Assembly: GCA_963843145.1 (NCBI GenBank)
Contig: CAWJJC010000028.1
Location: forward strand, 192,001-256,000
Direction of reading: 5' to 3'
From: an uncultured delta proteobacterium
GTDB lineage: Bacteria; Desulfobacterota; RBG-13-43-22
DNA: 64,000 bases
Positions within the stretch are counted from its first letter, which is position 1, and each line of letters begins with the position of its first letter. The position numbers and the translations under genes are program-made. Shown one piece after another: positions 1 to 64,000 of the stretch. The notes below the pieces were generated by a model. That model was not told the DNA's origin. It searched no databases and saw only the letters and a list, made by a program, of their open reading frames with translations.

Positions 1-1659
1 CACATCGTCAATTCTACCGAGGATGCGGACATAACCGTCCTCAGCCACCACCGCGGCATCACCGGTCAGATATGGCCAATCCTGCCACCGCTTGCTCTTT
101 GGGTCTTTGCAGTATCTTTCAAAATAAGTCTTGACAAAACGGTCGCGGTCTCCCCAGATGGTCTGGAACATGCCGGGCCACGGGTTTTGGATGCAGATGT
201 TGCCGGCCTTGCCTGATCCTGCTGGAACGACGTTGCCGTCATTGTCATAAACGATCGGATGGATACCGGGCATACCCGGGCCGGCACTGCCGGGCTTCAT
301 GGGCTTAATGGCCGGGAGGGTGCTGCACAGGAAACCGCCGTTTTCGGTCTGCCACCAGGTATCCACAATGATCGCCTCGCCTTTGCCGACCTCCTTATAA
401 TACCATCTCCAGACTTCAGGCTCAATCGGCTCACCCACGGTGGTCATATGCTTGAAGTGATAATTGTATTTCTTCGGCTCGTCAGGACCGACCTTTCTTA
501 GTGCCCGGATGGCCGTCGGTGCGGTGTGGAATATATTCACGTCGAGGTCCTGAGCAATCCTCCAGGATCGGCCGGCATCCGGATAGGTAGGGACGCCTTC
601 ATAAATAACCGTGGAGGCCGCTAAGGCCAGCGGACCATAAACAATGTAGGAATGGCCCGTAATCCAGCCGATGTCCGCCATACACCAGTAAACGTCTTCC
701 GGATGAATATCCTGAACGTATTTCGAGGTGCCGGTGACATACGCCAGATAACCCCCGGTACTGTGCTGGGCGCCTTTGGGCTTTCCGGTGGTGCCGCTGG
801 TATACATGAGAAACAGCGGCGCTTCCGCGGGCATCTTGACCGGCTCAATCCGGGCGCCGTAATACTTTTTCAGCAGGTCATTGACAAAAAAGTCGCGCCC
901 TTCCACCATCGGGATCTTCGAAGAATACTTGCCGGGATAGCGCTGCCAGACCAGGACCTTTTTGACCTGCTGTCCGTCTTTGGCCGCCTCGGCCAGGGCA
1001 ATATCCGCCTTTTCTTTATGTTCTTGAAGCTGGCCGGATCGATAATAGGCGTCCATCGTGATCAGGTATTCACTTCCCGAGTCCACGATCCGGTCGGCGC
1101 AGGCCCTGGCGCTGAACCCGCCGAAGACCTGAGAATGAATAACGCCCAGTCTGGCGCAGGCCAGCATCGTGATGGGTAGTTCGGCCACCATGGGCAAATG
1201 CAGGGTGACCCGGTCCCCGGCCTTCAGTCCGCATTCATTCTGCAGGATGGCGGCAAACTCATTCACCCGGACATACAACTCCTGGTAGGTGACATGCTCG
1301 GTCTTCTCATTCTCCAGCTCCGGGACGAAGTGGATCGCGGTTTTGTTCTTATACTGGGCCAGATGCCGGTCAATACAGTTGTAGCTGGCATTGATCAAGC
1401 CGCCCTTAAACCATTTGTAACAGGGGGCATCACTGGTATCGAGGATTTCGTCCCAGTACTTGTACCAGGTCAGCATATCGGCATATTCTTTGAAACAGTT
1501 GGGAAAATTTTCCAATGAAAAACGATCATAGATCGATTCATCGGTCATGTTGGCCTGGGCAATGAACTTCACCGAAGGATAAACCAACCCTTCTTCCTGC
1601 CAATGCACCGCTATTTCAGCTTCGGACGCTTCAACGCCTTTTTCTTCTTTTTCAGCCAT
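1..1659 (-). CDS. acs: Acetyl-CoA synthetase (3' end runs off window)
   Basis: Absent from the ORF track because there is no stop in the window. Manual translation from ATG 1659 (AAGGAG RBS) gives MAEKEEKGVEASEAEIAVHWQEE, AMP-binding YTSGTTGKPKG, and DGYVRILGRIDDV at the window edge. Adjacent to actP. Confidence 0.95.
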   Translation of the reverse strand, partial: MAEKEEKGVEASEAEIAVHWQEEGLVYPSVKFIAQANMTDESIYDRFSLENFPNCFKEYADMLTWYKYWDEILDTSDAPCYKWFKGGLINASYNCIDRHLAQYKNKTAIHFVPELENEKTEHVTYQELYVRVNEFAAILQNECGLKAGDRVTLHLPMVAELPITMLACARLGVIHSQVFGGFSARACADRIVDSGSEYLITMDAYYRSGQLQEHKEKADIALAEAAKDGQQVKKVLVWQRYPGKYSSKIPMVEGRDFFVNDLLKKYYGARIEPVKMPAEAPLFLMYTSGTTGKPKGAQHSTGGYLAYVTGTSKYVQDIHPEDVYWCMADIGWITGHSYIVYGPLALAASTVIYEGVPTYPDAGRSWRIAQDLDVNIFHTAPTAIRALRKVGPDEPKKYNYHFKHMTTVGEPIEPEVWRWYYKEVGKGEAIIVDTWWQTENGGFLCSTLPAIKPMKPGSAGPGMPGIHPIVYDNDGNVVPAGSGKAGNICIQNPWPGMFQTIWGDRDRFVKTYFERYCKDPKSKRWQDWPYLTGDAAVVAEDGYVRILGRIDDV

Positions 1660-1970
1660 AGTTTTTTTCACTCCTTTTTATATTTTTTTCAGGCTCTAAA
1701 TTAACGCCTTACCAAATTTTCTCGCTTGCTCGTTTTACCCTTCTTCCCCTCACAACACTGACACCGTAGTCCTACTGGTTTAATCACCATTTCCGTTTTG
1801 TTTACTTCTCCCTCGCGGGGGAGGGTGATACGCTGTTCAGTGATGGATGATAAATTTCACAAACAGGTTGCGCATCCGTAAAGAAAAGAGATTTTCGGAT
1901 GAAAGCTATCAGCGATCAGCCTTTAGAGAGAGACAGAAAGCAATAGTCTAGGCTGATGGCTAAGAGCTAT

Positions 1971-2009
1971 TCGTTCCATCCGGAAACAGGTCGTTTCCGG
2001 ATGGAACGA
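1971..2009. terminator. Perfect 17-bp stem hairpin just after the actP stop (terminator or mRNA-stability element)
   Basis: tcgttccatccggaaac-aggtc-gtttccggatggaacga; no clear U-tract. Confidence 0.55.
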
Positions 2010-2030
2010 TGTTAATGAGCGGATTACCTG

Positions 2031-3575
2031 TTACTCCGAGCCCACACCCAGATAGGTCCTGACCAGGGTTCCTTCAAACTTGGCCTCGGCCTCCTTATCC
2101 GGCGCCACAATAGAAACGATCCAAGCGGCTAGAAAGGCCAGGGTCATGGTCAAAATAGCCGGATTCCGTAAGGGAAAGATGGCTTCTTTGTGCTTAAGGA
2201 CATCGACCCACACAGTAGGACTGAGGATAATGCAAATCACGGCGGACACCGAGCCGACGACAATTGCCGCAAACGCCCCCCAGGTAGTGAGTTTCTTCCA
2301 GACGATGGACAGGAAAATAGCTGGAAAAGGGCCGCTGCAGGCAATGCCAAAGGTCAGGCCGACCATATAGGCCACATTCTGACCCTTAAAGGCGATCCCG
2401 GTCAGAATGGCGATTATGCCAAAAATGACGGTGGCCATTTTTGCCACTTTGACCTGTTCACTCTCAGTGGATTTTCCACCCTTAAAGACATTCAGATAGA
2501 TGTCATGGGCCATGGCCGAAGCCGCGGCCAGGGTCAAACCGGACACTACGGCCAGGATGGTGGCAAAGGCCACGGCGGCGATAAAGCCCATGAAAGGATT
2601 CCCCCCCAGAAGTTCGGCCAGGAGCGGGGCAGCCATGTTGCCGCCCTTATCGATTTTGGTGATCAGGTCTTTGCCCACCAGTACAGCGGCGGAAAAACCG
2701 ACAATGGGGATGATACAGTAGAAATAGCCGATCAAGGTGGTGGCCCACATAACCGACTTGCGGGCCGCCTTGGCATCGGGCACGGTGTAGAAACGCATCA
2801 GAATATGGGGCAGGCCCAGGAGGCCGAGCATGAGGGCCAGGCCCAGAGAAATGGCGTCTAAGGGATTTTTGACCAGACCGCCCGGATTGAGCATCTTGAC
2901 GCTGTACATTTTCTGAACTTCCCCATAAAGGACCCCGGGGTTAAAGTTGAAATGGGACATGCCGATCAGCATCAGGACCGTCACCCCGCCCAGGAGCAAA
3001 CAGGCCTTGATGATCTGAACCCAGGTGGTGGCGATCATCCCGCCGAAGAGGACGTACATGAGCATAACCACCCCGACGAATATCTCCGCCACCTCATAAG
3101 GCATCCCGAACATCAACTTGATCAGGACGCCGGCCCCGACCATCTGAGCCGTGGCATAAGTCCATAAGACCAGGATGCCGCCAATGGCTGCGGCGATGCG
3201 GATGGGTCCTTGTTTCAAACGATAGGCCACCACGTCGGCAAAAGTATATTTCCCTAAGTTCCGCAGGGGTTCGGCCATCAGAAACATCAGGGCCGGCCAG
3301 CCTACCAGCCAACCCAGGGCATAAATCATGCCGTCATAGCCTTTCAAGGCGGTCATGCCGCAAATACCCAGGAAAGAGGCGGCCGACATATAGTCCCCGG
3401 CCAGAGCGATGCCGTTCTGGAAGCCGGTAATACTCCGACCGGCAGCATAATATTCTTTGGTGGTCTTGGTCCGTTTGGCCGCCCAATAGGTAATGACCAA
3501 AGTAAAAGCTATAAAGACAACAAAAAATATGATCGCCGTGGCATTGGTTTCCCCTATACCAGTTGTTCCTCCCAT
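2031..3575 (-). CDS. actP: Cation/acetate symporter (SSS family)
   Basis: GIALAGDYMSAASFLG, GLPHILMRFYTVPDAKAARKS, many TM helices. Start moved to ATG 3575 behind AGGAGG. Confidence 0.93.
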   Translation of the reverse strand: MGGTTGIGETNATAIIFFVVFIAFTLVITYWAAKRTKTTKEYYAAGRSITGFQNGIALAGDYMSAASFLGICGMTALKGYDGMIYALGWLVGWPALMFLMAEPLRNLGKYTFADVVAYRLKQGPIRIAAAIGGILVLWTYATAQMVGAGVLIKLMFGMPYEVAEIFVGVVMLMYVLFGGMIATTWVQIIKACLLLGGVTVLMLIGMSHFNFNPGVLYGEVQKMYSVKMLNPGGLVKNPLDAISLGLALMLGLLGLPHILMRFYTVPDAKAARKSVMWATTLIGYFYCIIPIVGFSAAVLVGKDLITKIDKGGNMAAPLLAELLGGNPFMGFIAAVAFATILAVVSGLTLAAASAMAHDIYLNVFKGGKSTESEQVKVAKMATVIFGIIAILTGIAFKGQNVAYMVGLTFGIACSGPFPAIFLSIVWKKLTTWGAFAAIVVGSVSAVICIILSPTVWVDVLKHKEAIFPLRNPAILTMTLAFLAAWIVSIVAPDKEAEAKFEGTLVRTYLGVGSE

Positions 3576-3585
3576 AATAACCTCC

Positions 3586-3885
3586 TTATCCCATCGTTTG
3601 TTTAATGGAATCGACTTCTTTGTCGTAAACGTTATTGGCCCAGACAACATAAATCGCGGTCAATATCCAGGCAATCACAATACCACCGACCCCGAAGAGG
3701 ATTCCCCAGTTGGTAAATTCGCCCACTTTTTGGCTGAGGAATTCCGGCCCATAGGCGATAGTCAGAATAATCCCGTAATAGCTGGCAAAGAGCAGGATGG
3801 TCAGGATGATACTGATGCTCCACCTTTTCCTGACCAAGGCTTTGAACCTATCTGAAGTGACAATTTCATGCGCGGTCTTACCCAT
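3586..3885 (-). CDS. DUF485 (YjcH-like) small membrane partner of ActP
   Basis: Two TM helices, YVVWANNVYD motif, directly upstream of actP. Confidence 0.9.
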   Translation of the reverse strand: MGKTAHEIVTSDRFKALVRKRWSISIILTILLFASYYGIILTIAYGPEFLSQKVGEFTNWGILFGVGGIVIAWILTAIYVVWANNVYDKEVDSIKQTMG

Positions 3886-3905
3886 AACCTTCCCTCCTTT
3901 TAGTT

Positions 3906-4631
3906 TTAGAAATTACTGATTAGTGTCGGCGCCCGGAATCGATCCTCACCTCCTTTGTAGGGGTCGCCAATAGTTACTATATCTGCCAGAGTATGGACCC
4001 CCGACCTTTCCAACCAGGGGAGTAATCGTTGAAATACCTGGGCCGTAAGAAAGGCATCCATCAGGGCGTTATGGGCGCCGCCGATGGGGATGTCGAAAGC
4101 CTTGGCCATTTCGAATAAATCCGGTTTGAGAGGCAGATGGCCGAAAAAGTTTTCGGAAGACCATCTCCGCCAAAGCCACTGATAGAGGATAAAGGTATCC
4201 AGGGCCGGGTTGGTCAACAGGGATCCAAGCCAACGCTTCGTTTCCCGGTTAATAAAATCCAGATCGATGGCCGTGAAGTGACCCACGATCACGTCATCCC
4301 CGCAGAATTTCAGGAATTCCGGGAGGACCGTCTGGATTTCTTTTTCCTGGCTGACTTCCGAGGGTGTAATTTCGTGAACGGCAATCGCGGCATGGCCCAT
4401 CGGGCTGGTGGGTTTCACTAAACTGTAAAACTGATTCCCGAGTTCAATGCGGGCCCGGTTCATCTTCACGGCCCCGATGGAGAGGATCGAATCCCGCTTC
4501 TCATCCAGGCCGGTGAGTTCAGTGTCCACAAAGACATAGGGCACATCCCTTAAGGGACATTGAAAATATCCGGATCCGAAAGAGACCGTTCCGGGTTTGG
4601 AGACCGATTTCTTGAAAAAACTAAATTTCAT
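3906..4631 (-). CDS. DEDDh 3'-5' exonuclease (DNA Pol III epsilon-like)
   Basis: VDTELTGLD, HEIT, HNALMDA motifs. Confidence 0.88.
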   Translation of the reverse strand: MKFSFFKKSVSKPGTVSFGSGYFQCPLRDVPYVFVDTELTGLDEKRDSILSIGAVKMNRARIELGNQFYSLVKPTSPMGHAAIAVHEITPSEVSQEKEIQTVLPEFLKFCGDDVIVGHFTAIDLDFINRETKRWLGSLLTNPALDTFILYQWLWRRWSSENFFGHLPLKPDLFEMAKAFDIPIGGAHNALMDAFLTAQVFQRLLPWLERSGVHTLADIVTIGDPYKGGEDRFRAPTLISNF

Positions 4632-4773
4632 TTGGGCGCAGGGCCGTACCTATAGTTTTCGCCGAAACCCCGGGGCCTGGTCCTCTCTATGACCCGGTCC
4701 CGGGAATTCAGGCTGATCTAGGAATCTGTTTAGTAATGAATAGGGGGATTCTAATCTGGCTGTGAGGTGTGGT

Positions 4774-5088
4774 TTAACAGCGAAGTGCAAATAGACTGCT
4801 TTTAGGGAGAGAGAAAATGACCGAGGAGGAACGCCATTTTCTAAAAAAAGAAAATGCTAAAATCAACAAAACAAGTATCAGGGGATTGATAACAATCAGC
4901 CCTTCACAATCGTTGGCTAGATTTATGGAAAGTGAATTCTCAAAACAAGGGTCGCTACTATAAGAATACTCATCACTGGATGCCGTGGAAGCGTCCAATG
5001 GGGAAAGAAAGCAGAAAAATACAAAACAGAAGATGATCGAAATAGAGGTCGATTTGTTTAGGAAAGGTTTGATTTTCATCATAGGCAT
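4774..5088 (-). CDS. Hypothetical low-GC membrane protein (doubtful)
   Basis: 104-aa ORF with two hydrophobic stretches, downstream of a sigma54-like promoter; no recognisable family. Confidence 0.3.
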   Translation of the reverse strand: MPMMKIKPFLNKSTSISIIFCFVFFCFLSPLDASTASSDEYSYSSDPCFENSLSINLANDCEGLIVINPLILVLLILAFSFFRKWRSSSVIFSLPKSSLFALRC

Positions 5089-5210
5089 TTGTTCAAAATG
5101 GGGGGCCGCGGTTTTATCGGGCCATGACGCCGGTCGAAATATGGCCCTATTCCATTGTCTCGGGAGCTTACGGGCTGTACTTGCTATTCATGATTTATGC
5201 ATCATGAGTT

Positions 5211-5226
5211 AGCAAGCATAATGCCA
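5211..5226 (-). promoter_or_regulatory. sigma54 (-24/-12) promoter facing the acetate cluster
   Basis: Minus strand TGGCATTATGCTTGCT has exact GG-N10-GC spacing, with an AT-rich upstream region. Confidence 0.65.
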
Positions 5227-5541
5227 GGGAAGCCTTCCAATTCGAATTAATTAGTTAACGAATTGATTTTTATCGTTTTATATTTATTTGACCACCTAGT
5301 TTTGTCTTTGGGATGGAAAGTATAACTGGAAAATAGATGTTACTTTTTGTATCATTTTATTGAATTAATATAAATTTTTTATATATATTAATTAGTTAAA
5401 CGATATTACCATAAGTGACAACGGCCAATCGTTTATGGGTAAAAAAGTAACAAAAAATAGAAAGAAGGCATTATCTTTGGACTGAATAGCAAATGATTAT
5501 TGCTTGACAGAAGCCGGATAATGCTAATTAAGGGGCTTTTG

Positions 5542-5737
5542 AAGCCCCAAATGCGTTTGGTTGAGACGCACTGGGTGAGAGGGCTGGTCCGGACTCGAGG
5601 AAGTGACTTGGATCAATAGTTCTGCGAATGGCCTTGTTGAAAACCTATTCCAGGTTGGGGAAAACAGGCCCTGACGAATCCGGAAGAAATTTGAACTTTC
5701 CGCAACCCCCAGGGCCTCAAGGGCCGACGGCTTGGGC
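5542..5737 (+). ncRNA. Candidate structured ncRNA, possibly 6S RNA
   Basis: Nested pairings by eye: agccc/gggct, ttgag/ctcaa, ctggg/cccag, tccggactcg/cgaatccgga, ggcc(t)tgtt/aacaggcc. TTGACA lies ~35 nt upstream. Confidence 0.5.
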
Positions 5738-5743
5738 TAGGTC

Positions 5744-8536
5744 TTACCTGCTCTTATCCGCCGAGCGGGCGGCCAGGACGGCGTGCGCGGCCGCCAACCG
5801 GGCAATGGGTACCCGGTGGGGGGAGGCCGAGACATAGCTGAGTCCTATTTTGTGACAAAAATAAATAGCCTTGGGGTTCCCCCCGTGTTCCCCGCAGATC
5901 CCGATCTTTAGATCCGGTTTGACCTGGCGGGCAAAATCCACGCTGATCATCATCAGCCGGCCGACCCCTTCCTCATCCAGGGTCTCAAAGGGGTTGTCCT
6001 GCAGGATCTGATACTTGTCATAGAGGGGCAGAAACTCCCGCTCGGCGTCTTCCCGGGAAAAGGAGAAGGTGGCCTGGGTCAGGTCGTTCGTGCCGAAGGA
6101 AAAGAACTCGGAGATTTCAGCCAGTTTATTGGCCCGCATGCAGGCCCGGACCACCTCGATCATGGTCCCGAATTTATAAGGAATCTCCACCTGGTAGCGC
6201 TGGCGAACGTCCTCATAAATCGTTTTGACCCGGTCCTTGACCCAGGCCAGTTCTTCGACGACGCCCACCTGTGGGACCATTATTTCCGGGCGCACATCCA
6301 CCCCTTCCTTCAGCAGCTCAGCCGAGGCCTCCAGGATGGCCTGGATCTGCATATCATAGATCTCCGGGTAAGAGATGCCGAGCCGCACCCCCCGATGGCC
6401 CAGCATGGGATTGACTTCGGACACGGCCCGAACCTTCTTTAAGGTCTCCTCCTTGAAGCGCAACAGGTCTTCATCGATTTTCTTTTCCCGTATTTCCGTC
6501 AATTCCCGGCTGACGGCTTCGATCCAGGGGATGTATTTGTGCAGGTTGGGGTCGAGCATTTTAATAGTCTCCGGAAGCTCGAAGATGGTCCGGATGCCCC
6601 GGGAAAAATCCTTCAGCAGGGAAATTTCGGTCATCAGCTCTTCCGCTGAGGGCAGGAACTCATGGATGGGAGGATCCAGCAGGCGGATGGTCACCGGCAA
6701 GCCCTCCATGGCCTTTAAAATATCCTTGAAGTCCTGTTTCTGAAAGGGCATGAGATCCAAGGCCCTCTTCTTCCGGTCTTCGGGGTCGGTGGCCAGGATC
6801 ATGCGCTGGACGATGGGCAGCCGGTCGCTGGCATTGAACATCCGCTCGGTCCGGCACAGTCCGATTCCCTGGGCCCCGTAGCTTCGGGCCTTTCGGGCCA
6901 TCTCCGGCGTATCGGCGTTGGCCATGACCCCCAGGGATCTCAGGTCGTCGGCCCAGCCCAGAAGCTCCAGCAATTCATCCATGAATTCGGGTTCCACGGT
7001 AGGCACTTCGCCGGCGTAGACGGCTCCGGCAGATCCATCGATAGTCAGGATCTCCCCTTCCCGAAAGACCTGGTTGCCGAGATGTACTTCCCGTTTGCTC
7101 AGGTCGATCTCCAGGGCTTCGCAGCCGGCCACGCAGGGCTTGCCCATGCCCCGGGCCACCACTGCCGCGTGGGAAGTTTTTCCCCCGCGGCTGGTCAGAA
7201 TACCCCGGGCGGCAAAAAAACCATGGATGTCTTCCGGTTTGGTTTCTTCCCGGACCAGGAGAATCGGTTCTCCCAACTGGCCCTGGGCCTCGGCCTTGTC
7301 GGCATCGAGGACTATTTTTCCGGAAGCAGCCCCGGGAGAGGCGTTGATCCCGGTGGCTAGAGGGGCCCCCTTATATTTGGGATCGATCTGGGGGTGGAGC
7401 ATCTGTTCCAGGTGTTCCGGTTTGACCCGGAGTATGGCCTCTTCTTCATTGATGAGCCCCTGATGGACCAATTCAATGGAAGTCCGGACCGCGGCCCAGG
7501 CATTCATTTTCCCGTGGCGGGTCTGGAGGCAGTATAGTTTTCCGTTTTCGATGGTGAATTCAAAATCCTGGATTTCCCGGTAGTGATTTTCCAGGGTATG
7601 CCGGAGGGCCTCCAGTTGCCGGTAGACGGTCGGCATTTCCTTGCGCAACTGTCGGAGGGGCTTGGGGGTCCGGATTCCGGCTACGACGTCTTCGCCCTGG
7701 GCGTTGACTAAATATTCGCCGTAAAGATAATTTTCTCCGGTACCCGGGTCCCGGGTAAAGGCCACTCCGGTGGCGCTGGTCTCGCCCATGTTCCCGAATA
7801 CCATGGCCACAATATTGACGGCCGTCCCATTAGCCTGATCGGCGGTGATGTTAAACTCCCGGCGATAGTCCACGGCCCGTTTACCCATCCAAGAACTGAA
7901 AACCGCCTCGATGGACAGTTCCAGTTGTTTGTTCACGTCATTGGGAAATTCCTTCCCGGTTTTTTTCTTGATCAATTTCTTAAACTTTTGGGCCAAGTCT
8001 TTCAATTGGTCCACTTGAAGTTCCGTATCCATCTGGACCCCGGCTTGTTCCTTGCTCTGGTTCATAATCCGGTCAAAATCTTCATCCCCGAGGTTCAGGG
8101 CGATCTTGCCGAAAAGCTGTAAAAAACGCCGGTAGGCATCATAGACGAAACGATCGTTTTGGGTCAATTGGCACAGGCCTTCGGCCGTTTCGTCGTTTAA
8201 ACCCAGGTTGAGAATGGTATCCATCATGCCCGGCATGGACATGGCCGAACCTGAACGGACTGAAACCAGCAGGGGGTTGGTTTTGGAGCCGAAACCCTTG
8301 CCGCTCTTTTTCTCCAGGTCCTCCATATGTGCCCGAACTTCCTCCATCAGGCCCTTGGGCAGCTTTTTATTTTCTTCGAAATACTGAAGACAGGCCTCGG
8401 TGGTAATAACGAATCCGGGGGGGACCGGCAGGCCGATTTGGGTCATTCCGCATAAGTTGGCGCCTTTGCCGCCCAGGAGTTGTTTGTTTTTCCCGTCGCC
8501 TTCTTCAAAACCGAACACGAATTTTTTTCGGGTCAT
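5744..8536 (-). CDS. ppdK: Pyruvate, phosphate dikinase
   Basis: LLGGKGANL, LVSVRSG, GGKTSHAAVVARG (phospho-His), FSFGTNDLTQ, GICGEHGG. Confidence 0.97.
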   Translation of the reverse strand: MTRKKFVFGFEEGDGKNKQLLGGKGANLCGMTQIGLPVPPGFVITTEACLQYFEENKKLPKGLMEEVRAHMEDLEKKSGKGFGSKTNPLLVSVRSGSAMSMPGMMDTILNLGLNDETAEGLCQLTQNDRFVYDAYRRFLQLFGKIALNLGDEDFDRIMNQSKEQAGVQMDTELQVDQLKDLAQKFKKLIKKKTGKEFPNDVNKQLELSIEAVFSSWMGKRAVDYRREFNITADQANGTAVNIVAMVFGNMGETSATGVAFTRDPGTGENYLYGEYLVNAQGEDVVAGIRTPKPLRQLRKEMPTVYRQLEALRHTLENHYREIQDFEFTIENGKLYCLQTRHGKMNAWAAVRTSIELVHQGLINEEEAILRVKPEHLEQMLHPQIDPKYKGAPLATGINASPGAASGKIVLDADKAEAQGQLGEPILLVREETKPEDIHGFFAARGILTSRGGKTSHAAVVARGMGKPCVAGCEALEIDLSKREVHLGNQVFREGEILTIDGSAGAVYAGEVPTVEPEFMDELLELLGWADDLRSLGVMANADTPEMARKARSYGAQGIGLCRTERMFNASDRLPIVQRMILATDPEDRKKRALDLMPFQKQDFKDILKAMEGLPVTIRLLDPPIHEFLPSAEELMTEISLLKDFSRGIRTIFELPETIKMLDPNLHKYIPWIEAVSRELTEIREKKIDEDLLRFKEETLKKVRAVSEVNPMLGHRGVRLGISYPEIYDMQIQAILEASAELLKEGVDVRPEIMVPQVGVVEELAWVKDRVKTIYEDVRQRYQVEIPYKFGTMIEVVRACMRANKLAEISEFFSFGTNDLTQATFSFSREDAEREFLPLYDKYQILQDNPFETLDEEGVGRLMMISVDFARQVKPDLKIGICGEHGGNPKAIYFCHKIGLSYVSASPHRVPIARLAAAHAVLAARSADKSR

Positions 8537-8571
8537 GATCCTTTTCTCCTTGCTGCCGGGGATGGTTGAGG

Positions 8572-8629
8572 TAGATTCTTACATCCATTGTTCTGAGAAA
8601 TTGTCTCTAACAATGGATGTAAGAATCTA
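8572..8629. repeat. 58-bp palindrome (21-bp perfect arms), copy 1
   Basis: tagattcttacatccattgtt-16nt-aacaatggatgtaagaatcta; near-identical copy at 27923. Confidence 0.9.
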
Positions 8630-8779
8630 AATTAAAAGACGTTATCTTTAAATATTTTTGGCTGGTCCTTGACCTTTTATTAAGAGTTTGTTTTTAACTC
8701 ATTTTTGTCTATAATGCAAATATCTTGTTGAATTTTTACCGGGAAATAGGTTATTATCACCGAACCCTAAAGGAAGCGA

Positions 8780-8938
8780 ATGACGACGATGGGTGAGACG
8801 ACCAGGAACGCCGAAGCGGATGACAGCAACCAGGACTGGTTGATTATTTCGATTATTTTCTGGGTCCTTTTTGTTCTAATCGTGAGTATCGGCTATTTAT
8901 CCGATCCCAACTACACGCCCCCCCTGTTTCATCCCTAG
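8780..8938 (+). CDS. Small (52 aa) single-TM protein
   Basis: AAAGGAAG RBS; MTTMGETTRNAEADDSNQDWLIISIIFWVLFVLIVSIGYLSDPNYTPPLFHP. Confidence 0.5.
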   Translation: MTTMGETTRNAEADDSNQDWLIISIIFWVLFVLIVSIGYLSDPNYTPPLFHP

Positions 8939-10428
8939 ACCTTAAACCCGAAATTCGGGTTTCGAGTTTGAACCCGATTTATTTCTAACGCGCTTTCTAT
9001 CCAGGCCAGGGCTTCTTCACGGGTCGTTAGGGCCCCCGACCATCGTTCTTCTTTAATCCGGTCTAAAATTTCTTTGAATATGGGACCGGGGACAAGTCCC
9101 AGGTGGATCAGATCGTTTCCGCTGATTAGGGGTGGAGCGCTCGCCAGAGGGATGATGATATCCTTCTGTATTTGCAAAGCCTCTCGCCACAAGCGGATAA
9201 GCCGGTCTTCCAAATCAGGGGGGTGGTCCGGGCCTTGGGCCGCCCGGCAGTCGGCTAAAGCCAGGAGAAAGACGCTGTTCAGATCCTCGCCGGTTTCCTT
9301 GACCAAACGGAGTAAAGCCCGGGGAGTTCTTCCCCCTACAGTCTCTTCCTGCAACAGGTGAAAAGGGCGCATATGCCAACCGATCAACCGCACCATGGTC
9401 TCCCTGGCCTGACGGCCCAGTCGGAAACGCTCGGCAATGGTATTAAACAGTTCCTGACCGAACCGATCATGGGAATGAAAAGTCCAGCGGTTTGCTCTTC
9501 GTTTCGCGGCGGCCGGTTTTCCCAAGTCGTGGACCAGCGCGGTCCATTTCAAAAATGGTCGCAGGGCTTCGTTCTCCGGGTGGGTTTTTAAGGCCTCGGT
9601 TAATTCGGACGGCCAAGGAGGCCTATGGGTCAGGATTTGTTCCAGACATTGAAGAGCCAGAAAGGAGTGGTCAAAAACGTTTAAATGATGAAAGCCGTTC
9701 TGGGGGGTGTTCTTCAGGGGGAGGAACTCCGGGAAGAGGATATCCAGAATCCCGTCTTCATTCATGAGCGAGAGGCTGGGGCCGGCCAGCGGCTGAGCCA
9801 GCAACTGAAGCCATTCATAAAGCCGGCGTTCGGACGCCGACCGGTTCAGTGTCGGACCCCATTCTTTCAATCCCCGCCGGGTCTCCGCTTCGATCTCCAT
9901 CCCGAATTGCGCCTGGAAGCGATAGGCCCGCAACAGGCGCAGCGGGTCCCGGTCAAAACTATTCGGAGCGCATTGGCGGATGATTCCCTGAGCCAGGTCG
10001 CCCGCCCCGTTCAGCGGATCGATGGGTTCCCAAGGATCGGGACCGAAGGCCGGGGTCAAGGGCAAGGCCAGGCTGTTGATAGTGAAATCCCGATCCCTTA
10101 AGTCCTCAGGGAGACTGGCGGCGCGAAAACCGGCAAAGTCGAATTGAAGGCCGGGAACGACCACTCGGGCGGTCGCCCGGTCCTTTTTTAAGAGGACAAA
10201 AGTGCCCTGAGCGGCTTGGGCAAACTCCCGGGCCAGCTCCAGTGCTTGCCGGGAAACCGCCAGATCGATGTCCCGGGTTGGTCGCCCGAGAAACCAGTCC
10301 CGGATCAGGCCGCCGGTCAAGTAACAGGCAGACCCCAGGCGATCGGCCCTTTGCCGCAGGGTTTGGAAAAGCGGTTCCTGGGTGACCCAGTTTCGTAAAT
10401 TTTTAAGCTGGATAGGTTGTTGTTCCAA
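8935..10428 (-). CDS. CCA tRNA nucleotidyltransferase / poly(A) polymerase family with HD domain
   Basis: GGLIRD..DIDL, RDFTIN, DPLRLLRAYRF, HDLGK. Start uncertain (TTG 10428 chosen). Confidence 0.88.
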   Translation of the reverse strand: MEQQPIQLKNLRNWVTQEPLFQTLRQRADRLGSACYLTGGLIRDWFLGRPTRDIDLAVSRQALELAREFAQAAQGTFVLLKKDRATARVVVPGLQFDFAGFRAASLPEDLRDRDFTINSLALPLTPAFGPDPWEPIDPLNGAGDLAQGIIRQCAPNSFDRDPLRLLRAYRFQAQFGMEIEAETRRGLKEWGPTLNRSASERRLYEWLQLLAQPLAGPSLSLMNEDGILDILFPEFLPLKNTPQNGFHHLNVFDHSFLALQCLEQILTHRPPWPSELTEALKTHPENEALRPFLKWTALVHDLGKPAAAKRRANRWTFHSHDRFGQELFNTIAERFRLGRQARETMVRLIGWHMRPFHLLQEETVGGRTPRALLRLVKETGEDLNSVFLLALADCRAAQGPDHPPDLEDRLIRLWREALQIQKDIIIPLASAPPLISGNDLIHLGLVPGPIFKEILDRIKEERWSGALTTREEALAWIESALEINRVQTRNPNFGFKV

Positions 10429-10437
10429 AATAAACCT

Positions 10438-11781
10438 ATGAAAGATCGTCCTTCTATTTTGTTGATCAATCCCCCCCTTTGGGATTTTTCCGCTTTTGAT
10501 CTCTGGGCCAAGCCCTTGGGACTGCTGTATCTGGCAGCCACTTTGCGGGCCAACGGGTACCGGATCCATTGGCTGGATGCCCTGGACCCCTATCTTCCTC
10601 AGGCCCGTGATTTACCTTCCCCAGGCTCGCGGAAGCGCTACGGAATCGGGCCATACTTCCGGCAGCGGCTCGCTCGGCCACCCGCTTTGAAAGAGATACC
10701 CAGGTTTTATTACCGCTTTGGGATCCCGCCCCGGATTTTTAGAGATGCCTTGTTGCAGATTCCGGAACCTCAAGCCGTACTGATCACCTCGCTGATGACC
10801 TACTGGTATCCGGGAGTTCAAGAGGCGGTCTCCCTGGTCAAAGAGGTTTTCCCTGAGACCCCGTTGGTCCTGGGAGGCCTCTACGCCGGTTTGCTGCCCC
10901 GTCATGCCCAGGCCCTGAGCGGCGTCGATTATCTTATCACCGGAGAAGGGGAGGGGGCAATTTTAAAATTTTTGAAGGGCTTGACCGGATTGACTCCGGT
11001 CAAGATCCCCGACCCGGAAGACCTGGATACGTATCCCTTTCCGGCCTTCGATCAGTATTCGCGGCTTCCCTATGTCTGTTTACTGACCGCTCGCGGTTGC
11101 CCTCTCGCCTGTCCCTATTGTGCCTCTCGGCTCTTGCAGCCCCGATTTCGGGAACGGTCCCCGGAAAACATCCTCGAGGAAATCCGACACTGGCACCAGG
11201 GGTATGGGGTGCAAGACTTTGCCTTTTATGACGACGCGCTGCTGACCCATTTTGAGCAGCGCCTGGGCCCGGTATTGGAGCGGGTCATTCGAGAGGGTTG
11301 GGGTCTCCGCTTTCACGCTCCAAATGCCCTCCAGGTGCGGGAGATCGACACGCACCGGGCCCGGGTGCTTTTTCGGGCCGGATTCAAAACGCTGAGGTTG
11401 GGTGTGGAAACCACCAACTGGGATCGGCAAAGGACCTGGGGAGGCAAGCTCGATCCAGGATCTTGGCAGCGGGCGGTGAGGGCCTTAATGGATGGCGGAT
11501 TTTCCGGGGAGCAGATCGGGGCTTACTTGTTGGCAGGTTTGCCGGGGCAGAGCCTCAGGGAAATAGCCGGCTCGATTAGGGAGGTTAAAGAAATGGGCCT
11601 TCGGCCCCGGCTGGCCGAATATTCGCCCATCCCCGGGACGCCGCTCTGGTCGGAGGCCTGTGCCGTTTCCCGTTTTCCCCTGGCGGAGGAACCCCTTTAT
11701 CAGAACAATTCCCTTTTCCCCTGCCTGAATCCCTTTTCCTGGGATCAAGTCCAACAGTTGAAGGATCTGGCCCGGGAATGA
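10438..11781 (+). CDS. B12-binding radical SAM protein
   Basis: N-terminal cobalamin-binding region (PLGLLYLAA), RGCPLACPYC. Confidence 0.88.
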   Translation: MKDRPSILLINPPLWDFSAFDLWAKPLGLLYLAATLRANGYRIHWLDALDPYLPQARDLPSPGSRKRYGIGPYFRQRLARPPALKEIPRFYYRFGIPPRIFRDALLQIPEPQAVLITSLMTYWYPGVQEAVSLVKEVFPETPLVLGGLYAGLLPRHAQALSGVDYLITGEGEGAILKFLKGLTGLTPVKIPDPEDLDTYPFPAFDQYSRLPYVCLLTARGCPLACPYCASRLLQPRFRERSPENILEEIRHWHQGYGVQDFAFYDDALLTHFEQRLGPVLERVIREGWGLRFHAPNALQVREIDTHRARVLFRAGFKTLRLGVETTNWDRQRTWGGKLDPGSWQRAVRALMDGGFSGEQIGAYLLAGLPGQSLREIAGSIREVKEMGLRPRLAEYSPIPGTPLWSEACAVSRFPLAEEPLYQNNSLFPCLNPFSWDQVQQLKDLARE

Positions 11782-11821
11782 AGGGCAAACCGTTTTAGCT
11801 CTAGCGAACCTTTTTTGATTA

Positions 11822-11992
11822 GCTCGCAAAAAGTCCCAACCTGTGATCCTGAGCGAACGCGAAGGATCTCGTCTTTGGCTCAGGGTAAACTCCGCGAAGG
11901 ATCTTACAGCCTGTTGGAAAAAAGAGATTCTTCGTCCCGCGTTATCGCGGGACGAAGAATGACAAGCACTCTCTGAAGGGCTTTTGGAGTCG
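11822..11992. repeat. REP/MITE-like double-hairpin intergenic element
   Basis: gtgatcctgagcgaacgcgaaggatct ... agattcttcgtcccgcg-ttat-cgcgggacgaagaatgaca, with outer imperfect inverted ends. Confidence 0.7.
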
Positions 11993-11994
11993 GG

Positions 11995-12774
11995 TCAGGG
12001 GAGAGGATCTTCCGCGGCGGGAAAAGGCCGATTGATCAGGGTGGCCAGGTAAGCAGCGCCGAAACCGTTGTCGATGTTGACTACGGCTACCCCGGAGGCG
12101 CAGGAGTTAAGCATGCCCAGCAGGGCGGCTACCCCTTGGAAGCTGGCCCCGTAGCCCACGCTGGTCGGCACGGCGATCACCGGCCGGTCCACCAATCCGC
12201 CCACCACACTGGGCAAAGCCCCTTCCATACCGGCGACCACAATCAGGACCGAAGCCAGGGCAATTTTTTTCTGGTGGGCCAACAAACGGTGAAGGCCGGC
12301 GACCCCCAGATCATAAAGATGCTCCACCGGGTTGCCCATGACCCGGGCCGTGATCAAGGCTTCTTCGGCCACGGGGATATCCGAGGTCCCGGCGGAAATA
12401 ATGAGTACGGTTCCCCGGGCGGAATTAACCGTCACCGGGTTCTTTTCCAGGGTCAGGACCCGGGAGAGGGGATGGTAGACGGCCCGGGGGTATTTTTTTA
12501 AGATCGTCCGGGCCTTATCCGGGGCCAAACGGGTGATCAGGATGTTTTCTCCCTGACGAGCCATCCGGACCATGATCTCCAGCACCTGGGTGGCCGTTTT
12601 GCCTTCCCCGTAAATCACTTCGGGGAATCCCTTGCGCAAGGAGCGGTGGTGGTCGATTTGGGCGAAATCAATATCTTCAAAAGGCAGATGTTTTAGGCTT
12701 TTCAGCGCACCGTCCACCGTGAGTGTACCCTGTCTGACCTGGGTCAGGATTTTTTTTAACCGCTCCGGGTTCAT
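11995..12774 (-). CDS. larB: Nickel-pincer cofactor biosynthesis protein LarB
   Basis: GFPEVIYGEGKT, AGTSDIPVAEEA, AGMEGALPSVVGG, VNIDNGFGA. Confidence 0.92.
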   Translation of the reverse strand: MNPERLKKILTQVRQGTLTVDGALKSLKHLPFEDIDFAQIDHHRSLRKGFPEVIYGEGKTATQVLEIMVRMARQGENILITRLAPDKARTILKKYPRAVYHPLSRVLTLEKNPVTVNSARGTVLIISAGTSDIPVAEEALITARVMGNPVEHLYDLGVAGLHRLLAHQKKIALASVLIVVAGMEGALPSVVGGLVDRPVIAVPTSVGYGASFQGVAALLGMLNSCASGVAVVNIDNGFGAAYLATLINRPFPAAEDPLP

Positions 12775-12865
12775 GGTTCCTTCCTTCGGGCAATCTGTTT
12801 GATTTTAATTCTAAAATCTTATAGAATATTTGGATATCCGGCAACCCTAAAAAGAGCGACGTCTT

Positions 12866-13792
12866 ATGAATAGCCAAAATGAATATTCCGCCTGGATGGA
12901 AATCACCCTTACTATTCCGGCGTTCCAGGCCGAAGACTGTTCGGTTATCCTCTTCGAGGAAACCGGAAGGGGTACCTATAAGGTGGACCCTGATGCGGCT
13001 TTAGAGGGGCCACAACGGGTTCGTGGATTTTTGCCTCGGGATGAGGCTTTTCGCCGGAAATTCATCCGGCTTAAAAAAAGGATCGCCGCCTATTTTTCAT
13101 TTTTCCCGGAGGTCCCTTCCCCCTGCTGGGAGCTGCGGCTGATCCCTTCCGAAAACTGGCAGGATAACTGGAAACGGAATTTTAAACCCTTGAAGCTCTC
13201 TCCCTCTCTCGTAATCTGCCCAACCTGGGAGGAATACCGGCCTGAAGGCCGGGAAAAGGTCCTGCGCCTCGATCCCGGCCAGGCCTTCGGGACCGGTGGC
13301 CACGCCAGCACCCGGTTATGCCTGAGGGTCCTGGAAGGCCTATCCGAAGAGACCGATCACTCCCGCCACCCTTTGACCCGGGTCCTGGATGTGGGTACCG
13401 GGACCGGGATTTTGGCTCTGGCCGCGGCCCTGTTCAATGCCCGGTCGGTACTGGCCATTGACTCGGACCCCCTGGCGGTGGCGGCGGCACGTCTGCATGT
13501 GGCCATAAACGGTTTTGAATCCATCATCCGAGTGGAGGAGGGGACGGCGGAATCTATCCAGGGCGTTTACTCTCTGATTTTCGCCAATTTAACCTTGGCT
13601 GACCTGCTGCCTTTGACCGGGGTGCTCCAGAGCCTGCTCTCTCCCGGAGGATTTCTGGTTTTGTCCGGAATTTTAGATTCCCAGGCTAAAGAATTGATTC
13701 GGGCCTGTGTGCTCCACAAGCTGACCTTCCTCTGCCTTTACCTGGAAGAGGAATGGGCCGGCGTCTTGTTTTCAAAGGAGCCCGGGGTATAG
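12866..13792 (+). CDS. prmA: Ribosomal protein L11 methyltransferase
   Basis: LDPGQAFGTGGHAST, VLDVGTGTGIL, LSGIL. Confidence 0.93.
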   Translation: MNSQNEYSAWMEITLTIPAFQAEDCSVILFEETGRGTYKVDPDAALEGPQRVRGFLPRDEAFRRKFIRLKKRIAAYFSFFPEVPSPCWELRLIPSENWQDNWKRNFKPLKLSPSLVICPTWEEYRPEGREKVLRLDPGQAFGTGGHASTRLCLRVLEGLSEETDHSRHPLTRVLDVGTGTGILALAAALFNARSVLAIDSDPLAVAAARLHVAINGFESIIRVEEGTAESIQGVYSLIFANLTLADLLPLTGVLQSLLSPGGFLVLSGILDSQAKELIRACVLHKLTFLCLYLEEEWAGVLFSKEPGV

Positions 13793-13813
13793 TGTAGTCA
13801 CAGCAAAAGACAA

Positions 13814-14020
13814 TCTCTCACAGAGCGCACAGAGATCGCAGAGAAAAGTAATTTTTGATTGCCGTTGAGGGGACGACAATCAAAAAAATCTCGTCGCTTC
13901 GCGAAGGAATCCCCGCCGGAGGCGTGAGTGGTTTTAAAAAATCGCCCTCTCAGCTATTTTTTTAAAAAAGTTCTCTGAGCTCTCTGTGAACTCGAGCGAC
14001 AAAAAGGAGCGGGCGAGAGA
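13814..14020. repeat. MITE-like element with inverted cacagag arms
   Basis: ctcacagagcgcacagag ... ctctgagctctctgtga; internal hairpin tttgattg(c)cg..cgacaatcaaa. Confidence 0.6.
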
Positions 14021-14068
14021 AAAATGGTTCACCCGGTTTATTCTGCAGGTAGGGGATTATAAATAACT

Positions 14069-14818
14069 GTGACGCCCAGACGTTTTTTCATGGATTCCGG
14101 TCGCCTTCAGCAGGAGAGACCCTCGCTGGAGGGGGAGGAGGCCGACCATATCCTGCGGGTCCTGCGGCTGGGTCCCGGTGACCGGATCGTTCTTTTTGAT
14201 AATACCGGCTGGGAATTTAATGCCCAAATAGCCGGTACGCAGAGGGGGCAGGTTTTTTGTGAAGTGTTGGGGAAAAAATGGGTCCCCCGGGAATCCCCGC
14301 TGAGGATTACCCTGGCTGTTCCCCTGATTCGACCACAGCCCCTGGAATGGATCTATCAAAAAGGCACGGAGCTGGGAGTGAATTTGTTTTACCCTTACTA
14401 TTCCAGCAAATCCGGGCGCAATTTTTCCAGACAGGAATTGGGGGGCAAGCAGGAACGATGGAAACGGATCATCACCGCAGCGGCCAAACAGTGCGGCCGG
14501 AACCGATTGCCCGAACTAATGGCGCCTTGCTCCTTTGATCAGGTGCTGGAGACCGGGGGCCAGGCCTTGCGAATTCTGCCCTATGAAGGAGAAACTGCTA
14601 ATACCTTAAAGGAAATAGCCGATAAAACCCCTGAGACCGGGCAGGTAATGGTTTGTATCGGACCGGAAGGGGGCTTTGGTTCGGAAGAGATCCGCCGGGC
14701 TAAAGAAAAAAACTTTTTTACCATCTCCCTGGGGCCCAGGATACTGAGGGCCGAAACAGCAGTCCTGACTCTTATCGGTCTCTTGCAATATTGTTGGGGG
14801 GACCTGGGGGGAAATTGA
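14069..14818 (+). CDS. rsmE: 16S rRNA m3U1498 methyltransferase
   Basis: HILRVLRL, QKGTELGV, IGPEGGF, LGPRILRAETA. Confidence 0.95.
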   Translation: MTPRRFFMDSGRLQQERPSLEGEEADHILRVLRLGPGDRIVLFDNTGWEFNAQIAGTQRGQVFCEVLGKKWVPRESPLRITLAVPLIRPQPLEWIYQKGTELGVNLFYPYYSSKSGRNFSRQELGGKQERWKRIITAAAKQCGRNRLPELMAPCSFDQVLETGGQALRILPYEGETANTLKEIADKTPETGQVMVCIGPEGGFGSEEIRRAKEKNFFTISLGPRILRAETAVLTLIGLLQYCWGDLGGN

Positions 14819-14831
14819 AAAGGAGGTTTCT

Positions 14832-15185
14832 ATGCGTTGTCCGAAGTGCGGTTACAACCAATTTGACAATCCGGACACTTGTTCCAAATGCCGGGCGGAC
14901 CTTTCGGGGGAAAGGATTCGCTTAAATCTTCCCGCAGGACCTTTGCATCCCCTCTCCCTGACGGAAATCCTGAAAAAGGTCCCATCGGGTTCAGTCAAGG
15001 CTGCCCCGGTAAACGAGGGAACTGCAAGAACCCAACCAGTGCCTTCCTCGGCTCCAAAAACCGTAGACCTCGATCTCAACGACGAGACCACCGTGGCCGC
15101 GCTCTCCGAAAAATGGAAAGTCAACCCGGCGGAGGAGAAGAAGAAACTCAGCGAGGGATTCGCGGTGGACCTTACCCTGGAATAA
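14832..15185 (+). CDS. Zinc-ribbon hypothetical protein
   Basis: MRCPKCGY..CSKC; strong AGGAGG RBS. Confidence 0.75.
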   Translation: MRCPKCGYNQFDNPDTCSKCRADLSGERIRLNLPAGPLHPLSLTEILKKVPSGSVKAAPVNEGTARTQPVPSSAPKTVDLDLNDETTVAALSEKWKVNPAEEKKKLSEGFAVDLTLE

Positions 15186-15201
15186 AAAACCGATATTTTT
15201 C

Positions 15202-15229
15202 TTGACAAAATTCCGGGAATCTTTAAAGT
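15202..15229 (+). promoter_or_regulatory. sigma70 promoter of tRNA-Phe
   Basis: TTGACA-N16-TAAAGT. Confidence 0.65.
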
Positions 15230-15238
15230 GAAACCCGT

Positions 15239-15314
<76 letters not shown>

Positions 15315-15333
15315 CGTTTTTCTAAAGGAAGAG

Positions 15334-15372
15334 AAGAGGCTTATCCGGAAGCGGTTAGGCCTCTTTTATTTT
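15334..15372 (+). terminator. Rho-independent terminator after tRNA-Phe
   Basis: aagaggc...gcctctt followed by a T-rich tract. Confidence 0.65.
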
Positions 15373-15513
15373 GTACCCGGGATTCGGACGATCACTAAAA
15401 GTCGGGACTTCCCGGGGTTGGAGGATTAGCCAATTCTTCTAATTTCCGCCGCTTTCTGCTAGACTGGAGCACTGGTATTAAAATCGTTTCGGATTTCAGA
15501 GGAGAAACTTTTT

Positions 15514-16560
15514 TTGAAGGCCCATAATCAGCAATCGTTCACCAAATCCGCTACCTCGGCCGAAAAAGGAAGGTGTCTGATGAAGGCGGTGGGTCCTGAC
15601 GACACGCTGGGCATACTGATCAATGCCGATCCCGATGCCATGGCCAGCGCCATCGCCTTGAAACGGATTTTCTGGCGGAAGGCCAAAAAGATCTTAATCT
15701 ATCATATCAACCAGGTGCAGCGGGCGGACAATCTGGCCTTTATCAAGTTCCTGAGAATAGAGCAGCAGCACCTCCGGCACCTGAAGCCCGCCCTGATAAC
15801 CAAATGGGCCGTAGTGGATTCCCAGCCGCAGCATTACGCGGAGTTTCGGGACATTCCCTTCGATATCGTCATCGATCACCATCCCTGTGAAGGGGGATTG
15901 ACGGCGGATTTTGTGGATGTCCGCGAAAATTTCGGCGCCACCGCCACCATCATGACCGAATACCTCAAAGGGCTCAAAATCATCCCCTCCCAGAGATTGG
16001 CGACCGCGCTTTTTTACGGAATAAAGACCGATACGGATAATTTCGTGCGGGGGGCTACCCTGGAGGACATCAGCGCCTTCCGCTATCTGTATAAATTTAC
16101 CAATATGAACATAATCAAGAAAATTGAATCTTCGGAAATAACCAGAAAAATCCTAACCAGTTATAAATTGGCTCTGGAAAAATTGACTTTCGTGAAGGAT
16201 AAGGCTTTCGTTTATCTGGGCGAGGTGGAAAATCCGGATATTCTGGTGATCATCGCCGATTTTTTTACCCGCCTGGGCGAAGCCACCTGGAGCATCGTCT
16301 CCGGGACGCATAAAGACAAATTGATCGTCATCTTCCGGAACGCGGATTTGCGGGGAAATGCGGGAAAAACGGCACAGAAGCTGTTTGAAGGGTGGGGGGC
16401 CTCGGCCGGGGGACACAAAAATGCCGCTCGGGCAGAAATGCCGCTGGACTCCCTTCCCCGGGATTCGAAAGGAGCCCTCGATCCGGAGGCCTTTGTGCTG
16501 AGAAATATCCGGGGGCTTAAAAAAAGCATGAAAGAGAAGGCCGGGTCGTCTAAGCCATGA
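15514..16560 (+). CDS. DHH-family phosphoesterase
   Basis: ADPDAMAS, IDHH, GIKTDT, AGGHKNAA. Confidence 0.88.
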   Translation: MKAHNQQSFTKSATSAEKGRCLMKAVGPDDTLGILINADPDAMASAIALKRIFWRKAKKILIYHINQVQRADNLAFIKFLRIEQQHLRHLKPALITKWAVVDSQPQHYAEFRDIPFDIVIDHHPCEGGLTADFVDVRENFGATATIMTEYLKGLKIIPSQRLATALFYGIKTDTDNFVRGATLEDISAFRYLYKFTNMNIIKKIESSEITRKILTSYKLALEKLTFVKDKAFVYLGEVENPDILVIIADFFTRLGEATWSIVSGTHKDKLIVIFRNADLRGNAGKTAQKLFEGWGASAGGHKNAARAEMPLDSLPRDSKGALDPEAFVLRNIRGLKKSMKEKAGSSKP

Positions 16561-18458
16561 AACCGATTTTAAGGGTTTTTGTCTGGGGCTGGGTGGGACT
16601 GTTCTGGCTGGGGACGTCCTGGGCGGGCATGGAGACCCTTTCCCTGCCCATCACCCTCGATCCGCCTTTGCTGCGGGCCTTTTTGATCCAACAGGTGTTT
16701 CCTGAACCCGGCCCCCGGGCGATCCTGATCGATCCCGGGAATCACTGCAATCGAATCGAATTGAAAGACCCGGAAGTTAAGACCAATGAGGGAGGGCTGA
16801 TCCTCTTCGCCCGCCTTCAGGTCCGGGCCGGATTATCGGTCATGGCCGAATGCCTCCAGCCGGTGGATTGGGAGGGTAATTTCAAGGCCCGGTTGGAACC
16901 CCTTCTGGAAAACCAAGACTGGCGGCTCCACTTTCGAGTGGTGGATTCCCGTTTGTATCAACGATCAGAGGATGAAATCTCCGTTGCCCGGGTCGTCTGG
17001 GACCTGGTCAAACGGTTTGTTCATCCGCAATTGGAAAAATTCTCCGTCAACCTGGCGCCCCCGGTCACGCAAATCAGGGAGCTGATCCCCTTGATGGTCC
17101 ATCCGGAAAGCCGGGACCGGATCTCCACCTGGCTGAAAACCCTTCGTCCGGGGGCCGTCGAAACCGGTCCCGAGGCCCTACGCGTTCCGGTTCTTTTTGA
17201 GGTGGAGGTCCCGGATCCGGGTGCGGCCATTCCTGAGGGAACCGGCCCGCCTGAAAAAGAGCCGGAGCGGTTGCAAGCACTTTGGGAATTGTGGGACCCC
17301 TTTGTGGTCTTTCAAATCCTGGCTCTGGCCGGGCAGCCGTTGACCCCGGAAGAGCGGGACCGGGTGCTGGAGATTCTCCTGTCCGGGAGGTACCAGGTGG
17401 CCGCGGCGCTGAACCAGGCCGGGACCCCGGCACCCGACCTGATACGCCGGCAATTGGTGACCGCCTGGTCCGGCCTCAGCCCCATCCTCAGAAAATATCT
17501 GGTTCAGGAACCGTCACCCCATCTGGTTAATTACCTGGCCTTTTTCAGCGTCATGGACGCCTTAAAGGCCTTGGACCGGATCGGACCCGCCTTCGGTCTG
17601 GAAGTCAGCCGGTACGGGTTGATTCGGCTGGCCCGGCTGCTGGCTTCCCCAAAGTCCGACTGGGAGCCCCGGTATTCGAAGGAAGTGGATCCCCGTTTAC
17701 GCGAGATGTTACTGTTGGGTCCGCCCATCGAAGAGCCCGGACCGGAATATGATGCGGAGGAAGTGGACCTTCCGGAGGAGTTATGGCCGGAGTCCGGCTT
17801 GGGACCGGAAAGCCTGGGGCGTTGGATGATCCGGTCGGCCGCCGCAAATGTCGGGGGCAGCACCCGAACCGGTAAGGACCTCTTGCCCTGGATCCCTCCC
17901 CGGAAGGAGGTCGATCCTTATATTTCGAGAATCCGCGGCCTCATCTCCAGGGCCGCGGAACGGGTTTTTAATGGGTATCATCTGGATCAGGAGCGGCTGG
18001 AAGGTTTCAAAAAACTGGTACCGGCCACGGCCTGGCAGGAGAGCTGCTGGCGGCAGTTTACCGTCAGCAACGGGAAAATACGTTACCTCACCTCCTATAA
18101 CCGGAGCTCTGTCGGCCTGATGCAGATCAACGTCCAAGTCTGGCGGGGAATCTACCGGCCGGAGAGCCTGCGCTGGAACATCCGTTACAACGCCCGGGCC
18201 GGAACGGAGATCCTGGCCCGCTACCTGCGCTACGGCCTGGAACGGGTCGGCCCATCCAACCCCCCCGACGACGACCTGCTCTACCAGGCCGTGTACGCCA
18301 TGTACAACGGCGGTCCAGACCAGTTCGCCCTTTTCTTGCAGCGGGCCCGGAAAGAACAGCGTCAGCTCAGCGACCGACTGTTCAAAGAAAAATACGAGTG
18401 GGTCGAAGAGGGTCGATGGGAAAAGGTAGGCGTTTGTTTGACCGGAGCGGAAACCTGA
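16557..18458 (+). CDS. Exported protein with C-terminal lytic transglycosylase (SLT) domain
   Basis: Signal peptide; WQESCW, GLMQIN, AMYNGGP. Confidence 0.8.
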   Translation: MKPILRVFVWGWVGLFWLGTSWAGMETLSLPITLDPPLLRAFLIQQVFPEPGPRAILIDPGNHCNRIELKDPEVKTNEGGLILFARLQVRAGLSVMAECLQPVDWEGNFKARLEPLLENQDWRLHFRVVDSRLYQRSEDEISVARVVWDLVKRFVHPQLEKFSVNLAPPVTQIRELIPLMVHPESRDRISTWLKTLRPGAVETGPEALRVPVLFEVEVPDPGAAIPEGTGPPEKEPERLQALWELWDPFVVFQILALAGQPLTPEERDRVLEILLSGRYQVAAALNQAGTPAPDLIRRQLVTAWSGLSPILRKYLVQEPSPHLVNYLAFFSVMDALKALDRIGPAFGLEVSRYGLIRLARLLASPKSDWEPRYSKEVDPRLREMLLLGPPIEEPGPEYDAEEVDLPEELWPESGLGPESLGRWMIRSAAANVGGSTRTGKDLLPWIPPRKEVDPYISRIRGLISRAAERVFNGYHLDQERLEGFKKLVPATAWQESCWRQFTVSNGKIRYLTSYNRSSVGLMQINVQVWRGIYRPESLRWNIRYNARAGTEILARYLRYGLERVGPSNPPDDDLLYQAVYAMYNGGPDQFALFLQRARKEQRQLSDRLFKEKYEWVEEGRWEKVGVCLTGAET

Positions 18459-18567
18459 TAATAGTGAGTGCGTCATCCCTCGGGGAGATATTAATCAAGC
18501 CGGTCCGGAAAAAAGCTGACCTTGGACAGGCCGATCCAGACCTTTTCCTTAAATTGAATCCTGCCTT

Positions 18568-18885
18568 CTAAAACAGCGTCTTCAGCCACTCCTTCACTTC
18601 CGGGGGCAGGGGATAGACTCCTTTGGCGTAGTCACAGCAACTCCAATATTCCCGCGGAAGTTCCAATTCCTGCAGCGTCTCCGGCCCGTCCTTGGTCATC
18701 TTCTGCAGGCGGACCAGGTACGGCTCCTGCCAGGTGTCGATGGAAAAATAGAAAGATTCGGATTCGGGGTTCCCATAGTGGCCGGAATACCCGGTATTCC
18801 CCCATTCCAGATGGACGGCCACGGCATCGGCCGGACCCATATCCCAGTTTATGGACAAGTCTTTGAATTTGGCTAAGGAGCCCAT
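18568..18885 (-). CDS. DVU0772-like conserved protein
   Basis: INWDMGPADAVAVHLEWGN..YFSIDTW resembles the sulfate-reducer DVU0772 family (from memory); GGAGG RBS. Confidence 0.7.
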   Translation of the reverse strand: MGSLAKFKDLSINWDMGPADAVAVHLEWGNTGYSGHYGNPESESFYFSIDTWQEPYLVRLQKMTKDGPETLQELELPREYWSCCDYAKGVYPLPPEVKEWLKTLF

Positions 18886-19063
18886 GAAATATCCTCCCAA
18901 AAGGGTGGAGCGTCTAAGATAATCCTATTCTAATCCAATTCGCTGATTATCCGCAACCAGGAATCAGAAAAGAGGATATGATGGGATCGCCAAGAGAATG
19001 TGGTTCAGGCGGGTCGACCTCAGGCAGACGAGATCGCGGATACAAGAGGACCTGGTTAGGTGT

Positions 19064-19384
19064 TTATGCCGGGAAGAGGTTCTTCAGGTGAATGAAAAGG
19101 ATCCCGATGTAAATGAAGTTGACCAAATACAGTCCATAATTAGCCGCGCGAAAGCGGCTTAAGGAGGCCAGAACAATAGCCGGGATGATAGTCAGGAGCA
19201 TCTTGGCTGTAAGAAAAGTTTCCGGTCCATAGCCCAGTGCCAGGCGCATGAAGGGGTTTAATTCGCTTCCGCCCCGTTGGATACAAATCAGAGTAAAAAA
19301 AGCATCCAGCACGGATAAGAGCACCAGCGAAAGAGGTAAAAGACAGGTAGTATAGGGCAGGGCAGTGATCGACTTCTGGTTCAT
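19064..19384 (-). CDS. DUF5658 membrane protein
   Basis: LSVLDAFFTL..GGSELNPFM..F..K. Confidence 0.75.
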   Translation of the reverse strand: MNQKSITALPYTTCLLPLSLVLLSVLDAFFTLICIQRGGSELNPFMRLALGYGPETFLTAKMLLTIIPAIVLASLSRFRAANYGLYLVNFIYIGILFIHLKNLFPA

Positions 19385-19474
19385 GTGTTTAGAGCCCCTA
19401 AACTGATATTGGTTCTCGGATTTGGCCTGCCGGGGGATACATACCCCTTCAAAAGGAAAGTATAACATATAATA

Positions 19475-19490
19475 AGCAAAAAATTTGCCA
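19475..19490 (-). promoter_or_regulatory. sigma54 promoter for the DUF5658 gene
   Basis: Minus strand TGGCAAATTTTTTGCT (GG-N10-GC). Confidence 0.6.
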
Positions 19491-19768
19491 AAAATATAAC
19501 TATTTTAAAATACGCATATTATCATAACTATTCTAATTGGTTGCCAAAAATAGTTGTAAGGTATTCCGACGGGTTTAAGCGGCAAAAAGAAATTGTTGTC
19601 CCCTTAAGTAAGAAAAAGTGCTGTAAATTCAATTGGTAAATAGGTCGAGAAGGAATTTTCTCAATTTGTAAAGAAAGCCGACAAACAATCGGAAAAGAAA
19701 AAGGCCGGGATTGATTTGCACTCGGACTATTGACGGAATTGTGGTAAGTCCCTCAAATAGGCCCTTAG

Positions 19769-21451
19769 CTAATTCCCCAAGGCCCGGCGACATTGGGCCG
19801 CGTAGCGATTGGCCTGATCCGAATCCGGGAAACGCTCCAGGTAGGCCAAGGCCTTTTCGAAATCCCCCAGATTGAGATAATTCAAACCCAGACAAAGGGT
19901 CAGTTCTTGGCTGTCCGGGTAATGAAGGAGCCCCTCGATGAGCAGGCGATTGGACTCCCTGAAGTCCCCGGCTTTTTGTTTCAGGATTCCCAATCCTAAA
20001 TAGGCGCGATGATCGGGCGCGTAGCCGAGGGATCTCCAGAAGAGCTTCTCCGCTGTGGCCGCCCTTTCCCGAACCTGCTCCTTTTTGGCGAAATCACCAT
20101 GGCTGAAAGTCAGGCCCAGGCGGGAGAGGAAATCGGCATTTTGTGGGTCGAGGTCCTTTCGGTCGCTGAGCTCAATTTCACCAGCGTAGGAATGAACGTT
20201 TTCGAGAAACGTCGTCCGAAGCTTCAGGCCAAATTCCAAGATTTTTTCTTCGGTCAGCCGAGGGTCGGTTTCATAATACAGGATTCCCTCGATCTGATTC
20301 AGCCAGATTTCATCGGTGATCCGGGTTTCCTTTCTTAGTCGATCATAAAGCGCGGTCCCCGGGAATAGATCCAGGAGATAGAAGATCGCTCCCAAGGGTT
20401 TGATTTCCCGGATCAGATCAAGGGTCTCCCGGATGGTGTCCTCCGACTCCCCCGGAGCGCCGTAGATGAAATAGGCTCGGGCCAGGATGCCGTAGCGTCT
20501 GGTCAGAGAAAAAGCCTTTTTAACGTCTTCGGTTCGAATCGTTTTGTTAAGGGTCTGCCGGATTCTTTCACTGCCGCTCTCCACCCCGTAACTGATCTGC
20601 AGGCAGCCGGCCTTTCGCATCCAGTAGAGGACTTCCTCATCCACCCGGTCCACCCGGGAGATGGCATTCCAGGACAGGACCAGTTGCCGCTCGATAATGC
20701 CCCGGCAGACGGCGATGAGGCGCTCCTTGTCCACCGTGAAAGTGTCATCCGAGATATAGAAAAAATCGATTCCTTTCTGGTGGAGGCGTTCGAGTTGGGA
20801 GACAAAGTAGTCCGGAGAGTGGAACCGGATCCGGCGTCCCCAGAATTTTGGGGAGCCGCAAAAGGAGCAGTCCCAGGCACAACCCCTACTGGAAACCACA
20901 TGTTGGAAGGTGAAATATTTCGCCGGATCCGGCAGCAGGTCCAGGTCCTGGATCGGCTCGGAGGCTCGGGTTTGGACCGGTCTGCCGCTCTTCCGGAAGG
21001 CGATTCCGGCTACCTCCTCCGGGTGGGCCGCACCTCTTTTTTCGAGGTGCCGGATCAGATTCCCCAAGGGGATTTCCCCTTCCCTCAGGACGATGAAATC
21101 GATTTCCTTAAAATGGGTCAGGAGGTGCTCCCAAAGAAAAGTAGCCCCGATTCCGCCCAGGACGATTTTCACTTCGGGGTTTAATTCCTTGGCGATGCGG
21201 GCGATCTCAATGGCACCCCAGCGATTGGCATGGAGAATGGAGAAACCGATGACCTCCGGTCTTTCCAGCTCCAGCAGTTCCCGAATTTTTTCGGGGGATT
21301 TCCGGATATCGTGCCAGTTCCAGATTTTCACCTCCTGCCCCGCCTCTTTAAGGAAGGCTCCGATATAATACAACCCGATCGGAGGAACCGTCACTTCTTC
21401 CCAATGAACCCGATCGACCAGGAAATAAGGATAAATGAGCGCTATTTTCAT
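19769..21451 (-). CDS. B12-binding radical SAM protein with C-terminal TPRs
   Basis: PPIGLYYIGA, RGCAWDCSFC, YGVESGS, TPR-like tail. Confidence 0.88.
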   Translation of the reverse strand: MKIALIYPYFLVDRVHWEEVTVPPIGLYYIGAFLKEAGQEVKIWNWHDIRKSPEKIRELLELERPEVIGFSILHANRWGAIEIARIAKELNPEVKIVLGGIGATFLWEHLLTHFKEIDFIVLREGEIPLGNLIRHLEKRGAAHPEEVAGIAFRKSGRPVQTRASEPIQDLDLLPDPAKYFTFQHVVSSRGCAWDCSFCGSPKFWGRRIRFHSPDYFVSQLERLHQKGIDFFYISDDTFTVDKERLIAVCRGIIERQLVLSWNAISRVDRVDEEVLYWMRKAGCLQISYGVESGSERIRQTLNKTIRTEDVKKAFSLTRRYGILARAYFIYGAPGESEDTIRETLDLIREIKPLGAIFYLLDLFPGTALYDRLRKETRITDEIWLNQIEGILYYETDPRLTEEKILEFGLKLRTTFLENVHSYAGEIELSDRKDLDPQNADFLSRLGLTFSHGDFAKKEQVRERAATAEKLFWRSLGYAPDHRAYLGLGILKQKAGDFRESNRLLIEGLLHYPDSQELTLCLGLNYLNLGDFEKALAYLERFPDSDQANRYAAQCRRALGN

Positions 21452-21548
21452 AAAGAATCCCCTTGATTTCTTTTGAATTTATTATAAGGTCTAGGTAGCT
21501 TTTTAGCCATTTGAAAAAAAACTATGGGTCTAATTTAGGAGCCTGAAG

Positions 21549-22346
21549 ATGTCTTCCCTCCCCTCGGGCCCGTTCCCTCCCCGGACGATTCGAGAGCAAT
21601 GCCGGAAAGGGCGCTGGGCCAAACCCACTTCCGGCCTGGCCTCGGGATTTGCCCAGGCCAATATGGTCATTTTGGATCGATGGTTGGCCTTTGATTTCCT
21701 CCTCTTCTGCCAGAGGAATCCCAAACCCTGCCCGGTTCTGGAAGTACTGGAGCCGGGTGAAAAAGAACCGATCAGGACCGCACCCGGGGCCGATATCACC
21801 ACCGACCTGCCTCTGTACCGGATTTGGAAAAAGGGGCAATTGGTTCAGGAAGTGAAGACCATCCGCGCCTGGTTTAACCAAGACCTGGTCACTTTTCTCT
21901 TGGGGTGCAGCTTCAGTTTCGAGGAGGCTCTGGTCCAAGCCGGGGTACCGGTCCGCAATATCGAGGAAAATAAAAATGTTTCCATGTATGTGACCAACCG
22001 TTCCTGCGATCCGGCCGGTCCATTTAAGGCCCCCTTGGTGGTGACCATGCGGCCTATCCCAGAGGCCCTGGTTCCCAGGGCGGTCCAGATCACCTCTCGT
22101 TATGCTTCGGTCCATGGGGCGCCGATCCATATCGGCAGTCCCCGGGCTTTGGGGATCCGGGACTTAAGACGTCCGGATTTCGGGGACCCGGTGACCATTA
22201 ATAAAGGGGAAACTCCGGTATTCTGGGCCTGCGGGGTGACTTCCACCCTGGCCGCTTTGTCCGTCAACGCGGATCTTTGTATTACCCACGCCCCGGGCCA
22301 CATGTTTATTACCGATGTTCCCAATGAAAGCTTGGCGGTGATTTGA
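21549..22346 (+). CDS. DUF1445 / D-glutamate cyclase-like putative hydro-lyase
   Basis: FCQRNPKPCP, GCSFSFE, HGAPIHIG, FWACGVT, THAPGHMF. Confidence 0.88.
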   Translation: MSSLPSGPFPPRTIREQCRKGRWAKPTSGLASGFAQANMVILDRWLAFDFLLFCQRNPKPCPVLEVLEPGEKEPIRTAPGADITTDLPLYRIWKKGQLVQEVKTIRAWFNQDLVTFLLGCSFSFEEALVQAGVPVRNIEENKNVSMYVTNRSCDPAGPFKAPLVVTMRPIPEALVPRAVQITSRYASVHGAPIHIGSPRALGIRDLRRPDFGDPVTINKGETPVFWACGVTSTLAALSVNADLCITHAPGHMFITDVPNESLAVI

Positions 22347-22370
22347 CAAGCCGATCAGGAAAGAATAGTT

Positions 22371-22528
22371 GGACTAATGGAATAGTGGAATAGTGGAAAT
22401 ATGGAATGATGGGTTAAGATCCCGGGAGAAGGATTTGGCTCAATAGGGGTGAAATAATTAGAGGGCCATCCTGACCCGGGGCAGTGGTTTTCCAACCGTA
22501 TTCCAGTATTCCATCATTCCATTAGTCC
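22371..22528. repeat. MITE-like element with TGGAATAG octamer inverted arms
   Basis: 13-bp perfect terminal IR ggactaatggaat/attccattagtcc, extending imperfectly to ~28 bp. Confidence 0.7.
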
Positions 22529-22553
22529 GTCTTTTAGTAATCGGAGGAAGCAG

Positions 22554-23324
22554 ATGAGTATCGATATAAACTGCGATATGGGAGAGAGTTTTGGTTCCTA
22601 CCGGATCGGCGAGGATGAAAAGATCATTCCCTATATAAGCTCTGTCAATATCGCCTGCGGCTATCATGCGGGCGACCCCTCGGTCATGGATCAGACCGTG
22701 CAATTGGCCAAGGAACACGGGGTGGCCGTGGGGGCCCATCCAGGCTTCCCGGATCTTTTAGGATATGGCCGGCGGATTTTGGAGACCTTTCCCGGAGAGG
22801 TGCGGCGCTATATCCTCTACCAGGTGGGGGCCTTGGCCGCTTTTTGCCGAGTGAACGAAATCAAACTGCAGCATGTCAAACCGCACGGGGCCTTGTACAA
22901 TCTGGCTGCCCGGGATGAAAAAACAGCCCGGGAAATCATCGAGGCGGTAAAGGCCTATGATCCCGAATTGATCCTGGTGGCCCTGTCCGGTTCCCGCCTG
23001 GCGGAAATGGCCGGGTCGACGGGTTTAAAAGTGGCCCGGGAAGTGTTTCCCGACCGGGCTTACCTGGCGGATGGTCGACTGGCCCCGCGCCACCTGCCGG
23101 GAGCGGTAATCCAGGAGGTGGAGCAGGTCAGGGAGCGGACAGTCCGGCTGATAACCCGGGGGACCGTGATCACTATTGAGGGGCCGGAGATCGAACTGAA
23201 AGCCGATACCCTCTGCCTTCACGGGGACACCCCCGGGGCTTGGATGTTAGCCAAAACGATTGGCGAGGCCTTGCGAGAAGCGGGTATCCCCATTAAACCT
23301 CTTGGCCAAATCCTTTTACCTTGA
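22554..23324 (+). CDS. pxpA: 5-oxoprolinase subunit A (LamB/YcsF)
   Basis: IDINCDMGESFG, ACGYHAGDP, HVKPHGALYN, CLHGDTP. Confidence 0.92.
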   Translation: MSIDINCDMGESFGSYRIGEDEKIIPYISSVNIACGYHAGDPSVMDQTVQLAKEHGVAVGAHPGFPDLLGYGRRILETFPGEVRRYILYQVGALAAFCRVNEIKLQHVKPHGALYNLAARDEKTAREIIEAVKAYDPELILVALSGSRLAEMAGSTGLKVAREVFPDRAYLADGRLAPRHLPGAVIQEVEQVRERTVRLITRGTVITIEGPEIELKADTLCLHGDTPGAWMLAKTIGEALREAGIPIKPLGQILLP

Positions 23325-23349
23325 CAGCCCAGGGGGCCTTCCCTAATAT
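23321..23349 (+). promoter_or_regulatory. sigma70 promoter of ferredoxin
   Basis: TTGACA-N17-TAATAT. Confidence 0.65.
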
Positions 23350-23408
23350 AGCATTTCGACAAATCTCCCTTTATAGAGGCATACAAAAATAATATTACAA
23401 GAGGGTAA

Positions 23409-23600
23409 ATGGGTATGTTCAAAGTAACAGTCGATCCAGAAAAGTGCATAGGGGATGAGGAGTGCATCGAGGTTTGCCCGGTGGACGTCTACGAATTACA
23501 GGACGGGCGGTCAGTCCCGGTGCGGGCCGACGAATGTTTGGGCTGCGAGAGTTGTCTGGAGGTTTGCGAGCCGGCCGCCATTACGATCACGGAAGTCTAA
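23409..23600 (+). CDS. Ferredoxin, 2[4Fe-4S] or 3Fe/4Fe type
   Basis: CIGDEECIEVCP (Asp replaces the second Cys) and CLGCESCLEVC. Confidence 0.92.
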   Translation: MGMFKVTVDPEKCIGDEECIEVCPVDVYELQDGRSVPVRADECLGCESCLEVCEPAAITITEV

Positions 23601-23612
23601 CCAACGTGCTTG

Positions 23613-23705
23613 TTTCGGCCTGCGACGAGCCCTTCGACAAGCTCAGGGCCTTGAGTTTACCGAAAGGCTCAGCCGAGTCGATTTCGTGCTTCGGATTTCG
23701 GTTTT
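23613..23705. repeat. REP-like element (cccttcgacaagctcaggg) plus CGGATTT repeats
   Basis: Nested hairpins gagcccttcg..cgaaaggctc. Confidence 0.55.
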
Positions 23706-23786
23706 TAGGGATCCTAACTTGTTCATTAATAAAAGCTAGGGATAAATTCTCAGCTTCAAATAATGGAAGGACCTGATTGTGAAGAT

Positions 23787-23825
23787 AAAAAAGGCCTGTG
23801 GACGGCTAAATCCACAGGCCTTTTT
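23787..23825. terminator. Bidirectional Rho-independent terminator
   Basis: aaaaaaggcctgtgga-cggctaaa-tccacaggcctttt between convergent ferredoxin and cytochrome c3 genes. Confidence 0.85.
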
Positions 23826-23845
23826 CTATTGGCTATATTAGATAC

Positions 23846-24277
23846 TTACTTCTTTTCCACCACGTGGCATTGCGCGCAAACGGTGGGGCCGGTCTTTTTA
23901 CCTTCGGCTTTCAGCTTCTTATGGCAGTCCTGGCAGTTTTTGTGGTAGGCCAGTTGAAGATTCAACTTCTTACCCTCTGGGGCCACTTTGTGGCACTCGC
24001 TGCACTTCTGGACCTTGTCTCCCTGTTTCCAGATATTTTTCCCGTCCTTGTAGTTGTGGTGGCACTCGGTGCAGGCGATCTTATGGAGTTCGACGTGTTT
24101 TTTGTGGGTGAATTCCACGGCCGGCTTGGTGCGTTTGCCGTCTTTAAACAAGGCCTTGTCGTTATCGATCTTAAGGGTATCAGGCGGCTTCTGGTCAGCC
24201 GCATAGACCCAAGCCATCAAGCTCAGGGAAAGAACAAAGGCCAAGAGGATAGACATCACCGCTAAACTTTTTTTCAT
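23846..24277 (-). CDS. Tetraheme cytochrome c3 (class III)
   Basis: Signal peptide, FTHKKH, four CxxCH (CTECH, CSECH, CQDCH, CAQCH). Confidence 0.93.
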   Translation of the reverse strand: MKKSLAVMSILLAFVLSLSLMAWVYAADQKPPDTLKIDNDKALFKDGKRTKPAVEFTHKKHVELHKIACTECHHNYKDGKNIWKQGDKVQKCSECHKVAPEGKKLNLQLAYHKNCQDCHKKLKAEGKKTGPTVCAQCHVVEKK

Positions 24278-24363
24278 CCTATATTTCACCTCCTTTCAAA
24301 TAGTTTATTTTTTTATTTCCAACAGTTACCGCTTTCTTAGAAAAACCACTTAAAAATTATGAA

Positions 24364-24428
24364 CATATAACCAAACCCGGTGCATCTGTCAAGAAAAAGT
24401 TGACAAGGCCGGTAAGTTCTGTTAAAAA
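24364..24428. promoter_or_regulatory. Back-to-back sigma70 promoters (TGTCAA-N7-TTGACA)
   Basis: Each TTGACA has a -10-like hexamer 17 nt away; serves divergent genes. Confidence 0.5.
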
Positions 24429-24456
24429 AATAGCAGAGCTTATTGAGGAGGCAACT

Positions 24457-24633
24457 ATGTCAGGAACATTGAGCACTCATAGTGTCTGGAGCATACTCCC
24501 CTGGGATGTCCCCTGGGATGCGGGGCATTTTGTTTTTTTAGGCTTGGCTTACCTGGTGTTGACGGTGATCGGGGTTACCCTGGTGGTGGTGTCTTTGAAG
24601 ACCAGGCGTAACCTGCGGGAATCCGAGCATTAA
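24457..24633 (+). CDS. Small single-TM protein (58 aa)
   Basis: GAGGAGG RBS; LPWDVPWDAGHFVFLGLAY followed by a TM helix. Confidence 0.7.
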   Translation: MSGTLSTHSVWSILPWDVPWDAGHFVFLGLAYLVLTVIGVTLVVVSLKTRRNLRESEH

Positions 24634-24655
24634 TCTCTAAGATGAAGGAGCGGTT

Positions 24656-24850
24656 ATGTTTGGTTTGGGTACCCAGGAATTAATCATAATTTTAGGAATA
24701 GCCCTGTTTATATTCGGGGCCAAAAAGTTGCCCGAGATCGGTAAGGGATTGGGAAAGAGCATCCGGGAATTTAAAACCAGCGTGAGCGGCGAGGATGAAA
24801 AGGAATCTCCAAGCCAACCCAAAGAGATCGATAAAGAGAACAAGGCCTAA
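24656..24850 (+). CDS. tatA: Twin-arginine translocase subunit TatA
   Basis: MFGLGTQELIIIL..FGAKKLPEIGKGLGKSIREFK. Confidence 0.95.
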   Translation: MFGLGTQELIIILGIALFIFGAKKLPEIGKGLGKSIREFKTSVSGEDEKESPSQPKEIDKENKA

Positions 24851-25022
24851 ACTTTCCGATATTAACAGAACCTCTCGAAAACCTCGCGTCCATCGATTGA
24901 TATATCCGCTATTGAAAGGGTGAACCCCCGAATCCCTTCCTCTAAAATAAATTGAAGAATTACCCCCACCTGTGTTAAAATTATTTGATTTAACATTTTC
25001 TTTTGTTTATAAGGTACCATAA

Positions 25023-25718
25023 ATTATTACTGAAATAAACAGCAACCCCCATTATTGGGATCACCGCCAGAGGCTCAAAGTCCGCCTATCGGGGATGGGT
25101 TTGGTTTCATTCCAGGACTACGAGGTGGTGGAAGTCATTTTGACCTACGCCCTGGCCCGGAAAGATGTAAAACCCTTAGCCAAGAAGTTGCTGCATACCT
25201 TTGGGTCCTTCCGGGGCCTTTTGGAAGCGCCGACGGAAGAAATTAAAAAAATCGAAGGGGTTTCCGACCATACCGCTCTTTTGTTCAAACTGATTAAAGA
25301 AGCCTCGGATCGTTATCTGGGGGAAAAAGTCCTGAATTCCGCCGATATTATCGCTTCCCCCAGGGACTTATTGAATTACTGCCATTCCAAAATGGGCTGG
25401 CTGAAAGACGAGCAGTTCCGGTTGGTCTATTTGAATACCCGAAATCAAGTGATACGGGACGAAGTGCTTCAGGAGGGAACGGTGGACCAAACCGTCGTCT
25501 ACCCGCGCAAGGTTTTGGAAAGGGCTATTCAACTCAAGGCCACGGCGTTGATTATGGTTCATAATCATCCCAGCGGATCGGTTACCCCGTCGCTGGAAGA
25601 TAAGGAACTGACCCGAACTCTGGTCCAGGCGGCCCAAAATTTACAGATTAAGATCCATGACCATTTGATTATCGGTCGGGAAGAACATTTCAGTTTTTTG
25701 GAAAACAACCTGCTCTAA
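25023..25718 (+). CDS. radC: RadC / JAB-domain protein (possible ATT start at 25023; first ATG at 25095)
   Basis: HNHPSG..S..D, HDHLII, VYPRKV. The conserved N-terminal PHYWDHRQRL lies upstream of the first ATG. Confidence 0.88.
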   Translation: MITEINSNPHYWDHRQRLKVRLSGMGLVSFQDYEVVEVILTYALARKDVKPLAKKLLHTFGSFRGLLEAPTEEIKKIEGVSDHTALLFKLIKEASDRYLGEKVLNSADIIASPRDLLNYCHSKMGWLKDEQFRLVYLNTRNQVIRDEVLQEGTVDQTVVYPRKVLERAIQLKATALIMVHNHPSGSVTPSLEDKELTRTLVQAAQNLQIKIHDHLIIGREEHFSFLENNLL

Positions 25719-25727
25719 GGCCGGGCC

Positions 25728-25910
25728 ATGGAGAAAGAACCCATGAATAATGTTGAGATCTTGCGGCTGGAACTGGAAGAAATCTTAAAGCACAAGTGGA
25801 TTGAATCGGAAAAAGCCGGGTATGACCTGGGTGATCAGGCGGTCTGGGATTGGGTCAAAAATTACGCCTTTGAATTTCGGGAATATTGGGAGGGCAAGAA
25901 AAAATCCTAA
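25728..25910 (+). CDS. Small DUF4032-like protein
   Basis: EILKHKWIESEKAGYDLG..A..DW. Confidence 0.7.
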   Translation: MEKEPMNNVEILRLELEEILKHKWIESEKAGYDLGDQAVWDWVKNYAFEFREYWEGKKKS

Positions 25911-26126
25911 ATTTCCCCTTCCTTTCCTGATTCACCGCCGCCGCCCTCCTCCTTTTTCCAGCATTACCATGGATTATTCCTTTATCCCATTTTTTAGAGG
26001 CTTCGCCTTTTTGGGTGGGTACTTCCACCTATCTGGTATGGCCGAAGGGTCTCGGCGAAAGGGTTTTCCAAAAGTACCTCGGACTTCGAACCCGGGCCTT
26101 AATTATTAACTTCATTGGAGGTCTCT

Positions 26127-26717
26127 ATGGCCCACCCAGGGATTAAAGATTCCTACCGGGGCAAAGCGAAACAAGAGGGCTTTCCGGCCCGCTCCGTGTA
26201 TAAACTGAAAGAGATTCAGCAGCGCTACCGGTTGATCCGTCCAGGAATTTGTGTAGTCGATCTGGGATGTCATCCCGGTTCATGGCTTCGGTTCTGTTCC
26301 CAAATCGTCGGGCCCCGCGGAAGGATTTTGGGGATCGACCAAAAGCCCCCGATCATTCCCCTGGAACCCCCGATTGCTTTTCTTGAGGCCGATGTCCTGA
26401 CCCTGTCCCGAAAACAATTGCCGGATTGGAGCCGTGAGGTAGATCTGGTATTGAGCGATTTGGCTCCCCATACCTCGGGCATCAAATGGTTGGACCACCA
26501 ACGATCTTTGGATTTGGCCCAGAGGGCCCTGGAAATCGCCGCCTGGATCCTGAAACCGAAGGGGGGGTTCTTAGTGAAGCTTTTTCAGGGAGAAGACTCC
26601 CTTGCCTTTCATAACAGAATGAAAGACTTTTTTAGACAGGTCGACACCGAAAAACCCCGCAGCTCCCGGCAGGCAAGCCCGGAGGTTTATCTCATCGGGC
26701 GGGGTTTTGCGGGTTGA
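26127..26717 (+). CDS. rlmE: 23S rRNA Um2552 methyltransferase
   Basis: ARSVYKLKEI, DLGCHPGSW, SDLAP, KPRSSR..S.EVY. Confidence 0.93.
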   Translation: MAHPGIKDSYRGKAKQEGFPARSVYKLKEIQQRYRLIRPGICVVDLGCHPGSWLRFCSQIVGPRGRILGIDQKPPIIPLEPPIAFLEADVLTLSRKQLPDWSREVDLVLSDLAPHTSGIKWLDHQRSLDLAQRALEIAAWILKPKGGFLVKLFQGEDSLAFHNRMKDFFRQVDTEKPRSSRQASPEVYLIGRGFAG

Positions 26718-26894
26718 ACCCCCTTGCCCGGGGTTGGCTCCCCGAAGCATGAAAATATGGCGCCGCTCCGTTTTTTCGTAGCTACGAACCAAATAATCAA
26801 TAATCAATTGGTAATTAATAATTAAAAAATGATTATTGACTATTGGCTATGGTGCAGGTTGAAGAGTTTATATTTGTACTAAACCCGGATTTTC

Positions 26895-27896
26895 CTATTT
26901 AGGGCCGAAGGCCGGCCCGGTTATGGGCGGCGTCGATCCAGGCGCCGGCGGTGATGAGGAAGGTGTTTTTTTGCCCTTGCGGACACTGGCCTTGGTGGAG
27001 GCCGTTGAAAAACCGGGCTGTTCCTTATTGACCGAAGCCAGCGACAGCGGGATCCTGACCACTTCCTGGGCTTTCAATTTAAAGGGCTCCTTATCCAGGT
27101 TGTGGCTGGCCAGCACCTTCCAGTTGTTGGCGTTTCCTGAATACCACTTGGCAATGGTGGCCAAAGTTTCGCCGGCATAGACTTTATGAAAAATGTAGTC
27201 TCCTTTCGGGGCTGGAGGCTCAGCGATAGCCGGGGCCAGTGGAGCGGGGGAAGGCGCGGCCCGAGGAGCGGCAGGGACTTTCTCTTCCGCCCGCGGCACC
27301 GCCGGTTTCTCGGCCAGGGACTTTAGAAATTCGTGGTCGGAAAAAAGGGCTTCGGTAATCATCACCAGAGAATCGCTGAAACTTTCATTATAGTTGGTTT
27401 CCGACAGGCTGCGCCCGAAGTTTTTCCCGGAGCCGGAATAATTTTTTTGAAAGAGAACACGGCCGTTCTTATCGCGCACTTCCAGTTTTAACAGGGTCTC
27501 CGTGTTATAGCGGTTGGTTTCCACCGTCCAGAATTTTACCAGGGATCCGCCAATGATTTTTTCGGCCGCTCCCGGGCTGCCGACCACGGAAAATCCTTTG
27601 TTCCTAAACTCCTTACTCAAGGCGGACTTAACCAGGTTTCCGGCCGCCTGGGGATCGGAAGAAACCACCACCACCCGGTTCCCTCTGTCTTCCAAGTTTT
27701 CACCCAATTGGCGCGGTTGGGAACGCTGATCACGGAATTCGTCAAAAAATATTTTTTGTGAAGGAACCGAGGAGGGCGATTTCTTTACCTTGGCATTGGG
27801 CTTGTATTCCACTTGGATGGTTTGCTCGGATCCACGGGCTTCGATGAATCCTGCCCCCAACAATAAGACCGCTACTATAATTCCTATTTTTTTCAC
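26895..27896 (-). CDS. Exported YajG-like + LysM protein, C-terminus AFGPK (paralogue 1)
   Basis: Signal peptide, Pro/Ala linker, HKVYAGETLATIAKWY LysM. Confidence 0.8.
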   Translation of the reverse strand: MKKIGIIVAVLLLGAGFIEARGSEQTIQVEYKPNAKVKKSPSSVPSQKIFFDEFRDQRSQPRQLGENLEDRGNRVVVVSSDPQAAGNLVKSALSKEFRNKGFSVVGSPGAAEKIIGGSLVKFWTVETNRYNTETLLKLEVRDKNGRVLFQKNYSGSGKNFGRSLSETNYNESFSDSLVMITEALFSDHEFLKSLAEKPAVPRAEEKVPAAPRAAPSPAPLAPAIAEPPAPKGDYIFHKVYAGETLATIAKWYSGNANNWKVLASHNLDKEPFKLKAQEVVRIPLSLASVNKEQPGFSTASTKASVRKGKKTPSSSPPAPGSTPPITGPAFGPK

Positions 27897-27922
27897 GGTT
27901 CGACCTCTCGATTCGGTTGGGT

Positions 27923-27980
27923 TAGATTCTTACATCCATTGTTCTGAGAATTTGGCTCTAACAATGGATGCAAGAATCTA
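27923..27980. repeat. 58-bp palindrome, copy 2
   Basis: Differs from 8572-8629 at only three positions. Confidence 0.9.
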
Positions 27981-28075
27981 AACAAAAAAAGGTTTCTTTG
28001 AAATCTGTCGTAGTGGTTTCTATTTCAGCCAAAAATATTTGAAATATTTTTGGCTAGGCCTTTCACTTGGACCTT

Positions 28076-29269
28076 CTACTTGGGACCAAAAACCGGGATC
28101 GCCGGAGCCGGGGTTGCCTCGGTCGCCGCGGCAGGTGGAGGCCCTTTCGGTCCTTTCTTAACCGACTTGGATGCCGGGCCGGCGGCCGTGGAGTGCTCCG
28201 GTTGTTCCGAATGCACCGTGGCCAGGGAGAGAGGCACCCGCACCACCTCGCCTCCTTTGAGTCTAAAGGGACTTAGCCCCGGGTTGTGTTGGGCGATTAC
28301 CGGCCAGCGAGTCGTATCGCCGGAGTACCATTTGGCGATAGTGGCCATGGTTTCACCGGGGAATACCCAGTGCTCGATGAATTCCGGTTGAGGCTTTTCC
28401 GGCTCCGGCGGGACGACATTAACCGGTCTGGTTTCGGGCGGGGCCGTTTCAGTTTTGGCGGTCATGGGACTTTGAACTTTGGCCGGTTCCGGGACTGCCC
28501 GCCGTTCGGGTCCTCTAGCTTTTGCGCTGAGGGGCAGGCTTTCCGGCTTCGCGGGCAGCGGGGGACGTTCAGCCACCGGTTCCGGTAATTTGACCGGCAC
28601 TTTAGCCGCAGTGCCTGGAAGTTCTTTGGCCACGGCGGGGGCAGGGACTGGCGGTTGAGCCTGAACAGGCTTTTCACCGAGGGCCTTGATAAAATCCTGA
28701 TCCCCAAAGAGCGTCTCGATGATCATGACCAGGGAGTCGCTGAAACTTTCGTTATAATTGGTTTCCGATAAACTCCGCCCGAAATTTTTCCCGGTCCCGG
28801 TAACCAGGCGGCTGAAGGTGACCCGTCCGGCGGGATCCCGGACTTCCACCTTGACCTGGGTTTGGGTAACATAGCGGCTGGTCTCCGCCGTCCAGAATTT
28901 AAGCAGTGATCCGTCGACGATCTTGTCGGCCCGTCCGGCCTGATCTACCACCTTGAATCCTTTTTTTCTGAATACGCTGGCCAGGGCCGCTCCGATGAAT
29001 TCACCGGAGGCCTTCGGGTCGTCGGTGGTGATGATCACCCGTTCCGCCTTGTCTTCCAGGTTTTCCCCGATCTGCCTCGGATCAGGCCGCTCATCTTTAA
29101 AGGTTCCAAAAAATATCCTCAGCGGCGTGACGGCTGCCGGCGAAGTCTCTAATTTGGCATTGGGTTTATATTCAAGGGAAATGGTGTGCTGGGCGGTTTT
29201 GGCTGCAGAAGTCAGAAAAATAAACAAAATCCCGGTGGCCAGAACGGCGATTGGTCGAAGCGAAGTCAT
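28076..29269 (-). CDS. Exported YajG-like + LysM protein, C-terminus VFGPK (paralogue 2)
   Basis: Shares GKNFGRSLSETNYNESFSDSLVMI with paralogue 1; LysM GETMATIAKWY. Confidence 0.8.
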   Translation of the reverse strand: MTSLRPIAVLATGILFIFLTSAAKTAQHTISLEYKPNAKLETSPAAVTPLRIFFGTFKDERPDPRQIGENLEDKAERVIITTDDPKASGEFIGAALASVFRKKGFKVVDQAGRADKIVDGSLLKFWTAETSRYVTQTQVKVEVRDPAGRVTFSRLVTGTGKNFGRSLSETNYNESFSDSLVMIIETLFGDQDFIKALGEKPVQAQPPVPAPAVAKELPGTAAKVPVKLPEPVAERPPLPAKPESLPLSAKARGPERRAVPEPAKVQSPMTAKTETAPPETRPVNVVPPEPEKPQPEFIEHWVFPGETMATIAKWYSGDTTRWPVIAQHNPGLSPFRLKGGEVVRVPLSLATVHSEQPEHSTAAGPASKSVKKGPKGPPPAAATEATPAPAIPVFGPK

Positions 29270-29475
29270 AGGCGTTCTCCCAAAAGATTGGTGGTCCTGG
29301 ATAGCCCAGGAGTTTTCGCTCTATTGGCTATCATATCAGGATTTTATGAAAGGCCGCCCGAAGGGCGTTAAATTCTTCATTTCGGGCTCACTTTCCATCC
29401 CATTTTATTTGAATATCCAAGGTCCAACTTGGATGTTGGATATTCGGATTTTTAATGTTTTTAGGTCATATAAGG

Positions 29476-30090
29476 CTACTTGGGCCCAAATACCGTTTCA
29501 GAGGATGAGGGCTTGGACCCCTCGGAGGTTTCCGATTCCTGAGGGGGTTTTTTGCCGGCCGGAGGGCCGGTGGCCGTTGAAAAATCGGGCTGCTCCTGGT
29601 GGGCAATGGCCAGGGACTTGGGCACTTTAATCTGTTGGCCGACCTTGAGGCGAAAAGGGTGGACCCCGGGATTATGAGGAGCTATCGCCTTCCAGGCCGT
29701 GGATTTGCCGTTGTACCACTTGGCAATGGTGGCCAGGGTTTCACCGGCCAGGACTTTGTGGAAGATGAAAGCATCAGGGACCGCTGCCTTGGCCGGGGAC
29801 GGGACCGGCGGCGATTCCTTGGGAGCGGCGGGTTCCGGTGGCGGTGGTGGCGGCGGAAGCTCTTTGGGCTTCACCGCTTCCGGTGGTTTGGCGGGAGCTT
29901 CGGCTGCTTTGGCTGCTTTGGTTGGTTGTTTGGGCTTGTTGTCCGCCGGAGTGACGGCCTTTTTGGTGTCTTCGATTCCCTTGATGAACCCTTCCTGAAT
30001 TGACTTTACTTCTTTTTCGACCTGGGCACATCCGCACCACAGGAGCAAAAAGAGGAAAGGGATTATTTTTAAAATCGAGATCATGGTCAT
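29476..30090 (-). CDS. LysM lipoprotein, C-terminus VFGPK
   Basis: Lipobox-like LWCGC, Pro-rich linker, LysM; ATGA overlap with the kinase stop. Confidence 0.8.
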   Translation of the reverse strand: MTMISILKIIPFLFLLLWCGCAQVEKEVKSIQEGFIKGIEDTKKAVTPADNKPKQPTKAAKAAEAPAKPPEAVKPKELPPPPPPPEPAAPKESPPVPSPAKAAVPDAFIFHKVLAGETLATIAKWYNGKSTAWKAIAPHNPGVHPFRLKVGQQIKVPKSLAIAHQEQPDFSTATGPPAGKKPPQESETSEGSKPSSSETVFGPK

Positions 30091-32318
30091 CCTCCCAAAT
30101 TCTGTAAGTAGCTCCGAGCCAGGCTGTTGTTGGGATTGATTTTAAGGGCTTCCCGAAAATAGAACTGAGCCTTGGTAGGATCGTTCTTCTTTAAATAGGT
30201 GATACCCAGGTTGGTCAAGACCTCATCCTGGTAAGCAGGAGAGAGTACCCGGCAGGATTCGAAATATTTTATCGCCTGATCGAAATTGCCCTGGCTCATG
30301 TAAATATATCCCAGGTTGAAATGGATTTCCGGGATTTTGTTATTTAGATTGATGGCCTTTTGATATTGCAGCACCGCACCGGAATAATCTTTTTTAAAGG
30401 TCAGGAGCCGGCCCATTTGATACGGGGCTTCGTAATTGGTCGGGTCCAGGGTGGCGGCCTGCTCCAATAGTTGTTGGGCCTTGGCGGGGTTAGCGGTTAA
30501 TTGGCCCTTGGCTTGAGTGATCAGGGTATTCGCCTGCCTTTTAGCCTCGGCGGGGGGACCGGCCGCACCCGTGACCGGAGGCGGGGGAGGGGTGCCAGTG
30601 GTCGGGCTGGTCTGCAGGTAACTGCGGGCCAGGCTGTTATTGGGGTTCAGGCCGATAGCCTGTTTGAAATAGGTCTGGGCCTGGCCCGGGTTATTTTTCT
30701 TTAAGAAGGCGATCCCCAAGTTGGTCAGGACTTCATCTTGATAGGGCGGGGAAAGGGCCCGACAGGATTCATAATATTTGATGGCTAAATCATAATCACC
30801 TTGATTTAAATAGATAAACCCCAGGTTGAAATAAATTTCCGGTTTCTGATTATTGATTTGCAAAGCCGCCTGGTAATGTTCGATGGCGGCCGGAAAATTT
30901 TTACGCAGGGTTAATAAGCGGGCTGTTTGAAATTGGGCTTCAAAGTTTTTGGGGTCCAGTTGGACCGCCTGTTCCAGCAGCTTCTGGGCATTGGCCGGAT
31001 CGGATTGGGTTTCATTTTTGGCTTGCTGAATTAATCGTTCCACCTGGATTTTGGTCTGGTCGTTGGAAGAAGCGCCGGGAGTGGCCGGGCTGGAATCGGA
31101 CGGTTTAAGGAGCGCGGCGGGGATCTCGGGAGAGGTCTTCTTTACCAGACGGATGACCAAAACAATCCCCACCACCATGATCAGGAGTAAGACTACGGTT
31201 AGCGCGATGGTTTTTGAGGCCGAATTGCCGGTTTTGGCGGCGGGTGAGGGTGAAGCCGTCGGTTTGGGTGCGAGCGTCGGCTTAGGGGACGGTTCCTTGG
31301 GCGCCGGGGCAGGTTTGGGTTTTTTTTCGACCGGAGGCTCTTTATACTCCGGGGCTTTCGCTTTTTCTTCGCGAACGACCGGTTTCTCTTCCGCCTTGAA
31401 TTCCACGGTTTTATCAAAAGATGGAGCCGCTTTGGTTTTAATAGTCGTATCACTGACCGCCGGGGTCGGGGGTGGGCTGGGACGCATGGCTGACCGCAGG
31501 TCCTTCAGCATTTCCGAAGGGGTTTGGTAGCGCAGCGCTGGATCCTTGGCCAGGGCTTTCTTGACTATGGTTTCAACGGCTGGAGGGATGTGGACATTCA
31601 AAACCTTCGGGGGGATAGGCTCCACCTGGACGATTTTATAGGCCAAGGTGACCGTGCTTTCCCCTTCGAAAGGGCGTTCCCCGGTCAGGACCTGATAAAA
31701 GACGGCGCCCACCGAAAACAGGTCCGAACGGATATCGACTTTTTGTCCGGAGATCTGTTCAGGCGACATGTAATAGGGGGTTCCCAGGACTGTCCCGGTG
31801 GTAGTGATGGACAGGGAAGGGATCTTGGCAATCCCGAAATCCATGACCTTGACCCGTTTGTCGCCCATGATCATGATATTGGTCGGCTTGATATCGCGGT
31901 GAACGATCTGTTCCTGGCTGGACATTTCCAGCGCCTGCAGGATTTGATCAAAGATGGCAACAGCGTCTTCCACCGCCAGGACCTTGGCTTCGTTCAAGAC
32001 TTCGGCCAGGGTCCTCCCGGTAATGTATTCCATGCAGATGTACTGGAATTCATCGGTCTCCCCGTAGGAATGGATGGTGACGATATTGGGATGGGAAAGG
32101 CGGCCGGCAGCCTGGGCCTCCTGAATCAGCCTTTTGCGGGCTTCCACCATGGCCGGCGTGGTAAATTCCACCTTCTTGGATATCAGTTTTAGAGCCACGA
32201 CCCGGTTTAAAATGGTGTCTTTGGCCTTATAGACCATGCCCATTGCCCCCTGGCCGATAAACTCTTCCAGGCGAAATTGATCGATTTCTTTTCCAATGAG
32301 GTTGCCGGGGTTGAACAT
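30087..32318 (-). CDS. Hanks-type Ser/Thr kinase with TM helix and duplicated extracytoplasmic TPR block
   Basis: IGQGAMGMVY, VALK, HRDIKPTN, DFG, YMSPEQ; one TM; two similar TPR blocks. Confidence 0.93.
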   Translation of the reverse strand: MFNPGNLIGKEIDQFRLEEFIGQGAMGMVYKAKDTILNRVVALKLISKKVEFTTPAMVEARKRLIQEAQAAGRLSHPNIVTIHSYGETDEFQYICMEYITGRTLAEVLNEAKVLAVEDAVAIFDQILQALEMSSQEQIVHRDIKPTNIMIMGDKRVKVMDFGIAKIPSLSITTTGTVLGTPYYMSPEQISGQKVDIRSDLFSVGAVFYQVLTGERPFEGESTVTLAYKIVQVEPIPPKVLNVHIPPAVETIVKKALAKDPALRYQTPSEMLKDLRSAMRPSPPPTPAVSDTTIKTKAAPSFDKTVEFKAEEKPVVREEKAKAPEYKEPPVEKKPKPAPAPKEPSPKPTLAPKPTASPSPAAKTGNSASKTIALTVVLLLIMVVGIVLVIRLVKKTSPEIPAALLKPSDSSPATPGASSNDQTKIQVERLIQQAKNETQSDPANAQKLLEQAVQLDPKNFEAQFQTARLLTLRKNFPAAIEHYQAALQINNQKPEIYFNLGFIYLNQGDYDLAIKYYESCRALSPPYQDEVLTNLGIAFLKKNNPGQAQTYFKQAIGLNPNNSLARSYLQTSPTTGTPPPPPVTGAAGPPAEAKRQANTLITQAKGQLTANPAKAQQLLEQAATLDPTNYEAPYQMGRLLTFKKDYSGAVLQYQKAINLNNKIPEIHFNLGYIYMSQGNFDQAIKYFESCRVLSPAYQDEVLTNLGITYLKKNDPTKAQFYFREALKINPNNSLARSYLQNLGG

Positions 32319-32342
32319 AGGTAAAAAGGCTCCTTACGGGTC

Positions 32343-35300
32343 TTAAGAGAATAACACCTTGTGGGCCGCTAAAACTCGGTTATTAACATCCAGTATTTCC
32401 AGTATCAGGGACATCGGTTGATTAGGCGTTGTCAGTTGAATATAGCCGCTGAAAAATCCCCGGTTGTCCAATGGTGAAGTAAATTGGGGCTGAGCCGGTT
32501 CGTTTTCCAGGTAAGCCCTGACCTGTTTGCCGTCCGGAGTCCCCTGGGACTGCCCGTAGAGGACCAGCCGGTATTTTCCCGTGGCGGGATTCAATTGCGC
32601 CGAGCGGAGCCAGTCAACGGAAGCCGGGCTGGTCAGGCCCACGTTCGTGGCGCCCTGGACGTTGGGGATGGTCAATAAAAGTTGCCCTCCGGCGGCCGAG
32701 GGGCTTGGTTTTTGGGGTTGGCCGGCCGGAGAAGCCAAAGCGGCGGCCGGGCTGGGGGACTCCGGGGCAGCGCCGGTGGCCCCGGTAAAAATAAACACAT
32801 AGCCAATAAAGAAAAGGAGCAAGACCAGCAAGTGGGGGAGGACGCGGGCAAAGATATTCTTTTCCGACATTCTTCGGGCGATCATAAAGAGGGCGATCAG
32901 GGAGCCCAGCATTCCCCCGCTGATCATCATGAATTTCAAAAAAGTAATAATGGAATGGTGAATAAAGGGAGAAAGGGTTGGCTCCTGACTGCCGATCGGA
33001 ATCCCGGCTGTCAGGTAATTATATAATTTACCGATGTATTTTAAGAATTCATAGACCCCCGAGCTGAGAAATTCATGGGCCACGTGGGAAAGGTGCCCGG
33101 CTAGAGCCAGCGGAATAAAGGCCATCCCGTAATGGGCCATGTTTTCCGATACTTTTTCTTGAGAAGCCGCGGCCGAAAGAGTGGAACTTAAGGCAAAGGG
33201 GATGAAGGCCATCAGGACAAAAGAAGAATAGAGCACCGTGTGGGTGACCCATTCGGCCCAGCCCAGCGAACCTTCGATGTTCAGCCAGAAAGTGAGTTTG
33301 GGAAATTGATGCCGGGCCATCAACCCGACCAAAATCACGCCGAAGAGGGATAAACTGAGGACAGGCTGGGATTGACGCCAGAGTTCCTGCAAGGGCGGAC
33401 GGAGGTTGATTTGAACCCCTCGGTTATCGCAGCTCTTGAGGCAGTTCAGGCACATCATGCATTCCGTGCTGGATGATATCGAGGCCGGGTAGGAAAACAT
33501 GGGACAACCCGGGGCCTGTTCTGTCCCCTTGTAACAGAGGTGCTGACCGCATTGGGTCTGGCAGACCTTCTTATTGCCCCGGACTTCGAACAGACTCATC
33601 GTGGAGTAGGTCCCCAGCATCCCGGCCAGCGGGCAGAGGTAACGACAAAAAGTTTTCCGTTCAAAGAGGACACAAAAGAGTACGGAGAAGCCCACGATGA
33701 TGACTAACAGCAGCCCGGTAGCCAAGGGTTTATCCGCCACCCCGAATAATTCTTCGGAATAATCAAGGACCATAAAGGAAATCACGACAACCCAGAAATC
33801 CATCCGTTTAAGAATTTTGGGTACCGGCAGGTTGAATTTTTTCACCCGGGAGACCAGCTCGCCAATACCGGCGATGGGGCAGGCGGTGCACCACACCCGG
33901 CCGAACAAAAAAGCCGAGATGGGCAGGATAGGAAACCAGACCAGCCAGGTGATCAGCATCCCCGGGTTGTTGCCGAAATCGTTCAGGGGGTGGCCCTCCG
34001 GACGGGAGCCGCCAAACAGGGTGAACCCGGCCATGACCACCACCATAAAAATATTGAACCAGATAAAGACCTTGGGGATTAAGGGATGACGCAGGAAATT
34101 TCGGATCCGGTCATTGCGAACCAGGTTGATCTTGTGGATTTCCTTTTCCGAAGGGACGACAAAAATCAAGTCTCCGGGTATGATCATATCCTCGGAAGAA
34201 ACGATCGCCGCCCGTTGAATCACATTCTCCAATTCCTTGATGTTCCCGGGCCAGGTATAGGAAACCAATCTTTCCGTGGCCTCCCGGGATAACCCGCTGG
34301 TTCGTTTCCCGTCCTTTTTGGAAAAAAAGTTTAGATAGTGATTGGCTAAGAGGGGGATATCCTTCAATCGCTGAATCAGGGGCGGCAGAACGACGATTCG
34401 ATCCTTGAGCAGTTCCCTCAGTTCGGGGATGAATTTGTCTGACACCTCCGCTTCCGTCCCGGTGGCTAAGAGAATGACTTTGGTCTGGGCCTTGACGCTG
34501 GCCTGGCCGTAGACCCGGTGAAACCAGCCATACTTGAGATAGGTGACCAGTATGCTCTGCTGGTGGGCGTCCAGTTGCTCGGCGTGGGCGATGGCCAGGG
34601 TGCCGCTCTCGATCATCTCCAGGTAGCCGACCTGCCCCTTCATGTGGGTGGCTTCCGGGTCGGGCTCGATGCCGAAGATAGCCGCCCCCACGGTGCTTTC
34701 CTCCAGGTCGGCTAAGGATATTTCCACATAGGGATAATCCGGATGGCCGCCCATTTTATGGAAATAGCGGGCCATGGTTTTTTTGCCGGTCCCGGAAGGC
34801 CCGATGATCAGAGCGGTCTTGCCCTCCTTGGCCAGTTTTTCGATTTTATTCCTGGCTTCCTTGATCTTGCGGTCTTCCCCGATGATCTGGACATCGGTGG
34901 AGGTGATGATGTGCCGTAAGTTGTCCTGGCGTTTACCCTCCTGGTCCGATTCGGACTGGGCCGTGCGCAGTTTCTTGAGGACCATCCGATAAAAAGCCTG
35001 GTTGAGCTCCGGCTTTTTTTGGAGTAATTCATTCAACCGCTCTTTCCGAAGCTCCAAAAGGTAGAGGTCCACGCTGGCGATCATGGAGAAATTACCCGTT
35101 TCCCCGGCCAGCAGCGCCCGTTCACCAAAAAAATCTCCCGGTCCCAGACGGTCAATATTCCGTTCCCCTCCCTCCTCATTTACTTCCACGATCCGGATTT
35201 CTCCGGAATAGAGGAAATACATGCTTTCAACCAGGGTGTTCTGGGCCAGGACGACGGCATTTTTCGGAAAAAAGCGAACTACCAGGTTTTGGGCCAATAA

Positions 35301-35906
35301 AATCTTGGTTTCCTGGTCCAGCCAGTTTAACAGGTCGCTTTTATTGATAAAAGATACCTTGTCCCCTAAGGAAATTTCGGGTTCCTTCTGGGTGAAGAGC
35401 AGGACGGAGTCCCCTAAGGTAATGCGATCGCCGGATTTGAGCAGCATTTTATGAATGAGCTGATCGTTGACCTGCACCCCGTTGGTTGAGTTCAGGTCCT
35501 CAACGACATAATACCCATCTTCAAAATGTATCTCGGCGTGGGAACGGGAAACTTTTTCATCGTCCAGGACCAGGGCGTTGTAATTGGATCGGCCGATGGT
35601 TAATTTTTCCTGGCCCAGATTAAAAACCTTCTCGTTGGCCAATCCGCTAACTACTTCTATGGTGGGTTGGATGACATCTTCTTTTTTAAAGGCCGTAAAC
35701 GGTTTAAAGGCTACCGTGGCCATTCCGTCATCCAGGAGGGGTTTGGGGAGGCCTTCCGGAAAACTATCGGACCCTTTCCCCTGGCCGGCACCCGGGGAGA
35801 AGAGTTGGGTCTGGTCTCCCAGGGGTTTGGGTAAAGAGGGCTGGCGGTGACCTTCTCCCTCCGCGTTACGCCGGGAGGTTTGGTCAAATGGTTCCTGGTC
35901 CTTCAT
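32343..35906 (-). CDS. FHA + cNMP-binding + degenerate sigma54-type AAA+ + membrane 4Fe-4S multidomain protein
   Basis: IGRS..SRSHA..STNG (FHA); GDFFGERAL (cNMP); GPSGTGKK and YTWPGNIKELEN (AAA+); WCTACP, FCRYLCP, CMMCLNCLKSC among many TMs. Alternative TTG start at 35927. Confidence 0.85.
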   Translation of the reverse strand: MKDQEPFDQTSRRNAEGEGHRQPSLPKPLGDQTQLFSPGAGQGKGSDSFPEGLPKPLLDDGMATVAFKPFTAFKKEDVIQPTIEVVSGLANEKVFNLGQEKLTIGRSNYNALVLDDEKVSRSHAEIHFEDGYYVVEDLNSTNGVQVNDQLIHKMLLKSGDRITLGDSVLLFTQKEPEISLGDKVSFINKSDLLNWLDQETKILLAQNLVVRFFPKNAVVLAQNTLVESMYFLYSGEIRIVEVNEEGGERNIDRLGPGDFFGERALLAGETGNFSMIASVDLYLLELRKERLNELLQKKPELNQAFYRMVLKKLRTAQSESDQEGKRQDNLRHIITSTDVQIIGEDRKIKEARNKIEKLAKEGKTALIIGPSGTGKKTMARYFHKMGGHPDYPYVEISLADLEESTVGAAIFGIEPDPEATHMKGQVGYLEMIESGTLAIAHAEQLDAHQQSILVTYLKYGWFHRVYGQASVKAQTKVILLATGTEAEVSDKFIPELRELLKDRIVVLPPLIQRLKDIPLLANHYLNFFSKKDGKRTSGLSREATERLVSYTWPGNIKELENVIQRAAIVSSEDMIIPGDLIFVVPSEKEIHKINLVRNDRIRNFLRHPLIPKVFIWFNIFMVVVMAGFTLFGGSRPEGHPLNDFGNNPGMLITWLVWFPILPISAFLFGRVWCTACPIAGIGELVSRVKKFNLPVPKILKRMDFWVVVISFMVLDYSEELFGVADKPLATGLLLVIIVGFSVLFCVLFERKTFCRYLCPLAGMLGTYSTMSLFEVRGNKKVCQTQCGQHLCYKGTEQAPGCPMFSYPASISSSTECMMCLNCLKSCDNRGVQINLRPPLQELWRQSQPVLSLSLFGVILVGLMARHQFPKLTFWLNIEGSLGWAEWVTHTVLYSSFVLMAFIPFALSSTLSAAASQEKVSENMAHYGMAFIPLALAGHLSHVAHEFLSSGVYEFLKYIGKLYNYLTAGIPIGSQEPTLSPFIHHSIITFLKFMMISGGMLGSLIALFMIARRMSEKNIFARVLPHLLVLLLFFIGYVFIFTGATGAAPESPSPAAALASPAGQPQKPSPSAAGGQLLLTIPNVQGATNVGLTSPASVDWLRSAQLNPATGKYRLVLYGQSQGTPDGKQVRAYLENEPAQPQFTSPLDNRGFFSGYIQLTTPNQPMSLILEILDVNNRVLAAHKVLFS

Positions 35907-36019
35907 AAAGATGATTCCTGTCCTCAAGAAAAATGGTGAAAAAAGGGTCCTGCCAGGTTCAGATGGGGGGATCTCCTGCCTGGTACCGGCGGAGATCCCC
36001 CCAGGGATGGACTCCGCGG

Positions 36020-36403
36020 CTAATGCATTTCCACTGCCGTTACCTGATTATTCTGAAATTTTACTTCCACCTTTTGCGGTGTATAATATTTATATTCGGT
36101 GATCGCGCCTTTTTGCTTTATTTCGGCCGGGTTGCCCATGATCTGTTTGACCTGGTCTATGGTCATACCGGTTTGCACCTGGGATATGTTGGGCGCCGGG
36201 GCTCCAGGCTGGGCCGCCGGGGCTGCTCCTGGTGTTGTGCCGGCCGGTGCCGCCGGTGCTGGTGCCGCCGGTGCCGGGGCCGCCGCTTGCGGCGGTGGCG
36301 GAGGGGCCTGTTCACGGCTACAGCCGACCCCTAACATCAAGGCCGAAACAAAGACAAATAAACCCATCCAGACTGCCAACCTACGCGTTTCTTTTTTTCC
36401 CAT
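36020..36403 (-). CDS. Small lipoprotein with Pro/Ala linker and SmpA/BamE-like C-terminus
   Basis: AAGGAG RBS; lipobox LGVGC; VQTGMTIDQVKQIMGNP. Confidence 0.72.
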   Translation of the reverse strand: MGKKETRRLAVWMGLFVFVSALMLGVGCSREQAPPPPPQAAAPAPAAPAPAAPAGTTPGAAPAAQPGAPAPNISQVQTGMTIDQVKQIMGNPAEIKQKGAITEYKYYTPQKVEVKFQNNQVTAVEMH

Positions 36404-36626
36404 TCCCATTCTCCTTTTTTGCGATTCGCTTTTCAGGTAACTAGCTGATTTTTGGATCTTCAAGCCTAATCCTTTTAAGTATATAAGAAAAGTATATAAT
36501 TTCAATAAAATTATTATAAAAACCCCGGTCTTTACTGTTGACAAGCAGGCCCCTTCGTGGAACAAAAAAGATGGATTTTTTGTGGGCAGTTCTATAGGGT
36601 CTCAAGATAGTACCAAGATCGAAGGG

Positions 36627-36710
36627 CGTCATTCCCGCGGTGCTTCTGGGCGGGAATCCGGTTTTTCCCAGGAAACGCTGGATCCCCGATTAAAGCCTTC
36701 GGGGATGACG
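36627..36710. repeat. GTCATTCCCGC-type double-hairpin REP element
   Basis: cgtcattcccgc..gcgggaatcc ... ggatccccga..tcggggatgacg. Confidence 0.8.
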
Positions 36711-36752
36711 AGCAATTATAGGTCAATAAAATAAAGGAAAAATTTTCGCCCT

Positions 36753-37658
36753 ATGCCTTCCAGGCAGATTCACTTCTTCCAGCCCGCATTCAGGACCTAT
36801 GAGCCGGGATTTTTTTCGGAGACCGTCTCCTGCGGTACCACCGCGCTGTCCATAACCGGGACGGAATGCCGGCTGCTTTGTAAACATTGCGGGGGAAGGG
36901 TCCTGCGCAATATGAAAGCGGCCGTCACTCCCCCGGACCTTCGCCGGGAGGCCGAGAGGGTATTTCAGAGGGGAGGACGCAGTCTATTAATCAGCGGCGG
37001 TTCCGGGGAGGAGGGGGGCGTGCCCCTGGCCCCTTTTCTTCCCACCCTGAAAGAAATCCGATCCGAATGGGGATTGAAGGTCTTGGTCCACACCGGATTG
37101 GTGTCTTCTGCTCTGGCGGACGGCTTGGCCGAGGCCGGCATTGAGGCCGCTTTGTTGGATATAATCGGCCATGAAGATACCATCCGTCAGGTTTACCATC
37201 TGCGGGCAGCGGTCAGGGATTACGAGGAGTCCTTGAAGCGACTGACTGAAAGGGCCATTCCCACGGCGCCGCACGTCATCATGGGGCTTCATTTCGGTCA
37301 GCTTAAAGGCGAAATACGGGCCTTGGAAATCATCGCCCGCTATCCGGTCCAGGCCGTGGTTCTGGTGGGACTCCGGCCGCTTCCCCGGACGGCCATGGCC
37401 GGGGTCAAGCCTCCCGATCCCGAAACGCTGGGGGAGTTCTTTGCCCGGGCCCGGAAAATGTTTCCCCGAACTCCGGTGGTCTTAGGCTGCGAAAGACCCC
37501 TCGGCCGTCATCGGCAGCAGACCGATATCCTGGCCGTAACCTTGGGGCTGGACGGCATTGCTTTCCCCAGCGAGCAGGCTTTGATTTTGGCCCGGGAGCA
37601 GGGCCTGGAAATACGGACCTCGCCGGAATGTTGTGCCTTGATTCAATCCTTCCGATGA
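36753..37658 (+). CDS. lipS1: Radical SAM, LipS1-type lipoyl synthase subunit
   Basis: CRLLCKHC, LGCERP and C-terminal ECC motifs; adjacent to the lipoate ligase. Confidence 0.75.
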   Translation: MPSRQIHFFQPAFRTYEPGFFSETVSCGTTALSITGTECRLLCKHCGGRVLRNMKAAVTPPDLRREAERVFQRGGRSLLISGGSGEEGGVPLAPFLPTLKEIRSEWGLKVLVHTGLVSSALADGLAEAGIEAALLDIIGHEDTIRQVYHLRAAVRDYEESLKRLTERAIPTAPHVIMGLHFGQLKGEIRALEIIARYPVQAVVLVGLRPLPRTAMAGVKPPDPETLGEFFARARKMFPRTPVVLGCERPLGRHRQQTDILAVTLGLDGIAFPSEQALILAREQGLEIRTSPECCALIQSFR

Positions 37659-39268
37659 CCTGGCGAGTGATCGACACCGGATTATTGAGCGCGGCGGAGA
37701 ACCTGGCCTGGGATGAAGCCCTGTTGACGGCTCGCTGCCGGGAAATTATACCAAACACCCTGCGCTATTTACGATTTACTCCTCCAGTGGCGCTGGTCGG
37801 CTATCACCAGTCCGTTCCGGAGGAGATCCGGACCGACTACTGCCAAGCCAGCGGTATCCAGATCAACCGGCGGGTTACCGGGGGAGGGGCGATTTATTTC
37901 GATGAAGGCCAGTTGGGCTGGGAGTTGATCTGCTCCCGGGAGGCACTGCCCGGCGGGTCGGATCTGGCCGGAATCACGCGGGCGATCTGTCAGGCGGTTG
38001 CCCAGGGATTGCAGACCCTGGGCCTGAAGGCCGAGTTCCGGCCCAGGAACGATATCGAAGTGGATGGCCGCAAGATTTCCGGGACCGGTGCCGTCCTGGA
38101 GGGAAACAGCCTTCTTTTTCAGGGAACCCTGCTGATCGACTTCAATCTGGAACACCTGATCAAGGCCCTGCGGATCCCGACGGAAAAACTGAATGCCCGC
38201 GAATTATCCTCGGCCCAAGAGCGGGTGACCAGTCTGAAGGAACAATTGGGGTTTGTCCCTTCGTTGGAAACGGTCAAAACGGCGATCGAGAGGGGGCTTC
38301 AGGAACACCTGGGCCTCCGGACGGTCCCCGGCGTCCTGGGGCCGGAGGAATGGGCCCTTTTCCGCCGACTGCTCCCCCGCCGGCAATCGAGCGAGTGGAT
38401 CGAGGGGGGACGAATTCCCCTCCGACCGCAGGATATCCTGCGGTCTATTCACAAGGAGGAGGGGGGGCTCATCCGGACGGCGGTCAAGGTGGACCGGAAG
38501 CGAGGGAGGATTGCCGATATCTTGATCACCGGCGACTTTTTTATCCATCCGCGGCGGGCCGTTTATGATCTGGAAAGGTTCCTCAAGGATCGGCCGATCC
38601 AAAATCTGCCGGAGATCCTGGAGGATTTTTTCAGGGATCGCCGGGTGGAACTTTTTGGCCTTGCTCCCCGGGATTTCATAAAATCCGTTACCCTGGCCTT
38701 GGATAAATGTTCCTATCCTGACTTCGGGTTCACCCTGGAGGAGGCGGATCACCTGACCACGTTTCACGGGACCCTGGAGGGGATCCTCTCCGGCAGCGAT
38801 CTGCTCTTGCTGCCCTACTGCGCCAAACAACCGGACTGTGAGTACCGTTTTCGAGAGGGATGCGAGCAATGCGGGGCCTGTACCATCGGCGAAGCCTATG
38901 CCCTGGCCGGGGAACAGGGTTTGACGGTCAAGACCATCCAGAATTACGAGCATCTGGTGGATGAACTTACTCAGGAGAAAAAAATCGGGACCCGGGGGTA
39001 TATCGGCTGCTGTTGCGACGCCTTCCAACTAAAAAGGCAGGAGGCCTTTAAAAAGGCCGGGTTGCCGGGGTTGCTGCTGGACATCGAGAACACTACCTGT
39101 TACGAACTGAAACAGGAAGATCAGGCCTACCGAGGCTCCTTCGAAACCCAGACTCATCTGCGGCTGGACTTGCTGAAGAAAGTGCTGGACGCCCGGAAAA
39201 AATTCTGGACGGCCCCAGGAGCGGGGCTCGGGAGGAGGGCCGGAAATGGACGATCTGCGAACCTGTGA
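37655..39268 (+). CDS. Lipoate:protein ligase fused to DUF116
   Basis: RRVTGGGAIY, NDIEVDGRKISG, QGTLL; Cys-rich C-terminus LPYCAK..CEQCGAC..GCCC. Confidence 0.85.
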   Translation: MTWRVIDTGLLSAAENLAWDEALLTARCREIIPNTLRYLRFTPPVALVGYHQSVPEEIRTDYCQASGIQINRRVTGGGAIYFDEGQLGWELICSREALPGGSDLAGITRAICQAVAQGLQTLGLKAEFRPRNDIEVDGRKISGTGAVLEGNSLLFQGTLLIDFNLEHLIKALRIPTEKLNARELSSAQERVTSLKEQLGFVPSLETVKTAIERGLQEHLGLRTVPGVLGPEEWALFRRLLPRRQSSEWIEGGRIPLRPQDILRSIHKEEGGLIRTAVKVDRKRGRIADILITGDFFIHPRRAVYDLERFLKDRPIQNLPEILEDFFRDRRVELFGLAPRDFIKSVTLALDKCSYPDFGFTLEEADHLTTFHGTLEGILSGSDLLLLPYCAKQPDCEYRFREGCEQCGACTIGEAYALAGEQGLTVKTIQNYEHLVDELTQEKKIGTRGYIGCCCDAFQLKRQEAFKKAGLPGLLLDIENTTCYELKQEDQAYRGSFETQTHLRLDLLKKVLDARKKFWTAPGAGLGRRAGNGRSANL

Positions 39269-40310
39269 CGTACTGGTGGTCGGCGCCGGCCCGGCCGGAA
39301 GCGTCGCGGCCCGAACGGCTGCTCGCCGAGGGGTTTCGGTGCTGCTGGCGGAGCGCCGCCGCCGGGTGGGGGTCCCGGTCCGCTGCGCCGAATTCGTGCC
39401 GCTGCCGGTCAGTAAGCACCTCGATTTGTCCAACCGGGACATTACGGTTCAGCCGGTGAGGGCCATGCGCACCTTTCTGCCCGGCGCGGACCCGAAAGAG
39501 AACCTTTTCCCCGGAGTCATCATCCGGCGGGAGCGGTTCGATCAGGAACTGGCTCGGCTGGCGGTGGAGGCCGGGGTCGTCCTGGTAACCGGGCTTCAAG
39601 TCTATCGGAGTACTCCGGAGGGGATCCGGGCCTGGGACGGGCACCGGGAAGTCGCCATCCGTTCCCGGGTGATTGTGGGGGCCGACGGCCCCTGCTCCCA
39701 GGTGGCCCGCTGGATGGGGCAAACCCCCGGACCTTTTCTGGTCGCCGCCCAGGTTTCCCTGAAATTGTCAAGACCCCTGGATCATACCCGGATTTATTTT
39801 CACCCGGAAATTTCGGGGGGGTACGGCTGGGTTTTCCCCAAGGGGGACCGGGCCAATCTGGGAGTGGGCCTGGACGCGGGACAGTCCAGAAATTTAAGAA
39901 TCACGCTGGACGGGTTTAAACGGGAGCGGATGGAAGAAGGCCTGGTGGAAGCGGCCGAAAAGCCGGCCGGCGGAGGCCTGGTGCCGGTGGGCGGCTTGAA
40001 GGGCCTCTGGCTGGAAAACCTGATTTTGGCCGGGGATGCCGCCGGGACCTGTCATCCCATCAGCGGTGCCGGGGTAGGAAACGCCCTAATCTCCGGAGAG
40101 CTGGCCGGGGAAGCGGCCGCGGCGGCCGTCCTCCAGGGCACCTCCGGTCCCTTGGCCGGCTACCGGGATGAACTGCATGACCTGCTGGGGCCTTCTCTGG
40201 CCCGGGCGGCCGCCAAAAGAAAAAAGATGATCCGGCATTGGAAGCGAATGGATTTTGCCGAATTGATCAAAGAAAATTGGATCGCCTTCAAAGAATACTA
40301 CCGGTCCTAA
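39246..40310 (+). CDS. Geranylgeranyl-reductase-family FAD oxidoreductase (LipT-like)
   Basis: VVGAGPAGS, GADG, YGWVFPKG, GDAAG. Confidence 0.85.
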   Translation: MDDLRTCDVLVVGAGPAGSVAARTAARRGVSVLLAERRRRVGVPVRCAEFVPLPVSKHLDLSNRDITVQPVRAMRTFLPGADPKENLFPGVIIRRERFDQELARLAVEAGVVLVTGLQVYRSTPEGIRAWDGHREVAIRSRVIVGADGPCSQVARWMGQTPGPFLVAAQVSLKLSRPLDHTRIYFHPEISGGYGWVFPKGDRANLGVGLDAGQSRNLRITLDGFKRERMEEGLVEAAEKPAGGGLVPVGGLKGLWLENLILAGDAAGTCHPISGAGVGNALISGELAGEAAAAAVLQGTSGPLAGYRDELHDLLGPSLARAAAKRKKMIRHWKRMDFAELIKENWIAFKEYYRS

Positions 40311-40368
40311 ATGTCTGTTGCTTTAACTTGGTAACAATTTTATTTACCTAGCAAGGAGCTATTATCTA

Positions 40369-41435
40369 ATGTCAAATGAAAATCACCAGCCGGCACCGGC
40401 GGAGCCCGTGAGCAGTCCGGGAGCCCTTCAGTTGAGCCTGGCCGCGGCCATGACCCTGAATTTGAAGGAAGGGTTGTTTTTTCGAAACGCCCGGCTGTAT
40501 TGCCTGAACCTGCTGCTGACCTATCCCAGCGGCTGCCGGGGTAACTGCTCCTATTGCGGCCTCCAGAAATCCCGGGACGGCGTCTTTTCGGAAAAGAGCT
40601 TTATCCGCGTGAGCTGGCCCACCTACGATCTGGAAACCATCATTCGGAGAACCCTGGAGAACCGGCACAAGCTGCACCGGGTCTGCCTCTCCATGATCAC
40701 CCACCCCCGGGCCTTGGAAGACACCCTTTACTTGACCCGTCGCTTCCGGGAAGAAGTGGGGCTGCCCATTTCGGTTTTGATGAACCCGACCAGTATGAAA
40801 ACGGGGGATGTAGCCGCCTTGCGCCAGGCCGGGGCCCAGATGGCGGCCGTGGCCCTGGACTTGGCCGATGAGGCCCTCTTTGACCGGCACCGGGGATCCG
40901 GGGCCGGGGGGCCGCACCGGTTTGAGCACTATTGGTCGCTGCTGGCGACTACGGCCGAGGTTTTCGGAAAAAACAGGGCCGGCTGCCACCTGATCTGCGG
41001 GATGGGGGAACGCGAGGAGGACCTGATCCGTCGTATTCAGTCGGTGCGCGATCTGGGAGCCCGGACCCATCTTTTTTCCTTTTATCCGGAGAAAGGATCC
41101 CGGCTGGCGACGCTTCTCCTTGCGCCGTCGGGCCAGTACCGGCGGGTCCAGTTGGCCCGATTCCTGATCGATAACGATCTGGCGAGGGCCGAGGATATGC
41201 GTTTTGATGGGCAGGGCCAGGTCAGGATTTCGGTCTGGAGCAATACGCTGTGGAACGATGGATCCATTCGGGTCGGCCCTTTATGACCAGCGGCTGCCCG
41301 GGGGGGGGACTGGAAACCGCCTGCAACCGGCCCTTCGGGGACGGGCCGCCCAGCGACATCCGCAGTTATCCTTTTCCCCTGGAGCCGGAAGATGTAGCCC
41401 GAGTCAAGGACGAAATGAGTTGGGGAGTAAACTGA
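40369..41435 (+). pseudogene. lipS2: Radical SAM LipS2-type subunit with a 1-nt frameshift near 41225
   Basis: CRGNCSYC in the first frame; the TSGCPG..ACNRP motif lies in the shifted frame ending at 41435. Confidence 0.75.
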
Positions 41436-41436
41436 C

Positions 41437-42414
41437 ATGAACGATGTGGTCGGCTTGGGTTCCCTGAATGTGGATTATATCTACGAAACGGAGGATCTCG
41501 CTTTTCTGGAACCGTTTTACCCCGAGGGGAAAAAGCGTCGGGAGTGGGTGCTGATCGAGCCCGCTGAAATACAGGCCGTACAGCGGGCTATCCGGGAAAA
41601 AACCCGATTGATCTCCCGGACCGGCGGCGGGAGCGCCGCCAATACGGCTTTTTCTTTGGCGAAAATGGGCTTCCAAAGCGGTATGATGGGTAAGGTCGGG
41701 CAAGATGAGGACGGGGATTTTATCTTGCGGGAAATGGCCCCCATCCCTCGGCTGCACCTGGAGCGGGATCAGCGAACCGGCCAGGCTCTGATCATCCTGG
41801 GACCCGACCGGGACCGGATCATCCTCTTGCTGCCCAACGCCAACCGGGAACTCACCTGGGCGGACCTGGACCCGGATTTCGTCCGGACTTTCCGGATGCT
41901 GCATCTGACTTCCATCCTGGGAGAGGGCCTGGCGCTCCAGGAACGCCTGGTCCGAGAGGTGGCCGGACAGGTCCAAATCAGTTTTGATCCGGGGGAGGTT
42001 TATGTTCAACGGGGTGTCCTGGACTTGGCCCCTCTGCTGGCCCGGTGTCAAATCCTGTTCATCACTCAGGGAGAGCTGGAACTGCTGACCGGACGGAAAT
42101 GGCGCGACGGGGTAAAAGAAATTCTGGACCTGGGGACCCGGATCATTGCCGTAAAGAAAAAAGGTTCCGGCGCCTTCATCCAAGAGGCTGCCGGCGTCTG
42201 GGAACTTCCGGCTGCGATCATCCAAGCCAAAGATACCACCGGCGCCGGCGATGTCTTTGCCGCCGGATTCCTCGGCGGGTATTTGCGGGGCCTGCCCCTG
42301 CCGGCCTGCGGTTCCCTCGGCCTGACCATGGCCCATCAAAGCATGGGAGGGGTAGGGCGGGAAGCCTATCCGACTCGGGAGGATTTTGAAGCAGCGGTCA
42401 ACCGAAAGGATTAA
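41437..42414 (+). CDS. PfkB-family carbohydrate/nucleoside kinase
   Basis: GGSAANTA, DTTGAGDVFAAG. Confidence 0.9.
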   Translation: MNDVVGLGSLNVDYIYETEDLAFLEPFYPEGKKRREWVLIEPAEIQAVQRAIREKTRLISRTGGGSAANTAFSLAKMGFQSGMMGKVGQDEDGDFILREMAPIPRLHLERDQRTGQALIILGPDRDRIILLLPNANRELTWADLDPDFVRTFRMLHLTSILGEGLALQERLVREVAGQVQISFDPGEVYVQRGVLDLAPLLARCQILFITQGELELLTGRKWRDGVKEILDLGTRIIAVKKKGSGAFIQEAAGVWELPAAIIQAKDTTGAGDVFAAGFLGGYLRGLPLPACGSLGLTMAHQSMGGVGREAYPTREDFEAAVNRKD

Positions 42415-42481
42415 GAAGAAGCCCGCGTCCCCGCCGACCAAACCATCCTTCGCTACAAAACCGGCAGGCGAGACGCCTGCC

Positions 42482-44767
42482 CTACTTGATCTTCTGCAGC
42501 GTGACCTTGGCCTCTTCCGCCCCGGAAAATTTGGGGTCCAGTTCCAGGGCTTTATTCAGCGCTTGTTTAGCCAGGTCTTTTTGGTTGTTTTTGAAATAGG
42601 CTAATCCCAAATGGTAATAAATGACCGGGTTGTCCTTGACCTTCTCCAACGCTTCCTTGAAATAGACGATTGCCCGGGTGTAAATAGTCTTCTGGTAATA
42701 GACCCAGCCCAGGGTGTCGGAAATGGACGGATCTTCCGGGAACTGTTCTTTGGCGCTTTGGGCCAGGTTTAAGGCCTCGTCAACATGCTCTCCCTTGTCG
42801 GCGTACAGGTAAGCCAGATTATTGGCTGCCGGAGCAAACTTGGGATTAACCTTCAGGGCCTTCTGATAAGCCTCTTTGGCCTGGTCGATATGATTCTGCC
42901 CCTGGTAAAGGATACCCAGGCCCATAAGAGCGGGCAAGGCCTTGGGGTTCTGTTGCAGGGCCAGGTTAAATTCCTTGATGGCCTTGTCGACCAGGGTATG
43001 ACGGGCGTAGAAACCGGCCAGGGAAAGGTGAAACCCGGTGACGTTAGGGTCCAACTCCACGGCTTTCTTGTAGTTGGCTTCGGCCTTCTCCAGTTCTTTA
43101 TTGAGTTCCTGGAGTCTTCCCAGCAGATTGTAAAAGAACGGGTTTTTGGGGTTCAGTTGGATTTGGGCCTCGACCCGCTGCAGGGCCTTCTTCATATCCT
43201 TCTGGTTGACATACAGGCCGACGAGCAGGTTGAGCGCTTCCAGATAATTGGGCTGCAGGGAAAGGGCCTTCTCCAACTGGACCACCGCTTCTTTTTCTTT
43301 TTTCTGGGCCAACAACACCCGTCCTTTTTGATAATAGCCTACCGGGTTCTGGGGAGCGGCCTGAATGGCTTCATCAAAGGCCTTGGCCGCTCCGGCGCCA
43401 TCTTTTTTCATCAAGAAGGCATTCCCTAACAACAGTTGAGCCTGGAAGGATTTGGGGTTATCCTTCAAAACGGCTTGCGCCTGTTCGATGGCTAGATCGG
43501 GAGCGCCTCCCCGAAGGTGCAGGTCGGCCAGCAGCAGGCGCGCCTCGTCCCCGCGGGGATTGAGTTTGATGGCCTCCCCCAGTTCATTTTTAGCCTGCTG
43601 GACATCTTTATCGCCCAAATAAGCCAGCCCCAGAAAGTAATGGCCCATGGCGGATTTGGGGTTTTCCTTCAGGTAGGGCTGAAAAAGACCGCTGGCTTCT
43701 TTGAATTCTTTTTTGGCCAAATGCAGTCGCCCCTTGAGGAAGGTTCCCTCCTGGCTTTTAGGATTGGTTTTAAGAATTTTCTCCACCTGTTCCGAGGCCT
43801 GATCAAACTTTTTTTCTTTCAGGGCGATTTCGGCCAGTCGGGCCAGAGAGGGGATGCTCTTCGGATCCTCTTTCAGCGCTTTTTGAAGGGTTTCAACGGC
43901 CTTATCTTTCTTGCCCCAGGCTAAGTAGAAATCGGCCAAATGCAGTTGGGTGGGGATTTTTTTGGGATCCAGGGCCACCGCTTTCAGAAACTGTTTTTCG
44001 GCCTCCTCCGGCCTGTTCAGGGAAGCGTAATATTGTCCCAGGTTCATAACCGGTCCGATATCCTGGGGGGCGGTTTTAACGGCCTCCAGCAATTCGGCTT
44101 CGGCCTGTTCTTTTTTTCCGGTCTGCTGATAAAAACCGGCCAGGGCATAATGGGCCTGGAGCGATTGGGGGTCGACCTTCAAGGCCTCTTTAAGGGTTTG
44201 TTCGGCTTGGACCAGATCCTTGGTTAAGAGGTAGAGCTTAGCCAGTTGCAGGTAGGCCTCTATTTTTTTCGGGTCTTTTTCAAGCGCTTTGCGGGCCTCG
44301 GCGATGGCTTTGTCCGGATTCTTTTCCACGGCGTACAGGGTGCTGCTGAGAAGATGGGCGGCGGGGTTTTCGGGTTCCTTGTAAACGATCTTCTCCACCT
44401 GCTCCCGGGCCTTGGGTAGATCCTTCGCCAGAAGGTATAGATAACCCAATTGCAGCCTCGCGTCGGTCAGGTTGGGGTCCAGGTCCACGCTTTTTGAAAA
44501 TTCGGAAAAGGCCGCCTGAGGGTTGCGGACCCGGATATAAGCCAAACCCAATTTATAGTGGGCCCGGGCATCCTTGGGGTTGAGCTGGACCACGTTTTTG
44601 TATTCGATGATGGCTTCGTTGATTTTGTTTTCAGAAAGAAATTTTTCGGCTTTTTTCCAGTGGCGGGCCAGTTTGGCCTCCCGGCTGCAGCCCACGAAAG
44701 CGGCCATCAAAAAGGCGACTACGACCAGGGTGATAATCTGGGATCCTTTGGGGGACATTCGACGCAT
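42482..44767 (-). CDS. Long TPR lipoprotein (PrsT-like)
   Basis: Lipobox FVGC, continuous TPRs, AANNLAY..DTLGWVY C-terminus. Confidence 0.85.
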   Translation of the reverse strand: MRRMSPKGSQIITLVVVAFLMAAFVGCSREAKLARHWKKAEKFLSENKINEAIIEYKNVVQLNPKDARAHYKLGLAYIRVRNPQAAFSEFSKSVDLDPNLTDARLQLGYLYLLAKDLPKAREQVEKIVYKEPENPAAHLLSSTLYAVEKNPDKAIAEARKALEKDPKKIEAYLQLAKLYLLTKDLVQAEQTLKEALKVDPQSLQAHYALAGFYQQTGKKEQAEAELLEAVKTAPQDIGPVMNLGQYYASLNRPEEAEKQFLKAVALDPKKIPTQLHLADFYLAWGKKDKAVETLQKALKEDPKSIPSLARLAEIALKEKKFDQASEQVEKILKTNPKSQEGTFLKGRLHLAKKEFKEASGLFQPYLKENPKSAMGHYFLGLAYLGDKDVQQAKNELGEAIKLNPRGDEARLLLADLHLRGGAPDLAIEQAQAVLKDNPKSFQAQLLLGNAFLMKKDGAGAAKAFDEAIQAAPQNPVGYYQKGRVLLAQKKEKEAVVQLEKALSLQPNYLEALNLLVGLYVNQKDMKKALQRVEAQIQLNPKNPFFYNLLGRLQELNKELEKAEANYKKAVELDPNVTGFHLSLAGFYARHTLVDKAIKEFNLALQQNPKALPALMGLGILYQGQNHIDQAKEAYQKALKVNPKFAPAANNLAYLYADKGEHVDEALNLAQSAKEQFPEDPSISDTLGWVYYQKTIYTRAIVYFKEALEKVKDNPVIYYHLGLAYFKNNQKDLAKQALNKALELDPKFSGAEEAKVTLQKIK

Positions 44768-44959
44768 GGGGTTTCCTCCTCAAAAACGCAGGTAAAGGGT
44801 GATGATCTGGTTATCTTAGAATGTATCGGAATGTAATAGCATATATTTAATATTAAACCAAAAAAGAATTGTCGCCCTTTATCCGGTTCTCGGCCTCCGG
44901 AAGGGAAGGAGTACAGGCGATCCCGGTTAGTCCGAGCAACCGGCTGGCGGGGGTAGGGT

Positions 44960-45130
44960 TTAAGGGCTTCTGGAATCCCTCCGGGCTGCGGAGAAGGATT
45001 TCTTTGGCCAGTAAACCGCTTCCAGGTTGCTGTAAGCCTCCGACAAGTGGGGATTCAAGCGAATAGCCTCTTGGTAAGCGGCGATCGCCTCCGCGAAGTG
45101 CCCTTGCCGGGCTAAGAGCAGCTTCTCCGA
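44960..45130 (-). pseudogene. Isolated TPR fragment
   Basis: LARQGHFAEAIAAYQEAIRLNPHLSEAYSNL with no credible start or context. Confidence 0.5.
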
Positions 45131-45236
45131 TCTATTCAAAGAGCGCCCTCCACGGAAGCGGTGCACTTTTTGATTGCCAAGGATGCCGGATAGTCCGCAT
45201 AGTGTAAGAATAGAACGTCAGGGTTCGAGGGCACAA

Positions 45237-45932
45237 GTGAAAAAAATAAAAGGTTCTTATATTATTTTCTCCCTCCTTCTCCTCCTGGTCCTTCTGGGGG
45301 GCTGCCAGGGCGTTTATTTCCGTGGAGAGACGGATGAAAAAGTAGTGGCCCTGACCTTTGATGACGGCCCGCACCCGATTTACACCCCGCGGGTCTTGGA
45401 TATACTGGAGCGCTTCGGGATCAAAGCCACTTTCTTCCTGATCGGTCGGGAAGTCCGGTCCTATCCGGAAATCGTTCGGCAGATTAATACCCGAGGCCAT
45501 GAAATCGAAAACCATTCCGACCATCACCTCTTTTATCTGCCCTGGCTCCCCCCCGATCGGATTCGTCGAGAAATTGTCGAGGCCCAAGACGCCATTTATC
45601 GGATCACCGGGCGCTATCCGGCATTTTTTCGATCTCCGCTGGGGTGGGTATCTAATGACCTGGTTGCGGTCTGTCGGGAATTGAAACTGCCGATTATCAA
45701 CGGATCGGTGAAGGCCAGCGACGTTTCCCTCCCGGGAACAGAATACATCATCCAGACGGTCCTGGATAAAACCCGCAACGGGGCTATCATCATCCTCCAC
45801 GATGCCGGAGGGGTCGGCTTTTACCATGATCGAACCCAGACCCTGGACGCCCTGCCTATTATCATTCGAAACTTGAAAGATAGAGGATATAAATTTGTTT
45901 TAATTAAAGAATTAATTAATAGTCCTTCTTAA
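45237..45932 (+). CDS. Polysaccharide/peptidoglycan deacetylase (CE4) lipoprotein
   Basis: ALTFDDGP, HEIENHS..H, FRSPLG, IILHD. Confidence 0.9.
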   Translation: MKKIKGSYIIFSLLLLLVLLGGCQGVYFRGETDEKVVALTFDDGPHPIYTPRVLDILERFGIKATFFLIGREVRSYPEIVRQINTRGHEIENHSDHHLFYLPWLPPDRIRREIVEAQDAIYRITGRYPAFFRSPLGWVSNDLVAVCRELKLPIINGSVKASDVSLPGTEYIIQTVLDKTRNGAIIILHDAGGVGFYHDRTQTLDALPIIIRNLKDRGYKFVLIKELINSPS

Positions 45933-45957
45933 ATTCTCCCTCCTCTAAAGTAATAAT

Positions 45958-45985
45958 TTGACAGTTCGACGTTAATGATTATAAT
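45958..45985 (+). promoter_or_regulatory. sigma70 promoter of fur-feoB
   Basis: TTGACA-N16-TATAAT. Confidence 0.8.
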
Positions 45986-46009
45986 GAAAATGAATTTCAT
46001 TTTCATTAT
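45981..46009. promoter_or_regulatory. Fur-box-like perfect 14-1-14 palindrome
   Basis: ATAATGAAAATGAA-T-TTCATTTTCATTAT overlapping the -10 box and the start codon. Confidence 0.85.
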
Positions 46010-46451
46010 GGATAAAAAAATTTTCAAAGACTATGTTAAATCCCAGGGTCTTCGGCAGAGCGCCCAACGGAATCTGATTGCGGATACCTTTCTTTCCAAC
46101 CGGGGGCATAGTTCCAGCGAAGAGCTGCTGGCTGAGGTGCGGAAAAAGGACCCCAAGATAGGATTGACCACCGTCTATAGAACCTTAAAGTTGCTGACCC
46201 GGTGCGGTCTGGCCGCAGAAAGAAAATTTAATAGACAAACCAGTTACTTCGAATCAATTCCTCATGGAAAACATCATGATCATTTGATCTGTCTGGATTG
46301 TGGCCGGATTCTGGAATTTGAAAATCCGACGATCGAATCCCTGCAGGGACTGGTGGCGCAAGAGCATCATTTTATCATATCCCACCATATCCTGGAACTC
46401 TACGGGTATTGCCGGCACTGCGCTCAGCAGAGACGCTCGGATTCAGGCTAG
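46008..46451 (+). CDS. fur: Ferric uptake regulator
   Basis: TTVYRTLKLL, HHDHLICLDCG, YGYCRHC. Confidence 0.93.
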   Translation: MDKKIFKDYVKSQGLRQSAQRNLIADTFLSNRGHSSSEELLAEVRKKDPKIGLTTVYRTLKLLTRCGLAAERKFNRQTSYFESIPHGKHHDHLICLDCGRILEFENPTIESLQGLVAQEHHFIISHHILELYGYCRHCAQQRRSDSG

Positions 46452-46460
46452 CCTACCGTT

Positions 46461-48440
46461 ATGACTGGACCACAATCAATACCTGAACCTCTTCTCGATA
46501 CCCCGGACAAGGTTATCTTGGTGGGAAATCCCAATGTGGGGAAGAGCGTCATTTTCAATTACCTGACCGGGGCCTACCGGGTGGTTTCCAACTATCCGGG
46601 GACCACGGTGGAGGTCTCCTCCGGGTCGTGCGGGCATAAGGATCACCAATTTACCATTCTGGATACCCCGGGGATCAACAATCTCACTCCCAATTCAGAA
46701 GATGAAAAGGTTACCCGGGATATCCTGCTGGCGGAGAAAAACTATACCGTGCTATCCGTGCTGGATGCCAAGAATCTAAACCGGGGTCTGACCATCACCC
46801 TGCAGCTTATCGAAATGGGACTGCCTCTGGTATTGGCGCTCAACATGGTGGACGAGGCCAAAAGCCGGGGTATAGAGATCCAGCATCCAATCCTGGAGGA
46901 AATCCTGGGAGTGAAGGTGCTTCCCACGGTGGCCACCCGGAAGAAGGGTCTCGACCAGATTCTCCCCAACCTGCTCAGGACCAATAAATCAACCTATCGT
47001 TTCACTTACTCGGCCTTGATCGAAGAAGCGGTTGAACAGTTAGTACCCCTGCTTCCGCCGGCCCCGATCAGCGGCCGTTCCTTGGCCTTGATGCTTCTTT
47101 CCGGAGACGAAACCCTGAGGCCCTGGCTGGAAAAAAATTTAAAGGCGGCGGCCATCCTGGAGGTCGAAAAGATCTGCGTCCGCTACCAGCGCCTGTACTC
47201 GGAGCCCATCGGGTATCGGATCAACGTAGAGCGATTGGAACAGGTGGAGGCCTTATTGTCGCGGATTTTGTCCAAGCGTCAAGGAGCCGCTCAGGCCTGG
47301 GGGCAACGGTTAGGGGATCTCTCCACCCACCCGCTGTATGGTTGGATCGGTCTGGGCCTGGTCCTTTACCTTTCCTATTGGATCATCGGGGTTCTGGGGG
47401 CGGACCTGGCCGTGGGTTTCATGGAAGATGTTGTTTTTGGGACCTACATTAACCCTTGGGTTTCCCGTTGGTTTAAGGTCTTCATCCCCTGGGTTTTCAT
47501 CCAAGAACTATTTGTGGGACCCTACGGGATCCTGACCATGGCCTTGACCTATGCCCTGGCTCTGATCCTGCCGATCGTCACTTTTTTCTTCCTGATTTTC
47601 GGTTTTCTGGAGGATTCCGGCTACCTGCCAAGGCTGGCGGTCATGAGCAACCGGGTCTTCCGCTTAATGGGGCTGAACGGGAAAGCCATTCTGCCCATGA
47701 TTCTGGGGCTGGGCTGCGACACTATGGCCACCATGACCACTCGGATCTTGGAAACTCCCAAAGATAAGATCATCGTCACCCTGCTCCTGGCCCTGGGAGT
47801 TCCCTGTTCGGCCCAACTGGCCGTGGTCCTGGGCATGCTCTCCGGGTTTTCCGTCTGGGTCATCATATTTTGGGTAGTGATTATCGTCGGCGTGATTATT
47901 CTAGTGGGATTTCTGGCGGCCCGGGTAATACCGGGAGAGAGCACGCAATTTATCCTGGAACTGCCCCCGCTGCGCTGGCCCCAATTCAGTAATATTCTGA
48001 TCAAGACCCTGTCTCGCCTGGAGTGGTATCTCCGGGAGGCGGTCCCCCTGTTTATTTTAGGGACCTTGCTGCTTTTCGCCTTGAACAAAACAGGGTCCCT
48101 GGCGGCGTTGGAGCGCTGGGCTACCCCGATAGTGGTCCAATGGCTGGGTTTGCCGGCCCAAACCACCGGCTCATTTCTCCTCGGGTTTCTGAGAAGAGAC
48201 TACGGAGCGGCCGGTTTATTTACCCTGGCCCGGCAGGGCCTTTTGGATCAGAATCAGGTCCTGGTGGCTTTGGTGACCATCACCCTCTTTGTCCCCTGCG
48301 TAGCCAATTTTTTTATGATGATCAAGGAACGGGGTTGGAAGGTGGCCCTGGGCATTGCCTTGGTGGTCGTCGTGATCGCCCTGCTGGTGGGGGGGCTATT
48401 GCACTGGGCCCTGTTCTTTTCGGGCTGGAAGATCGGTTAG
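46461..48440 (+). CDS. feoB: Ferrous iron transporter FeoB
   Basis: GNPNVGKS, NYPGTTVE, DTPG, EDSGYLPR, PCSAQ. Confidence 0.95.
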   Translation: MTGPQSIPEPLLDTPDKVILVGNPNVGKSVIFNYLTGAYRVVSNYPGTTVEVSSGSCGHKDHQFTILDTPGINNLTPNSEDEKVTRDILLAEKNYTVLSVLDAKNLNRGLTITLQLIEMGLPLVLALNMVDEAKSRGIEIQHPILEEILGVKVLPTVATRKKGLDQILPNLLRTNKSTYRFTYSALIEEAVEQLVPLLPPAPISGRSLALMLLSGDETLRPWLEKNLKAAAILEVEKICVRYQRLYSEPIGYRINVERLEQVEALLSRILSKRQGAAQAWGQRLGDLSTHPLYGWIGLGLVLYLSYWIIGVLGADLAVGFMEDVVFGTYINPWVSRWFKVFIPWVFIQELFVGPYGILTMALTYALALILPIVTFFFLIFGFLEDSGYLPRLAVMSNRVFRLMGLNGKAILPMILGLGCDTMATMTTRILETPKDKIIVTLLLALGVPCSAQLAVVLGMLSGFSVWVIIFWVVIIVGVIILVGFLAARVIPGESTQFILELPPLRWPQFSNILIKTLSRLEWYLREAVPLFILGTLLLFALNKTGSLAALERWATPIVVQWLGLPAQTTGSFLLGFLRRDYGAAGLFTLARQGLLDQNQVLVALVTITLFVPCVANFFMMIKERGWKVALGIALVVVVIALLVGGLLHWALFFSGWKIG

Positions 48441-48496
48441 TATGATAATAGATTCTTGCCTCCATTGGATGAATTGGGGGATGATCACTGAAAAGA

Positions 48497-48529
48497 ATGA
48501 ACATCGAACATCGAACGCCCAACATCGAA
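48497..48529. repeat. AACATCG heptamer array (inverted partner at 49847-49873)
   Basis: tgaacatcgaacatcgaacgcccaacatcgaa. Confidence 0.7.
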
Positions 48530-48638
48530 GGCTTAATGGGAAAAATTGATTAATTATTAATATCCTATGGTGAGGGTGTTGTTTTGCCCTTATATTTTCA
48601 GGCCTCACGGGTGCCCTCGCGGGGCAGAGGGAGGCTGG

Positions 48639-48848
48639 GTGGAATCTCCGGAACGGTACCACTGTCCTTTGTGCGGTCACGAATTTGTTTTTAATCCGAG
48701 CAGTTGCCAAGGCGCTTGCCCCCTGGGGAAGCACTGCAACCTGGTTTGCTGCCCCAACTGCCGCTACAGTTTTCCCAAGGATTCCAAAATCGTTACCCTG
48801 ATAAAAAAGATATTCAAGAAAGGGAAGGGCCATGTCACCTCTTCATGA
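48639..48848 (+). CDS. Small Cys-rich protein in the feo operon
   Basis: GGAGG RBS + GTG; CPLC..CQGACP..C..CCPNC. Confidence 0.72.
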   Translation: MESPERYHCPLCGHEFVFNPSSCQGACPLGKHCNLVCCPNCRYSFPKDSKIVTLIKKIFKKGKGHVTSS

Positions 48849-49554
48849 TCACACCGAAAAAAACGGCCAGGGCCTTCATTGGCATGGCGGGCGTATTCTC
48901 AAGACTCAGGAGGAAGGGATTGATGAGCTCCTGGAACTGATCTGGACCCTGCGGGAGAAGGGCCTTACGAGTCTCTCTGACCTACTGGCGCAGGCCCGGG
49001 ACCCGGAGGCCCGAGCCATCGTTCGGCAAATGACCACTGAAGGCCTGGTGGAAGTGGAAAGGGAGGTCCTCCGGTTGAGTGAAAAAGGAGAGCTCCTGGC
49101 GGAAGGAATCATCCGCCGCCATCGGCTGACCGAGCGACTGCTCATGGAATTGTTCGAGCTCTCCGAGGAGGAGGCCGAATCCGAGGCCTGTAAACTGGAG
49201 CACCTGCTCAGTCCGGCGGTCACGGACAGCGTCTGCTCTTTTTTGGGGCACCCGCCGGTTTGTCCTCATGGAAAACCGATTCCCAAGGGGCCCTGCTGTC
49301 ATAAGCTGACCCGGCAGGTCCAGCCCCTGATCCAGCCCCTGACCAATCTGGAACTGGGTCGGGAAGGAAAGGTGGTCTTTATTTCCACCCGGGTCAAAGG
49401 GCGGCTGGAACCGCTTAGTGCCCTGGGGATTATACCGGGTACCGTTATTCAGCTTAAGCAGCGACGGCCCTCCTACGTGATTCAAATCGGTGAGACTTCG
49501 GTAGCTTTGGACGAACAAATCGTCCGGGAGATTTACGTTAGGACGGTAGTCTGA
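48832..49554 (+). CDS. DtxR/MntR-family metalloregulator with C-terminal FeoA domain
   Basis: RRHRLTERLL, ACKLEH, GHPPVCPHGKPIP, LGIIPG. Confidence 0.9.
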   Translation: MSPLHDHTEKNGQGLHWHGGRILKTQEEGIDELLELIWTLREKGLTSLSDLLAQARDPEARAIVRQMTTEGLVEVEREVLRLSEKGELLAEGIIRRHRLTERLLMELFELSEEEAESEACKLEHLLSPAVTDSVCSFLGHPPVCPHGKPIPKGPCCHKLTRQVQPLIQPLTNLELGREGKVVFISTRVKGRLEPLSALGIIPGTVIQLKQRRPSYVIQIGETSVALDEQIVREIYVRTVV

Positions 49555-49653
49555 TTTTACGTTTTTTCCGAAATTTTATTTTTAGCTAACCCTTACTGCC
49601 CGGGGCGGGCACACCGAAGCATGAAAACAGGCTTTTAACGGGTCGAGTCAGCT

Positions 49654-49743
49654 CGTCATTCCGGACAAGCGAAGCGCGATCCGGAATCCAGGCCTCAGTT
49701 AAGCCTCAATGGACCTGGATGCCGGATCGAGTCCGGCATGACG
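49654..49743. repeat. GTCATTCCGG-type double-hairpin REP element
   Basis: cgtcattccgga..tccggaatccagg ... cctggatgccgga..tccggcatgacg. Confidence 0.8.
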
Positions 49744-49874
49744 GCAAAAAACTGAGGCCTAAAAAGCATTGGTAGATTCTATTTTCGTATTGTTGAGCGT
49801 CGAACCTTCAAGATCAAAGGTTGAATGGAGGTTCGTTTTCATTCGAGGTTGGAAGTTCGATGTTCGACGTTCAG

Positions 49875-50705
49875 TCATCGGTTTTTCCTGCGTGCAGCTA
49901 AACTAAGGTAGCGCTTCCCTTCCTCGATCTTCCCCCGTTTCAGACACCCTTGCCCGTAGATCCGGCATTTACGGTCCAGCTCCTGCCAGGCCAAATCATA
50001 TTGCCGGGGTGACAGCAGCCCGGAGTCGAGTAATTTCCCCAGCGACTGGATACGGTAGCGGTCCAGGGAGGCCAGACAACGGGAGAGCTGGTCTGGGTGC
50101 CCCCCGCGTTTGACCACCAGCGGCTCCTCGATCAGGAATACCGGTTTCCGGCAGGAGATCCGCAGCCAGAGGTCGTAATCTTCACAGGCCGGAAGGGACT
50201 GATCGAAAAAACCCACTTCCTTGAGCAGGCTCATTTTCAGCATCACGGCCGAGGGACTGACCAGGCAGAGCGATAAAGAAGGAGCAAAGATGTCCCCCGA
50301 AGGTTTCCGATGTTTTTTCCTGGGGTTCACCCGGCGGCCGTGCCGAATCCAGATTTCCTCGGTCTGGCAGATTTCCGCCCAGGGGTTCCGGTGTAGGAAA
50401 TCGACCTGGGTTTCCAGTTTTTGTGGAAGCCAGAGGTCATCCGAATCGAGAAAGGCCAGCCACTTCCCGGCGGCCATTTTCAGGCCCCGGTTCCGGGCGG
50501 CGCTGACTCCCTGCCGGGTCTGGTAAACAACCCTCAGGCGATCCCCATAAAGACCGAGCCCTTCCCGGGTAGTATCGGTGGAGCCGTCGTCCACCACAAT
50601 TAATTCAAAATCCCGAAAAGTCTGGGCCAGCACCGAATCGATGGCCTCCCGGACCCAGGTCGCCCGGTTGAAGGTGGGGATGATCACGCTGACCAGGGGA
50701 GGCAT
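49875..50705 (-). CDS. Glycosyltransferase family 2
   Basis: SVIIPTFN, VDDGSTD, FLDSDD, CEDYDLWLR. Confidence 0.92.
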   Translation of the reverse strand: MPPLVSVIIPTFNRATWVREAIDSVLAQTFRDFELIVVDDGSTDTTREGLGLYGDRLRVVYQTRQGVSAARNRGLKMAAGKWLAFLDSDDLWLPQKLETQVDFLHRNPWAEICQTEEIWIRHGRRVNPRKKHRKPSGDIFAPSLSLCLVSPSAVMLKMSLLKEVGFFDQSLPACEDYDLWLRISCRKPVFLIEEPLVVKRGGHPDQLSRCLASLDRYRIQSLGKLLDSGLLSPRQYDLAWQELDRKCRIYGQGCLKRGKIEEGKRYLSLAARRKNR

Positions 50706-50741
50706 AAGGAGTATCGTCAGGCCAGGTTGGGGGGGTAAGCC

Positions 50742-50930
50742 AAATCCGAAATCCGAAATCCGAAATCCGAAACAAATTCAAATGAACGAAATCCGAAATT
50801 CAAAACCATCTGCCCCGGAAGCACAACAATCCCCCCAAGGGAGAGGATGTAAAGTTTACCCCGTCCCGGACGGGGAGGAGAATTCGTTTCGGTCATTTGG
50901 GTTTTGGACATTGCCGTTTGTTTCGAATTT
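50742..50930. repeat. AAATCCG heptamer array with a degenerate inverted arm
   Basis: (aaatccg)4 aaacaaattc ... tttgtttcgaattt. Confidence 0.75.
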
Positions 50931-50937
50931 TCACCCG

Positions 50938-52662
50938 TCAGGGGACGATCAAGGCCAGTAGCCCGGAGAGAATAAAAGTGAATTCCACCAGGGCCTCAAA
51001 ATAAATCCCTCCGGGTAAGGCGTATTTTTTCTCAAAAAGAATCAGGAATAAAAAGAGGTAGGCCGCGGGAAGGAGGAGCCAGAGCCCGAAACCGGGGATC
51101 CGTCCCATCAGGGTGAGCAGAATTAGCAGGGATAAGGTGACGGCGCCCAACCCTTCCAGCAATTTTAAGGTTTTCTTCTCTCCGATCAGGATCGGCAGGG
51201 TTTCCTTGCCCACAATTAAGTCCCCCTGGATATCGAGGATATCAAAAAGGCCGGAGCGAACATAGACCAGGCTGCAGATGATAAACAAAATAAAGAAGAT
51301 ATTCGGATCGGTCCAGGTTTTTTCGGCCAGGACCGGGATCAGGGTGGTGACCCCGCCCCAGCCTAAAGCCACGGACAAGGATTTGGAGGCGGGGATGTCC
51401 TTGATTTTTTTTAATCCGGAAAAATGCCCCCGGGTGGGGAGGATGCGAAAACTGTAAAGGATTCCTAAAATAGTCATGGCCGAAAGGAGCGTAAAAGGGA
51501 GCCAGCCCAAACGCCAGGTAAAAAACAGCGAGAGGACGGCCGCGCCGACACCGGTGGTCATGAAAAGTCCTCGATGCCGCTGGTAGAGGAGAGAGCGATC
51601 CGGGTCGTTGTATTCGGCCGCTTCGGTATCCAGGAGGTGATTCAGGATGTGCAGGGCATAGATATGGAGAAAGGTGATGCTAAAATAGAGGCCGCTCAAG
51701 GGCATCTGCCGGAGCCGGGAAGAGGCCAGGCTTAAGCCGGCGGCTCCCAGGGCCACCAGCAGGTTGCCCTTTAGAAGGATCCGGACCAGGTTGAAAAGGA
51801 TGGCCCGTAAGGGGGAAACGCTTTGGCTGCGGATGGATTCCACTTCCTGGACTACTTTTCGGATCATCCAATTGGGCGTCGAAGCCCCGGCCGTGACCCC
51901 GATGGTTTTCATCCGGCTTAATCTTTCGCGGTCCACTTGCTGTTCCGATTCCACCTGGTCGCAGGAGGTGCCGACCGAGCGGGCGATTCCTACCAGACGC
52001 CGGGTATTCCCGCTGTTAAACCCTCCGACCACCACCAGGCCGTCCACCTCCCGGGCCAACTGCCGGACCTCTCGCTGGCGTTCATGGGTGGCGTTACAGA
52101 TAGTATTGAAGACCTTCAGGTCGGGATAGCGGCGTGCTAAGGCCTCAACCACCTGCTGAAAGAGGGTTTCGTCCTGGGTGGTCTGGGCTACTACGATCAC
52201 CCGGTCTAAAGGGGGCAGTTGCTCCAGTTGCCGGAGATCGGAAATGACGATCCCTTTATCTTCAGAGTAACCCAGAAGCCCGATGACTTCGGGATGATCC
52301 TGATCCCCGACGATAATGGGGGTGTAGCCCTCCTCGGCGTAGCGTTTGATAATGGCCTGGACTTTGATGACCCGAGGGCAGGTGGCGTCGATGACCCGGA
52401 AGCCGGCCTGTTCGAGTTTTTCAAATTCCTGAGGCGGAACGCCGTGGGCCCGGATGATCACCGTCCCCGGTTTTTCAACGGAAGGGTCGCCCAGAACCGT
52501 AATCCCTTTTTTCTCCAGCATGCGCAGGACCTGGGGATTGTGGATCAGGGGGCCGTGGGTGTAAATAGGATCCTGGTGGCGGTGGGCGGCCTCCAGGACG
52601 ATTTCCATGGCCCGTCGCACCCCCATGCAGAACCCGGCGGTTTTAGCTAAGCGGACTTTCAA
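50938..52662 (-). CDS. ispH: HMBPP reductase IspH fused to a UbiA-like membrane domain
   Basis: GFCMGV, IHN, DATCP, NTICNAT, GASTP; C-terminal multi-TM region with DILDIQGD. Confidence 0.92.
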   Translation of the reverse strand: MKVRLAKTAGFCMGVRRAMEIVLEAAHRHQDPIYTHGPLIHNPQVLRMLEKKGITVLGDPSVEKPGTVIIRAHGVPPQEFEKLEQAGFRVIDATCPRVIKVQAIIKRYAEEGYTPIIVGDQDHPEVIGLLGYSEDKGIVISDLRQLEQLPPLDRVIVVAQTTQDETLFQQVVEALARRYPDLKVFNTICNATHERQREVRQLAREVDGLVVVGGFNSGNTRRLVGIARSVGTSCDQVESEQQVDRERLSRMKTIGVTAGASTPNWMIRKVVQEVESIRSQSVSPLRAILFNLVRILLKGNLLVALGAAGLSLASSRLRQMPLSGLYFSITFLHIYALHILNHLLDTEAAEYNDPDRSLLYQRHRGLFMTTGVGAAVLSLFFTWRLGWLPFTLLSAMTILGILYSFRILPTRGHFSGLKKIKDIPASKSLSVALGWGGVTTLIPVLAEKTWTDPNIFFILFIICSLVYVRSGLFDILDIQGDLIVGKETLPILIGEKKTLKLLEGLGAVTLSLLILLTLMGRIPGFGLWLLLPAAYLFLFLILFEKKYALPGGIYFEALVEFTFILSGLLALIVP

Positions 52663-53635
52663 AGGGGACGATCCCTTCTAATTCGACGAAGTACAGGTTA
52701 AAAAGTTCCTGCAATGTTTCCTGCGTCCGGGCCAAACCCACCTGTTGCCGGAATTGGCCGCTCCCCGGAAGGCCCCGGGTGAGCACGAACAAGGCGCGCC
52801 TCAAGGCCTTGATCTGTGCGTTTCCCTGATAATGATCCAGGATCCAGCGGCGGTATTCGTCGACCAGATCTCTCCGGGCTTTGAGGTCGGGGTCGACCAC
52901 CGGAAGACCCGCCTTCAGGGCCTCGATCTGCCTGAAAATCCAGGGGGCCCGGAGGGCCTGGCGACCGATCATGACCCCGTCGCAGCCGGTCTCCTTAATG
53001 AAGGTCAGGGCCTGAGCGGCGTTTAGGATATCCCCGTTGCCGATCACCGGAATGGTGAGCCTTTTTTTAAATTCGCCCACCAGCGCCCAGTCAGCTTGTC
53101 CGGTGAAACCTTGCACCGCCCAGCGGGGGTGCAAAGCCACAGCGGCAAAACCGCAATCCTCGGCCATTTGGGCCACGAGCATTCCGGTCGGTTCTTCCGG
53201 GCGCCAACCCGGTCGGAGCTTGACGGTTAGGGGGAGGGTGGTGGCTTGCCGGACGGCCTTGAAAATAGCTTGCGCCCGGGAAGGGTCTTTCAGCAGGGCC
53301 GAGCCCGCCCCGGTCTTAACCACTTTTTTTACCGGACAGCCCAGGTTGAGGTCGATGATATCCGCCCCCCAGTCCTCCAGGTAGGCGGCCGCCCGGGCCA
53401 AGGCCTCGGGACGTCCGCCGAAGAGCTGGACGGTCAAGGGATGATCCGCCGGATCTCTTTCGAGCAGTTCCAGGGTCAGGGACTTTTGTCGAAAAAGTCC
53501 TTCGGCGCTGATCATCTCCGTATAGGCCAGCCCGCAGCCCAAGCGCCGGGCCAACAGCCGAAAAGGCAGGTCCGTATAGCCGGCCAGGGGAGCCAGGATA
53601 TAAGGGAGAATGATGGAGTGTTTGCCTATGAACAT
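52643..53635 (-). CDS. dusB: tRNA-dihydrouridine synthase (DusB-like)
   Basis: LAPLAGYTD, NLGCP, GAGSALL, GNGDI, GVMIGR. Confidence 0.88.
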   Translation of the reverse strand: MFIGKHSIILPYILAPLAGYTDLPFRLLARRLGCGLAYTEMISAEGLFRQKSLTLELLERDPADHPLTVQLFGGRPEALARAAAYLEDWGADIIDLNLGCPVKKVVKTGAGSALLKDPSRAQAIFKAVRQATTLPLTVKLRPGWRPEEPTGMLVAQMAEDCGFAAVALHPRWAVQGFTGQADWALVGEFKKRLTIPVIGNGDILNAAQALTFIKETGCDGVMIGRQALRAPWIFRQIEALKAGLPVVDPDLKARRDLVDEYRRWILDHYQGNAQIKALRRALFVLTRGLPGSGQFRQQVGLARTQETLQELFNLYFVELEGIVPFESPLS

Positions 53636-53669
53636 GGGGAAATAGATTTGGGGGAAAATCGATCATTTT

Positions 53670-53907
53670 CCCGATAAGCAGGTAACGGACCTGGTATTGG
53701 TTAAACAGACGGATCAGTCCGTCCACTTGAACCACCCATCCGGGCAATTTCCAGAAGGTACTGTCGCTTCCATTCATTCATCTCCTGGTAGGAGTTGAAT
53801 TTTTTTGCACTGAAAGGCGGCCAGGCCGTCGGTTTGGGAAGTTTCGTAACCCTTGGATGCAAAGCCCAATATCTTATTTTTGCTTCATAATCATCGGTGG
53901 TTTTCAA
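53670..53907 (-). pseudogene. Decayed two-gene module: small antitoxin-like ORF plus 19-codon nucleotidyltransferase stub
   Basis: KKFNSYQEMNEWK..EIARMGG overlaps a GTG-started VDGLIRLFNQYQVRYLLIG (53726-53670) that breaks off. Confidence 0.55.
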
Positions 53908-54053
53908 AAATCAGCCCCAACCCTCTCCAGGAAATTGAAAACGTAGGGTGGATTAACCGAAGCGGATCCACTATCCTTTATCTTAATACATTTTCCTGAG
54001 AAAAATAACAGCAAAAACAGACAGGAAGATCCTGATCTTGACAGCCAGTTTGC

Positions 54054-54082
54054 TTGACTTGACCGGTCCGGAAGTTTATAAT
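54054..54082 (+). promoter_or_regulatory. sigma70 promoter of selC
   Basis: TTGACT-N17-TATAAT. Confidence 0.85.
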
Positions 54083-54092
54083 CCCTTTCTAC

Positions 54093-54189
54093 GGAAGTGG
54101 AAAGCTCACTGGTGGGGCTCCCGGACTTCAAATCCGGTGTGCCGTCTGAGAGGGCGGCAGGTGGGTTCGATTCCCATGCACTTCCGCCA
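54093..54189 (+). tRNA. selC: tRNA-Sec (UCA)
   Basis: 97 nt; GGAAG start, CCGGA-CTTCAAA-TCCGG anticodon arm, long variable arm, GGTTCGATTCC, ends CTTCCGCCA. Confidence 0.96.
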
Positions 54190-54227
54190 GTTTATTCACG
54201 GCAGGATTTGAAGGCGGAGGAATAGGC

Positions 54228-54487
54228 ATGCCCGTTGAATCGAGCGCTCTGTTTTTTAATGTGCTGATAAAAAAAGAGGAAGACTGCTACCTGGCCCCTT
54301 GCCTGGAATTGGACCTCGTAACCACCGCCCCCACGAAAGAGTAGGTGCGGGAAGATATTCCGACGTGATTGCCTGCCAGGTGGACTACGCTTTCGCTCAC
54401 GACAATCTGGATTATCTCTATCACCCGGCCCCGCCGGCGGTGTGGGCGGAATTCTTTTCCTGCCGCGGTCAGTCCGACGAAATCTGA
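54228..54487 (+). pseudogene. HicB-like antitoxin relic (internal TAG and a frameshift)
   Basis: MPVESSALFFNVLIKKEEDCYLAPCLELDLVTTAPTKE*VREDI, then frameshift to DVIACQVDYAFAHDNLDYLYHPAPPAVWAEF; GGAGG RBS. Confidence 0.65.
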
Positions 54488-54749
54488 CGTCCTTCCGAAC
54501 CCCCCGAACGAGCCGTCCCGATCTGGATCATCGCCAAAACCTTTCAGGCCGTTGAAGGTACCCTGTGGCAAAAAGATTACTTTGTTGAAAATTTAGACTA
54601 ATAATCCTTGTTTATCCATGTGGGGTTAACCAATATAATAGATTTTATATTGGTGGTTCACTTTTTGATCCGACAACGGGTGAAACCGACGGGTTAGGAA
54701 TTCTGGCAGGAAATTTTGATCTGTCTGGTCGGACTTGAGATTTATTAGG

Positions 54750-55700
54750 ATGCCTATAATAAGAAAAATTCTGGTTATTAGCACTGCCCTGATGGCTACG
54801 GTCATCATTGGGTTTCTGATTTGGATGAATTTCGCGCCCCAAAAAATGGTTGCAGAGACTATCATTCAATTCCAGCGTACCCGGGCAGGCCTCAAGGCCA
54901 AAGCGATAGAGATTCCGGGATTCCGTGTCGCCTACCTTGAAGGCGGCTTCGGCGATCCCTTAATACTTATTCACGGCAGCGGTGAAGATAAGGACAACTG
55001 GATAGAGGTGTCGAAATATTTAACAAGACACTACCGTGTGATCGCCCCAGACCTGCCCGGCTTTGGTGAGAGCGATAAACCGGCAGGACGTTCTTACGCG
55101 GCGCTGGTCCAAGTGGAGAACGTAAAGGCCTTTGCTCGTGCCTTGGGCCTTAAATCTTTCCATCTCGGAGGCCATTCGCTTGGCGGTAAAATTTCAGCCA
55201 TTTATGCCGCCAAAAACCCTTCCGAAGTAAAGAGCCTCTGGCTGCTGGCTCCGGCCGGGGTGTACTCCTCACAACCGAGCGAGATGCAACAACTTATAAA
55301 CCAGGGAACCAGGATTCCGATTTCCGGCCGGACCTTGAAGGCGTTCGATCAACTGTCTACTTTTGTTATGAAAAAACCTCCTTACCTGCCCCGGCCGGTC
55401 AAAGAACTCCTGATCGAACGCGCTATACTCGATTATGAATTGCATAATAAGATATATGAAGAAATTCATGACGAAGCCTTCGCTCTGGAGGACATCGCCG
55501 AGGAAATAACCATGCCAACCCATATCGTCTGGGGGATTCAAGACCGAATACTCCATCACTCCGGCGCCGATATCCTGGATAGCTTATTGCCGAAATCTTC
55601 CGTATTGATCCTGAAGGGAGTCGGACACGTTCCCATGATTGAGGAGCCCAAACGAGTGGCCGAAGATTATATCGCCTTTAGACAATCGGCTTTAAACTGA
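54750..55700 (+). CDS. Alpha/beta-hydrolase (lipase/esterase), N-terminally anchored
   Basis: LIHG, PDLPGFGES, GHSLGG nucleophile elbow, WGIQD, GHVPMIE. Confidence 0.9.
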   Translation: MPIIRKILVISTALMATVIIGFLIWMNFAPQKMVAETIIQFQRTRAGLKAKAIEIPGFRVAYLEGGFGDPLILIHGSGEDKDNWIEVSKYLTRHYRVIAPDLPGFGESDKPAGRSYAALVQVENVKAFARALGLKSFHLGGHSLGGKISAIYAAKNPSEVKSLWLLAPAGVYSSQPSEMQQLINQGTRIPISGRTLKAFDQLSTFVMKKPPYLPRPVKELLIERAILDYELHNKIYEEIHDEAFALEDIAEEITMPTHIVWGIQDRILHHSGADILDSLLPKSSVLILKGVGHVPMIEEPKRVAEDYIAFRQSALN

Positions 55701-55879
55701 TTGCCTCGCCCTCTTTTTCAAATGCCAGGAAGGAAACAAGAGGGCCTCAGGATGAACAGACTTCAGCCGGGGGCAGAATTGACCGGCCGGGCTAAACGGA
55801 GTTGATTATAACTGAGCTTTATGAGACGATGCCCGTTAATGAGGGTTTCATTACTGTTAATACCAGGTTTGTCGAAACC

Positions 55880-56410
55880 ATGTTTTTCTCCCGTAATACT
55901 GTTTCGCTCTTTTCCTTCCTATTTTTTACCCTGATTCTCGCCCCTCCAGCTTTTGCGAAAGGCGGATCACCCGATCTCCTGGCGGCGAAGGGGAACTCCC
56001 TGGGTCCAGTAGGGCATTCTAACCCGGAAGGCCGGCTCATTTCATTGATAAATCACACCAGAACCAAAATGGGATTGCGGCCCTTGAAGCCTTCCCGACT
56101 TCTGGGGGAAGTGGCTCGGGCCCATAGCCACGACATGAGCGTGAGAAATTTTTTCTCCCACGACAGTCCGGACGGACGGGGTCCAAAGGAGCGATTGGAA
56201 AGGGCGGGATTTTCCTGGAGGGCCTATGGGGAGAATATCGGCTGCGGGCAGGATACCGCGGAGGAAATCCTGCGCACCTGGATGGACAGTTCCTCTCACC
56301 GGGAAAACCTACTGGATCCGGCTTATACGGAAGTCGGCGTTGGCCTGGTCCGGGGCGGCAAATGCTGGACCTACTGGACGGCCTTATTCGCCCGCCCCCG
56401 GGGTCGCTAA
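55880..56410 (+). CDS. Exported CAP/SCP-domain protein
   Basis: ARAHSHDM..FFSH, GENIG, WMDSSSHRENLL. Confidence 0.87.
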   Translation: MFFSRNTVSLFSFLFFTLILAPPAFAKGGSPDLLAAKGNSLGPVGHSNPEGRLISLINHTRTKMGLRPLKPSRLLGEVARAHSHDMSVRNFFSHDSPDGRGPKERLERAGFSWRAYGENIGCGQDTAEEILRTWMDSSSHRENLLDPAYTEVGVGLVRGGKCWTYWTALFARPRGR

Positions 56411-56417
56411 GGGTCTT

Positions 56418-57812
56418 TTAAATCGATTTTTCCTTTAGGATGAGAGGCAAAAGGAAAAAGTTCAGCCCCGTCCCCCCGGTGAATACGTAGGCCTCGCCCC
56501 GGTCGGCCTCACGGCCATCGGCTCCGACCAGAACCGTGTCGCTGCTGATGGCTACCGAAAATCCAAACCTGTCACTGGTGGCTCCGGCGAAGTCGCTCAA
56601 GGCGCTCGTCTGGCCCCGTGTCCCGCTCCAGCCCAAGATGGGCCTGACAAACACGAAGGCCGATCCCTGGTCGGCATTGAGGCCGACGGCGGAGTGGGGA
56701 GCCCCGACCAGGGCGATGTCGCTGCGGATGGCTACCGAAGACCCGAAACCGATCCCAGCGGCACCGCCGAAGGCGGTCAAAATGGCGGTCTGGGATCGGG
56801 CGCCGCTCCACCCGTCCACCGGCCTGGCAAAGACATAGGCCAGGCCCTGACCGGCATTGAGGCCGAGGGCGGAATCAGGTGCTCCGACCAAGGCGGTGTC
56901 GCCGCTGATGGCCACCGAAGAGCCGAAATGATCGCCGGCTCCGCCCCCGAAAGCGCTCAATTCCGCGGTCTGAGACCGGGTGCCATTCCACCCGGCCAGC
57001 GGTCTGGAAAAGACATAGGCCAGGCCCTGGCCGGCATTGAGGCCGACGGCGGAATCAGGTGCTCCCACCAGGGCGGTGTCGCCGCTAATGGCCGCCGAAG
57101 AGCCGAAATGATCTCCGGTGCCGCCGCCGAAAGCGCTTAATTCCGCGGTCTGAGGCCGGGTGCCATTCCACCCGGCCAGCGGCTTGACAAAGACGTAGGC
57201 CAGGCCCTGGTCGGCATTGAGGCCGACGGCGGCATTGGGCGCCCCGACCAGGATGGAATCGCCGTCAATGGCCACCGAAGAGCCAAAGCCGTCGCCGGCG
57301 GCGCCGTCGGAGGCAACCAGTGCGGCGGTCTGGGTTCGGGTGCCGCTCCATCCGGTAATCGGCTTGGTAAAGACATAGGCCAGGCCCTGGCCGGCATTGG
57401 TGCCGAGGATGGCTTTAGGCGCCCCGACCACGATGGTATCGCCGTTAATGGCTACCGAAGAGCCGAAGCCGTCGCCGGCGGCGCTGCCGGAGGCAATCAG
57501 GGTGGCGGACTGAGTTCGGGTGCCGCTCCACCCGGCCGGAGGCCTGACATAGACGTAAGCCCTGCCCGGCGAGGCCGCCCCGACCACGATGGTATCTCCG
57601 CTGACGGCAACTGACCGGCCGAAATGGTCGCTGGCGACCCCGCCGGAGGCGGTCAGTTTGGCGGCTTGGGTCCAGGGGACCGGCGACAAAGCGGCGCCTG
57701 CGCTGGGTCCGCTGCCCTGGGCCGTCCCGGCGGCCCAGGGAGAAAAAACGGAGGCCGTCATAAACAACGTCATGAACAAGAAGAAAAGGCTCAAGCCCCA
57801 TGCTTTTCTCAT
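56418..57812 (-). CDS. Secreted seven-FG-GAP-repeat (integrin-alpha-like) beta-propeller
   Basis: Seven FGxSVAIxGD..VGA repeats with ~180-bp DNA period; signal peptide; C-terminal FLLPLILK. Confidence 0.87.
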   Translation of the reverse strand: MRKAWGLSLFFLFMTLFMTASVFSPWAAGTAQGSGPSAGAALSPVPWTQAAKLTASGGVASDHFGRSVAVSGDTIVVGAASPGRAYVYVRPPAGWSGTRTQSATLIASGSAAGDGFGSSVAINGDTIVVGAPKAILGTNAGQGLAYVFTKPITGWSGTRTQTAALVASDGAAGDGFGSSVAIDGDSILVGAPNAAVGLNADQGLAYVFVKPLAGWNGTRPQTAELSAFGGGTGDHFGSSAAISGDTALVGAPDSAVGLNAGQGLAYVFSRPLAGWNGTRSQTAELSAFGGGAGDHFGSSVAISGDTALVGAPDSALGLNAGQGLAYVFARPVDGWSGARSQTAILTAFGGAAGIGFGSSVAIRSDIALVGAPHSAVGLNADQGSAFVFVRPILGWSGTRGQTSALSDFAGATSDRFGFSVAISSDTVLVGADGREADRGEAYVFTGGTGLNFFLLPLILKEKSI

Positions 57813-57956
57813 CCGGTCTCCTTAACGCCAGGTTGAAATGACCTGTTCGCTCCCCGCCCAGGGAGCGTTCAGAAAATAGTATATTGCTTCATACCTTTTT
57901 GGGCGGGGAAACCCCAACCCAAAAAAATCGGGAAAAATATTTTCCCGATGGCCAGG

Positions 57957-59324
57957 TTATTTTTTCATCGCGCCTCGGATCCGCTCTTTCAACCGGTCCT
58001 GGATACGCAGGAAGGCGTCCACCACATCCGGGTGGAACTGGGCGCCTCGTTCCCGGGCGATGATTTTCACCGCTTCGGCATGAGGGCGTTCGGTCTGGTA
58101 GCAGCGGTCCGAGGTCAGGGCGTCGTAGGTGTCGGCTACCGCCACGATGAGGGCCGATAAAGGAATTTCCTCCCCCTTTAAGCCATGGGGGTAGCCGCCG
58201 CCGTCGTAGCGTTCATGATGGAAGAGGGCGATTTCCCGGCCCATGGCGATGAAGCTGGCCTGCCCCAGCTTTTCATCCATATCGCGCAGCGCCTCTCCCC
58301 CGATAGAGGTGTGGCGTTTGATGGCCTCGTATTCCTCGGCGGTGAGCGGGCCCGGTTTGAGGAGGATGGCGTCCGGAATCGCCACTTTGCCCAGGTCGTG
58401 CAGGCTGCAGGAGTCGGTCAGGTTGTCCACAAATCCGGCGTCAATCCGGCCTTGGTATCTCTGGTCCCGCCCCAGTTCCAGGGCGATTTCCCGGCAGAGG
58501 GTGCGGATTCGATCCAGATGCTCGCCGGTATATTTATCCCTGGAGTCGGCCAGTTTGGCCAGTCCGAATATCGTCGCCTGCTGGGTCTTCAACTGAACCT
58601 CCTGCTGTTCCTCCAACTGTTTGACCTTTCGGACCAGGGCCTGCTGTTTCTTATCCACCAGGACTTCCAGAGAACTGGAGTGCTCCCGTAGCATGGCCTG
58701 CACCCCTTCCAGGTCCACCCGCAGCAGATACTCTTTCCAACGGAGGCGCATATTGGTATGGGCGCCCACGTAGGCGATGACCAGGGTCGCGACGACGAAA
58801 AGGTTGTTGGCCAGGAAAACAAAGTCATAATGGGGCCAGTTTATAGTCAGCGTCAAGGTCAAATAGATCGCGTAGAGCACCAGGGTGTGCAGCAAGGTGC
58901 GACTGGCCCGGACCGGGAGGAGGAGGCAAAAACCTATGAACACCAGGTTCAACCCGGCATAATAGGGGGTGGATAAGCTGTCCAGGTTCAGGATCATCAT
59001 GATGATGATCCCTCCGACCAGGTAGAAGGCCGTCAATCCCAGGTAAAAACTCTGGTCGCCCCATTCCCGGGAGCGGTTAACGGCCCAGAGGATCAGGCAG
59101 CCGCCGGAGGCAATCATCCGATAGACCAGGAAAGTCCTCCATTGGGCCGGGTAGAGGAAATAATCCAGCAGGGCGAAAAGAGGCACCAGAAAGACTCCCA
59201 GCAAGAGGATGACGTCCACCCGATGACGAAGGAGGGGAGTCAGGTCTTGATAAAAACGCGAAACCTGTTCCGGATTCGTTTCGGTGGTCTTCCAATCTTC
59301 GAAAAAAGATTTGCTGAGTACGAT
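57957..59324 (-). CDS. Multi-TM sensor + HD-GYP phosphodiesterase (start uncertain: ATC 59324 or GTG 59219)
   Basis: TGEHLDR, HDLGK, HHERYDGGGYP, ADTYDAL..R; N-terminal TMs with LDY..YP and PYYAGLNLV. Confidence 0.88.
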   Translation of the reverse strand: MVLSKSFFEDWKTTETNPEQVSRFYQDLTPLLRHRVDVILLLGVFLVPLFALLDYFLYPAQWRTFLVYRMIASGGCLILWAVNRSREWGDQSFYLGLTAFYLVGGIIIMMILNLDSLSTPYYAGLNLVFIGFCLLLPVRASRTLLHTLVLYAIYLTLTLTINWPHYDFVFLANNLFVVATLVIAYVGAHTNMRLRWKEYLLRVDLEGVQAMLREHSSSLEVLVDKKQQALVRKVKQLEEQQEVQLKTQQATIFGLAKLADSRDKYTGEHLDRIRTLCREIALELGRDQRYQGRIDAGFVDNLTDSCSLHDLGKVAIPDAILLKPGPLTAEEYEAIKRHTSIGGEALRDMDEKLGQASFIAMGREIALFHHERYDGGGYPHGLKGEEIPLSALIVAVADTYDALTSDRCYQTERPHAEAVKIIARERGAQFHPDVVDAFLRIQDRLKERIRGAMKK

Positions 59325-59339
59325 GGGTTCCTCCTCAGG

Positions 59340-60872
59340 CTAAAGTGGCGCGGCCGTTTTACGGGCGATCAGGAAAAGGTTGACCCCTTCCGGTTCGGAA
59401 TAAACTTCCACCTCGGCACCGAAAGGCGTGTCGGCCAGAAGGCTGCGGAGCTTCTCCGGATCGCGGTGAATCAGCTTCCATTGCAACAGATGATCCATGA
59501 AGGCCCGATTGGGGTTTCCGGGTCCGAAGTTTCCGGCCACAAACACCCCGCCCGGCTTGAGGTATTCAGAGGCTCGGCGGGCCAGGGCCTGGAAGAGATG
59601 ATCCTCCAAGTAGTCGGTCAGGCCGGCCGAGTAGATAAAGTCCAGGGGGCCAAAGGGATGCTTTTCCCGGCCGATGATCCAGCGGAGCACATCGGCCTGC
59701 ATAAAACGAATGACGGCCTGGTGGGAAAAGACATTGACCTTTTGATGGGTAAATTCCAGCGCCTCGGGGTCCGCATCCAGGCAGATGGCCTCGACGGGAG
59801 CCGGGTCCGTTCTTTCACCCAGGAAGTCAAATAGTTCCCGGCAGGATCCGCAGGCCAGATTGAGGATGCGCATGCTCTCCCGCCGGGAAGCCAGGCGGGC
59901 GGCCTCCTGTTCCAAAAGTTTTTTGAGCAGGCTCCGCCGGCCGCGCACCGCCCGGGCGGCCGAGGTGTTCAGGCACCATTGGTCCACCAGTCCCCCCAGT
60001 CGTCCGTCTCCTTGGGGCCGGTTGGCGTAAATCATTTCCATCATCTGAAAATCGCCGGCGTAGCCCTTCGGTTTATAGTAGGCCCGCTCCGCGAAGCGAC
60101 TGCGCATAAAGTAGGGAAAAATCTCTTTAAAGACATATCCCCAAAAAGGGCCCTCCAGGTCGTGGCCCTCAATCGAACGGCGAAGATCCTCCAATTCCGT
60201 GTTGAAGTGGTCCAGGATGATCTGACAGCGTTCCTGGAAAGGCTCCGGGGGTGATCCCTCCGGGAACTTTTGGAGCCGAATGGACAGGTCAAATAAGTCG
60301 GCTTTAAAGGTTTCCACCAACTGGTTAACCTTCGGCCAAAAGGGGCTTTGAAAGGAGCGAGCCGTCAAGGCCTCGGATTCCTGAAAAGACCGACGGCCGG
60401 TGGAAAGGGCCGCGGAGTAGGCCACCAGGGGTTCCCGCTCCTCGAGGACCCGTCGGAATTTGGCGCAGATTGATCGGGCCAGCAGGGTGACAAAGGCGCT
60501 GTAGAGGGCCGGGGCCCGGTTCTTCATTTCTTCCATGGATTCCTGATCCCAGGTCCGGATGACCGAGTCTTCCGTGGCTCTCAAGGTGCGGACCCGAGAA
60601 TGGTGGTCGAAGAAACCGATTTCCCCGAAAAGTTCGCCGGTTTTGATAAAGGCCACGATGATGGCCTTTTCCAAACCACCGTAAGTTACTTCCACAGTTC
60701 CAGACTCGACATAATTGAGGTTAAAGGCCTGGCTCCCCTCGGTCATAATTACCTCATATTTCGAATAGGGAAGAGGCCGGGACCATTCGATCAATGCCTG
60801 CCAGGTGAGCGGATCGCTCCCCAATCGCCGAGAGGGGGAATCCTCCCTCGTGATTTTCGCGGTGTTGGTCAT
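59340..60872 (-). CDS. cNMP-binding domain + PhcB-like SAM-dependent methyltransferase
   Basis: GELFGEIGF..R (cNMP); KPKGYAGDF, LNLACGS, DFIYSAGLTDYL, GNF. Confidence 0.82.
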   Translation of the reverse strand: MTNTAKITREDSPSRRLGSDPLTWQALIEWSRPLPYSKYEVIMTEGSQAFNLNYVESGTVEVTYGGLEKAIIVAFIKTGELFGEIGFFDHHSRVRTLRATEDSVIRTWDQESMEEMKNRAPALYSAFVTLLARSICAKFRRVLEEREPLVAYSAALSTGRRSFQESEALTARSFQSPFWPKVNQLVETFKADLFDLSIRLQKFPEGSPPEPFQERCQIILDHFNTELEDLRRSIEGHDLEGPFWGYVFKEIFPYFMRSRFAERAYYKPKGYAGDFQMMEMIYANRPQGDGRLGGLVDQWCLNTSAARAVRGRRSLLKKLLEQEAARLASRRESMRILNLACGSCRELFDFLGERTDPAPVEAICLDADPEALEFTHQKVNVFSHQAVIRFMQADVLRWIIGREKHPFGPLDFIYSAGLTDYLEDHLFQALARRASEYLKPGGVFVAGNFGPGNPNRAFMDHLLQWKLIHRDPEKLRSLLADTPFGAEVEVYSEPEGVNLFLIARKTAAPL

Positions 60873-61296
60873 AAGGCGCCCATTTCTGTCGGTTTTTTCC
60901 CTCCCATATAGCCTGAAGGGCTGCGGGAGGGGAAAGTTTTGTCTTCACTTTTTATTATCTGACAGGAAGGTAGAGAAGATGAAAAATAATATGTATCCCT
61001 AACCATTATCGGAATAATCGAAAAAAAAATAAATGTAAATCCTTAATTTTTTTTGAGGATGACGGGGAAGTAAAAAAGATCTTTAATTTACAATGGTTAC
61101 ACAATTTTTAGGGTCCAAGCCGATAAAACCTCCATCGATATCAGGCCGGTGAACCTAGAGGGAATGATTCCCTTCTTCCTTGACCCTCCAGAGGAAACGG
61201 CGTACAGTTCCATCCGTTGAAAACCCTTTCGCCGAGACGCGGCATTCATCCCCGGTAGAGGGGTATCCACCCCGGAGGACGAACCGTAATAAAAGT

Positions 61297-62871
61297 ATGG
61301 CTAAGACTAATTCCGTAGAGATCAACGAGCAATTTCAACGGGCCCTGGACCTGATGGAGAAGACCCAGCGGCAGGTCTTCATCACCGGCAAGGCGGGAAC
61401 GGGCAAATCCACACTGCTTGATTATTTCCGGAGAACCACGAAAAAGAAAGTGGCCGTGCTGGCGCCCACCGGAGTGGCCGCCCTCAACGTTCAGGGCCAG
61501 ACCATCCATTCATTCTGCGGATTCAAACCGAATATATCTCTGGAAAACGTCAAAAAGATTGCCCGCAAGGACAGTCCCCGGGCGGTTCTCCTTCGGAATC
61601 TGGACACCCTGGTAATCGACGAGATCTCCATGGTCCGGGCCGATCTCCTGGATTGCGTGGAAAAATTCCTGCGTCTCAACGGGCCCCGGTCCTCCCAGCC
61701 GTTCGGGGGACTCCAGATGATTCTAATCGGCGATCTGTATCAGCTTCCTCCGGTCCTCACCTCGGCGGAAAAAACCGTCTTCAGCCTTCACTATGAGACG
61801 CCCTACTTCTTTTCCGCCCATATTTTGAATGACCCGGAGTTCAACCTGGAATTGGTGGAACTGGAGAAAATTTACCGGCAGACCGATGCTGATTTCATCG
61901 GTTTGTTGAATGCCATCCGCAACCGCTCGGCGGACGAGGAGGACCTGACCCGTCTGAACCGTAATTGCAACCCGGCCTTTGTCCCCCCGGAGAACGAATT
62001 TTACATTTACCTGACCAGCACCAACGATCAGGCCCTGACGCGGAACCGGGAAAAGCTGGGCCGTCTGCCCGGCCGATTTTATACCTATGAGGCTACGGCC
62101 CAGGGGGATTTTGAACGCTCCGCCTATCCGACCGACGAGCACCTGGAAGTGAAGCGGGGGGCCCAGGTCATGCTTCTGAACAACGACTCCCTGGGCCGCT
62201 GGGTCAACGGCTCGATCGGCCGGATTGTTAAAATTCATCGCCAGGCCGACGGGGAAGATCGTATCGAAGTGGAATTGCCCAGCGGCCGGAGGGTGGAGGT
62301 AACGCCCTTCCGCTGGCAGATTTTTCGTTTTGACTATGATTCGGAGGCCAAAAAGATATTTTCGGAGCCGGTGGGATCTTTTACTCAATATCCCCTCAAA
62401 CTGGCCTGGGCCATTACCATTCATAAGAGCCAGGGGAAGACCTTCCCCAAAGTGGTCATCGACATCGGTCGCGGCACCTTTGCCCACGGCCAGATTTATG
62501 TGGCCTTGAGCCGCTGTACCGGGCTTGAGGGGTTAATCCTCAGCCAGCCCATCCGGAAACAGCATATCCTGATGGATTACCGGGTAGTGAATTTCCTGAC
62601 GCGTTTTCAATATCAAAAGGCCGAGGAAAAGCTGTCCCACCAGGAAAAGGTGCTCCTGGTCAGAGAGGCGATTGCGCAAAAAGGGGATCTCGATATCGTT
62701 TATCTGAAACCGGACGACACCAAATCCCGGCGCCGCATCCGTCCGGAAGCCTTTGGGCCGATGGAGTACCAGGGAAAGGCCTTTGAGGGCCTGCGGGCCT
62801 ACTGTTATGAGCGGAAGGGCCAGCGGACCTTCCGCCTCGACCGGATGCTGGAAATTACCCGGACCGGGTAA
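61297..62871 (+). CDS. Pif1-family SF1B helicase with C-terminal WYL-like domain
   Basis: GKAGTGKS, IDEISMV, GDLYQLPP, AITIHKSQGKT, YVALSR; tail RRIRP..RAYC..RTFRLDRM. Confidence 0.9.
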   Translation: MAKTNSVEINEQFQRALDLMEKTQRQVFITGKAGTGKSTLLDYFRRTTKKKVAVLAPTGVAALNVQGQTIHSFCGFKPNISLENVKKIARKDSPRAVLLRNLDTLVIDEISMVRADLLDCVEKFLRLNGPRSSQPFGGLQMILIGDLYQLPPVLTSAEKTVFSLHYETPYFFSAHILNDPEFNLELVELEKIYRQTDADFIGLLNAIRNRSADEEDLTRLNRNCNPAFVPPENEFYIYLTSTNDQALTRNREKLGRLPGRFYTYEATAQGDFERSAYPTDEHLEVKRGAQVMLLNNDSLGRWVNGSIGRIVKIHRQADGEDRIEVELPSGRRVEVTPFRWQIFRFDYDSEAKKIFSEPVGSFTQYPLKLAWAITIHKSQGKTFPKVVIDIGRGTFAHGQIYVALSRCTGLEGLILSQPIRKQHILMDYRVVNFLTRFQYQKAEEKLSHQEKVLLVREAIAQKGDLDIVYLKPDDTKSRRRIRPEAFGPMEYQGKAFEGLRAYCYERKGQRTFRLDRMLEITRTG

Positions 62872-64000
62872 AAGAAAAGCTTTTGTTCCCCAGTTTGATT
62901 TCATCCCCTTCCTTCAGTGGTGCGGATTCCACCTTTTGGCCGTTTACAAATACCCCGTTGGTGCTGCCCAGATCCCGGATAAAGAAATTTTTTCCCTCTC
63001 GGAAAATCTCGCAGTGATGTCCCGAAATGGTCTTTTCCTGAGGGAAAGCCAGGTGGTTGTCGCCCGCGCGACCGATTTTTACTACCGGGAGACGCAGGTC
63101 ATAGAATTCTTTTTGCCCGGCCGGGGACATCGAAATAAGTTGGGGGGGGCCGACCATTAGAGTGGCCTCCAGATCCAGGGGGCGAGGCGGGGACCCCGGG
63201 GTCGGCCGGGGAGTTTCTTGCGGAAGGGGAGGGGGGGCAGGATTGGAAACGGGTGGGCTGGACGCGGGTTGGGGGGTCTGGACGGCGGGTGAAGGCGTCC
63301 GAGGCGGCGCAGGGATTTCCATCACGGGAAACCCGCAAGCCGGGCAGAATTTCGCCTCCGGATCCGGGATCGGGGTATGGCAACTAAGGCACAGGGGCGC
63401 CCTGGGGTGATAGGCCGGTTTCGGAGGTTCAGGGGGCGTGGCGGGTTTGGCCGGTTGGGGCGCCCTGGCCGGTCCCGAGGGCCGTTGCGGGGGAGGCGGC
63501 GCGACCGGCGGTCCGGACCGGGTCCCCGCCTCGACGCCCGAAGCGCTATTTTCCAGGAGGTCGTCATAAAAGCGGGCCACGGCGGTCTGTAGATAAGGCA
63601 TGATCCACAAAAACCCGATGCCCATGGTCAAGGCCCCCAGCAGGAACCAGCCGAAAAAACGGAGGAAGAGACAAAACAGTTTCCAGCGGTTGCCGTTCAT
63701 CAAGGTTTTGCTTCTCAGCAGGGCCTCCTTTCCTTTCAGTCCCGGATTTTCCGCCATCAGGAAAAAGGTCAGGGCATAGGACAGAGCGGCCATGATTCCG
63801 GGGATGATGAACAGTAGGGACCAGAGGAAAATGAATAAGGCCATCAAGAGATAAGTAATCAGGGCGTCCACGAACCGTTGCAGCCCGTCAAAGAGCTGGG
63901 ATAAGGCCGCCTCTTGTTTCCTCGACAGGGTCAGGATGAAGTAGGTAAGGCCCAGGAACAGCGGGCCCCCGATGATCAGGGTGGATACACGTCCAATCAG
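62855..64000 (-). CDS. DUF975 membrane domain + zinc ribbon + FHA (5' end off window)
   Basis: Frame open to the window edge; LWSLLFIIPGI..SY..WIMPY, CLSC..CPAC, IGRA..SGHH..STNG. Confidence 0.85.
   Translation of the reverse strand: MIGRVSTLIIGGPLFLGLTYFILTLSRKQEAALSQLFDGLQRFVDALITYLLMALFIFLWSLLFIIPGIMAALSYALTFFLMAENPGLKGKEALLRSKTLMNGNRWKLFCLFLRFFGWFLLGALTMGIGFLWIMPYLQTAVARFYDDLLENSASGVEAGTRSGPPVAPPPPQRPSGPARAPQPAKPATPPEPPKPAYHPRAPLCLSCHTPIPDPEAKFCPACGFPVMEIPAPPRTPSPAVQTPQPASSPPVSNPAPPPLPQETPRPTPGSPPRPLDLEATLMVGPPQLISMSPAGQKEFYDLRLPVVKIGRAGDNHLAFPQEKTISGHHCEIFREGKNFFIRDLGSTNGVFVNGQKVESAPLKEGDEIKLGNKSFSFTRSG

Follow-up and report, generated by a model that had tools for sequence, protein, structure and literature searches.

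A putative Phc-type signal synthase and receptor gene pair carrying cyclic-nucleotide-binding and HD-GYP domains in an uncultured Desulfobacterota bacterium

The window analyzed here, 64,000 nt of contig CAWJJC010000028.1 (positions 192,001 to 256,000) from an uncultured delta proteobacterium, contains two neighboring genes that we read, at a probability of roughly 55%, as a Phc-type cassette made up of one synthase gene and one receptor gene, with the signal chemistry, the gating by a cyclic nucleotide monophosphate (cNMP), and the control of the phosphodiesterase all putative. The first gene encodes a cNMP-binding domain joined to a methyltransferase core homologous to PhcB, and the second a six-transmembrane (6-TM) sensor homologous to that of a PhcS-type kinase, joined to an HD-GYP domain. 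Knowledge of quorum sensing is sparse for strict anaerobes such as sulfate reducers and syntrophs, and the window offers a concrete putative synthase-receptor pair from this setting.

Organization of the locus

Both open reading frames (ORFs) lie on the minus strand, 120 nt apart (Table 1), in agreement with the adjacent, co-oriented pair described in the initial annotation. The spacer shares a frame with both genes and comprises 40 sense codons with no ATG, GTG, or TTG, and a GAGGAGGAA motif and, after it, ATC are kept in five of five clade members. Given also that proteins of close relatives (P0122, P0128, P0124, and P0130) start within the equivalent of this spacer, it probably codes for additional N-terminal residues of the sensor protein, the start codon of which is uncertain. 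An Rfam scan of positions 55500-61500 returned nothing near threshold, and covariation contributed almost nil to a consensus fold of the spacer (-0.14 of -14.51 kcal/mol).

Table 1. Features of the gene pair and their positions in the window.
Feature	Position	Strand	Basis
cNMP-binding + PhcB-type methyltransferase gene (putative signal synthase), 510 aa	59340..60872	-	ORF, Pfam, 30-homologue alignment, AlphaFold2
6-TM sensor / coiled coil / HD-GYP gene (putative receptor), 420 aa	57957..59219	-	ORF, Pfam, homologues
Cyclic-nucleotide-binding domain, aa 36-117 of the methyltransferase protein	60522..60767	-	PF00027 (cNMP_binding), E 3.9e-13
Helical linker + SAM-methyltransferase core, aa 184-510, common to the PhcB family	59343..60323	-	hhalign, BLASTP
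Spacer, 120 nt, between the methyltransferase and sensor genes	59220..59339	-	Sequence, relatives' starts
PhcS-type (MASE8-like) 6-TM sensor domain, aa 1-160	58740..59219	-	Hydropathy, invariant residues, profile match
Helical/coiled-coil linker, aa 161-220	58560..58739	-	Coiled coil assigned by inspection only
HD-GYP domain, aa 221-399	58023..58559	-	PF13487 (HD_5), E 3.8e-28
Terminator-like hairpin, 10 pairs then T run, directly 3' of the HD-GYP stop	57927..57949	-	Consensus scan, pattern match only

Other genes near the pair encode an FG-GAP protein, a CAP-family protein, a hydrolase, and a PIF1-like helicase (Pfam). The FG-GAP gene (56418-57812) corresponds to the neighboring "adhesin" that the circuit had been proposed to control, and we rejected it as a part of the system: it is present in one of 12 related loci (L004), locus L001 has no FG-GAP gene between the HD-GYP and CAP genes, locus L002 has no FG-GAP match, and the terminator-like hairpin stands between it and the pair. 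The interpretation given in the initial annotation is, overall, partly supported, with the homologies, the intact motifs, and the conservation of the pair upheld and the adhesin link not.

For expression, four RNA-library runs, drawn from four studies, supplied contigs that were compared with positions 57900-60900 at an 88% threshold. Matches were found for 27 pieces from close relatives, distributed over both genes (three less than 90% alike, none as much as 99%), and two of these run from the 3' end of the methyltransferase gene to about 70-77 nt into the spacer. None of the 27 joins the methyltransferase gene to the sensor gene. As such libraries can hold DNA, these matches are no proof of transcription or co-transcription.

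The synthase and receptor compared with PhcB and PhcS

Besides the cNMP-binding domain, Pfam recognized Methyltransf_20 in the 510-aa protein (aa 277-394, E 8.7e-12). The motifs first noted in its translation (RAYYKPKGYAGDF, AVRGR, and IYSAGLTDYL) are all present, in columns that are invariant or nearly so across 30 homologues. In the cNMP-binding domain, G83, E84, and R93 are likewise invariant in the 30 homologues; R93 aligns with the phosphate-binding Arg of the PKA regulatory subunit and of mycobacterial Pat, and the phosphate-binding cassette has its Gly-Glu and Arg, although Val follows the cassette Arg where Ala or Thr is usual. An AlphaFold2 model of the protein (mean pLDDT 82.7) gave as its best fold match the uncharacterized Bordetella protein 3ocj (TM-score 0.59 on the target), and neither a characterized close structural relative of the methyltransferase nor a solved structure of any family member emerged from the structure searches.

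Comparison with PhcB and PhcS was made via stand-ins for the Ralstonia proteins, namely a phcBSRQ-like operon on a Paraburkholderia graminis plasmid (methyltransferase, kinase, and two response regulators) and relatives of PhcB named in Cupriavidus. By BLASTP, the methyltransferase shares 31% identity over 259 aa with the Paraburkholderia phcB-like gene product (E 8e-34). Against 27 Burkholderiales relatives, hhalign returned a probability of 100% (E 8.2e-39, 315 columns, query 184-510, template 173-501); these 27 include a 90% cluster with members that were deposited under the name 'PhcB' of Cupriavidus necator N-1. The KP.GY.GD, A.R.R, and AGL.DYL motifs are invariant in the window-family and Burkholderiales alignments alike, and the resemblance to PhcB proposed at the outset is borne out, as homology, for the methyltransferase core. 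JGI already labels many homologues with the KEGG PhcB name, and the label is not new to databases for this family.

The N-termini differ. A PhcB-specific domain of about 170 aa is absent from the window protein, which has the cNMP-binding domain there instead. The PhcB-specific domain includes R22, invariant in the Burkholderiales relatives and the residue altered in the published phcB R22C mutant, as described in PMC6989110. That the Burkholderiales N-domain is a diverged PilZ or cNMP-binding domain was also considered and gained no support, as hhalign aligned the core alone and Pfam found nothing. Because identity is about 27-31% and the N-terminal domain differs, the substrate may differ from that of PhcB. 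A full match to the PhcB type would entail methyl 3-hydroxymyristate or methyl 3-hydroxypalmitate as the product, and we know of chemistry, binding, or enzyme assays within this family for Ralstonia and Cupriavidus members only.

A different role for the enzyme would be the methylation of the receptor or another protein in the style of CheR adaptation, with no small-molecule signal. Some family members do give weak, sub-threshold CheR matches, one Paraburkholderia member was named a 'CheR-type MCP methyltransferase' by its depositor, and an enzyme and its substrate might well show the strict adjacency, and in one case the single open frame with the sensor, reported below. We nevertheless consider this very improbable, given that every CheR match is below the Pfam cut-off, fold matches are to small-molecule methyltransferases (e.g., SgvM, DsyB, the CurJ C-methyltransferase, and CmoA), and PhcB, with which the core shares homology, makes a known small molecule according to PMC6989110.

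In the 420-aa receptor, a hydropathy scan placed six hydrophobic segments within aa 1-154. The LDY..YP and PYYAGLNLV motifs noted at the outset are present and conserved among homologues, and the invariant residues of the sensor domain include D19, Y86-L90, and N138-N139; the linker that follows has conserved R160, E163, and R167 and a heptad-like charged stretch. The MASE8 model (PF20968) matched aa 18-171 at 16.9 bits, below its cut-off of 26.2 (model version.2), and the Paraburkholderia kinase scored 17.6 bits, also below the cut-off, with both weak matches spanning the whole model. MASE8 reached E 0.001 or better in only 10 of 87 representatives, and relatives of the receptor carry a precomputed PF20968.4 assignment.

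Direct comparison of the sensor domain with the Paraburkholderia kinase gave E 3e-6 by BLASTP, with LDY..YP and YYAGL aligned, and a 95.2% probability by hhalign (E 2.6e-8). A broad profile built from 146 representative sensor domains matched the kinase over aa 29-212 with 146.5 bits (E 6.4e-45), against a best E of 0.033 among a background of 191 open frames of the window, the gene's own frame excluded. The proposed likeness to PhcS thus stands, as homology between the TM domain and the sensor of the phcBSRQ-like operon kinase. A plasmid search with the Paraburkholderia sensor had the Paraburkholderia record itself as its sole match, and one with the window's sensor domain had none. On a Rhizobium plasmid, a methyltransferase (29% identity) adjoins a GGDEF-EAL protein, the N-terminus of which did not match a narrow sensor profile (probability 0.2%) and matched the broad one weakly (16 bits, E 6.4e-5); we regard these neighbors as a lead.

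Pfam found neither HisKA nor HATPase in the receptor, and HD_5/HD instead. Its HD-GYP domain is intact, as had been claimed, with HD at aa 274 and HHERYDGGGYP at aa 334, and the HD, RH, HHE..DG.GYP, and D..DAL positions align with those of solved, active HD-GYP enzymes. The best solved relatives are the c-di-GMP phosphodiesterases PA4781 (4r8z, E 7e-46) and PmGH (4mcw, E 2e-32), and the host genome has 19 GGDEF matches, along with six to class III cyclases. Both the relatives and the GGDEF matches make it distinctly unlikely, in our view, that the output is something other than c-di-GMP hydrolysis, i.e., that the domain acts on 3'3'-cGAMP or another nucleotide or mainly via protein contacts. 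In favor of such an output, the cGAMP-specific V-cGAP3 (5z7c, E 1.6e-24) is among the solved relatives, and HD-GYP proteins are described as hydrolyzing cGAMP and acting via protein interactions (bioRxiv 10.1101/2021.11.05.467447).

Conservation and modularity of the pair

In 11 of 12 related loci, the gene immediately downstream of the methyltransferase gene encodes the sensor domain, and an orthologous pair occurs in the cultured strain NaphS2 (86% and 89% identity). A sample of 301 genomes from the phylum had the methyltransferase in 27 and the sensor domain in 36. In 19 of these 27 genomes, spanning 11 families, the genes stand side by side on the same strand, a degree of conservation far beyond chance, although these 19 genomes do not amount to 19 independent events because kin share synteny by descent. 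All 18 loci fetched upheld the adjacency. The methyltransferase occurs without an adjacent sensor gene in 8 of the 27 genomes, and the sensor domain without the methyltransferase in 13 of the 36.

What accompanies the two conserved parts changes from locus to locus. The 20 partner proteins in these loci comprised 12 hybrid kinases, five HD-GYP proteins (four with PAS), one SpoIIE/PP2C protein, one PAS-GGDEF protein, and one fusion, in which sensor, PAS, GGDEF, and methyltransferase form a single open frame in one genome. The N-termini of 16 methyltransferases carried a cNMP-binding domain in six cases, PilZ in seven, and neither in three. The conserved link is between the methyltransferase core and the 6-TM sensor domain, not HD-GYP, and these two form the evolutionary unit, with interchangeable inputs (cNMP-binding or PilZ) and outputs (kinase, HD-GYP, GGDEF, or PP2C).

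That the genes are neighbors by descent only, serving unrelated pathways, might be argued from the many loci that come from related lineages and from a link known from genomes alone. The adjacency, however, holds across 11 families of the phylum and in the Burkholderiales despite variation in gene order, output domain, and synthase N-terminus; the methyltransferase core and sensor domain stay constant throughout and are joined in one open frame in one genome. We find this explanation extremely improbable.

A coupled pair could also serve an internal purpose, the product being an internal or membrane-state cue (e.g., a methyl ester that conveys the state of fatty-acid or lipid metabolism) within an intracellular relay from cNMP to c-di-GMP. 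The synthase inputs (cNMP-binding and PilZ) and receptor outputs are all intracellular, the sequence bears no sign of export or density-dependent accumulation, and the sensors that lack a synthase would suit such a role, although they fit eavesdropping equally. Weighing on the other side, membranes would be no barrier to a hydrophobic methyl ester, and the PhcB product of characterized relatives is secreted and active from outside at nanomolar levels, as far as the accounts in PMC6989110, PMC11960443, and PMC8578825 go. We hold a purely internal cue to be rather unlikely.

The sensor family is large, with 2228 representative clusters at E 0.001 or better, and the pairing with the methyltransferase suggests a ligand class for what is otherwise an orphan sensor domain. 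Second messengers may also directly regulate PhcB-type synthases, a question that extends to PhcB itself.

Proposed mechanism and comparison with known systems

In the synthase-receptor reading, the methyltransferase would draw on SAM to produce a small, hydrophobic, methylated compound, which by analogy would be a fatty-acid methyl ester, with the enzyme's activity set allosterically by cAMP or cGMP at the N-terminal domain, as in other enzymes with a cNMP-binding domain. The product would partition into the membrane and bind within the 6-TM domain of the receptor, and the helical linker would relay the change to the HD-GYP domain, so that c-di-GMP, or a related cyclic dinucleotide, is hydrolyzed faster or more slowly. 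The direct target of perception would then be a second messenger, and neither a kinase nor a response regulator nor a PhcA-type transcription factor would be involved; the product may act between cells (quorum sensing) or on the producing cell alone. Any feedback loop would need a further step to close it in this variant, since the input is a cNMP and the output c-di-GMP.

More broadly and more tentatively, with the odds somewhat against it, Phc-type signaling, rather than being confined to Ralstonia and its kin, could form a modular family of circuits that is widespread in anaerobes and runs on self-made signals, in which a second messenger (a cNMP here, c-di-GMP via PilZ elsewhere) gates the synthase and the cognate membrane sensor writes directly onto another messenger or a phosphorelay. 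Cell-to-cell signaling in the window would then link a cNMP straight to c-di-GMP without a transcription factor, and lineage-specific pairs might act as chemical dialects in sediment communities.

Our literature search of papers found none on cNMP-binding or PilZ fusions of PhcB, on PhcS with HD-GYP, or on PhcB homologues in Deltaproteobacteria, although supplementary tables such as PMC10653808 Table S5 on phc distribution may hold relevant entries. The closest known system is Phc of Ralstonia and Cupriavidus (phcBSRQ and PhcA), in which a homologous methyltransferase core adjoins a gene with a homologous 6-TM sensor; the synthase-then-sensor order is the same in the Paraburkholderia operon and the window. 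The window synthase, however, begins with the cNMP-binding domain in place of the PhcB-specific N-domain, its sensor ends in HD-GYP where PhcS-type proteins end in HisKA/HATPase, no PhcR- or PhcQ-type receiver genes lie near the pair in the window, and the host belongs to the Desulfobacterota, as an anaerobe related to strain NaphS2. The phc cluster is restricted within the Betaproteobacteria in the text of one survey (PMC10653808), and the pair extends two core parts of Phc into another phylum, beyond the range given there.

The DSF/Rpf system of Xanthomonas offers a functional parallel, in that a diffusible signal of the fatty-acid type leads to HD-GYP-mediated c-di-GMP turnover, as outlined in PMC3749722; for the window, such a signal is putative. 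The window sensor and HD-GYP domain form one polypeptide and its synthase is a methyltransferase. In Rpf, by contrast, the RpfF synthase is a crotonase, and the RpfC kinase signals to a separate REC-HD-GYP protein, RpfG. The N-terminal domain of the window synthase, finally, matches those of the mycobacterial acetyltransferase Pat (4oll, E 3.1e-5) and of Bdellovibrio Bd1971, a cNMP-binding and EAL protein (6hq3, E 1.2e-4), both regulated by such a fused domain, and shares with them the cassette residues Gly-Glu and Arg; the enzyme fused to the domain in the window is, in contrast, a PhcB-type methyltransferase.

Domain architecture of the methyltransferase and HD-GYP genes

The methyltransferase and HD-GYP genes were found as co-oriented open reading frames on the minus strand, separated by a 120 nt gap (Table), in agreement with the initial annotation, whose quoted motifs were all recovered in the translations and all fall in conserved columns of the homologue alignments. 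Besides the tabulated Pfam domains, generic SAM-methyltransferase models matched the 510-aa protein, while a hydropathy scan of the 420-aa protein placed six hydrophobic segments inside aa 1–154, followed by a charged helical stretch.

Table. Features of the window and of related loci (locus coordinates for the latter)
Feature	Position	Strand	Evidence
Methyltransferase gene, 510 aa	59340-60872	minus	ORF
Cyclic-nucleotide-binding domain	aa 36-117 of 510-aa protein		Pfam, E 3.9e-13
Methyltransf_20	aa 277-394 of 510-aa protein		Pfam, E 8.7e-12
Spacer, 120 nt	59220-59339	minus	
HD-GYP gene, 420 aa	57957-59219	minus	ORF
MASE8, weak match	aa 18-171 of 420-aa protein		Pfam, 16.9 bits vs cut-off 26.2
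HD_5	aa 221-399 of 420-aa protein		Pfam, E 3.8e-28
10-pair hairpin, then T run	57949-57927		pattern match only
FG-GAP gene, secreted-looking, seven FG-GAP_2 repeats	56418-57812	minus	Pfam
PIF1-like helicase, C-terminal WYL domain	61180-62871	plus	
574-aa ORF	50938-52662	minus	
L001 HD-GYP gene, two pieces	7654-8912		
L012 methyltransferase gene, two pieces	4229-6759		
L015 methyltransferase and GGDEF-EAL genes	1766-4978		
L032 single 852-aa open frame	1125-3683	minus	

Among 30 aligned homologues, residues G83, E84, R93 and R95 of the cNMP-binding domain are invariant, and R93 aligns with the phosphate-binding arginine of the PKA regulatory subunit and mycobacterial Pat (one matched Pat entry has lysine at this position). 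Among solved structures, this profile was closest to domains of PKG, PKA and CRP and to the one that binds cNMP in the EAL enzyme Bd1971. An AlphaFold2 model (mean pLDDT 82.7, pTM 0.76) predicts an N-domain folded as a beta-barrel, long helices, and a core of Rossmann type, the top fold match of the predicted core being an uncharacterised Bordetella protein (3ocj) and the remainder small-molecule methyltransferases. These model-based matches do not reveal the substrate; with small-molecule enzymes making up the remaining matches, we regard methylation of a protein as distinctly unlikely.

The HD-GYP domain, described as intact in the initial annotation, does carry HD at aa 274 and HHERYDGGGYP at aa 334, and its metal-binding and GYP positions align with those of three solved enzymes, the c-di-GMP phosphodiesterases PA4781 (4r8z, E 7e-46) and PmGH (4mcw, E 2e-32) and the cGAMP-specific V-cGAP3 (5z7c, E 1.6e-24). 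With both specificities among its relatives, action on a nucleotide substrate other than c-di-GMP can be envisaged, and we consider it unlikely.

The spacer comprises 40 sense codons in frame with both genes, with no stop, and contains no ATG, GTG or TTG in the window or in four clade members. In L007 and L010, two relatives with a proper start, the N-terminal extension is homologous to the last third of the spacer, SRFYQDLTPLLRHR; among close relatives, three different protein starts fall within the spacer (P0122; P0128; P0124 and P0130), and the GAGGAGGAA motif, with ATC five bases later, is conserved in five of five clade members. Given these observations, the receptor may begin with a non-standard codon lying upstream of 59219. 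Substitutions in the spacer lack third-position bias (variable sites at the three codon positions: 11, 7 and 8), and a 1-nt insertion breaks the frame in L004, one of the related loci. A hairpin and T run directly follow the HD-GYP stop, and the same scan, likewise a pattern match only, flagged no hairpin between the two genes.

Relationship of the core and sensor domains to Phc proteins

Many homologues of the methyltransferase bear, in JGI, the KEGG name of PhcB, 'extracellular factor (EF) 3-hydroxypalmitic acid methyl ester biosynthesis protein', which is a label rather than a test. For comparison with PhcB we used, as a stand-in for the Ralstonia protein, a Paraburkholderia graminis plasmid locus found when plasmids were searched by tblastn with the methyltransferase part. 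Its gene order, a methyltransferase (468 aa), a histidine kinase (445 aa) and response regulators (134 aa and 344 aa), follows a phcBSRQ-like layout. The P. graminis methyltransferase is 66–69% identical to 463-aa Cupriavidus proteins, one 90% cluster of which includes deposits named 'SAM-dependent methyltransferase PhcB' from Cupriavidus necator N-1 and 'Ralstonia pickettii DTP0602'. R22, the residue changed in the Ralstonia phcB R22C mutant, is invariant in our alignment of 27 Cupriavidus/Paraburkholderia-type proteins; the report on that mutant places it outside the methyltransferase domain and notes its conservation across homologues from Ralstonia, Cupriavidus and Paraburkholderia (PMC6989110).

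By BLASTP, the window protein shares 31% identity with the P. graminis methyltransferase over 259 aa (E 8e-34), with KP.GYAGD, A.R.R and AGL.DYL in register. A profile–profile comparison of 30 window-type with 27 PhcB-type proteins gave a probability of 100% (E 8.2e-39) over 315 columns, covering window aa 184–510, while the N-terminal parts did not align. The likeness to PhcB proposed in the initial annotation is therefore borne out, on sequence grounds and via Paraburkholderia and Cupriavidus relatives, for the core (helical linker plus methyltransferase), and the regulatory N-terminus is different.

The proposed likeness to PhcS also proved to reflect homology at the domain level, here to the Paraburkholderia kinase, which is PhcS-like by operon context. 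The HD-GYP protein (aa 9–185) aligns with the Paraburkholderia kinase (aa 32–209) at 23% identity (BLASTP, E 3e-6), with LDY.(V/L)YP and (F/Y)YAGL in register, and a 10-sequence sensor profile matched this kinase with an hhalign probability of 95.2% (E 2.6e-8). A profile of 146 representative domains scored it at 146.5 bits (E 6.4e-45, aa 29–212), against a background of 191 window open frames in which the sole match besides the gene's own frame had E 0.033. MASE8 matches both proteins alike, weakly and over the whole model. Judged by these alignments, homology of the window 6-TM domain to the sensor of the phcBSRQ-like operon kinase holds.

Against 1.84 billion representatives, the sensor profile matched 2228 clusters with E values of 0.001 or below, 922 of them at 1e-10 or below. 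In the best 150 matches listed, the domain occupies an N-terminal or near-N-terminal position, and just one of them has it starting beyond residue 62. Scanning the best 87 of these 150 identified HisKA in 54, HD_5 in 10, GGDEF in 2, MCPsignal in 2, SpoIIE in 1, and MASE8 (E 0.001 or better) in 10.

Conservation of the pair and exchange of its inputs and outputs

In 11 of 12 related loci the gene immediately following that for the methyltransferase encodes the sensor domain, the exception being L006; in L003 it ends with the contig after 163 residues, in three Syntrophorhabdus loci the match is confined to the first ~200 residues, and in L008 the partner is a sensor-PAS-HisKA-HATPase-REC protein. 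The nearest named relative is Delta proteobacterium NaphS2, whose methyltransferase and HD-GYP protein are 86% and 89% identical, the remainder being uncultured Deltaproteobacteria/Thermodesulfobacteriota and Syntrophorhabdus. In L001, the closest relative, the HD-GYP gene matches as two pieces that overlap near residues 44–58 and differ in frame (through a frameshift or a faulty assembly), and in L012 (Syntrophorhabdus aromaticivorans UI) the two matching pieces of the methyltransferase gene are separated by ~1 kb, as though something had been inserted.

Across 301 genomes sampled from the phylum, the methyltransferase-core and sensor profiles detected the core (E 1e-10 or better) in 27 and the sensor (E 1e-4 or better) in 36. 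The two are adjacent on one strand in 19 of the 27, spanning 11 families (own genome included), upholding the proposed conservation of the pair; four carry the sensor elsewhere and four have no sensor match, one of these at a contig edge, and 13 of the 36 sensor genomes lack the methyltransferase. Adjacency was confirmed at the ORF level in all 18 fetched loci, two of which duplicate L004 and L011. We estimate that chance alone would bring the two genes within 1 kb of each other, on one strand of a 4-Mb genome, about 1 time in 4000, although related genomes are not independent cases. Mere synteny of the two genes, beside this recurrent adjacency, appears very improbable.

The 20 sensor proteins at the 18 loci carry various outputs: 12 are hybrid histidine kinases (some with PAS), four are PAS-HD-GYP (two loci, two tandem copies each), and one each has HD-GYP joined directly to the sensor, a SpoIIE/PP2C phosphatase, PAS-GGDEF, and, in L032, a single sensor-PAS-GGDEF-methyltransferase frame. 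Of 16 methyltransferase N-termini scanned, six are cNMP-binding, seven PilZ, and three neither. At all four loci with HD-GYP outputs (window included) the methyltransferase matches the window's cNMP-binding type, confirmed by Pfam in three; the fourth, L016 (the L004 record), matches window aa 2–507 at 85% identity. The seven PilZ-type methyltransferases (L024–L030), with PilZ at the N-terminus, are all paired with sensor hybrid kinases, which suggests c-di-GMP-gated versions of the synthase. The methyltransferase core and the sensor domain thus form the constant unit, around which inputs and outputs are exchanged, as would be expected of a synthase and its receptor.

The L032 frame comes from a metagenome-assembled genome and could reflect either a genuine fusion or misassembly; in the same-genus L031, sensor-PAS-GGDEF and a short PhcB-type methyltransferase are two genes 81 nt apart. 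On Rhizobium plasmids (L015), a 345-aa methyltransferase 29% identical to the window core is divergent from a GGDEF-EAL protein whose membrane N-terminus weakly matches the broad sensor profile (16 bits, E 6.4e-5).

The adhesin that the initial annotation proposed as a controlled output found no support, the FG-GAP gene being present in only one of the 12 related loci (L004). There, as in the window, it lies between the HD-GYP and CAP-family genes, with the window's CAP-family and hydrolase genes beyond it; in L001, whose methyltransferase is 98% identical, these two genes directly follow the HD-GYP gene and FG-GAP is absent, and L002 gave no FG-GAP match. It is therefore a variable insert. 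The PIF1-like helicase, divergent from the methyltransferase gene, is kept beside the pair only in L001 and L004. The start of the 574-aa ORF resembles IspH/LytB by eye and precedes a long multi-pass membrane part, which would be an unusual fusion.

Proposed signalling route and known systems

Building on the domain homologies, intact motifs and conserved pairing established here, we infer a route, to which we assign a probability of roughly 0.55, in which a cNMP bound to the N-domain would set methyltransferase activity, the product would be a hydrophobic methylated molecule bound within the membrane by the 6-TM domain, and the helical linker would then alter HD-GYP activity and hence c-di-GMP. 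The window's contig (no. 28 of 32) belongs to a 5.35-Mb genome in which Methyltransf_20 and the sensor domain each matched once, class III nucleotide cyclases six times and GGDEF 19 times, so that the host cell could plausibly signal through cNMP as well as c-di-GMP. The feedback loop suggested in the initial annotation has no visible closing step in the window variant because the input is a cNMP and the output c-di-GMP; it would be more natural in the PilZ-type relatives.

In the characterised relatives, PhcB is required to make methyl 3-hydroxymyristate or methyl 3-hydroxypalmitate, which PhcS senses (PMC6989110, PMC11960443, PMC8578825). Set beside this precedent, a methylated product serving as an internal cue, not a signal between cells, is possible but doubtful. 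Our literature search found no paper on cNMP-binding or PilZ fusions of PhcB homologues, nor on a PhcS-type sensor joined to HD-GYP, and a preprint that takes a census of HD-GYP proteins refers to MASE8 just briefly. The methyltransferase and sensor cores are common to Phc and the window pair, whereas two defining features of Phc, the PhcB N-domain and the PhcS kinase transmitter, are missing from the latter, which is therefore a variant, rather than a member, of the PhcB/PhcS system.
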